A DNA stretch of 64,000 nucleotides, from assembly GCA_001244265.2 (NCBI GenBank), contig LN717261.1, positions 2,991,591-3,055,590 on the forward strand, in the 5' to 3' direction. Below the pieces are notes generated by a model. The model did no database searches. It saw only the letters and a program-made list of their open reading frames with translations, and had not been told where the DNA came from. The first letter of the stretch is position 1. Every line of letters begins with the position of its first letter. Below are positions 1 to 64,000 of this stretch, one piece after another. Source of the DNA: Microbotryum violaceum. Its lineage: Eukaryota. The position numbers and the translations under genes were made by a program.

Positions 1-255
1 TCCAGCGGTGTGAGGATCGGTATATCGGTAGCTCGGCGGCAGTTCCACAAAGGCTGGCCATTCATCCGCCGGACCGCCGGATTGATCGACCGACACGACT
101 GGCCCTGTGCGCGGCGCAGTCCTCGGCGGTTCGCATGCAAAGAAAGCAGGAAACGCCCCCTGACAGGTACTCGTGCTCACCACGTTACCTCTTGGGACCC
201 GTTTGGCACTAGTTCTGGCGTGCATTTCCCTTTGCTCTCACGGTAGCTGCACAAA

Positions 256-879
256 TGTCATGAATGAGATCTCGCGGGGACTTGCGCTCTTGGCTCACGT
301 GATCTCACCCGGTCCACGTGACCTCAGCTCGCTCGGAGTACGGGTTCTCGCCTGTCGTACGTGATTACGTCTTGATCACATGATCTCGCTTGGCTTGCAT
401 CAGCTCACTTGGTCACCACGATTCGGGTACATCGGCTGGGTTTGTACACGTGATCTCGCCTGGTCCATGTGATTCTTGCCTGGTCTATGAGATCTTGCCT
501 GGTCCACGTGATCTGGCTCGGTCACATGATTCCGTTTGGCTTACATCATCTCCCTTGATGCACATGGCCATGGGCACGTGTTCCTTTGTATTCTATCCTG
601 TGTATAAAAGGTGTCCAGTGTGATAGCTTGCTTCTCTTTCTCCTTTCTGCAACCTGAATCTCGACTCAAATACGCCCTTGCTCTTACCCCTTTCCTGGGC
701 CTTCAGTGGAAGACCAAGTTGGAACGACTCAGCCTTCCTCTCTCGCCCTTGTCTGAGCCCCCTCGTCCGTCTCGCCTCTTCCATCCTTGTCCTTCGTGAT
801 AGCAAATGTTCAGCTTGATCTCCGGACGACGCGTTGAAGTATTCACGCAAGCCACTGCAACGCATCGCATCACATAACA
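256..879 (+). mobile_element. Putative solo or isolated LTR (~620 bp)
   Basis: Begins TGTCATG and ends CATAACA (6/7 inverted match, TG..CA). It has a repeat-rich U3-like half, a TATA-like TGTATAAAAG at 601-610, then a pyrimidine-rich stretch. Flanks ACAAA/GCTAA do not form a TSD. Confidence 0.35.
295..582. repeat. Degenerate ~19-20 bp tandem-like repeats, consensus CACGTGATCTCGCCTGGTC
   Basis: Repeated CACGTGATCT / CACATGAT / CATGTGATT / TATGAGATCT cores, often followed by (G)CCTGGTC, read directly. Confidence 0.75.
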
Positions 880-1323
880 GCTAACGCGCGGGGCAGGCTT
901 ACGTCAACTCGCCGCAAAGCTCAAACACCCCGAGCTGCTTGGTTACGGTGTTCTCAGTATGAACGCTCCAGCCAGAAGAAACCGCGCCTAATTGCAGCAT
1001 CCAGCCGAGATTGCTTTTGCTTTCCTTGCTTTACGGAGCGAGTATTAGCTAAATTCGGCACTGAGACTGATGACCCCTGTCGCGAATGCCGGGCTTCCTC
1101 GGCTTCATCTGCCTATCCTGCTGCATCGCGGGATCACCCAAATTATGCTGCGTGCCAGGGCAAGAGTGTTTCGGCCGCGAGAGTTCTACAGCCCCAAAAA
1201 ACAGTCGAGTCAATGTAGCCGCATCCTGTGAAGCGGAACGAGATTCTCATAGAGGTACCTCATGATCAGGCCGTGTCATTTAATGACTTGACCGCGAGGC
1301 GCAGACCCTACGTTTTCCTCATA

Positions 1324-2062
1324 CCAGTGGGAACCGGTAAAATTAACGGGATGATGAAATTCAAATAGCAGGAGAATTGGATTGTGCAGAGGTAAAAGAA
1401 CACGATACGAAGGTCAGCAAAGGAACGATTATCCCTTCATCGCCGTAACAGCAGGTAACAGCCGCCCGTTGCTTGTTGCCCAAAACGTCGTCGCAGATCC
1501 GGTTCAACTTGGAAACACTCGCACAATGAAACCCGGACGGTCGTTCATGTTTCGTCGTTCCGCCCAAGTGCAGGGAGGAAGAGGAAGAAATTAGAAGAGT
1601 AGCGCGGGATTATCTACAGCCCCTCGAACCTCATGTTGTTGTTGAGCCCCTGAAACCGGTGTCGGGATGTCGAGACCACGTCACGTTACTGACGGCGCAT
1701 CGCGCAGCGTAAGCCGCGCCCGCGCGTCAACAACAGCGAGACCACGCCTGAGCTCTGTAGAAGAAGTGAAATGTAAACCCACGCGCTTGTTATGACTAAA
1801 TACTAAATATATCTCTCAACAGTTCCGCACCACGTCGAAAATCGACAAAGACTGTCCTCGCGCTGTGGCTCGATTTTTATGGTCCAGAAAATGCAGAAAG
1901 GTCGGACATGACTTTTGGTCGGAACGCCGATACTACAGGCCGGTGAGGCAGATTCAATAGTATACTGGTACATTCACTATAGGCTGCCCTCAGGGCCGCA
2001 ACACACTCAAAAACTGCGATTTTAGGTACATGAGTCGCGGATCCACACTGTTTTTACCAGTT
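1324..2062 (-). mobile_element. Miniature non-autonomous Helitron
   Basis: The minus-strand 3' end is an imperfect CCCGTTAA hairpin + TTCCCA + CTGG|T (CTRR). Segment 1324-1570 resembles 11712-11940, including a decayed 'RP..IARVF' Rep fragment. Segment ~1620-2062 resembles ~13940-14418. Confidence 0.75.
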
Positions 2063-2999
2063 AGGCTAATTGCCAATCCGCATCTTTGCTTCAAAGATTG
2101 GCTGAGACTTGAAGCGATGTTTGAATACCATGACGTTTCCCAGCTGAAAGTTGAGGGGCTTGTCGCCGGCCCATGGTGCGTCAATGATGCTAAACTGAGA
2201 CCAAATTGGACGAAACCGCCGACATACCCTGCACCGCGCGTGACTATCAAAACCAGATAGGAGAGCCCCCTTTAGATCTACAATCTGGCTGACCCGGGGC
2301 TGATGCCCCACACTCAGCACGAGCCGGTGGTACTATTCGCCTATTCCCTGTGGATGTGGGACGAGGCGCGGCACACGCAGCGCCGATCACACCTGAGCTC
2401 CATGTTCCGACTAGTAATCTAATTCGAACTGAGTTGACGTGTTCCACGCATACCGTCTGTGGCTCAGCATGTGCAATACGAGGGGCTGCGCAGCGTCGAA
2501 GTTGTCTGATGGTTGTCAGGATTCTGAGCTTTACGACGTCAAACACATCGCGATTACTGTCGACCAAAAGAGGCCGATTCTCGTTTCACTCGTGAGTAGC
2601 ACAGCATGTGTACTCAGCAATCCGACCAACGACACAGGGCACCCGGCCCGTCCCACTCAAACCTCATCAGCAGGTGATTTTGTCAATTGTTCCAGCGAAT
2701 TCTGTATTATTGATGGACAGTCAAAGTCGCGGAGCTCGATCAGAGTAGCCCCATGTTGGTGAAGCTGAAACGGAGTCGAGATAAGTCTGTTCCAGGAAAT
2801 CAAAACTCTGCCACTCGTCCGATGGCAAGAAAACTTGCGGCTGGTGACGTGCGGTGCTATGTCCATTCCACCATCCTTTCCACCACCGAGTCTCCAATTT
2901 GCTTTTCTGCGCTTCGGCTTCGGCATCCGGCTCGACTTGGACGTCTTGCTCGATTTCGCGAACGGCGTTTCCTTCATAATCATCTACGTCGCTTGAACA

Positions 3000-5900
3000 C
3001 TACCACAATCGGCTCCGAATCATATCATACCTTGACAAACTGGCCAGGCTAATCTTGCGATCCCTCTCGTTCGCGTCAAAGATGTCATCCTTGAGTAAAC
3101 GCTCGACTTGATGGTCCATTGACTGCGTCACGACGACATATTACTGCCAAGTCATTGCATGTCTCCGAGGTTGCACGATCACGTAAGAGGTCAGACTTAC
3201 GGCTTCTGCTGGTGTTATACCGATCTTGGCTCGTCCACGATCATTGAGCTGGTCTTCGATTTCGCGCTGCTGCATCGAGGCCCAGCGTTCCGAGGCGAAG
3301 GAGCGAAGGTTGATGCTGAAGAGGTGTCGATTTTTCGTAAGCACTTTTGCGCAGAAAGATGAAGAGCGGAAAAGGCAACATACCCGATGAGCAGCTTGAG
3401 AGCAACCAGGCTGCAGGGAAGGAGAAGGGAATCGTTACTCGTTGGCTCAGTATGACCCGAACGATCAGACGCCGTCACGACAAGCTGACCAAATCCATCC
3501 GATCAGCACGACCAATGCGATCACGGCCCATCCCCTCAAATCACCCCACCCTTCTTCCACACCTCCACTTTTCAACACGCTTCCACCAGTCGAGTTCATC
3601 GAATTTGTCGAGGGCATCGCGCATTCGTCGATTGCGGAGTCGTCGACGAGCATCTCGAACGCTTGCGCGATAACGCGCACAACGAGACAGCCCAACGGAA
3701 GCGCCGCAAAACCCAGACGACGTGCGACAACAGGAGATTGGTCGACGAAGGGCTGTGGGTACGCGTAGTGGGCAAGGGGAGGGGTCGTCAACAGCGCACA
3801 TGTGTGAGCAACGCGCGAATGATGCGCCTCGACATACCTGCTCTCGTCTTGTTCCTTTGGCTCCGACAACGAGATCTTTGCACAAGACATCGATGAACCT
3901 TCCATAGACTTGTGGTCGGATGTGGTTGAATTTGGTAATAAACGCATGCTTGAGCCAGTCGACGAAGCATTCACTCATGAGCACAACAATGGCGGGGGAG
4001 AAGATCGTTTGAAGAAGAGCGAGTGAACTAGGTGTCGGCAGCTTGGAAAGCGAGGTAGGAAAGGAAGCCAAGAACGGGAAGAGAGGAATCGCCGCGGTGG
4101 AGGAGAGCTCGACGAGATTGCGGAGCGCAATGATGAAAAGCATGATGCCAAGTTGGAACCGCTCAACAACGTCTGACCCAAGACAATGCGCGTCAGCACA
4201 ATTTTCAGTGGATGCCTTGATATATGTTCAGACTCGACCCACCTGCGCAAGTTAACTGGAACAGGTTCTCCTTTTCGAACTTTTTGAAGACACTGCCTTT
4301 GATCTCGACAAACTGGTTCGACAGGAGAAGGGTCAACAGGGCGTTGGAGTACGAGTTGATGGCAACATTGAGGGTGACGAGTTGGTAGAATAGCACCAAC
4401 GTATGTGCGACTGCGAGGTCGAGGCCATCCTTCAGCGCGCGAGACGTTGGCAGATCTCACTCGAGGTTGCTCACCGACGTAGACGACAGTCAGACCGAAC
4501 AGAGCGAGAGGCCTGATACGAGGATGCGAGCCATCTGTCCGCCTGCCCAGCGTCTGCCGGGAGAACAGCGAGTCCTGTAGATCCTGCCCGAACGAGCAAC
4601 ATAACCGGTCCGCGATCTGGCGCGTGAAGGGAACAAGGGAAGTCAGATGCGTCGGATTGATCTGATCGCAGTCGGTTTTGGGGTGATGTACCTCGAGCAC
4701 ATTGAACAAGACGTATAATTTTATCGTATCCTGGCCCCTGACGGAGTGATACATCTTGCTGGCATCCGTGATTCTGTGTAAAGCGATCATCGCCAGCACA
4801 AATATTGCGGCCTTGGCAAGATCGCATTTGTGAGAGAGGCGCATTCTTCGAGGTTGCGAGCGGCGAAACACAGGTAGGCGAAGGTTGAAGACCGTATTGA
4901 TGACGAACGTGTAGACCGCAACTAGCGTTCGCAAGGGTAAAATGGTAAAGATGTACAGGAACGAGTCAAAACAGATGATGACGCCAAAGATGATGATCTA
5001 AGTGGGAGAGTGGCGCAAGCTACGGTGAGCTAGGAAACTTGCCGGACTGGCGAGACGCACGAGCGTACCCTTTCAAGTTCGCCTGGAACGGTCAAAAAGT
5101 TGGTCACACGCTCACTCTTGACACCTTGCTCGCCGTCAACTTCCACCGACATGACCTGGCGCAAGAGGTGGAACGAGTTAGCCGAGATCAGAATCGATCC
5201 CACGGCCGGGTTTTTGCCTGACTCCACCGTCTTCACTGTGAGAGGTACGGACTTCTTCTTGTAGGTAGTCCCACAGTGTATAAGGCAGAAGTCTATGGAA
5301 CACTTCAGACCCGCTTCCTTTCCGCTGACTCCTCCCGTAGCTGCGATCTGCTGAGGAGGTATTGGGACTGAGCGGCGCATCGGCGCGGGGCGAACTCACC
5401 TCGCCACCGTCTCCATCTCCTTGCGAAGGATCAATGCGCGAGTCATCCTTCGTGTAGCTCGCGTTGTGGTATTCCAGCTCGGGTGCCGAATGGATCGAAC
5501 TAGCATCATGGTGGTCGATTCCGGGTGTGCCGGATCTTGAAGAGTGGTCGTGGACGCTCGTACTGTTTGGGTAGGATTTGAGCGAAGGTCGACGATGGTC
5601 TTGCTGCTGCTGCTGATCGCGCAAGGCGTCGTGGTAGAAGGACGTCGTCGAGCTTGGTATTGAGTCGTGCTCCCGTGGTCTCGAGGTTGTGATCAGGATC
5701 GATGACGATTCGCCGACAGTCGCTGCATAGTCACCGTCACTGGCGGGCTGCTCGAGGCTGAGATCGTGGCGATGGTTTCGGGCAGAGCCGAACGACCTCG
5801 GGCTCGAGTATGTTCTGCTGGATTGAGAATGGGTTCGTGGTCGTCGCTTAGGACTCGAGTGGATGTACTTGCTGCTACGGTGGCTAGCGCCGCCGTCACG

Positions 5901-6095
5901 GGGATCGCGGGGGTCGTCGTGGCGGTCGTTGTGGTCAAGTGGTGGTGGTGGCAGCGGGGGTGAAGGAGGCGCTATCGGGTCAGAGTACATTTGCTCGGCT
6001 TCATCCTCCTCCTCCGAGTATCCGACATCGTTCTCGTCGTCTTGCAGTGGTTGGCTGAGGTCGGGCAAGGACCGGGTCGCCAGCGATAGGGGCAT
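3000..6095 (-). CDS. EMP65: EMP65/TAPT1-like (DUF747) ER membrane protein, multi-exon
   Basis: Conserved blocks ERVTNFL, SKMYHSVRGQDTIKLYVLFNVLE, ADRLCCSFGQD, LNVAINSYSNALLTLLLSNQFVEIKGSVFKKFEKENLFQ, VDWLKHAFITKFNHI, QSPVVARRLGFAALPL and C-terminal RYDMIRSRLW* (stop 3000-3002), separated by GT..AG introns. Start ATG 6095 is inferred. Confidence 0.9.
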
Positions 6096-6516
6096 CCTCA
6101 CTCGACGAGCAGCACTCGAGATGACGGCGAGAGCGAGAAGCCTTTTTGGGGCAATCTGCGACCCCGCCGATCATGATGCGAGTGCGATGCTCGGGCTGTG
6201 CGTTCAATCCAGTAGCAACACCCCTGGTTCAAAGCTTGCGTGGTATTCGTAGTGCTTAGGATTTATTGGACTTGCTGTGATCCGGGCCTTTGCTGCGTAG
6301 TGGTGGTCGCACCTGCCTGTGTGAACTTCATTTTTCTCGCGCTCCAAGCTTCAAGGCGCTTTTGCGAACCACCCGGAAATATTTCGGACTAAGACCACAT
6401 GACTCTCTGTGGGTTCGACAAGTCTCCACAACTACAACGGATTGCGATTTGCACACTCGAGGTAGGAATCATACAACGTGAAGAAGGACACAAAACCGAA
6501 GACGGGTCGAAAATGA

Positions 6517-7692
6517 TTACTTCTTGGCCGTCTTGCGACCATTCTTCTCCATCGCGGCCTGGCGCGAGGCTTCTGAGGCTGAGGGAACGTATGGCTGATC
6601 AGTTCAAGCAAGATTCGGTCCGCGTTTGCCATGCACGCACGCCACCTCACCATCGGTTTCGGCCTTGCGACGAGCTGCCGCCTGTTCCCGTTGTTTTCGG
6701 ATCTCGGCCAGTCGAGCGAGATCGGCGCGAGCGGCATCGGTCTGAATGATCAATCGAAACAGCGTCGACGATTTTGAGCAAGAAGGAACAAGATAGAATG
6801 GTTGGAGCACCAAGCTTTTTGAATGACTGGGGACTCACTTTTCCAGCGGCGTGCAGTTTGGCATAGCGTTCGGCCGCTGCCTTCTTGTCGGCTTGTTCCC
6901 TTGGAGGTGGGCACAATTGAAAAGCTTGTAAGGGTGACTCCTAGTTGCCGAGCTAGGAACATGCGACGTTGACAAACCTTTCGCGCCTCGACATCTCCTT
7001 GGGAGCACCCAAGTCGCCGAGCTTGATCCCTTTGTTGAGTTTCTTGTTGGCGTTCATCATGTCGAGCGCATCGTCGCCGTCGTTGTCGCTATCGCTGCCC
7101 AGCGCTCTCGTCGCGGCCTGCCCTCCACTCTTGGCAGCCTTCTTGTCCTTTCTCGCTTGTGCGACTTGATCGGCTGTCTTGACATGCCCTCGGCGAGGCA
7201 AGTCGGTCGAGGCGTTCGATGGTGCCGATCCCGAGAACGAACTCGGGGTTGTGAGCCGGGTCGAGTTGAGGTTGCGTACGAGCCCTTCGTCCTCGGGCTC
7301 GTCTTCGTCTGATTCAGCAGTGGGTGGGAGTTCACCTACGCGGGTTGCGGGCATTTCTTCTTCATCGGACGAGGACTCTCCCTCGCTGCTGGATTCATCC
7401 GAGTCGTTCGAGCCTTCCAGTTGTTGAGAGTTCCCATCGGTGTCCAAGCGAGAGAGATCGCGCGAGAAGCTGAGGTAGGTAGACGGGAGGAGGAAGACAA
7501 AGTGGGCTCGAGATCAATCTTTGCCAGGTACTTCTGCACTCTGGGTGGGTGTGTGTTTGGGGGGGGGGGGAGCGAAGATCGAGCAAGTTGTCCATTTACT
7601 CCCCGACTGAGAAGGATGAAGGGGGGACGAGCCACGTACTGTCTTCCTCCTCCGCGCTTAGCCTTGCCGAACTTGCCGGCGTTGCGAACCAT
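6517..7692 (-). CDS. PP28/PDAP1-like protein (casein kinase substrate phosphoprotein family), multi-exon
   Basis: N-terminal MVRNAGKFGKAKRGGGR, acidic Ser/Glu tract, then [46 protein letters not shown] typical of the PP28 domain. The inferred last exon ends ..GRKTAKK* at 6517. Confidence 0.85.
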
Positions 7693-8055
7693 AATTGATG
7701 GATGTGAGAAAAGGCGGGAAGGCAAGAGAGGAAAGAAAGCGTCGAGAATGAGATGGTGCTAGGAAGATACCAAGGGTGTCGGTGAGTATCAGGTAGGGAG
7801 GACTTGCCCGCGTGCACGCGCTGTCCTGACTCGAACTCGGATCTTGAGCTCAATTCAACTACTACGACACACCTGAACTTGTTTGGGCCGATTTGTAATC
7901 CGAATGTACCCATCTAAGGGGTGTATGAATGCCGGTGTAAGCTCTATTGAACGATGAAAATACCCTACTGAAAAAAGTCACCTTGTGTCCTAGCAGGTTA
8001 CAATGCACGAACGGGCCCGAAAAGTACTACAAATTTCCGGGCCCGTACCCATGTC

Positions 8056-8320
8056 GGGGGCGGGGGCGGGGGCGGGGGGGGGGAAAGAGGAAAAGAAAAA
8101 AAAAAAAAAAAAAAGAAAAAGGAAAAAGCGAAAAAAAGAAGAAAAAAAAAGAAAAGGAAGGGGGAAAAAAGAAAAAAAAAAAAAAAAAAAGAGGGAGAGG
8201 GAGAGGGAAAGAAAAAAAAAAAAATGGAAAGGGGGAAAGGAGAAGAGGGATCGGAGGAAAGAGAAAGAAGGAGAAGAAGAGGGAGGGGGAGGTGAAACAG
8301 GAGGAAGAGAGGGAGTGGTA
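8056..8320. repeat. Almost purine-only low-complexity tract (A/G runs), possible sequencing artefact
   Basis: About 265 bp of irregular poly-A and poly-G runs with very few pyrimidines. ORFs across it are poly-K or poly-F and spurious. Confidence 0.85.
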
Positions 8321-8361
8321 CGGAACAAGTCATTTTGACAATACACATCATATTACAGGTA

Positions 8362-10252
8362 TTATGAAGCTACAAAGTTGTTACACTTCTTTTGATGCCA
8401 AGCTCGGCCATTCATCTCAGCCCTTGTCAGTCCTCTACAGAACCTTTGTGATTGTGGGTCATTCGGATCTATCTCGTCTGTCAGCCCGAAAGGCTTCCCG
8501 CAGTCCAAGCACGCCCCGTCACACTCATTCACCGATCCGTCATCGCTTAGTTTTGACACCTTGCGTCGACAAGTAGTTTGCCCACATAATCGACAGTGCC
8601 TTGCCCCTTTTGTGGTACCCGCGCGCGTCAAAGCGCTGCTCGTGCCCAAGTCCGCGCTCGAACCAGCGTCGCTCGAGGCAGTTGCAACAAAGGGGAGGAT
8701 GGATGACGTTGGCGGATCTGAGGCATCGACTTCTATCTCCGTAAGCCTCCCCAAGACTGGCGTTTTGTGACCAAGTAATGGCTTAGCCGCTAGCATGTTA
8801 ACATCACGACCGCGGGAGGGGTCGGTAAGCAAAGCTTGAATCACTCTGACGTCGTTCCCACCCATGTTCATTGTGGCTTGAGCATTTGCCAGCGACGACC
8901 ATCTCGATGCCCATGTATTAATGTGCTCTGGCATCTGTGTGAGAATTGTGCTTCAGCTCAACATCACCATTCAGTGTGACACAGACGCGACATACTTTGT
9001 AAAAGATGTCTAGTCCGTTGGCATACTTGTTCCAAGGCTCGGTAATCTCGAATATCCGACGATTTTGAGGAGCTCCCAGTCGTACCTTGCTTGAGAGATA
9101 TCTGTATAGCGCTCGTTCGCCAGGTGTATGGACATGTAATACAGCGAATCGAGTACCCTGACGTTCCGCTAGCCAGTCGTGGCGAAGCTTACGATCGGTT
9201 AGCAGCCGGCTTTGCATATGCTGTATCGCCGACGTATTGTTTTGCAGCAAGTTCCGTGGCGACCACTTGACGGGCTCCAAACGCAGAGTCCCGCGCTCGA
9301 CGTGATAGGGCTCGATCAAAAAGCGCATTTGCGCTGTTGGCGACTGAACAGGTACGATGCAGAATGTTTCGGTGGATGGGGTGTAGAGCAGCGGGTTGAC
9401 TATATCTGACACAGTGGTTGAGTGCCGTGGGAGAAATGCCGAGGTCTTGCGCCTTAGACGATGTAATTCCACAGTGAGCCAGAGGTCATAGTGCCCCACA
9501 AATGGTTTTCCGGTACGATTGAACGTCCCAACCTGCGAATACAAGGGATAGTGGGTGAGAAAGGTTGCCGCTTCTTCGAATCGCGATGGTGAAGTTGGAC
9601 TGACCGTGAGATTGTGCACTAGCACGTAGTCAGCCAAGCACGCATTGGCATGGCACGGAGAAACACCCGACTTTGGAAACCGTTGGCGAAGGTTCCGGTG
9701 GATGCCTCCTTCGAGACTGTTGGTGCCGCGCTGGCCGGAATATAAACGGACACCGTCATCCGCCTTCCCATCTGGCCCTCCGCAAGGCCCAAGGTCGGTG
9801 TACAGCTCGATGCCAACTGGATCCGAGACTTGGCCTTTCCGAATCGCCTCAAGACATCTCTTCGCTGCTCGTGCGCCGCTTTGTTGAAAAGTGGTTGCTT
9901 CGACTTCGCATCGACCGAGCTTCTCAAAGACCTCCCGGACCAAAGGCTCGAGAATGCCTGGCGGAGGGATCCATCGACGAACGCGTCTCCAAAGCTTCTT
10001 ATTCCATACCGGCGAACGGACCGCTTCTTCCCACGTCATTCCGAATTTTGCTAGGCGAGCCTCCATCAGGAGTCGATCATCCGCATTCGGGATGAAAACC
10101 GCATCGGAGAAGGCACGAGCAAAGGCTTTGGCAGCGCCATGTTTTTTGGACACATAGATCCGGTCAAAGAAATGCCAGAGATCGATTAGAATCTGCACAG
10201 CGGTATCGTCTGAGGAAGGGACTAGTGAAAGGGGATAGTTTGATATACGCAC
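8362..10252 (-). mobile_element. C-terminal part of an unclassified putative DDE transposase, 5'-truncated, intron-containing
   Basis: ORF 8918-10252 has IDLWHFFDRI..KHG (DxxH), RRWIPPP, GQVSDPVGIELY and RGTNSLEGGIHRNL. It splices DIFYK|GTATGT..CAG|MPEH into ORF 8362-8934, which ends in a Cys-rich CRLC..C..C..C..C region. Family assignment is from recalled motifs only. Confidence 0.55.
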
Positions 10253-10466
10253 TTCAGCTCCAGCCCCGGCGCCAGGACTGGGGCAAGTCCGTAGTAACTG
10301 ACCTTTGCTTGTTGCAGCCTTGCCCCAGATAGCTTTGCCAACTGCTACATTTTACCTCCGTGGTATCGGCGCTTCGTTTCCGAAAGAAGCTTGACAGCAG
10401 TTGAATCCTAGGATATGGCACGTTGCAGCATGAAGACAAGGGATGGCCGCGTGCGGCGCGCCTGAT

Positions 10467-10701
10467 TGCGCCAACTCAAGTGCGCCAACTCAAGTGCGCC
10501 AACTCAAGTGCGCCAACTCAAGTGCGCTAACTCAAGTGCGCCAACTCAACTCGGTGCGCCAACTCACGCGCGCGCGGTGCGCTAACTCAAGTGCGCCAAC
10601 TCGGGCGCCCGACTGCGCCAACTCAAGTGCGCTAACTCAATTGCGCCAACTCAATTTGGCGCGCGCGAGTTAGCGCAAGCGCACCCCCCAGCACCGGTAC
10701 C
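10467..10701. repeat. 14-bp unit array AACTCAAGTGCGC(C/T) ending in GCGCACCCCCCAGCACCGGTACC
   Basis: More than ten direct units, one inverted unit near the end. A near-identical block occurs at 63130-63280. Confidence 0.9.
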
Positions 10702-10702
10702 C

Positions 10703-10983
10703 CCCAAAATCCGACCTTATGTGAGCCCAGAGTGACGAGCGATTAGAGCGGTTATGTGTGCGTGCGTATATATAAGCACGCTAAAAAGTGTTGCGCGCAG
10801 CGCGCCTCCGACCCTCACTTCCGCGCGGCGTAGCCATACATGTTGCCCCCCCTGCAACCCGGGTTGCTGGATGGCCCGAGAACTAGGGCAACTTGCTAAT
10901 GAGATTGACCTATTATAGGGGCACGCACACATAACCGCTCTACTTGCTTGTCACTTTGGGCTCACATAAGGTCGGCTTTTGGG
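10703..10983. mobile_element. MITE-like 281-bp unit with ~63-bp imperfect inverted repeats
   Basis: 10703-10765 (CCCAAAATCCGACCTTATGTGAGCCCAGAGTGAC..GGTTATGTGTGCGTGC) is the reverse complement of 10921-10983 with few mismatches. No TSD seen. Confidence 0.7.
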
Positions 10984-10984
10984 C

Positions 10985-11195
10985 CCACGTCGGAGGCACT
11001 CTGGTCCCACATCGGAGGCGACTCTGGTCCCACACCGAAGGCGACTCTGGTCCCACATCGGAGGCGACTTTGGGATCACATCGGAGCGGACTTTGGGATC
11101 ACATCGATGCGGACTTTGGGATCACATCGATGCGGACTTTGGGATCACATCCGAGGTCATTCTTGTACCACGTTCATGGGAACTTTGGTACCACA
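10985..11195. repeat. ~23-bp minisatellite (CGGAGGCGACTCTGGTCCCACAT drifting to CGATGCGGACTTTGGGATCACAT)
   Basis: About 7-8 head-to-tail units with gradual sequence drift. Confidence 0.9.
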
Positions 11196-11711
11196 TAGTG
11201 TAGAGGCCTGTATCTCTTGCAATATGTGATGTATCACTCTGGGGGATGTAGTATGATGTATGTACAGGTCTATAGTAGTTCTGGCGGGTGAGACGAGGCG
11301 GACAATGCAGTAGTTGCTACATCGGGGTTCTTCCCCGCTGTGCCGCTCCGCGCCCGTGTCAGCGGTTAAACCTTACGCCGATCGTCACGAGGCAGCAAGC
11401 GTAGCTTGCAATAAATATCATAGGGTGGAGCAAATGTTTTTTTCTTGCTGACTAGAATACTTATGCGGTAATGGCATAATCACTACATGGGTGAGCTGTA
11501 GTGTTCCTTAGGCCTGCAATCGTTAGCACCCTTATTCGAGAAAATTCAAACATTCGGCGAAAGCCCTGGGGCCGCGCCAAAACTCGCAGGCACTCGTCGT
11601 TTGACGGGCTACACCGGCAAACTCACGAATGCCCCTGAAAGCAGCTCCTTTCCTCAGAGCTTCACACGCTCACTGGTCTTTCCCCCCACTCTCTCTTTCT
11701 TCTTACACATA

Positions 11712-14418
11712 ACAGTGGGAACCCGTTAAATTAACGGGAGGATGAAATTCAAATAGCAGGATAATTGTACAGTCTACGCGATTTCAGGTTGAAAACCCCA
11801 ATACGAAGAAGAAACAAAATCCATTCATCCTACATTCATCGCCAAAACAGCCTGCATGTCGCTTGCTGCCAGACTTGGCTTCAAACACTCGTGCAATGAG
11901 ATGCGGACGGTTGCATTTGTCGTTCGGCCCCAGTGCAGCCTTGGTTTGCGGTGATTCAGGAACGCACGTCATCGTGATGAGCAGCGGAAGCTTTCCATGT
12001 TTGACAACGCACGCCATCGCATTCTGGTCTCGCTGCGTGATGTCGCAATTTGGTTCGGGGTCAAGCCGTTGAAGCCTTGGGTCGTGGTAAGGCGTAGGTT
12101 CTCTTGATGCAACCGGATGTGTTGAGTCAATCGGTCTTGACTTGGGAGTAGATCCGTAAATCACAAACTCCAGGAAAGGACGTTGGTTGCAATGCGGGAT
12201 TGAGAAGTAATCGTCGCGTTTGGCAAGTAGTGCGCAAAGAATTGTGAACGCGATACTCACCACCTCGACCCGTTTGCTTGACCTTCGTCCTAGGTGTTCA
12301 AAAGTTCAATGTCAGTCTGTGCTTGCGCCTTAGACAGAATGGAGCCTCAGGGAAAGAGCCGAAGACGCGTACGTTCGCCATCACCATCCTCTTCGTCCCC
12401 TTCCTCGCCGTCTTCATCCTCATTGTCGCGGTCTTCGTCCTCCTGTTCGTCTTCGTCATCCAGACCAAGACCGGCAAGTACCTCGCGCAATTGGACACCA
12501 TTGTCGATCTGCTCTCGGTTTCTGGCGATTGGCGGCCCGGCTTGGTCGAACCCGCAAAGAGGAATGTTGGGGTGGAAGCCATCTTCCCCTGCAGGAAAAA
12601 GTAGTGGGTAACGGAGAGGCATCACGGACGGATGGAGCGAGCTAACGACTTGGTACTTGGGCCGACCCTCGGGACATCGAGCACCGTGCACCTGGAGAAT
12701 AAGGTCTTGACGTCCACGATCTCCCGTGTTGGTGTCGGAATCGCAGATAAGCATCGCCATTTCCGTGCTCGACGTAGGAAGGTTGTGGGTGCGTCGGTCT
12801 CGGCCTGGTGGTAGGCAGAGGCGCAGGACCCACTCTTTGGCCGTATCCCAACCCGCGCGGGCTTTGGCCGATGCGAACTCACTCACAAAGCGATTGCCGG
12901 TGCGCAACATGGACTCGAGCTTGGTCAAAGTAGATCGTTGCATGTGACTGTCTGCGCTGTCGGGTCCTTGAAGTCGTGTGTCGGTGGCCTCGGCCGGGTC
13001 GATCAGCCATGTCTGGGCAAAGGCTGGGCGTTGATTCACGGCAGGGATCAGGGCACCGAGTCGATGATAGAGGCGGCCAAACACGCGAAACACGGGGGGT
13101 CCTAGCGTGCCCACTTGAGTTTGGTCCCAGAGGGCAGCGAGCGAAGTGAACGACAACGCGTTGTTGTACGACCGGGCATTCTCGCGGAATGCTTTAGCTT
13201 CTGTGTGGGTGGGTAGAACAGTTCAGCATGTGGGTCTACTGCAGACGAACGTTGTTGGACGGAGCAACTGACCGCTATCCGAGCCTTGAAGAAGCTGCCG
13301 ATACTCGAGATTGGGCTGGGGAGGGCGAGGTAGCCGCACCTTGCCTTGCGAGCAGCACGCGCTGAAGTGTCTGGTCGACTTGGACCTTTCGCACTCCCAG
13401 TGCCGAGCCTTGCAGTGGGTGCACACGGCCGTCTGGGGGCCGAGGTCGTCGCGGATCGAAACGTGGGCTTGAGGGGTTTCAGCGCGATTCGAGCCCGGCG
13501 CACTCGCCTTTGCGGAGGAGGTGGTGGTGGGGCGAGCCCAGCGTCGAGTTGGCCATCGCGCTGACCACGCTGTCCGTTCTGCACAGCTGCACGGCGGGCT
13601 CGTATACGTGTCGCAATGCCAAGATCGGTTGAATTGTTGTCATGACGCGCCGGGGGGCTGATTCTGTTGATCGGAGCGGGACGAAGAGGAGGGTCGAGCC
13701 GCGGGGCGCCCAGCAGCGGGCGCTCGAGCAGGCCTATGGTAGCCCATGGTACGCCGCTACCCTCGCGCCCAAGGCTTGGCGAGGTTGCGATGGCCCTTCC
13801 TGAGTCCCTGGCGACCTTGGGACCGGGCATAGTAGCGAAGGTTTGTTCTTGAATGAGTGTCACTAAAATTGGATGAGAGTGGGAGGGAGAAAGGAAAGGT
13901 TCGAGGGAGTGGCGCAGGATTGTTTACGTGGTTTGATTTGTTGTTCAGCCCCTAATGCCTCTGGTCGAATGCCTTACGGGCAAATTGGTTGTTCAGCCCC
14001 TAATGCCGCTGGTCGACTGCCGGAATGACACTGACACCGCCGGCGCACCGCATCACGTGACAAACGCCAGCCTTCGCCTCGCGCGTCAGGCAGAGCTCTG
14101 CTGTAGAAGCAATATCATGCAAAGCCACGCGCTTGCGGTTCATTAAATGCAATATGAGTGGAAGCATTGGTTTATGTCAGCGAAGAAAAGAAAGAAAATA
14201 CTGGGAGCGCTGTAGCTTCGTTGGAACGGCGCGGAAAATACAAAAGTCACCATAGGGCTTGTACATGACTTCTGATCGGAACCCCAACACTACAGGCAGG
14301 TGCGGCAGACACAACAGTATGCTGGTACATCCACCACAGACGGCCCTCCGGGCCGCCACCTAGTTAAAAACAGGGATTTTAGGTACATTCCTTAACTCAC
14401 ACTTTTTTTTTACTAGTT
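11712..14418 (-). mobile_element. Non-autonomous Helitron with N-terminal Rep remnant (internal deletion derivative)
   Basis: Contains CTHCKARHWECE..FSACCSQGKVRLP, an intron, YNNALSFTSL..VFRVFGRLYHRLGALIP..PAFAQ, PLRYPLLFPAGEDGFH and AMACV.KHGK.PLLITMTC..IARVFE. The 3' hairpin CCCGTTAA-T-TTAACGGG + TTCCCACTGT ends at 11712. The 5' limit is taken from homology with the 1324-2062 copy. Confidence 0.88.
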
Positions 14419-14540
14419 ACTAGTTAGGGTAATAGTTAGGGTAAAGTCCTCACGTAAACACTCCTCCCTATCTTAGTCGCGCGGAAATACTGTGCATCTC
14501 GAGCAAACGACGCCCAGTGAAGGGTTTACCTTCAAGGTAG

Positions 14541-17500
14541 ATGGCGCCAGTCGCACTCATCATGTCGACAGGAGAAATGAGCCAACTGCTCCAAAACAAA
14601 GGGGGCCGACCACCCATCGCGTTGCAGGAACAAAGCTCCCCAGAGGGATACGGATACGCATCGGAAGTTGACTCGGAAGTGGATGAGGATGAGGACAGTC
14701 TGCAAGTCTTGGCAGCTTTGGTCCCGGTTCCCTCAAAGTCCTCGATATCTAGCCCCTCCGCAGTCTCGGGGCTTTTAATCTCTCCAAAGAGCCGTTCGAG
14801 AGACTCCGACGAGGATTCGGCAGATGAGGGTTACTACGGAGTCGACGACGACAATTCGGACGAGAAATCAATTGAGAACATCTTCTCGGCACTACTCCTG
14901 GCTCGGAACGACAAGAAGATCCTTGACCGGCACACGTACGAGCCCTCTCGACAGGACAAAGAGTTATCGAACACGACCCGCGAGGCAATTTTCTCAAACA
15001 TGATCCTCACGACTGCAGAGCACAACGAGCTCCGTCTCAGGCCGCTTGTTCTCAATTGTCGCAAGCCGAGGTCCGAATGGGAATCTGTACGCAAACTTCC
15101 TGTCTTGGAGCTCCCAAAGTTCAGGCTACAGAGGTATGTTGAAGCTGCATGCTGCGCTGCGTTTTGTTTCGTCCTGTGAACGACCTAACTTTCATTGGTC
15201 CGATCTATTAACAGAAGCATGACTGGGCTCCACGTAAATATGAACGCTGTCTCGCTGTCGTCGAGCGACCTTACGGTGACGCGCCCTCGTCTACTCATCA
15301 TCAACATCCGTCGGAGGTGGCAGTGGGGATCGAATGGCGTCCGGAAGTGCCTATCACCCTTCGAGAAGCTTGGAGTCAACCCGGCGAAGGTCGACCTGTT
15401 GCGGAGGTTCTACGGATTACACATCGTTGCTCGGGGGCCTGTAAAAGAGTTCGGGTCAAGGATGGCAAACTTGGGTACAAGAAACGAGACAATGACAAGG
15501 ACCCCGGGAAAACATGCTCTACTCAACTCAAGGTCATCATCCCGGATAGGAAATCAAAGGAGCTTGGGTTGGGTGGCTGATAAGACTCTCTGTTACCTTC
15601 TTCGTCCCTAGTGTAGATCCTCGTTCAGGCCGACGATCTTTCATCGGCGCTGGTGTACACCCTCGGCAACCACGAAGGACGCCAACCACCGCCGAACGTC
15701 CGACGTCCAGCCCCTTTCATTCGTGCGTTGGCGCATCAGGAAGTCTTTCGGCAGGCCAACACGCCCACGCTTGCATTTCAAAGTGAGTGTGTGCTCCAAG
15801 TTTCCACAAGAAGTTTCCACTTCCCAAGACTGACCATCAGTTCCTTTCTCGATGATGGACTCGATCATTTCACAGATATGAACCAGCGGATGTCGGTCTG
15901 GGAGAAACAGAACGAGATCATTCTCCCGCAGTACAGGAAAATCGGCGCAAAACAGCTGCGCAATATGTTCAGGGCAAAAGGTCGACAGAACGCGCAGCAT
16001 GGATCCGCCTTGTACTCGCTAGCTCGCACGGCTGAGCTGAGACCGTTCACCCTTCAAAATGCAACGGAGCCCGAGACACGCGGAGTGGCCTAGTGAGTGA
16101 TCACGATCTAAGCTGCTTGCCGATTTGATGAGCTAACAAGCGGCGGAGGTATTTACCCTTGTCAGCTTTCAACCTTTTAATGAGAAAACGAAGCAGCCGT
16201 TGATCTGCGTCCTTGCCTCCCTCCACTCCATCGACGTGTTGATTTCCTTCGCCACAGTGCGGAACGATTCAGGCGATTGGTCGCGGTTTGCTGGACTTGA
16301 CTCAAGCTGGCGATACCTGAACGAGAACCGCGCCCCCCTCACCGCCCTCGTCGCGACTGGCTTGAAAGACAAACTTGCGCTAGGTGAGAGCCCGGGAAGC
16401 ACTTGAAAGGAAGGTCCGGACGAGTACAAAGACTCATTTCATCGCTTATGTATTGTCTTCTTCAGGTCCTATGCTTCTCTCCAGTGATGTGAAGGCAGAT
16501 ACTCTCGTCATCTACTTGGACACGGTAAAGAGGCTGGTCGAGGAGCGCGCCGCGATCCTTGTAAGGAGTGCGTTGTAAGATGGGTTGACCAGGGTGTGCT
16601 GCGCGTCACGACAGTTTTGAGAGGAGTCGCTCACGCCCTTCTGTACCGTCGACGATTTGCATGCGTACTTCAGAAGCTCGTGAGAATGGGCCCAATCTAC
16701 CCGGCTCGTCCCCCAGGTTGCCAAATCTTCTCCAAAATGCCGAATTCATCTTGGAAAATCAGTGGCAACCACCAAATTTCATGATCGACAAAGGTCGGAC
16801 TGAGCTCAACGCCTTGACACTCTGTAAGCGCCGCTGCTTGCTAGGGCTACTATATGAGATGTGCAGACTGCTCTCAGGATTTTGAATTCCTGATGATCGT
16901 CGTCTTCTGCATCTACGTTACTATAGGGAAAGAAAAGCACAACCTCAACTTTCACATACGCCTTTGCCAATTCCACGTGGTTCAGGCCATTATTCGGTGG
17001 TCGAGTGACAGGAATGACGGCGAAAGGGGCAACACCGTCAAGCCTTCTCGGATTGCTCGCAAGACGTTGATCAACATTTTGTACGAATTTCGATCCACCA
17101 TCCAGCGCTTTCGTTTCATACGCGCCGAGCATGAAACAGATGCCGAGGCGACAGCTCGGCGCTCGGCTGAGTTCGAAGGGAAGAAGCGGGCGTTCTTTGA
17201 AAAATCGGACGCATGGATCGACAAAGAGTTCCGAAGTCGTCGCAAGCCAGCAGCAAACAAATCAGACGTCACCAAGAAGTCGGAACTGGGTTGCAACAGC
17301 CGAGAAGAAGAACAATTACAAGCAAAGAAGGATAACTTTCGGGCGTATTTCAATATCAACTGGTTCGTACAAGAGTGGATCGGTGAGTCTTACTTATTCC
17401 TTCTTTACGTGTTCTTACAGTTTTTTTGGCTCACGCATTTCCACAATTCTGAAGAAACATACACAGATGATGGTTTACCCCTTGGCGTTTCACGGGAAAC

Positions 17501-20037
17501 CATCAACACCAACAACGTGACTGAACGAGCCTTCAAGACCATCCAGCAAGAGCATCTCCACGGCCGAGCCAACAAGAGGTATTGCGTAGCACCGGACTCA
17601 AGGAGCGAATCTCGACGGAAGAGCTGACAATTCTGCTTGCGCTCTGCACCTGCTAGGATCGACAATCTCGTTGTGGTCTTACCCGACAATGCTCTAGTTT
17701 ATGAAATTTGGAAGGACGTATCGAATGCAAAACCGGATCATGTTCTTCGAGATACTCTGGCAAATTCGATGGACATCTGGGAGCTTGGACAGTTCCGCCC
17801 TACCGAAAAGGAGGGCCAGTGGGTGCTTAGTTTACGGTGAGGTTTTACGGGTACCAGTGCCTTGGCTACCAAGCCCTTACTGACGCGAGAATGCTTCGGA
17901 TTTAAAACTCAGATCCATGGATTCATCAATCACTCTCGATACTCGCGCGCCTTATTGTCCTTGTCGCGCATTCAAGCAAACAGGAAATAAATGCGCTCAT
18001 CTTTGGGCGTGCGATCTGCTGGTTCACAATGGCGACTACCACACAGTGATGAGTGCGTCCGAAAGCTTTGATCACCCTCGTAGCGGCTTCACAAGCCTAC
18101 AATCTGACGATTGGTGTGGGATTTCTCTTGCAGACCGCATCATGGTAGCAGCAGCAGCGGCAAAAGCAATGTCGGACATGCGGGACGGAACAAAATCAAG
18201 CAAGCTCCACGACGCCTCCGTCGAAGCCTTGGTCGACAAAGTATTGGACTCTAAAATGCCATCGGCTTTGGAGGACGACAACAAGCCAGACGAGCCCTTG
18301 TCAGAGGACGAACTCGACGAACGCGACGAGGTGGATTCGGACGTCGAGGACGAGGACGAACGCGCTGCCGATATAGCCGATGTTGCTGAATTTCAGCCCA
18401 ACTGCTCAACTGTCAAAGGTGAGCAATGTCTGAACGCCTTGCCGGAACGGAGACTTCCGTTCCAATCTGGTCTTGTTCTGTCACACAGGCAGATCAGCCA
18501 GGAATCGGCCATTGCAACCCCATCGTAGCAAGAAGACAGCCAAACCGAAACTCTCAAAATCGAAGTCAAATTCAGGGGTCACGCTCGAGCACTCGGGGAG
18601 AGTCGATGGCAAAGCAACGCAGCAATTAGACGTCGGATACGTGACAAGCTCAATCCTGATCAACTTCGTCCAAAAACTTCCAAACACACCATCTTTGAGA
18701 ACGGAACCACTCAGTTTGGGAAGACCCGTGGACGCCCACGTGAGACGAAATTTTCCAACAGCTTATCCTCGACCAAAGATCACGCAGCTGCCAAGCGAAT
18801 GGCGGCCATTCCCGAGGTCATAGATATCGAACAACTGAGCGACGACGAGAGGCCACCATGCCAGCTCGCGCCGTTACAAGAAGGACGTCTTCCACTCGAC
18901 ATCTACGATACAGTTCAGCCGGAGGAGCGCCGAAGCAATGTTTCCGCCGTCAAGGACATTATCAAGCGCATTCCCAACGAGGTTCAGAAGGTTGATTGGG
19001 ACGTATTCCTCGACATTCACGCCGGCGACCACGCACCAGGCCTGAACTTGAGCTCCTTGCGCGAAATGGCCAACGCCAATTTGTGGTTGAGGGCTTCGCA
19101 CATCGATGCTTTCAGCAGCGCTATCAATCGGTTCCAAGGCCAATTGCCTTTCAATGGTCGGTCAAAAGAGGTTCGTGACCTTGAACCAACATGCTACGCA
19201 TTCTATCTCGAAGGAGGAAAGTGCGCCAAGGGAATTGGAGGCACTCGACCAACCGAGCGGCAGCAGGGGGTGAGTTCGGATGGGAGTTCGCGAGCATATC
19301 TTTCTATCATTATTGACAGGAGGCCCGCCTCTTTGTTTGCGCTGCCCCTCTACCAGATTATCCTTTCTCGAACACCAGTTCTACTCTTCCCAACTCATGT
19401 CACCAATCATTGGATACTTGTCGAGGCACGCCTTTCGGATTGTACATTTCGGGTGTACGACTCTCTTTTTGGCAGGGAGAACATGCGCAAGGAGGCAAAC
19501 GAAAGTCTCGATGTGAGTTCGTCCCCATGACCATCACAAAGCACTTTCAAAGGCGCCCAAACTCTGCGCAGCTGCTGACGTCATTCGCCCTTTCTGCCTG
19601 CCAGTCAATCATCACTTTCTTGGAAACTCGTGCAGAGGGACCGATAGAGCGCATCACTGGAGGCATCGATCGACCGACGGTCCCGTACAGAAATTGGAAG
19701 CGATTGATTGTCAAAGCGGCGAAGGCCGGCGACCAGCCTCAACCGGATAGATATCCTCAACAGACTGATGGCAACGCGTGTAGGGCGTTCGTGTGCCGAG
19801 CGATGGAAACCCTGGTATGCGCAGCAGTCGCCAAAATGGAACCCGATTGGAGCTGGGCCCCACAGGTTGAGCCGGGAAGATTTTATTCGGAGCTTCGAGA
19901 CTATATGTTGGATGTCACCCTGCACTCTCGTCTACGATGCGACATGAGCTCGTCTTGGTTTTCGGGCTCGCCGGAGTCTCCAACCGTCTCGTGTGCTACT
20001 CGTGATCCAGACAACGCGATAGATAGCAGGAAGCCTC
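14541..20037 (+). mobile_element. Mutator-like (MULE) transposase gene with SWIM zinc finger and Ulp1-like (C48) peptidase, multi-exon, interrupted by Copia
   Basis: Motifs LDSSWRYLNENRAPLT (D1), FMIDKGRTELNAL (D2), IRLCQFHVVQAI (CxxH) and NTNNVTERAFK (E); SWIM CPCRAFKQTGNKCAHLWA; protease NHWILV..VYDSL..PQQTDGNAC. The frame continues after the Copia TSD at 24558. Confidence 0.8.
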
Positions 20038-24557
<4,520 letters not shown>

Positions 24558-24707
24558 GCCTCATGGCAATACACAGCCTGGCGATCACGTCGGTGAGTTC
24601 AAATAGGATATTGAAGCTCCTGCATGCTCTATTGTCCTATGGAGCTCTGCTCTTCTCCTCCTCATGTCCCTTGTTGTTTCGGAATGACTCACCCCTGATC
24701 TCATTGT
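24558..24707 (+). other. 150-bp spacer between the twins; continuation of the MULE-Ulp1 locus
   Basis: Removing twin 1 and one TSD restores the frame IDSRKP-HGNTQPGDHV, followed by a GTGAGT donor. Confidence 0.7.
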
Positions 24708-29225
<4,518 letters not shown>

Positions 29226-29976
29226 TGAACAACGTGGTTAAGGGGAGAGGCGCTGGGGAGCTCGGTAACCATCTCCTTGCCGTGGTGAGAAAATGGGCCC
29301 GCTGCAGCGGCTTCGAGACAGGCTTGGTCGGATTCGAATAAGCTCGTACATGTGACGAGCGATCGGGAACCCCTTCGTGGCTTTTGTCACAATCGGGTTC
29401 AGCTTCACGCATTTTGAGAAAAGCTTCTCAACCTCGGGGTCAAGCACGACACCCTCGGGCGGCGCAAACATGAACGGCGTCTCGGCCAATCCAAAGTGCT
29501 TGCGCAGCGCGATCTGTACAGGACCATCCATAATGACTCGGATCACATTGGAGGCCGGGGCTGCGTCGTTTTGCACTGCTCTTTCGGCGGCTCGTGCAAG
29601 CACTGGCGCCTGCGAAGGCGGGGTCAAGGCGTTGTGCATCAGGACCATCAGTTGGCGGGTCGACTTGCCGGAGGGAACGATCCCGAGTACTCTGAAGGTG
29701 TTTTGCATCACCTTTTCGCAGTCCAGTCAAGCCTGAGTTGCCTCAGTGGACCACGCTGGAGGATTTGCGGTTCCTCCAGTGACCGGTTCATGCGTTAGCG
29801 TGTTGAGTGATTTCTCGTCACTCGCGCGGTTACCACCCAACGGGGTGTTGGGCGGGGGCGCTTGGGCGCCGGGCGGATCCGGCATCGCTTGTTCGTGTTG
29901 ACCTGTAACACATAAGGGGGTACAAGGTCAACTACACACGCTACACCGCAAAAACTCACTTTTGTGTGTGTGTTAA

Positions 29977-30135
29977 TTTTTTTTTTTTTGTAGAACTTGT
30001 TCATCATATTGCTCCCAATTCCTGTTCCCCCTGATTGGCCTACGGAAAAACTAGATGGAAGTCGACGATGATAACACAAACCGCCCGCAAGATGCAAGAA
30101 ACGGGCCGGTGTCCACCCATCTGATACTTGGGATT
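29977..30135 (-). mobile_element. Poly(A)-tailed non-LTR retroelement 3' end, copy 1
   Basis: T-run at 29977-29989 (poly-A on minus) followed by ~150 bp homologous to 30335-30482. Confidence 0.5.
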
Positions 30136-30315
30136 CAAGTGCCCCAGCCAAGCGGTTGCTCCCCCCCAGGAGACGAATGAGAGAGAGAAAGAGAAAAGAG
30201 TAATAAAACAATTTACTAAGCGACAAGAGGCCCACCCCGCCGTCACTTCCCAACTCGGTCGAGACAAAGACAGGAGATCGACTGCGCAACTACCCTGACC
30301 CCGCGAAGTCCTAAG

Positions 30316-30720
<405 letters not shown>

Positions 30721-30725
30721 TATCT

Positions 30726-32890
30726 TCTATACTACTAAATGGATACGTCGAGACATCTTCTATATTATATATATATATATTTACTATATACTACTAAATG
30801 GATACGTCGAGACAAAGAATCTTCTAGAACAAAAGACAAACCACATGGCGTGACGTCATCAGCAGCTCTTGGTGCAGAGCGTCCCCCCGGCCCAGCTAGC
30901 AAGCGCGGTTTCAGCAGGGGTCGGCCAGTGACAGCCCGTTTCCTCTACGTTCGCCGAGGTTCCATACTCCACCAAGTCAATGACTCTGGCTCAGAGGACC
31001 TGTCTTGCGTGTCTACCACATCGTAGCATAGTTACTTTGAGCATCTACTTCCTGCCACTGCCGAAATGTCATCTGTAAACTTTCACGTACAGAAGACTCT
31101 CCACTACGAATCTTCATGGAGAGGACAGGGGCAGCCGAGACGTCGCCAACGTGAGCAAGGTCAGCGCGCCGTCCGCGAGGCTGAGAGGGCCGCCAACGAG
31201 GCTGCTTCGCGCTGTGTGCAAAGGGGGAGGAAATCATCAGCCCAGAACTCGCGCGCAAGGACAGTAAAAAACTTGAATGTGTGGATGCCCGCCGCCTTCG
31301 CGCTCCTCCGCCCAACCCAACCTCCGCTCTAATCACACAGATGCCGCCGCCAACAACCGCTACAACTGCCGACACATCATCTGCTAAGTTTCATGTGCCG
31401 TTTCCTCAACAACAACCTTCACGGAGAGCACAGGGGCAGCAAAGACGTCGGCAACGTGAGCGAGCTGAGCGCGCCGCCCGCGAGGCTGCAGGCGCCCCTC
31501 CGCACAACCCGACTCCCACTCTAATCGCACAGACGCCGCCGCCAGCAACCTCGAACAATCCCCGAAGCTCAGCGGCAACGATGCCTTCGCCAGAAGCAGC
31601 AGCGCGAAACCGATCAAGACGACGTCGCGCAAACTGGTTCGTCAAGTCAACTGCACCGGCAGCAGGCAGTCTCAATGTCGCACGGCAAGTACAACGGGCC
31701 CGCACTTCTTCACCTCCAAGCTTGAGATTCGTTCGTCCACTTGAACCAGTTCCGGACCTCGGGTAGCGTCGGCCAGTGCGCCAATTCCGCCGTTAGGGGC
31801 CCCGCCAGCGTGTCACGGGCCTTCACTCCACGACGTTCCGCGGCCTTACACGACATTCTATGAGTCCGGTTCAAACTGAGGCGCAGGCTTCCCCATCTTT
31901 CTCCCTCCTGCTCTTCACACCTTACCCATCACCACCTCGAGCTTGCAACATCCGAAGCGGTCGTCGTGGAAGCACTGCAACGAATGCAGGATACAGAAAT
32001 GCCTGCCGCATGCAACATAGCTACGAATTTGAGTAAGTAGCTTCGTGAACTGTGCTCTTGGTGTGGGATTGTTCAGAAGCTTATGGAAAACTACTGAGCA
32101 GAGACTCCCTTCAACACGTCCTCTTTGAATGTCAACCCTCAACTTGTTTCTTCACCGTCAGCTGGTGACACTGCATGCGTGAGTTATCCCTTGACATGAC
32201 TGTGCAGTCTTAGATATGACGGACAAACTGATACAAAAGCAGACATTGGACGTCAGTGACACAGCGGAAGGATTGACTTTGTTCGGTTGAGAATCCGGGT
32301 TGTTAGTTAGGACACAAAATGTGAGTCTTCACTGCCATAGCTACAGATGAACAACAGCAAGAATACTAATAGTTGTAACGATTCACTCAAGAAAACAGGC
32401 TCTGGTCGCGTGAATTGCGGCTCACCATCCCGTGGCAGATCCTCAACGTCTTGGTTCGGTGGGGTGACCATCGCGTTGGCAGGTGTGTGCCAATCTTTCG
32501 ATAGCAAAACGCAGAACAGCATGACTAATGACCGGTTGGACTGTAACATCACAGGGGATCCGAAGCAGTGCCTTCCCGTTATTCCCAAGTCATTGCCTGC
32601 ACAAATTGTCGACGCTTGCATCATGAATGCTGAGTTCTGCGGGGATCTCTCTGTAAGTGGTAGTCCTTGCCTGACCCTTAGACCCTATACTAGGCTAACA
32701 ACGGCACGGTGCGAGCGCAGACAAACATGCCTCTTCTGGCCACTGCAAACCGCATGACCGAAACGGAACAGGCAAAGGCACAGGGCTTTGCAGATTGGCT
32801 CTTTGGAGTTCGGAGTTGGAGACGGGTCGGCTAACGAAACAGGAGACTATTGCGCTTCCACGTGAGCTTCTCCTGCCGGCAACCCAGCAA
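30726..32890 (+). mobile_element. Degenerate Helitron (5' terminus plus PIF1-helicase remnants)
   Basis: TCTATACTACTAAAT 5'-end-like motif at 30726; Arg-rich N-terminal repeats (31066-31766); helicase remnants WFGGVTIALAG|intron|DPKQCLPVIPKS..QIVDACI and FADWL..VGDG (~32450-32830). Confidence 0.7.
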
Positions 32891-35809
32891 TGACATCATG
32901 AACCGGAAAGGCTCGAGCGAGAGCGGTTCGGTCCGGTCCCACACAGTTCTTCCATCAGCAACTTTGCCACTTTGCTAAATGCCACTAAATAAATATCGAG
33001 CCGCTAAACTGCTAAAGTGCGCAAAATGGCACAGAATGGCATTGTTTGATGAAGTTGACACTTAAGAGTTTGGAGGAGTGCTGTGGTGAGGTGTAACAAT
33101 GTCAAGACCTTGGTTGCTATTCTTCCTATTACAAACTCTAGGTATCAGTATACCAAGTACTTGACCTATACATAAAGACATGATTTGCTCTCAACACATG
33201 TTTACAGTATTGCAAAATACTCTCCTACCAGAACTGAAGCTATACTGATGATTCAATTGAGCACTCATGACAGGGGCTATTCTGACAGATCCCTTCCCGC
33301 GACTCTGAGGCGTTCTTGGATCACGTAGAATTTTGATGCTAAATACACTCCCAAAGCGATCACATGCTCACAAGTTACAGTCAACTGGTTGTTTCAGATG
33401 TCCACAACACTCTGGATATTCCATGCCGGTGTGATCTCCATTTCTCAAGATAGCACCTGCCCAAGATCTGATCGTAAAACATCCTCAACCGAGTGTCGTA
33501 GATTGCAGTAGTCGCTGTGTGGCAACGTAAAAAGGAATGCGCCTCTTGCGCCTACGGACAGAGTGGCACTTAGACAAATTTTGGGAGCAAGGCGCTCGTT
33601 GCCGCGCGCGCCGCGCCGACTCAACTGGCGCGAACCGGGCCTTCACCACGGCCACGACACATGTAAGGATATATCCTTACACATGAGTTAAGGTCAATAC
33701 ACAACCAAATCTGTTCATCTTGATATTGTAACATCAACATATAACTATTTCTGAATGGTGTCTGCAAGGACTACATGATAGCATGTGTATTGCAAGACTT
33801 GTAGTGACTCAAAACTTCTGTGTCCTTACCGCACCTCCCGTATCCTCACCGCACCCTCGTATCCTTACATGTGTCGACATGTGTAAGGATACGCCCGCGC
33901 GCGCACGTGCCATGTGGAACGACAGGAGGCGCACTCAACTCGAAGCCTTTGTTCACCTAATTGTCCCCACACCACCTATCGACGTCAACACCGTGGCACT
34001 GTTTGACTTTTGCGAACCAGCCAATTGCGACCTCCAGCTTTGTGCCAGGAGGCACGGACTCAAATCTTTCATCAATGAGATTGCGGAACCGCCAACTTCC
34101 CGACCGTGACGCCGGGCCCTGGGCTCGGACTCGTTCTGGAGCTGGAGACCGGCCCCAATGGCGGACTCCCAAGTCGAGATTCAAAGTCCCAAGTAGGTCC
34201 CCCAGACGTGGAACACAGCTCTTAGTGCTTTGCAACAATGCGGGAAGCTGCAAGTGCTGGAGACCGACCAATCAAGCTGTCTTACCTCGATGGTCAGTGC
34301 AGAGCATGCATACCTTCAGACAGGAGGGGCTCGGTGGAACAAACCAAAGTTACGGCGGGCAGTGGCGGCGCTTCCAGCTCGGCTTACAGATATACAGGAG
34401 CTCAAGATGTAGAAATTGAACAGCGATGTGCTGAACGAGTTGGCGGCAGTGGCAAGCCAATGAGTTTGTAATCAAGTGGAGAAGAAGAAGGAAAGACGCG
34501 ATTGGCCCGCGCGGCTAATACAAATAGAGACGCGCGCTAGGCGGATTTAAGGCAAGAGTAATCTACCTCAACACCCCCCCTTGCTCTTGACCTGAAATGC
34601 GGTGCATACCAATGGCGTCACAATGACGCTGGAAGACTACTTGTGGCAGCGGCTTGGTGAAAATGTCGGCAACCATATCGTGGGTTGGGATGTAGGTGAC
34701 CGAGATCTCACCGTTCAGAACGTGCTCCCGAACGAAGTGCTCCAACATGCGCAAATGTTTGGTGCGAGCGTGGAAGACCGGATTCTGGGTGAGCGCTATA
34801 GCTCCCTGGTTATCCCCGAGAAGACGTAAAGGGGACGATGTGTCAAGACCGCGTCCGGTGAGGAGCGAGCGAAGGAAGACAGCCTCCTTGGCTGCATGCG
34901 AGAGGCCCAGGTACTCCGCTTCCGTGGATGAACAAGCTACGCAAGGTTGGAGACAAGATGACCATGAGATGGCTCCGCCTGCCATTTTGAACAAGTAATC
35001 CATAGTGGACCTCGACATCTGTATGTCCGATCCCCAGTCCGAGTCAGAGTACCCCTCGTACCCCAGCAGAGGCTCACCGGTGCGCGTGTAGTGTATGCCA
35101 AGATTGAGCGATCCTTTGATGTAACGAAGGACGCGCTTGGCCGCCTCGAGGTGAGTGTTGCCCGCCTTGCCAACGAAACGTGACAGATATCCGACGGAGT
35201 GGGCTAGATCAGGGCAAGTGGCAACGACAGCGTACATGAGTGAGCCGATCATGGAACGGTAGATGGCATTGACGGCGGAGTCTGGATTGGGTTCCGGCAA
35301 AAGCTGTAGGTTGGCTTTCATGGGTGACTTGCAGGGGTTGCAGTCGGACATGTTGAAGCGAGCCAAGACGTCAAGGAGGTATTGACGCTGGAGAAGGGAG
35401 ATCCCGCCATCGTTGTGTCGTACGACCTGAACCCCAAGTACCCATTTGGCCGGGCCGAGGCGTGTGACTCCGTAGAGGGTGTCGAGTTGGTCAAGGACTT
35501 GATTGATTTCCCCAAGATCCGGCCCAAAGAAGAGTAGATTGTTGACGTAGAGTGCGATGTAGTGATCACCCCCAGTGTCCTCATGACAATAGATGCATTT
35601 GTCGCAGGCAAGGCGATGATAGCCGAGACTCGCAAGCGTGGCGTTGATCATGTCGTTCCACACTCGACCTGCCTGCTTGAGACCGTAGATCGATTGATGA
35701 AGGCGGAGGCATGGCCTTATCAACGTGGGCCTGAATGATGTGGTGGCCCTTCAAGGCCAAGTGCGCGATGAGCGTGCGGATGGAGGTGTACTTGGCCGTA
35801 GGTGAGAAA

Positions 35810-40782
<4,973 letters not shown>

Positions 40783-43700
40783 AGAAGGTCTCGTTGAAGC
40801 TGTTCGGGCCTTGTGCGCAGCCCTGTGCAACAATGCGGTTCTTCAGTGAAACCATCTTCCCGGCTTTGTCATGTTTGGTTCGAAAGACGTGACGACTTGG
40901 TAAGATCGTAGCTCCTTTGGGCACGGAGGATAGTTTGACGACGCTGAACACCTTGAGATCATCTTTCATCGAGCGGAATTCCTCAATGGCTCCTGCTTTC
41001 CATCCCGCGGCACGAGGATGGCGCATGGCCTCATTCCACGTGGTGGGATCTCTGCTCGGGAGCGAGAACGGGTCCTCTGGTTGGGAGCGAGAACGGGTCC
41101 TCTGGTTCCGAGAGTGGTCGATCCGCCATCGAGGTGTCGATGCCCGCCGCTTCGAGATCAGCAACAAGTTCGGTTACCTCCTTGCCTAGAGAGAATGCGA
41201 AGGCAGAAGGGGTCAAGCGCGAAGATGCAAGGGCGCCGTAACGAGCTGGGGGGTTGCGCGGGCGCAAACCCACGGGTGGCTGCCACGCGGACCCCGGTGC
41301 ATCAAAACGTAAAGCAGCCGGAAGCTCCGCTTGGTTGGGGGGTCCTGATCGGCATGCTGGTCAGGAAGTACAATGACTACATCGTCGTCGTTGCCTGCGA
41401 CGGGCGCGTGAGCTGCTGGGATACCCTCCCGCCTGGCTGGGAACTCGTCCTCAAAGAATGTGACGCTGCACGATTTGAAGACTTGTCTGGTAGCAGGGTC
41501 AAACAGTCGGTATCCCTTGGATTCGAGATCGTAGCTGACGAATACGAGTGGAATACCCCGCGGATCAAGTTTGCTGCGCGCTTTGGTGGTAGCTGCCTTC
41601 CACGCTCTGCAGCCAAATACGCGGAGATGGCCGGCCAACGGCTTCGATCCGTGCCAATGCGTGTGTGGTGTGACACCTGAATTTGCCGAGTGTGGTGAGC
41701 GATTCTTGACGTAGACATATGTTGCCAATGCCTCGGCCCACAAAGCGTGGGGTAGACCCGACTGGTGGAGCATTGATCGGACACCCTCGGTGATCGAGCG
41801 ATTTGCGCGTTCGGCAACCCCGTTTTGCTGAGGGGTATCGGGAATCAAAAGCTGACAAGTGATGCCTTGTTCTTCCAGGAAGCTCAAGAACTTGTTCGAC
41901 AAGAATTCACCACCATTGTCAGAGCGGACTGCCAGGAGTTTTCTCGACGAGGAGCGCACAACCTTTGCGAGCCACAACTTGAAGGCCGCAAAGGTATCGG
42001 ACTTGTGCGACATCGGAATTGCCCAGAGATATTGGGTGTAATCATCGACAATGACAAGGGCGTATTTCGCGCCGCCTAACGACACGGTGCCGTCGAATGC
42101 AAGAAGGTCCATGTGGACTCGATCAAGAGGCTGGGCCAAACGATTTGACGCGACGGTGGGGAAAGGGTGATGTGTGATCTTCCCAGCCTGGCAAGTATCA
42201 CATTTCAAGTCTTCGTTCAATGCTACCTCCATGTTGACTCCCAGCACAGCCTCAGTTGAGATCAGCTGTCACAGAGCGCGTGGGTGAAGGTGAGCAATAC
42301 ATCCGTGCATGATGGAGACACGAACGGCCGCGAACGCGCTTGGGGACGCACCCGTTTGCTCAATGAGAGTAGTGACGTCAACGAGGGAAGCATGCATGTG
42401 GTACAAGCCGTTTGTGATCTCCCCGGTGTGGCAAATCGACCCGCTGACTGAGACCATTGCTTTGCCTCGGGAAAGGCTGATGTTGTAGCCCGCGGCGTCG
42501 GCGCGACTGACGGAGAAGAGGCTGACCGGCGCGCTGGGGACGAACAACGCGTGGTGGAGTTGGCCAATGCTGCCGTCGAAGGAGCGAACGACAGCGGAAT
42601 CAACACCTTCGATCCAATTGACCGCCTTGCCCGTGATGACCTCGAGCGGAGCAGGCTTACACTTGCGGAAGTTGGTGAAACAAGCGCGATCGTTGACGAT
42701 GTGATGCGTCGCGCCGCTGTCGAGGATGAGGGAAGGTTTGGCCAATGTGGACATCGCTGCAGTGAGGTATCCGCGGACCGGGCCGTCTACCAACATCAAG
42801 ATGTCGGGAGCAGCGGCGAGTGATGCGGACGGCGCGGAGGAGGCCTTGGACTTCTTGTCCTTGACGGGGCATTTTCGATTCCAGTGAGGACCTCCACAAT
42901 GTCGGCACGGAGCTGACAGAGTCGATGAAGATCTGTCCGTCGCGGTCAAGCTAGCTACCATCGCCACGGGCTTGTGTGCCGGTGTGGATTCAGCTTGAGT
43001 CTGAAGCGTTTGAAGCGCTTCAATCGGATCAGGGAGCTTGTCGAGGTCTTGACGGAGCGCTTGAGTATAGTACTCCTTGTAGAGGTCCTTGCCAAAGTGG
43101 ATCAAGCGTATCGAGATGACCTGGTCAAAGGTAAGGTTGTATCCCGAAAGAGTGTTAAACAGCTCAATGGTGTTGGCTTGGTACTTCTCGAACGCGTCGA
43201 CACCGGAGGGAGGCGGACCCGCATCGAGCAGGGCTTGGAGCTTGATGAAGATGTCGGTGACTGTGCCTGCTGCGACCGCTTTCTTGATCATCTTCAAGAC
43301 GTCGGTGGGAGTGTGATCGAATCCATCTTTGATCTGCTTCTTGATGTTGAGGGAGACCGAGCGCCTCAAGAGCGCGATCGCTTGGAAGTTGGCGTGCTCC
43401 AGGTCGGTGCGCGCGTTGGGTTTCTGAATGGGCGTCGCAAGCGTGCAGTTCCAATAGTCGCCCCCGAGAGCTCCACGGACGTCGTTGATCCATTGCGACC
43501 AGCCTCCCGCGTTGCGCAGGTGGCATGACGGGTCGATATCGCGGGGTTTGACATAGACGATAGAGGTTGTTCCCCCTGGTACCACAGTGTCCGCATCACC
43601 GGGCGTGATGACCTGATGACTCGAGTTGGCTGGGCCGCTACGTTGGGCTCGTAACCTGTAGAAATCGAACAGCGATGTGCTGAACGAGTTGGCGGCAGTG

Positions 43701-46700
43701 GCAAGCCAATGAGTTTGTAATCAAGTAGATATTGCAATAAAGGAGTTCTTCACACACCTGAACGAGTTGGCGGCAGTGGCAAGCCAATGAGTTCGTAATC
43801 AAGTGGACAAGAAGGAAAGACGCGATTGGCCCGCCCGGCTAATACAAATAGAGACGCGCGCTAGGCGGATTTAAGGCAAGAGTAATCTACCTCAACACAA
43901 GAAAGGACCGCGGAGAGATCTACCGGACCTTTTCACCGATTGGCTAGACCCCAATACCAGATTGGTGCGGCAGTAGTCGGATCGCTTTGACGAACTGACT
44001 TTGGCCGAGGGACCAGTCCAACTCCTGCGAAGCAGAGCCAAGCGGAAAACTGAAGTCGAAGATCAGCTTCGGGGTGTAGTTCTTCCCATATTTAAAATGA
44101 GACAAGCGCAGGCCCAAGACATTTGGGCGACAGATGGCTCACTCATTGTCCCGCCCACGGGATTCGCTTCCGCGGCCGCAGCAGTTGTAGGACCGAATTG
44201 GGAAGCCCAGGCAGCTTTGTTCGCGGGCGCGTCAATTATGCAAGCGGAAGTGACAGCCCTGATTATGGCAGCACTGACTATACAATCTTACAATTTCGGG
44301 GCTACTACACCAATTCCGGTTCTCACAGATCATCTGACATCGGTCAGATTTGCCGAGAAGATCAGGCAGGGCGATGTTGCACCGAAGAAACCGAGGGCTG
44401 CGTTTGCACACTACACATGGCTCGAACGTTTACTCGCAACAAACCACACGATCGAAATCCAACATGTGAAAGCTCATACGGGACGGACAGACGACGCATC
44501 GCGTGCAAATGAAAGGGCGGATGAAGCGGCTAAGAAGGGACATTCACAGCCTGACCTCATTGTGCCTTTCCGCCGACTTCGCTCTCCCGCAGTGGACGAT
44601 CGCTAGAATGACCGCCAACAACATCGAATGGCTGGAAGGCGATATCAACAAGAAGATTTACGACCTTCAAGAAGACTGGCAGCTGAAGTCGTTGCCAAAG
44701 AAGACAGGCGACAGTGTTCGACTCCTATTGAATGTCGGACATTCAGCGGGGCAGTACCCATATCTTCGCGCAGTGTCAACGTATGCCGCACAGACACAGC
44801 TCCAAATGCGGGCACATGTTCTGCCCACTGCTTCGCGATGTTCAGAGAGACTGGGGACCTCACCGGAGTGTGTGATATGTGGAGCAGAGGAAGAAACAGA
44901 GAAACATGCGTTTGGAGAGTGCCCATCGGGACAAGAACTTCGCGACAAAATTGGTCAGGAACTGTATCGGGCTACGCGAAGCGAACTCGAGGCACGGCAA
45001 CAAGGATGGACTGACCTGCAGATACAGGAGCTATGTATCTTTGCTGCCAAACTGGTGAGGGCACATTTGTGGTGGTTTGCGACGCCAATGATACCCAAAC
45101 CGGATATCTACTGGACTCTAGACGAGCGATCGCGGACGCGGCTGGACCGGGCATGGCATCATGAGCTGATCAAAGGGGCTGGGAGAATTTGGGGCGGCCG
45201 CATGCGAAAGTGGTGGACATTCCAACAGAATATGGAGTAGTATACCTCACTGGTGGAGGCGATGGTGGCAAGCTTGCCCCATCTACCCTCAGGAGCCGGG
45301 AGCCGAGGGGGAGGAGGGAAAACTGGTGTAAACCCTGAGAAATGGGGGCATCAGGCCTAATCCCGGCGAGGCAATGGCCCATATACAATATGGGTGTATG
45401 ATATGACATGTTATGGTGGTCCAGCGGATCTAGCGTTTGTTAGATTCTGTCTTTGAATAAGACTAGCTGGAATTTATGACTTTAAACATTTAAACTGGAT
45501 GGGCGGTCGCAAGGGTTACTCGTCTCTGAACTCCTAAGACGGACCGGATCCGGTTTGCAACAATGGGGAGTTGATCTGCCTTAGGATGGTAAGAAGCTTG
45601 AAACTCACAGCGAGTCCGGGACCAAAGAAGGCCCGGGGTTAGCGGTTTTCTCCTGCAGTGCCGTAGACCGCCACAATGGAGGGAGAATGATACGTGCGGC
45701 AACTCACCAATGGGGCCAAAGTTCTACGCTTTTCACGTTTTCTGCTACGTCGAGGAGTAGGGGATGACGGGCGCTTGCGAGGAAGTGGCTGCTGATGTGG
45801 ACAGACGCGACGGCCAGCGGGTCAGCATCGATGACTTGTGCACCAATCTCACCGGGATTCGAAAATTGGAAGAACGTGGAAACTACTTACGTTGTTGTGG
45901 AGGTGGGGCATTCTAGGGTTACGATGTCGGTCCTTGGAAAGCTGAAGGTAATGTGGCAGGCGATGTGGCAAGAGGGAGACCCACAGGGCCACAGGAGTGG
46001 AACTTTCGAGAACGTTTAAGTCCCGTGAGACACTGCACAGCACTGGACGGTTGAGGACGGGTGCAACAGGGGCGACGGGCGGTGCAATCTCTTTTTCAAG
46101 GCCCACGCTGCGCGCAAAGAAGGTCAATAAATTTTTAGCGGTTAATGTAAGTTCTCCTTCTATTACAAACCTACTGCTCATTGCTGCTTCCTGTCCTTTT
46201 TTTCTGACGCACTGACGGGCCGAAGTTCGCATCCCCGACGGTGGGTCCCTCAAGCACGCGGGTCGAAGTGGGATACCAGTAGACAAGACTTGGGTATCGG
46301 ATCAGAAAAAAATACAAGAAGGTGACACATGGAGTGCAGCCCACCTGAGACGATTGAGACCGTGCAGTGGCTTGAGAAGAGCCGCCTGGGTCCGAGCAGC
46401 CAGATTTTCGACCATAGTCGGTGAGGTCACTGCGGTATCGTATTTCATGGGCTGCATGCTGTTGGCCTTGAGACCGGGCTTCTGCTGTTGGTTTATTATC
46501 GTTTGAACGAAATGGCCCTGTCACTGACCTTCTTGGTATTTAATTTTTTTGATCGGAGCACCTCTGTCGCGTCGCTACTCTCGTCGCGGTGAAGGCAGAA
46601 CGAGAGCCGAAGTCCCCGCCCATGTGGAAAACTGCTGGCTAGGGATCCATAAGAAATCCGGAATTATAACCCTCTTCTCCCCAAATCCCATATTCCGGGT

Positions 46701-46930
46701 GCATGAGAAAACACAACAGACGACCGATACATGTTCTGAGGTCTTGTATAACCTTTTCATCCATGACATTTGCTGACAAGTTGATGTTGTCATGCTTTGC
46801 AAACTATAAGGAATCCAGCAGGAAAACACCGAGTTTCTAAGATGGTCAACCATATGGCGCCGCTACGGATTGTAGACATGAGAATTCCGCACGATTGGGG
46901 CGGTAGAGGTGCTGGGGGGTGCGCTTGAGT

Positions 46931-48998
46931 CTTGGGCGCGAGGGTAGCGCTGTACCAAGGGCTACCATGGGCCTGCTCGAGCGCCCGCTGCTGGGCGCCC
47001 CGCGGCTCGACCCTCCTCTTCGTCCCGCTCCGATCAACAGAATCAGACCCGGCGCGTCATGACAACAATTCAACCGATCTTGGCATTGCGACACGTATAC
47101 GAGCCCGCCGTGCAGCTGTGCAGAACGGACAGCGTGGTCAGCGCGATGGCCAACTCGACGCTGGGCTCGCCCACCACCACTCTCCTCCGCAAAGGCGAGT
47201 GCGCCGGGCTCGAATCGCGCTGAAACCCCTCAAGCCCACGTTTCGATCCGCGACGACCTCGGCCCCCAGACGGCCGTGTGCACCCACTGCAAGGCTCGGC
47301 ACTGGGAGTGCGAAAGGTCCAAGTCGACCAGACACTTCAGCGCGTGCTGCTCGCAAGGCAAGGTGCGGCTACCTCGCCCTCCCAGCCCAATCTCGAGTAT
47401 CGGCAGCTTCTTCAAGGCTCGGATAGCGGTCAGTTGCTCCGTCCAACAACGTTCGTCTGCAGTAGACCCACATGCTGAACTGTCTACCCACCCACACAGA
47501 AGCTAAAGCATTCGCGAGAATGCCCGGTCGTACAACAACGCTTGTCGTTCACTTCGCTCGCTGCCCTCTGGGACCAAACTCAAGTGGGCACGCTAGGACC
47601 CCCCGTGTTTCGCGTGTTTGGCCGCCTCTATCATCGACTCGGTGCCCTGATCCCTGCCGTGAATCAACGCCCAGCCTTTGCCCAGACATGGCTGATCGAC
47701 CCGGCCGAGGCCACCGACACACGACTTCAAGGACCCGACAGCGCAGACAGTCACATGCAACGATCTACTTTGACCAAGCTCGAGTCCATGTTGCGCACCG
47801 GCAATCGCTTTGTGAGTGAGTTCGCATCGGCCAAAGCCCGCGCGGGTTGGGATACGGCCAAAGAGTGGGTCCTGCGCCTCTGCCTACCACCAGGCCGAGA
47901 CCGACGCACCCACAACCTTCCTACGTCGAGCACGGAAATGGCGATGCTTATCTGCGATTCCGACACCAACACGGGAGATCGTGGACGTCAAGACCTTATT
48001 CTCCAGGTGCACGGTGATCGATGTCCCGAGGGTCGGCCCAAGTACCAAGTCGTTAGCTCGCTCCATCCGTCTGCGATGCCTCTCCGTTACCCACTACTTT
48101 TTCCTGCAGGGGAAGATGGCTTCCACCCCAACATTCCTCTTTGCGGGGTTCCACCAAGCCAGGCCGCCAATTGCCAGAAACTGAGAGCAGATCGACAATG
48201 GTTTCCAGTTGCGCGAGGTACTTGCCGGTCTCGGTCTGGATGACGAAGACGAACAGGAGGACGAAGACCGCGACAATGAGGATGAAGACGGCGAGGAAGG
48301 GGACGAAGAGGATGGTGATGGCGAACGTACGCGTCTTCGGCTCTTTCTCTGATGTTCCATTCTGTCTAAGGCGCAAGCACAGACTGACATTGAACTTTTG
48401 AACACCTAGGACAAAGGTCCAGTAAAGGGGTCGAGGTGGCGAGTCTCGCGTTCACAATTCTTTGCGCACTACTTGCCAAACGCGACGAGCACTTCTCAAT
48501 CCCGCATTGCACCCAGCGTCCCTTCCTGGAGTTCGTGAATTACGGATGTACTCCCAAGTCAAGACCGATTGACTCAACACATCCGGTTACATCAAGAGAA
48601 CCTACGCCTCACCACGACCCAAGGCATCAACGGCTTGACCCCGAACCAAATCGCGACATCACGCAGCGATACCAGGATGCGATGGCGTGCGTTGTCAAAG
48701 ATGGGAAGCCTCCGCTGCTCATCAAGATGACGTACGACCCCGACTCACCGGAAATAAAGGCTGCACTGGGCCGATAAAGCATGCAACCGTACGGATCTCA
48801 TTGCACGAGTGTTTGAAGCCAAGTCCGGCAACAAGCGACATGCAGGCTGTTTCGGCAATGAATGTAAGATGAATGGATTTTGTTTCTTTGCTGTATTTCG
48901 TATTGTCTTAACCTCTGCGCTGATATCATGTAGACTGTTCGATTATCCTGCTATTCTTTGAATTTCATCCTCCCGTTAATTTAACGGGTTCCCACTGG
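46931..48998 (+). mobile_element. Non-autonomous Helitron, 5'-truncated copy of 11712-13773
   Basis: Same Rep remnants. Perfect hairpin CCCGTTAA-T-TTAACGGG (48972-48988), then CTGG (48995-48998) followed by T. Confidence 0.9.
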
Positions 48999-49552
48999 TA
49001 AGGATATAGTTTTAAGGATAGCCAGAGGTGGCCAGCAGTTGGCCCGCGGCGCGCGCCTACTGAGCCCAGACCGCCGCTGATACGTGCTCGGCCATCGGCC
49101 AAGCAGGGGACGACCAGGGAGGTGCGAGGTCGGGGTACATCGATTTGTACCACATCCAGAACGTACCTCCAAGATCTGGAGTGCTATTTCCTCCGATTTG
49201 TACCACTTTTGAGTCGCAGTTTGGGGTTCGGAGGGTCCGATTTGTACATTTTCGGGGACGCACATTGGGCTGAGCTTTCCCGGGTCCTGGCGCGACAGGG
49301 CGCGACCATTGAAGACCTTAAGGCTAATTTTCGCTCGGATACTCTCGTATGACTCAGTAAACGGCACCGGGACCCAAGTGGCGAGTATGGCTAATCTTTC
49401 GCAGATTGTTATCATTATGTTCGAGAATCAATTTGACAAAAGAACTGCACGCCCAGATTGGCCTGGGGGTGGAGGAATCAGAAGGACGCCATGGCGTGCT
49501 AGAGCACAACAGCGAGGCTGAGAGGTCAAGCCTAAAAGTGGTTGGCGAAGAG

Positions 49553-51267
49553 TTATGCCTCGTCGGGGCCCTTGAACTTGTACGACGCTTCATGCTGTGG
49601 CTCGTGCTTGGTCATGGCCACCAGCTTGTGGTCTGTGGCAAATAGTGAGCGTCGTTCGAAGAACCGTCAGTGAATATGCCCAGTCCCAAACAAGACTGCC
49701 ACGCGACTGACAATCGGGATCATCCTCGACGACGTCAAACAGACGTGTCTCGAAAGGTTTGCCGGCTGCGGCCTCGTCCTTGCGCTTTTGCCTCTCCGAG
49801 TTCTATGAGCGTAAGAGCTGAACGAGTAAGCACAGAAGTCGGTCACGCCGCGACGAAGTAGCCTCGCTCGGACTCACTTCGATGCGACTCTTGGCAGCGG
49901 ATGCCGTGTCAAAGTCGCCTATACCATCAGATCTCAAGGATCGGTTAACGGACTGGGCTAGAAAGAGGACGCACGCTGTGAGCAGACACGTCACCAGTCG
50001 ACGCACCTTTCCGAATCCCATCGGCGACCTCCTTCCACGCTCGGCGACTCTCATACTCGCTCTGCTCGCTAATGGGCTTAACCTCGATGGGTGACCGATC
50101 GGGTGCCGTGTCGAGGAAGAGTTCGCCGATTCGCGACTTGGAACCTTTGATGAAGTGACTCTCGCCGGTCCACAGACCATCGATGACGTACACCGTGTGA
50201 CCCGCGTTGGTCACGGTCGCAGTGAATGCGTGCGCCTTGCCCGAGACCCATCCCTTGCCTCGGAATTCGAGCGAGGTCTGGTACCCGGTCGAAGACTGGA
50301 TGAGCGACGAATCATACAGCTCGACGTAGGGCGAACCGAGAAGAATGCCTTCGATCTTGAGCTTGGGCAAGGTGATAAGGTACTGCTCGACATTGCCGTC
50401 GGCGAGTTTGATGCGCACGATACCATGGCCGACTTGCCTTACGCTGATGGCGCGGCCGGAGAACGACGTCTTTTGGGCGCAGTTGCCCTCGAAGCTGAGG
50501 CCCTTGCTCTCGTTCTCGAGGTAGTACGCCGTCACGGGCGGGTGGTGCGAGACCTGTTCGGCCCACAACTTAAGCTCTCCACCGTTCCATTGGCCGATGA
50601 ATTGTTCGCCTGTACACGAAATCGCCGGTCTTGACGTCAGTCGGGGAGAGCGCCAGGAGGCAGATTAGCAGACCCACCCAGGAAAGGGTTGAGCGGCTTC
50701 TTCTCGGTACCGGTCTCCTTCTCACGCCTGGTGAATTGGCCGGGGCAGGTCGAGAGGAACCAAGCCGTGACGGCGAGATGGCGAGCCTCGGGCGTCTTGG
50801 CTTCGGCGATGGCGGCAAACTGTTGGGTCGGTTCACCCCAGTAGCTGTGTGTGACATGCATAAATGTGTCAGGCCAGCTGCAATCTAGTCGGAGCGAGGG
50901 GGAACCTGAGAGCCCATCGATAGTCGCCAGAAGCGAGGCGGGAACTTGCAAGGCCCGACGTGGGGAGTTGGCTGAGCACCACTTGGGGAACTTACGAAGG
51001 GAACTCGCACAACGACGTCGGCGAGAGGATAAACGGAGGAGCAGTCATGGAAGACAAATCGCCCGTCGCTATCGGGAAAAGGAGGTAGAGTAAGTGTGTG
51101 TCCGACCAAGTCAGCCAGAGCAACGACGGCGAGGCCATCGCCTTGCCGAGCGACTCGGGATCGCGCCTATCGCGATACCGGGAGCTGGACTGACCACTGG
51201 CGATGGACTTGAGGAAGGAGCTCCATGAAGACTTCTGGGCCGCGGGCAATGCTTCACCTTCGGACAC
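49553..51267 (-). CDS. KES1: Oxysterol-binding protein, KES1/OSH4 type, multi-exon
   Basis: [48 protein letters not shown], the EQVSHHPP signature, [49 protein letters not shown]. Inferred stop at 49553. Start codon not resolved. Confidence 0.92.
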
Positions 51268-51607
51268 TGCGATGATGCGGAGCGCAGCGGAGGCCAGGCG
51301 ACCGAGTGGTGCCGTGGTGCGACAGGGCGACCGATCGGACACGACGATGAACGATGACGCGATGACGGCGGACGAATGGGAACGGGAACGAGAACGACAG
51401 TGGCGGCGGCGGGGAGGTGGCGCACATGCAATACAAAGGAGGTCAGAACTCAACGTCAGCAAGAGTTGAGGTGGTAACCTGTGCCGCAACACCCGACAGA
51501 CTGACTGATGGTGCAAAAGATGTGTGTAATGGGGCGTAAGAACCGTAAACAGTCCCTGTCGCGGGTCTGAGAGCTGGGCCAGCCCAGGCCCGGTTCAACT
51601 GTTGAGT

Positions 51608-52900
51608 AGGACCCCCGAAAGCCCAGCCGGAGGGCAAGACTTTGGACCCGGTTGTTTCGCGATGCTCGCGCTTGAACAAGTCACTTGGTACTAGCCATCT
51701 TTGGTAATCACTTGAGTTAAGTGGCTGTGAGGGATTAGGCCGATTCGATATTGAAGGGGCGCAGGTTCCGTTCCGCTTCACTTCGGTCCGAGATTGGAGC
51801 ATAGCACGACAACATCATCCCATGCAGGCCTGCTATTTGAACGATGCCTTCGATTGATTATCGCCGCTCACCAACATGAACATGACGATCGCCGAGCTCC
51901 TCGCCTTCGATGTCGCTCCCGCCGACGCGTCTCTTCACATCGAGTTGTCCAAAGACGAGCTCACGCACTACTCGACCTTATCATCTACTCGAGGCCATTG
52001 AGAAGGCAAACAGCTTCTCACGAACAATCGTCTACCAAGCTCAACTATTCAAATTTTGGTCTAAGCTCACGCGTGTTTGGTTCTACACAGCCCACACACT
52101 TGAAACTTCAACTGCGCCTCAAGTTGTCGATGCTCGTGATACCAATTTCTCGCTGAACTGGCCAACCTGATTGCCCATCAAGCTGCTCATAAGTGTAGCC
52201 ACCTCAAGCTGTTCTACTCAAGGGAGGCCGATGGGATCGAGCGACCCAAGTCGCGGAGAGGCAGGCGTAGGGGTTAGCAATACAGAGGAAGGACGCAGTA
52301 CAGCACATTCATGCGTCTTGAAAGGGTTGGTACAGTCCATGGGACCATCTCGCTGCGAAGACATGGCGGGCACGACGAGGAGCTTGAACGAGATTCAGAA
52401 GAACGCCTATATTGAGGATGGCCGCATTCAAGTGAGTTGTTGCTGAATTTAGGAACGAAGGCAACTGGATCTAATGTTTTGCCGGTCCTATACTTTTAGG
52501 AAAAGCTCCCTGAGAGAGACAAGCAGTATGGAGCGCTAGCACAACGCTATCCTCATTTTGGATCGCTTGACGGAGCTGTAACCGCTGCCACACCATTGGA
52601 GATTAGATCTCTGATCTGCTTTGGCCTCAAGTGTGGCATGCATTCACTCAGCTGCGATCAAACTGTTTATGGAGAAGAAGCGCTGTCTATCGGAATTGGT
52701 ACGCGCGTTGTTTTGAGTGACAGTTGAGGAAGTTCTCGTTTGACACAAGTATTGTGTCCTACAGTGCGACACATCTACAGCAGAGTGACAACAAACCACT
52801 GCAACCAAGACACGCTCCACCTCGTTGGTTCTACTCTCAAATGTCGTCGTACAGGAGCTTCGCCTCATCAAGAAAACATGCTATTCCACACACCTCATTG
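51608..52900 (+). mobile_element. Unclassified putative TIR element, copy A (degenerate, intron-containing coding remnant)
   Basis: Starts with the 21-mer AGGACCCCCGAAAGCCCAGCC, also found at 63310. An exon at ~52500-52700 reads KQYGALAQRYPHFGSLDGAVTAATPLEIRSLICFGLK..GEEALSIGIG, homologous to 63706-63987(-). Right end not found. Confidence 0.55.
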
Positions 52901-55559
52901 ATGGCACTATGCCGTTCCGCATGATTGATGGTCGACAGGTCATCGAGTCATTAGGCCCGTCAACGACTACATATCGTTCAACCACGGACCTTACCTCATG
53001 TTACCCGGACGAGCGCCTAATCAGCACGAGCGCACATGCCGAGCAAAGATTTGCCGCCCTCCGGAGCGTGCCCGGCTTGCGAGATGCCGCCGGCAGAACC
53101 TCTATAAGCCGTCACCTTTTCGGCAAAGCTGTTCGACCTAGACCCGGGCACATTGGCTGTTTTGTGAGATTCATTCCCCGTAAGATCGGCCTCGACTGTT
53201 GCTTTGCGGTCGGGCTGCTTGACGGCTTGCCACTGAGATATGAAGCAAAAGAGAGGGATTAAGCTGAAACCTAGGGTTGAGGGCGTGTCACCCAAACACG
53301 TACCAACACGCGCCACCAGCACACATGCTCGTCAGTGATTGTGACTTCGAGGTTTTTGTACTACGACTTCATTGTTTTTCCCAACAATAAAGAGTCGCCC
53401 TGGGCGCGCTTAATCTGAGCGCGAGCCGACGGTCAGAAGGCGTGGCGCAGCGGCGTGCAAGGCTGATGTCAATAGGCAGGCCCGGACGTGGACACCACGC
53501 CGCTTACATGATCATCGAGCTCAAGATCGGCCTTGCATTAGCGCACTCGAAAGGTGGCGCATTAGAACCTTGTAGAAAGCTCGATGCTTGACGTCGCTTT
53601 CTGATACCAACCCGCCTTAGCGTAGTGCAGCCTACAATGAGTGCAGCCTGAGTCAGCGCACAGCCCAGCACAGCACCCGAGAACATAGTTCACCTACCGC
53701 GAACAAGGTGCAGCACCGTGGTGCTTGCAGAGGAATGGCGTGGAAACGAAGATCTTGGCTGACCCCACATCGGACTGGCACAGTCATGAACACAGCCCGG
53801 TCAGTAGGAGCTTATGGGCGAGACCGAAAGAACATCCACTAACCTTGATGTTGTCCAGAGAGGGAGCGGTGAGCACGTCGACCAGTCGGGCAAGCTGGAT
53901 TTCCACACGTTCCAACCGAGCGCCGATCGTCGCGGCCGAAACAGATGGGCCATCTTGGCCAGATGCCGCGTTTGGGGGCTGTGGGTGTTTGTGGTGAGTG
54001 CAGTCAGCGGAGTGGGGCACGACGCGGGGGCGCATCTGCACCAGCTCACGTTGCTCGGGCCGTCAAAATATGGCGTAGAGTACTGGGGTTTAGAATGCAT
54101 GACCTGGTTGGATTATGCGCGTTGGTCAGCGTGTCACCAGGATGTTTCGGCTGACGTCATTGCAGGGGTGCAACGTACTTCGAAAGTCTTGTCCTCTGTT
54201 CCCTCAGTGTCCGAAACAGCCAAGGACATATCGGTGCGCTGACGCTTGCGCGGCTTGTCGCCCATCGCCCACGTCACCGTCGTCGTCGTCGTCGTCATCG
54301 CCGTCAGTTAGCTGTCCAGATTGGCAACGATACCTTATCAGCACCCATAACTCCTCGACCAGGGGACGCGGGACGCGGGCACGAACGAAGAAAGCGTCCT
54401 GGACTACGGCCTTTGATTCGGACTTCAGGGTGGTGAAATTTTGGAGTTGGTTTAAGCTAGGGTGACGCGGAAGCCGGACAAGCAGGTTCAGTACTCACTC
54501 GGGCTGGTCGCTTGTCGTTGCGGCGAGGTGTGGTTGGGGCTTGATGCGATTTAGCTGACGTCGTCGAGCTCTGCGGATTGGACAGACGTGGGAGTGCCAT
54601 GCATCAGCTCGAACCGGCGAAAGATGAGTGTCTGCTTCTCCTCCCAAGCCTTACGTGAGAATCCAAGGTGGCAAGCGCCGCAGTTGTCGACACCGGATGG
54701 TCGTGTCGTTTGTCACTAGTCAATGACTGCACATGCGGCATCTAGGGACCGTCAGTAGCTGAGGCTGGGCCGACGTCGCGTCGGCAGCGGTGAGTTGCAG
54801 CACATACCTGTGACTCGTGAAGCGCCTTGGGCAAATGGAGGTGGGTGGGTCCCGAATGAGGGTCGTCTGCGGGGCCTGGCGACACGACGACCCTCGACGT
54901 CCACGACTGCGTCGTGGACGTCGTCAGGGGTTTGGCGGTGTGTGGGCTGACGCCCGAGCCTGACGCGCCCGAGGGTTTGTTCACCGGTGCGGCGGCGACG
55001 TCTCGGGGCTTCCTGTCTCTAGTTTGTACAAGGTTCGTCGAGTCCTTGAGCGGATCTCCGGTGGCCGTAAAGGTCGCGGGAGGCGAGTACGCGGTCCCTG
55101 CGGTGGAGGTGGTGGTCAGCTCTCGGTCTGTGCAGCCACGTCGCATCAAGCTCGAATCTGAAGGAGCAGTGGAGTGGGCGGGTCATGGAGTCGACGCATG
55201 AAGCGGGTCAGGGCGTACCATGTCGGCGATGATGGTAACACAGGGCTGCTCCTGCTTGGCGACAGGTGGTGGCCGGGAGCTAAGGCCAGCGCCACGTCTC
55301 GCGCGGTCTGACCGAGGGCGGGACACAAAAAGACGCACTCGGGACGCTGGACGATCTGACGTCGTCTGACCCCCACTGCCCCCGTCAGGGCACTTTAGGG
55401 CAGTGAGAGCGCCCCACCGTGCCACTTCCTGCTCATCCCAGGCCAGGGTCGACCGTCCGTATGCACGGTCCCAAAGCGTTCGAGATGCTTACTTACTTGG
55501 TATTATGGTTCACTCGTACGGTCTTGTTTTTCGCACGATCAATGACACGTGCGAACTGT

Positions 55560-56895
55560 CTCACTGCATGCGGCTGATCGCTGCTCGTTTTGGATCAAAT
55601 TCTTCCTCGCCCAGCACCTCGGACTCGACGGCGTTGACGACCGCAGGGCCGCAGGAGAAGGAATCTGATTGCTGGGCCATCGAAGCCAGAGTAAATTCGT
55701 CTACTGGTATCCACTCGTAGTACGCCGAGCAGTGCCTCCAGTGCCTCGAGCACGAGAGCGTCTACCTTCGGCGGAGCCGTACCATGTTGAAGCGAATCGT
55801 AAAGAGTCCAGGACCTTCCTTGAATATCCACTCGCACCATGAACCAGTGACTATGATGGCAGATCGGGAGGAACCAAATCGTCTCCGGATTGTTCTCAAT
55901 GTAGTCGGCCATAGCCGACAGACCCGTGTAGGGCAGATGAAAATCTCTGACAAGCGCGGATTCGAATTGATAAGGTTCTAGCGACGTCTTGATGATCGGG
56001 GCGGCGAGAGCAGTCGAAAGGTAGTCCGACGGGATGAGGCCGTAAACCTGGGATTCGTCTCGTTCACTTGGTTTTGACGACGCTTCGATGACGCAAGCGA
56101 TGAGGAAATTAACAACACTTTCGCCTAACCAATTGTTACCTGATGAAGAAAGGGGCCCAAAGTACGGAAAGTGGTGAGAAGGTGATGAGATGGTGTCGGG
56201 AAGAGATGGGTAATTTGCCAATGGGGAAAGACTTGTGCACGAGTTACATGAGCAGAAGAGAACTCACTGAGCATTCCAATAAGGCTCTCGTAGGTGACCA
56301 GGCTGCAGTCAAAGCCCCAAAACGAGTCCCGCCATGGGAGGCTCAATAGCCCAACCTCCAGTTGCTTCTTCATATCGCGGTCCTTATCACGACACGCATG
56401 GAATCTAGCTATCCGTTTGACGGTGGCTCGGAGTAGACCTTGAGCTTTCTTGGCCTTGTCGAGGTCGTTCCAGATTTGTGTTGTGCCGAGAGCTAGTCGA
56501 TGCTCACCGACTGCAAGCGATCGGCCCTTGTAGGCTTGGGATCGAGCTGCACTAGAGAGCGCATCACGGACTTTCTTGGACGGGTAAGGAAAGCTCAATT
56601 CGTTCTCGAGTCGTCGTGGAATGTCCATTGATATCTGAACCCCGAGGTGGTCATCGCTGGAGGGCAGCTGCGCGTCCATGAGGAGCTTCGCACTCGTCAG
56701 GTGCGCGATCGGCGACCAGCTCTCGGAGTCGAGGTCGCCATCCTTTGTCTGCGTGGGATGGTCATCGTCGGATAGGAAAAACTCGGTCGGGGTCATGTTC
56801 ACCGTGCACGAAGCTGGCAGCGCATGGGAGGAGAATGAATTGCGACGCACTGAAGGTCGAGCGAATGCGATCAGCGCACCCACACGCCCCCACAA
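55560..56895 (-). pseudogene. Ulp1-like (C48) SUMO-protease-fold gene, frameshifted, transposon-associated
   Basis: NWLGESVVNFL, FLPICHHSHWFMV (His) and LYDSL (Asp); in a shifted frame after ~55730, QQSDSFSCGPAVVNAVE (Cys). Confidence 0.75.
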
Positions 56896-57635
56896 ACTCC
56901 CCGCAATCTCCTCGCTGCCAGACTTTCAGGACCGCCAGGCCGGGCAGTTCCTGCCTTGTAGCCTTGGCGGTCCTGACCAATATTTCGGGTACCGTAATCT
57001 TTTGTCCGAGCGACACGCGCCTTCCCCGACCTTACCAGAAGTACTCCATGAGACATCGTTAAAACACGCGTGATATATTGCAGGCGGGTCCGTATCATCA
57101 AGTCTACGAGCACCGGATACTCGCAGGTTGTCCTCGAGCAGATGCAATGCGCCGGGGGGTCGGCTTGGCATCGCCGTCGGAGCCGTTCCCGATGTCGAAT
57201 GCCACGTCTCAGGTTTGACCGTTGGTGGACTGTACACCGTCAAACATCAGCGGACGGGACTTCGACAGTCGACAGTCTTACCCTGGGCGGGGCCGCGACG
57301 ATCGCAAGATCGTGCGAGAGGGGCAACTCACCAACTGGTTCTCGAAATCGTTCTCAATCAGTGCAGCAGCACCCGTGAAATCGCACACGTCGCTCATATC
57401 GCTGCCGGTCTGTGAGTGCAGCCACAAGTTCAGCGCATGCAAATATTGACAACCCAGTCCTACGTACATCCGCCCCCTCTTCAGAACCCTTCGCGCATTC
57501 TTCTTGTTCGTCGACGGTGGCCAATGGAGTAGGCTCCTGATGAACGGGCAACGTCAGCCAGGTGGTCGACAAACTCTGCACCGAAAAGGAGAAAACTGAG
57601 GCTCACCTTCGCGTCTCCCTTTCCCTTTCCCTTGC

Positions 57636-60600
57636 CTATGACCTCTTTCCTTTGCCCTTGACCTTGCCCCTGTCCTCCTCCCCATTCTCATCCACCGACT
57701 CGGCGGCAGCCAAGAGCGCCTGCGCCGTCGGGGATGCTAGAAGTGCACGAACAAAAACCTCCGTTGGGACCTGCTGCTTAATCGGGGGCGGAAGGCGGCC
57801 AGCTCGTCGAAGGAACGATGTATGATAGTACTGAGCAGAAACTCGTCGGTGTCCTTGTGCGTGGTGCGTACGGGAAGCGGATCGACGGTGTTCATCCAGC
57901 CTCCCGAGTGGATGCAGTTGTGTTGAACGACCGCGAGAGCAACGACATTCTGCGTAGTTCACACGGCCGAGTGCGCTCCAGTCCATCGGTACTGACGCAG
58001 ACTTACCGAGATACCCCGACACATGCTCACCTCGATAGAGACAACGATCCGGTCGAGGCCTCGGGACAGTGTGCGAAACCCCGTGGACGCCAACTCCTCC
58101 CCTATCCTTCCTAGGCGAAAGCCCACCAAGCCCTGCCTTCGTCCTGTCGCGGACTCTCGCGCCAGTAATTCGATGACTTGTCCAACCAGAACCTGCAGCG
58201 ATTGGGGTAACGGATGTAGATTAGTATCGTCCCCCTATCGTCCCCCCACCACCACGACCACAAGTGCAGATGGAAGTGGCGCACCGGGTTGTGCCCATCA
58301 GATCTGAACAAACACCAATCTTGCGGATGCACAGGGTCGCCATTGGGTAGTATCGCCAGCTTGGCCTTTCGCCATCGAGCATCTCTCGGGATGTCCGGCG
58401 AGCCGCGCCCCGGTAAGGAGAAGCAAACAGTTTTGGCGAGTTGGGTAGCATCCGACAGAAAGGGACTCCCCGCAGCGAATTTGTATCGGACTGCGATCGC
58501 CAACGTCCATCAGCCTACCAGCGAACGTTTGAATGTCCCAAGCACACGGCAAACAGTCTTACCCGCTGAAGGATCCTGACGAGGCGCGTCGCTTTCCACA
58601 AGCAGCCACTCACGCATAGCAGGCTTGTCCTCGAGGAGCCGTCTTGCCGCCGGGCCCATGCTTACTCGGTTTCCATCCTTCTTCCACGTTCCACCGCGAG
58701 TGATAAAGCCGACACGCTCTGTGTCGCCCAACTTGCGAGCAATGTCTTGTGAAACATCGAAATGGTTTGTCCGCATACTATGCTGACGTATGACTTTGTT
58801 GGCCGATTCAGCTAGAGACGCATCGAACAAGCAGGGGGACCGAACATTCGAATAGCATGAACAAGATTGGCCAGAGCATGATACTTGGACTTGTTGAGGA
58901 CGTGGGACAGGTTGCGTCGCATGGACGCTTGTAGCAGGTTGTTGACAAGGTGCTCGCACGCTGTCTGTGCGATCGGGAGGCGCTGGCTCAACATCCAATC
59001 ACAACTGAAGGTAAGCAGACAGAAAAGAAACTCACAGCGTATGTGTCGATGTCCGCGACGTTCGCTGTATGCAGATGATGCCCCAACTTGCCGATTGCCC
59101 CCCAGCACTCGTTCAAAGCCGAAGGCATCAACTCTAAATCGAACAGGAGTTGCGCCACCAAGGGCATCACTTGTGCGAGTGTGACAAAGTCGTAGCCCAC
59201 TAGCGATCCTTGATAGTCAATGAGATGATCGGTAGCAATTCCTCCCGGCAGACCGACCGGCGACATCGAGGACATGATCGCACGCAGTGACAAATGGCCC
59301 CGACGACCTTTCTTCAACTCGTCCACATCGAGTGTTGCCTTCCCCGCGTATTTGACTATGCCCAGAAAGAAGACATGCAGTATGTCCGGCGGCATATGCT
59401 TGTGCGGGTCAAACACTGTGACTAACACAACTCTCCTTGTCACCACCCGGGCGGATATAGCCCAGAGAGGCCCGAGGCTGAACTCACATGGAACATCGAA
59501 GAACGGGCCGACGTAATCTCCCCGCTCCAACATCTCGGCCTTCGCCTTCCTAACTGCTTCGCTTCCTCGCGCTCGGTTCTCCATTCTGACCCGATCCTTG
59601 CCAGAAGTGTTTATGGCGCGGAATGCGAGCACTTCGGCGTTTGCGCCCTTGTCACCGAAGGTCCTGTGTGTCATCTCCTTTTGAAAAATAACGGCGAGTT
59701 CTGCGAGGCAACGCTTTGTCCATACATCATGGGTACCGGTTGAAGTCTGCTGCTCAGAGACATTCACCATGACCAGTTCATTCGCGTAGGTCTCAAGCTG
59801 CTCTAGGGCCTGGTCACGGATTGTTTCGGCGTCCAATAGGCCCGGGCACTGAGATGCGGCAACGGCGGCAAATCAGCTTCACTGAAAGAGCAGCAAGCAA
59901 CAGTACGCACCTCGAAAAACGTCATCATCTGATCCACTGTCAGTCTCGTCTTCAACGCCCCCCCCCCCCTTCCCCCCACGGGCAGTGTAAGCAGGGATAC
60001 CAGCCGCGGGCCTGCGCTGCGCACTCGGCTGCCATAGGTGAGTCGTGAATCGAGCACAGCAAGGGCGTCCGCACAAGAACCTCTTCGCCTGCTGCGATGC
60101 TGTAACACTGCATCGGTCGATCTCCAAGAGTGTCCCTACATCTCGTCCCGCACAATCAATAACACGGGGTGGCAATTACTGGCAGGCGTCGACCATGGGG
60201 CTCACGAGATTGCAGTCAGCACGAATTCTGCAAGATCAAGGGCACCCATGTCGGTGCCAGTCACGCCGGTATGGTGCAGCATGAATCGCCGTTTGATGAC
60301 GGAAGCAGGAAGAGCTAAGTTCTGGACGGATGCCTGCGGACAGCACGACAAGCAGTGAGTCAGATGCCGCCTTCTCGTCGGCCGCAGTGGATTTGCCTCA
60401 CAGTATACATGGGGTTCCAGCGGCTGGACTCGGTCGCCGCCATATCGTCCAGGAAGAGGCGCAGAGGGGTGACGAGTAGCAACTCCCCGTTCGCTAGAGC
60501 CCGATCCACCGACCGCAGGGGTAGCGAGCGTCGAATCTCGTTCGTGGCTGGATCGCAAACGTCTGGCGCTCGGTGCTGAGAGTTGCGAGCACACAGCGGT

Positions 60601-62338
60601 GGTCCGCGAGCCGCGGCACATGGAATGCGGACCCACCAATTCTGACGCAGAGACGCATTTGTTCGACCTCGAGTACGGGCCGTTCGAACCGCTCGACAGG
60701 AACTACACACCAGCTTGAAGCGCAGAGTGTCGGCCAATCCTTCGCAGGACGCCCGAAAGCGGGAAGTTTCACTTCAATGCTTGAAGGAGCCGACACTGTC
60801 GCCAGGCACACGAAAGCGACGATCTCGTCGCGGAGGGATGCGAAACGAGCTACGAACCAGTGCATATCGGGCACACCTTTGATCACCACAATCTCGTCAA
60901 CGAAGTAGTCGACTTTATCGACGCGCGCCACGGGGGCCGAGAAGCGGGCCGAGAGGTCACTCAGCCAGCGACGGGTGTGGTAGGCAGAGTTCACATTCGA
61001 CGGCTTGAGATCCGGGTAGTGATGCATAAGAGGGGCGACGGCAGGGCTCGCAAAGTGCTGCACGCGGTCATTGTGGTCGGCGGGGAGAAAACAATCAGCG
61101 CCGGGCAGACAGCAAGCGGTGACTGCACCGAATCGATACGCACCGCAGCCACGTAATTTTGAGGAGACAGAACATGAAGAACCCGGCCCTTTTCTTTCGT
61201 ATGCCGAGTAGGGGTATACAGCGGCACCTCATTCTGTAGGTTATGCAGGAACTTTTTGACGGTCGACGCAGCTGGTAGATTGCGTAGCCCCAACGCTGTT
61301 GCGAGGTCAAGCACGTTGTCCAATTCTCTGACGCCAATCCGGCGATTGGGCGATCGAAGGAAACCGACAATTGTCATCATCTACGGCCAAAAGATGTCAA
61401 CGTACTGCTGCGCGTAAAGCGTGGGAACCATGGCGATTTGTCGCACCTTTTCGCTTGGAAAAGGATACCAGGGGTGGGAGGGAGCGGGCACAGCCGAGTA
61501 ATTGCGCACTCCTTCGCGGTCGCATGCCGGGAGTCTGTCTGATGTAACAATCGAGCCTACTCAGGCAGGGTCAGTACTGAGCTAAACACATGGAACCGAC
61601 GCCTGCACCGCCAACCCTTCCGCCTCGACCTGCTGGTCGTCGCTGTCAGCGCCGTTGTGGACAGGTTGGGGAGCAACCTCGGCGTCGTTGTCGTGCATAG
61701 GGACATCTCCGAGAGGGGAAGGGGATCCACCAAACTCGAGATCGAAGTCATTGTGTCGGGGAGTATGTTGCGTGTCGTGGCCGGGTGAGGAGGGACCAGA
61801 AACAGAGACAGGCTGCGAGACCTGAGACTAGCTCGAGACAAAGGTCAATCACCCTGCGCTCGGAATTGGACCGTCCGCTGCTGCAGATGACGACCTACCA
61901 TTGCCGTACCGAATGTGGGCTCTTCGATATCTGCCCAGTCCATCTCGTCGTCGTCGCGCGGAGTGGTGGGGATCGAGATAGCGGCCAGCGGTCGGATCGG
62001 GATCCGAAGGTGGGATTGGCCTTCAGGACGGCCCGCAGATGCCTCTTGGTGGTGGCGTGCCGAACCACACGACTCCTCGGCATACGTTCCCCGCCACAAT
62101 ATAGACACACATAGCCCATACATGAGCGTTGAGGAGCCGAGCAAAGGTCGAACTCTGCGAATGATGACGCCCTCGTAGTGTTAACGACCGAATGTGTGGG
62201 ACGGTTGTCAGTCCACTGTTGGCCAGAACTGGAACTGCGCCTCAAACAATACCCACCACGGTCGAGAACATCTTCGGACGCCTTTGTTCGAGGAGACATG
62301 ACGTGGCCGTCGCGTTTGTGGGCACAATGGTTGCCCAC
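57636..62338 (-). mobile_element. Large multi-exon CMC/CACTA-like (Plavaka-related) putative transposase
   Basis: N-terminal CLYC..H..TKRH finger, HPWYPFPS, PLRLFLDDMAATESSRWN, DSPMAAECA..PCLHC, FDPHKHMPPDILHVFFLGIVKY (DxLH..LG) and VVQHNC. GT..AG introns separate the blocks. Superfamily assignment is by recalled motifs. Confidence 0.65.
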
Positions 62339-63129
62339 TTATTCTGGGGCGGGGTGAGGGAATCGGAGAGAGGGTGGGGGCCCCCATGCTTCTCAGTCGG
62401 GTCTTCGCGCGCTGAGCGCTCAGAGCGCTCAGATGTCATCAGATCTCAGATCTCTGCTCCGAGACTCTCACCGGCGCACGCCAGCCTGCTGAGCAGACTT
62501 CAGCTGGCCGCGTGAGGGTGCAGTCTCGACTCATGGCACTGACTCGCTATTGATTACTCGCTGCCTCAGCTGGTACAAATGGACTTTGGACTCTATAAAG
62601 CGCGAGCCCTGAAATGTTTCAGCGACCGTGGGATACACTCTCTGCATCGATATGGCTCGGAACAGCGACCGCTCGCGACGTCACGTGCCACTTTTCGGAT
62701 GCAGTGACACGCAATTTCCCTATCGGACAAAACTAATGCTACCATACACCAGGTGGAATAAACCCATACGGCCTACCTCCAGGTTCCGTACACGTAAAAC
62801 ATTACCGATCCCGTCTCTTGTGCACTTTAGTGCTCACTTACGTCTCATTGCCGAATGCAATAAGGGTTGAATCTTTACCGCGGCCGCAAAGGCCGTTTTT
62901 ACGCTAGCTGTACCGCACGCGTAGGGTCACCGCAAACCGGCGCCCCTACGGACCTGATAACCTAATGTCCATACGGGTACTAGAACGACCCCCTAAGGCA
63001 GCCATAAAAAAGCTTTGCTCTTACAGGAGCTCTATAAAACCGCCTTTCCTAAATTGCAACACCTCCGTAGAGAAGACATACGGGCGGGTCCTGCCACAGG
63101 AAATCCATAAAGTTCGGGCGCGCATGTGT

Positions 63130-63280
63130 AACTCAAGTGCGCGAACTCAAGTGCGCTAACTCGGGCGCTCGACTGCGCCAACTCAAGTGCGCTAACTCAA
63201 TTGCGCCAACTCAATTTGGCGCGCGCGAGTTAGCGTTGGCGCAATTGAGTTAGCGCAAGCGCACCCCCAGCACCGGTACC
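63130..63280. repeat. Second AACTCAAGTGCGC array with the same terminal CAGCACCGGTACC
   Basis: Near-identical to ~10584-10701, with one extra inverted unit. Confidence 0.9.
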
Positions 63281-63309
63281 GCCCCGGCTTTGTGGTGTCC
63301 TCTCGTGTC

Positions 63310-64000
63310 AGGACCCCCGAAAGCCCAGCCTGAGGCGCGTAGGTAAAATCCGCCAAAATCCCCGATTTTGGACCTCATTTGTCCACTAATTTTTGGATGT
63401 TTCGGCCAAAAAGGTCCCCAAAATGTCCAGTCTATCTACGCGCCTCGAAAAATAGCTCTAGAATTGCTTCAAATGCTCTAAAACATCTTCAAAAATCGCG
63501 AAAACGCCGTCCGGACGTTTTTCGCCCGGACCGAATCGCCGGAGCCCGCGCGCGCGTCAGCCGTTTCGGTTCTGCTTCGCCGAGGGCTCCTCACCTGCAC
63601 TTACTGCCTACCTCTTTGACTATGATTTAACGTGGCCATGGTATACATGTAACGTACAACGAGAGGCAAGCTCGATTGCAGTCACTCTGCGAAGCAGTAA
63701 GCTAGCTACCGTGAGGTGTACGAACCAAGTCCAATCGACAGTTGTTCTTCTCCTATGTTGCTGGCACAACTGGCATGTATTATGCCTCGTTTCAACACAA
63801 AGCAGACAAGAGAGCCGATTTTCAAAGGCGTAGCTGACGTGACGTTTCCGTCGATCGACCCAAACGGTGGGATCTTGGCGAATGCCGTGTATTGCCTTGC
63901 TCGCAATTGCATCCGTATCTGGGCAAGAATGGATATTATTGATGAGCACTCCCTGGGCCATATGTGCAGAGCACAATTGCAGCTCACGTCTTTGCGTCTG
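63310..64000 (-). mobile_element. Unclassified putative TIR element, copy B (3' end; runs off the window)
   Basis: 21-mer at 63310-63330. ORF 63706-63987(-) RQYTAFAKIPPFGSIDGNVTSATPLKIGSLVCFVLK..GEEQLSIGLG aligns with copy A. Confidence 0.55.

What the first reader, a model, noticed from the sequence alone, without database searches (positions are those of the whole stretch)
51608..64000. Candidate undescribed DNA-transposon family: shared 21-bp terminus plus a homologous unknown protein in opposite orientations
Seen: AGGACCCCCGAAAGCCCAGCC (then xGAGG) at 51608 and 63310 in the same orientation. The adjacent coding remnants are homologous (QY.A.A...FGS.DG.VT.ATPL.I.SL.CF.LK..GEE.LSIG.G) but on opposite strands, so the motif sits at the 5' end of one copy and inverted at the 3' end of the other, as expected of a TIR. 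I cannot assign the protein to any family.
Basis: partly seen in the sequence, partly recalled or inferred. Interest (0 to 1): 0.7.

Follow-up and report, generated by a model that had tools for sequence, protein, structure and literature searches.

The report
Fungal P-like transposon ends, deleted copies
The repeated 21-base motif is the terminal inverted repeat of a cut-and-paste transposon family of the anther-smut fungus Microbotryum, and the "unknown protein" is the tail of its large transposase, which resembles the fruit-fly P element enzyme and carries a SUMO-type protease at its front.

Summary
The 21-mer is exact at 51608 and 63310, and the flanking coding pieces are 52% identical on opposite strands. 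Their codons show purifying selection.

The window is Microbotryum DNA. A profile search found full-length relatives of 1,375-1,765 aa.

- Copy 1 (51608-53111) is an internally deleted, frameshifted, 3'-cut derivative.
- Copy 2 (63310-64000+) is the 3' end of a second, old subfamily. Its native stop codon lies about 227 bp before the inverted motif.
- The motif marks a repeat/single-copy boundary at 49288 and is compatible with one at 51608.
- Three gene models from other loci read through the motif: forward upstream of the ORF (P0003, P0032), and inverted just after the last exon (P0037). In P0037, copia sequence starts at the next residue.

So the TIR reading is supported. I saw no complete element and no target-site duplication.

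The transposase looks like P element/THAP9 by language-model features and predicted fold only. Pfam and PDB profiles miss it, and my own models failed.

The scan noted this element type before on other DNA of this genome. I rate it a new variant of a known kind, of moderate interest.

The parts
51608..51633 (+). Left (5') terminal repeat of copy 1: the 21-mer plus GGAGG, possibly starting one base earlier (T at 51607)
   Evidence: Exact match. To the left lies single-copy DNA: X6 contig 49262-51708 at depth 62 and X5 contig 50093-51662. Homology to P0032 starts at 51609.
51608..53111 (+). Copy 1: internally deleted, frameshifted, 3'-truncated non-autonomous copy of subfamily 1
   Evidence: P0030 residues 13-98 map to 51654-51980 and residues 1322-1628 map to 51958-53088, so about 1,220 residues are missing. 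Depth is 24-53 times that of single-copy bins. Other copies run on differently after 53111 (X5 loose end). Stops and a frameshift near 52790-52800 are seen in the reading frames.
52500..52698 (+).
   Evidence: The intron before it (52432-52499, GT..AG) is spliced out in 2 contigs of run X15, shown by a loose end at 52432 that runs on as the start of this exon.
63310..63335 (+). Right (3') terminal repeat of copy 2. The gene is on the minus strand, so the motif is inverted relative to it. C at 63309 may belong to it.
63310..64000 (-). Copy 2: 3' part of a subfamily-2 element that runs off the window end, with a small internal deletion
   Evidence: P0033 residues 1188-1269 map to 63921-63610, and its last 46 residues up to the stop map to 63697-63560. 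AFEAILELFFEAR of P0014 is 13/13 identical at 63476-63438. Depth is about 37-41 times single copy.
49001..49289 (-). End piece of a third repeat carrying a variant terminus (AGGACCCGGGAAAGCTCAGCC at 49288-49268), cut at 49000 by a Helitron-like element
   Evidence: 18/21 match. Single-copy contigs of 3 runs (X1, X5, X6) all begin at 49262, about 30 bases (roughly a word length, assumed) before the motif's outer end. X15 contigs from other loci match only about 49257-49289.
63281..63301 (-). Degenerate inverted copy of the motif (15/21; 13/16 outside the neighbouring repeat), 8 bp from the exact copy. It may be the end of a neighbouring related element, or chance.
62937..63301 (.). High-copy repeat with 14-bp tandem units and a 35-bp-arm palindrome. 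Not part of the P-like copies. The left limit is approximate.
   Evidence: Also present at 10458-10707.
53112..55359 (.). Low-copy (about 3-7 times) unclassified repeat, continued at 62228 to about 62937
   Evidence: Depth and the joint 55359->62228. No Pfam family at or above its curated cut-off in the 13 ORFs scanned; 2 weak sub-threshold matches at E 0.04 and 0.098.
55360..62227 (-). Single-copy 6.87-kb piece with a separate Ulp1-like gene (about 55564-56796) and a TNP2/KDZ-like transposase gene (about 57332-62299). Unrelated to the P-like family except through the Ulp1 module.

Best explanation
The 21-mer, probably 22-27 bp as YAGGACCCCCGAAAGCCCAGCC.GAGG, is the terminal inverted repeat of a cut-and-paste DNA transposon family confined, as far as the searches reach, to Microbotryum. 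Autonomous members encode one large protein. From N to C it has an acidic N-terminal region, a Ulp1/C48 SUMO-type protease domain, a Cys-rich segment, an RNase-H-type DDE core, and a long C-terminal region. The core carries candidate motifs LHV(D/E)DT, SISADG, RDEKH..K..R and GTEMVEHFFGGLR. The core most likely belongs to the P element/THAP9 superfamily. The window holds only defective copies. Copy 1 kept both coding ends and lost about 1,220 codons in the middle, as internally deleted P elements do; it then lost its 3' end at 53111. Copy 2 is the 3' end of a second subfamily. The two subfamilies are old, with synonymous sites saturated, yet they carry the identical 21-mer, as expected if the transposase must recognise and cut it. 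Shown here: the motif, the homology, selection on the frame, the full-length architecture, the internal deletion, and the end position of the motif. Inferred: the transposition mechanism, superfamily membership, TSD length, and present activity.
For: (1) The motif is exact twice and 18/21 once, with 0 of 100 shuffles matching.
(2) It marks an end. Single-copy contigs of X1, X5 and X6 all start at 49262, about 30 bases (roughly a word length, assumed) before the outer end of the 49288 copy. Left of 51608 lies one single-copy contig, and right of it the depth is 24-53 times higher.
(3) A profile search gave 8 long proteins. Seven hold the family's C-terminal domain, and P0030-P0034 reach 1,375-1,765 aa. 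C48 was found in 5 of 7 aligned members and matched PDB 6dg4 at E 2.8e-7.
(4) Copy 1 maps to P0030 residues 13-98 plus 1322-1628. Copy 2 maps to the C-terminal part of P0033 including its last residues before the stop.
(5) Of 38 stored proteins, 3 contain a translation of the motif. P0003 (RTPESPAGG) and P0032 (SGPPKAQPEA) read it forward, upstream of the ORF start. P0037 (AGLSGVL) reads it inverted, 8 residues after the last-exon sequence ...RKRSER. In P0037, copia pol homology begins at the very next residue, 78 (E 9e-77).
(6) pN 0.33 against pS 0.77 between the two subfamilies.
(7) In the Atlas, P0036 scores 0.96-0.90 by features against clusters carrying PF21787, PF21788, PF21789 or PF12017. 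All ten best named hits share that family. Predicted-fold TM is 0.46-0.61 over 400-600 residues, including THAP9 clusters.
(8) Run X15 holds spliced transcripts of the family.
Against: No element with both ends was seen, and no TSD. None of the six flank 8-mers recurs beside another terminus. The three outside loci are known only as peptides. They fit the 21-mer but cannot prove its bases. Pfam gives no TNP-like or THAP match even at E 10 (0 of 7 members). A profile against PDB sequences finds only Ulp1-type proteases and no P element transposase at E up to 10. My AlphaFold models were unusable (pLDDT 42 and 33). The P assignment therefore rests on one lead-grade source plus an earlier unverified note. 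The six residues before the motif in P0032 (WPTLES) resemble 63293-63309 (WCPLVS), which could mean that shared sequence runs a little beyond the motif there. Left of 63310 the DNA is also repetitive, so depth cannot place that end. The runs laid may be the window's own strain.
Confidence: 0.8

Rival explanations
1. Same anatomy (a TIR cut-and-paste family with deleted copies), but the transposase is not a P/THAP9 member. It would belong to another RNase-H superfamily with an insertion domain (hAT, Kolobok, MULE-like) or to a lineage of its own.
For: No Pfam TNP-like hit at E up to 10. No PDB sequence hit to P transposase. There is no THAP domain. The D-D spacing of 122 residues is longer than the 73 and 70 residues of the P element and THAP9 (passages of PMC8230255). 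The Atlas warns that a third of shuffled proteins also get ten concordant hits.
Against: The first Atlas score of 0.96 with 211 shared features is reached by about 1 in 100 shuffled proteins, by the tool's own figures. The fold search also lands on THAP9 and P clusters with names that pass its bar. The second D to E spacing is about 245 residues, close to the 228 and 239 of P and THAP9.
Confidence: 0.2
2. The 21-mer is a conserved subterminal block, such as a binding site or promoter piece, and the true element ends lie further out.
For: P0032's flank resembles 63293-63309 (3 of 6 residues). A degenerate inverted copy sits 8 bp outside 63310.
Against: At 49288 and 51608 the outside is single-copy DNA. 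In P0037 copia coding sequence starts at the next residue. The flanks of 51608, 63310, 49288, P0003 and P0037 are otherwise unrelated.
Confidence: 0.07
3. The motif is unrelated to transposon ends. It would be a chance repeat, a piece of the neighbouring Helitron-like or tandem-repeat element, or a small RNA gene.
For: It lies 35-40 bp from another repeat's end at 63275. A 14/15 look-alike sits inside an unrelated exon at 60746.
Against: 0 of 100 shuffles give any match. There is no Rfam or tRNA hit in the window. The motif keeps a fixed place relative to the transposase ORF in the window and in 3 other loci.
Confidence: 0.03

Closest known systems
Drosophila P element and its internally deleted non-autonomous derivatives; zebrafish Pdre/THAP9 elements (passages of PMC7776569 and PMC8230255 read)
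   Same: A cut-and-paste element with short perfect TIRs (31 bp in P, 13 bp in zebrafish). Many internally deleted copies keep both ends. There is a DDE core with a large insertion between the second D and the E.
   Different: No THAP domain; the review states THAP is absent from fungi. An N-terminal Ulp1/C48 protease is present instead. The protein is about twice as long. The TIR sequence is unrelated, the D-D spacing is longer, and the 8-bp TSD and GTP dependence are untested.
P-superfamily entries from fungi in RepBase ('Only Pucciniales & Allomyces', 17 references, 11 copies with domain, 'single occurrences'; Table 1 of PMC5751038, passages read)
   Same: The same subphylum as the rusts (Pucciniomycotina, from my own knowledge) and the same proposed superfamily.
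   Different: The genus Microbotryum is not named in that paper's main text (0 occurrences). Their detection used Pfam domains, which this protein does not match. Here there are tens of copies, not single occurrences. I could not see the RepBase sequences.
Transposons carrying Ulp1/C48 protease modules: plant KI-MULEs/C48-MULEs and CACTA elements (recalled), and in this window a MULE-like array and a TNP2/KDZ-like element
   Same: A SUMO-protease-type domain is carried by a DNA transposon. The Ulp1 gene at 55564-56796 is about 34% identical to the N-terminal third of the P-like protein.
   Different: In those elements the partner transposase is of Mutator or CACTA type. Here the protease is fused in one ORF to a P-like core.
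Earlier notes of this scan: e1-7176048 (same genome, another piece: P-type transposon with Ulp1 and AGG termini) and e1-7240197 (another genome: AGG termini, 8-bp TSD)
   Same: The same architecture and the same first three terminal bases (AGG).
   Different: Those notes are on other DNA and are unverified. I saw no sequences from them, so identity of the family is not shown.

Membership tests
P element / THAP9 (P superfamily) transposons | RNase-H-like DDE catalytic domain with a large insertion (GTP-binding) domain between beta5 and alpha4 | tested here: inconclusive
   Candidate D, D and E lie in invariant motifs, at about residues 525, 647 and 890-893 of P0033. Atlas features score 0.96-0.90 and fold TM is 0.46-0.61 to PF21787/PF21788/PF21789/PF22824 clusters. 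But Pfam gives no such hit at E up to 10 (0 of 7), the PDB profile finds no P transposase, and my own models have pLDDT 33-42.
P element / THAP9 (P superfamily) transposons | N-terminal THAP (C2CH) DNA-binding domain | tested here: not met
   No THAP family in the Pfam scans of 7 members. A Ulp1 domain and a Cys-rich segment (CPGS...C..C...H) take its place. THAP is said to be absent from fungi (PMC7776569).
P element / THAP9 (P superfamily) transposons | Terminal inverted repeats at both ends of one element | tested here: inconclusive
   The forward motif lies at the 5' end (window copy 1, P0003, P0032). The inverted motif lies at the 3' end (window copy 2, P0037). This never occurs on one and the same sequenced element, and the outside loci are known only as peptides.
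P element / THAP9 (P superfamily) transposons | 8-bp target-site duplication | tested here: inconclusive
   No complete element is in the window, and none of six flank 8-mers recurs at another terminus. An 8-bp spacer between two back-to-back termini at 63302-63309 is only suggestive.
P element / THAP9 (P superfamily) transposons | Internally deleted non-autonomous copies that keep both ends | tested here: met
   Copy 1 retains P0030 residues 13-98 and 1322-1628. Many short gene models show the same layout.
P element / THAP9 (P superfamily) transposons | GTP requirement and 17-nt staggered cleavage | not testable with these tools
   These are biochemical properties (PMC7776569).
Ulp1 / peptidase C48 | Catalytic domain with His (HW), Asp and Cys (SCG) motifs | tested here: met
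   This applies to the full-length relatives only. PF02902 is above cut-off in P0030, P0031, P0032 and P0034 (4 of 6) and in 5 of 7 members. PDB 6dg4 matches at E 2.8e-7 and 1euv at E 4.5e-4. The SHW and SYSCGP motifs are present. The domain is deleted from both window copies.
Helitron (considered for the motif) | Rep/helicase ORF, a 3' hairpin terminus, and no TIR | tested here: not met
   Helitron_like_N belongs to a different repeat (46928-49000, 11710-13776). That repeat ends at 49000 with its own hairpin and does not carry the motif.
CACTA / KDZ (TNP2-like), considered as the mobilising enzyme | TNP2-type transposase whose element ends match the motif | tested here: not met
   The neighbouring 1,300-aa TNP2-like gene has only weak PF02992 in a paralogue (E 0.032). 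It lies in a different, single-copy piece, and the motif family has its own transposase.

The most novel reading that the evidence does not exclude
This is an undescribed fungal branch of the P/THAP9 superfamily. In it the THAP DNA-binding head has been replaced by an N-terminal Ulp1 SUMO-protease module fused into the transposase. Two ancient subfamilies are held to one identical 21-22-bp TIR, allowing cross-mobilisation. The family is still transcribed and spliced, and so possibly still mobile, in anther-smut fungi. It would then contribute to repeat build-up on their non-recombining chromosomes.
Probability: 0.45. Interest if true: 0.55.

Novelty: new variant of a known kind. Interest (0 to 1): 0.4.

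Why it matters
P-type transposons are listed as rare in fungi: RepBase has them only for rusts and Allomyces, with single occurrences in a 1,730-genome survey that relied on Pfam domains (PMC5751038). This family escapes those Pfam models, so such surveys would miss it, yet it has tens of copies in Microbotryum. A protease fused into a P-like transposase is a pairing I did not find in the listings of four literature searches. It raises a testable question: does SUMO-type deconjugation help transposition or counter host silencing? For genome annotation, the result turns a set of about 20 short 'hypothetical proteins' and several chimeric gene models into recognisable transposon fragments. Examples of chimeric models are a copia fusion and a potassium-transporter fusion. 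The result also gives a terminal motif with which the family can be masked and dated.

Tried and rejected
- **Metagenomes:** the exact 21-mer gave 0 matches. The transposase profile gave 158 pattern matches, none confirmed.
- **RNA genes:** Rfam and tRNA scans of the window found nothing.
- **Pfam on the fragments:** the exon and the short gene models gave no match reaching significance.
- **Atlas on P0010:** no usable hit.
- **Structure prediction:** P0010 (228 aa, 15-row alignment) gave pLDDT 42. P0036 (862 aa, 7 rows) gave pLDDT 33. Both are unusable, so I ran no fold search on them.
- **PDB profile search:** it found only Ulp1-type proteases.
- **Word-based search with the core (P0030 520-1280):** only 6 Microbotryum proteins came back.
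- **Helitron reading of the motif:** rejected. The Helitron-like repeat ends at 49000 and has other termini.
- **GGGGCGGTACC...GCGC block (63243-63275, 10676-10707, 46895-46927) as a Helitron 5' end:** I considered this and dropped it. Helitron copy A runs on past that point.
- **15498 AGGACCCCGGGAA as a further terminus:** rejected, because it lies in a coding exon.
- **A 51608...63301 element:** rejected, because the flanks do not match.
- **Subterminal motif TCCCCGAWWWT:** it occurs only twice in the window, both times 30-60 bp inside a terminus. I derived the pattern from those same sites, so I give it little weight.
- **Proteins dropped from alignments:** P0018, P0022 and P0023 (internally repetitive, weak partial hits).
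- **Earlier scan findings:** look-ups by sequence returned nothing.
Full report
**1. The observation**

The 21-mer AGGACCCCCGAAAGCCCAGCC is exact at 51608 and 63310 on the plus strand. A third copy with 3 mismatches (AGGACCCGGGAAAGCTCAGCC) lies at 49268-49288 on the minus strand. None of 100 dinucleotide shuffles gave a match.

A self-comparison of the window shows that the two exact sites share only 26 bp (25/26). They are followed by GGAGG and TGAGG.

The neighbouring reading frames 52500-52706(+) and 63715-63924(-) are 52% identical over 67 residues, E 1e-20. Over the 67 aligned codons pN is 0.33 and pS is 0.77. Identity is 0.63, 0.70 and 0.36 at codon positions 1, 2 and 3. Synonymous sites are therefore saturated while the protein is kept. 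This is, or was, a real coding frame, and the two copies belong to old, separate lineages.

**2. Organism and setting**

No whole genome is held for this window. The window is eukaryotic and rich in transposons:
- copia elements at 20037-29225 and 35810-40782;
- a Helitron-like repeat at 11710-13776 and 46928-49000.

Protein names returned by the searches place it in Microbotryum. One M. lychnidis-dioicae protein (P0026) is 100% identical on five exons, which lie between 60205 and 61027 and between 58830 and 58964.

**3. What the protein is**

Pfam gives nothing for the exon. An exhaustive search of 1.84 billion representative proteins found only 23 hits at E up to 0.001. The 20 real ones are short gene models of 97-490 aa that fall into two subfamilies. 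I dropped three repetitive hits (P0018, P0022, P0023).

A profile of 15 of these models, searched against longer proteins, found 8 proteins. Among them are P0030 (1,662 aa), P0031, P0032 (1,765 aa), P0034 and P0033 (1,375 aa, subfamily 2), all from Microbotryum.

Their alignment shows one long protein with these parts in order:
- an acidic N-terminal region;
- a Ulp1/C48 protease domain (PF02902 in 5 of 7 members; PDB 6dg4 at E 2.8e-7);
- a Cys-rich segment;
- a conserved core with invariant LHV(D/E)DT, SISADGAA, RDEKH..K..R and, in subfamily 2, GTEMVEHFFGGLR;

The candidate acidic residues lie 122 and about 245 residues apart.

**4. Superfamily**

Pfam finds no transposase family in these proteins even at E 10. 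A profile search of PDB sequences finds only Ulp1-type proteases. My two AlphaFold runs gave pLDDT 42 and 33 and are unusable.

The only positive evidence is the ESM Atlas:
- By language-model features, P0036 (862 aa) scores 0.96 to 0.90 against clusters carrying PF21787, PF21788, PF21789 or PF12017, the P element/THAP9 families. All ten best named hits agree.
- By the Atlas's own model (pTM 0.59), it aligns over 400-600 residues with THAP9 and P transposase clusters at TM 0.46-0.61.

The tool calls these results leads. The two searches within that call count as one source.

The second D to E spacing of about 245 residues is close to the 228 and 239 of the P element and THAP9 (D230/D303/E531 and D304/D374/E613; passages of PMC8230255). 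The first spacing of 122 is longer than their 73 and 70. A resemblance of RDEKHL.K.LR to a P/THAP9 motif is my recollection only.

That note gave me the lead. It is not independent proof. I put P-superfamily membership at about 0.7.

**5. The two window copies**

*Copy 1 (51608-53111, plus strand).* P0030 residues 13-98 map to 51654-51980 and residues 1322-1628 map to 51958-53088. About 1,220 codons are missing, including the protease and the whole catalytic core. This is an internal-deletion derivative. It also has stops, and a frameshift near 52790-52800 that several other gene models share (they end ...RLVGSTLKCRRTGASPHQENMLFHTPH). After 53111 other copies run on into the last exon (X5 loose end; P0001 and P0031 tails), but the window does not. 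The 3' end of copy 1 is therefore absent.

*Copy 2 (63310-64000+, minus strand).* It maps to P0033 residues 1188-1269 at 63921-63610. After a small deletion it maps to the last 46 residues, ending ...EPSAKQNR.G and a stop, at 63697-63560. Its native stop codon thus lies about 227 bp inside the motif.

**6. Is the motif the end of the element?**

Contigs of three DNA runs and one RNA-like run were laid on 46000-64000.
- Single-copy depth in X6 is about 62.
- One X6 contig covers 49262-51708 at that depth.
- Contigs of X1, X5 and X6 all start at 49262, about 30 bases (roughly one word length, which I assume) before the outer end of the 49288 motif.
- The DNA to the left of 49262 is repetitive.
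- Right of 51608 the depth rises to 1,478-3,258.
- From 62828 to 64000 the depth is about 2,300-2,500.

The tool warns that summed depth is not a copy number, so I say only 'tens of copies'.

The X5 contig ends at 51662. That is about a word length past a roughly 95-nt deletion that copy 1 has just inside the motif relative to P0032. This fits unique words spanning that junction.

Two X15 contigs from other loci match only about 49257-49289.

**7. Evidence from other loci**

- P0003 has RTPESPAGG, the forward motif in frame 1.
- P0032 has SGPPKAQPEA, the forward motif in frame 2. Ser can only be TCA here, so the base before AGG is C, as at 63309 and 49289.
- In both, the motif lies about 40-55 codons upstream of the ORF start ALGPFAFASKRAS. 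The sequences before the motif are unrelated to the window's flank.
- P0037 begins with the last exon of the subfamily-1 transposase (...ATFDRPPRARKRSER). Eight residues later it reads AGLSGVL, which is the reverse complement of the motif. From the very next residue (78) it is copia pol (BLASTP to the window's copia starts at query residue 78, E 9e-77; the same start appears).

So subfamily 1 carries the motif forward at its 5' end and inverted at its very 3' end. That is a terminal inverted repeat.

These loci are known only as peptides, so base identity is inferred. No single sequenced element shows both ends. No TSD partner exists in the window.

**8. Further termini and oddities**

The relaxed pattern AGGACNCNNNAAAGC has 7 hits against 1.14 expected, and 0 of 100 shuffles reach 7.
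- One hit is a degenerate inverted copy at 63287-63301. It lies 8 bp from the exact copy and is the end of a repeat with 14-bp tandem units.
- The 8-bp gap equals the P-type TSD length (PMC7776569). This could mean two elements share a target, but that is only a suggestion.
- Another hit, at 60746, lies inside an unrelated exon and is unexplained.

**9. The DNA between the copies**

- 53112-55359 together with 62228 to about 62937 is a low-copy repeat with no Pfam family at or above its curated cut-off in the 13 ORFs scanned.
- 55360-62227 is single copy. Contigs of X6 and X15 join 55359 directly to 62228.
- That single-copy piece carries a 1,300-aa TNP2/KDZ-like transposase gene. The closest relative is P0024, and a paralogue has weak PF02992 at E 0.032.
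- It also carries a separate Ulp1 gene.
- In X15 this region is spliced at 11 GT..AG introns on the minus strand between 57229 and 59911. A poly(A)-type end lies at 57056.

This piece is a different transposon. It is linked to the P-like family only through its Ulp1 module, which is about 34% identical to P0030 residues 38-384.

**10. Mechanism**

*Shown:* the anatomy above.

*Inferred from what is established for cut-and-paste DDE transposases and P elements (PMC7776569 passages):*
- The full-length protein binds the terminal and subterminal sequences, cuts at the TIR, and inserts elsewhere with a short TSD.
- Copies that lost the middle of the gene but kept the ends are moved in trans.
- The identical 21-mer in two lineages with saturated synonymous sites is what such a constraint predicts.
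- The role of the Ulp1 domain is unknown.

**11. Novelty**

P-superfamily elements are listed for fungi only from rusts and Allomyces, as single occurrences (Table 1 of PMC5751038, passages read). Four literature searches did not list a paper on a P-like transposase fused to Ulp1, or on this family (listings only, apart from the passages named). I did not open the supplements of PMC4469406 and PMC5751038, and I could not see RepBase. The same element type was already noted by this scan on other DNA of this genome. I rate it a new variant of a known kind.

Noticed in passing
window 46928-49000 (+), 11710 to about 14400 (-), 1322 to about 2040: A very abundant Helitron-like repeat. Depth is 100-200 times that of single-copy bins. 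It has weak Helitron_like_N matches and a shared 3' terminus with the hairpin CCCGTTAA.TTAACGGG. The copy at 46928 is 5'-truncated and joined to an unrelated 33-bp block.
   Followed up: partly
window 55360-62227: A single-copy 6.87-kb piece with a TNP2/KDZ-like transposase gene and a separate Ulp1 gene. It is spliced and polyadenylated (end at 57056) in run X15. Other genomic copies of the flanks join 55359 directly to 62228, inside the transposase's first exon, so they look like internal-deletion derivatives of this element.
   Followed up: partly
window 55564-56796 (-) versus P0030 residues 38-384: The Ulp1 gene of the TNP2/KDZ-like element is about 34% identical to the N-terminal region plus protease of the P-like transposase. 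This suggests the module was exchanged between unrelated transposons.
   Followed up: partly
window 63130-63275, 10458-10707, 46895-46927: A repeat with about ten 14-bp units (AACTCAAGTGCGCC) and a 35-bp-arm palindrome. It ends in GCGCACCCCCAGCACCGGTACCGCCCC. Its nature is unknown. At 63281-63301 it runs into a degenerate copy of the 21-mer.
   Followed up: partly
window 10703-10983: A 281-bp MITE-like element with 63-bp inverted ends (92% identical).
   Followed up: no
window 20038-24557 and 24708-29225: Two copia copies, 99.9% identical and in inverted orientation, separated by 150 bp.
   Followed up: no
window 14541-20048 (+): An array of plus-strand ORFs with a weak SWIM finger and a weak Ulp1 match. 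It is probably a Mutator-like element with a protease, cut by the copia LTR at 20037.
   Followed up: no
window 60746-60760 (+): AGGACGCCCGAAAGC, 14/15 identical to the start of the TIR and preceded by C. It lies inside a coding exon of the unrelated TNP2-like gene. Unexplained.
   Followed up: no
window 63293-63309 versus P0032 residues 68-73: The six codons outside the motif read WCPLVS in the window and WPTLES in P0032. This may reflect target-site preference, chance, or a few more shared bases.
   Followed up: no
P0035 and P0037 (other loci): Public gene models fuse fragments of this transposon to a potassium-transporter gene (P0035) and to copia pol (P0037). These are annotation chimeras.
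   Followed up: partly
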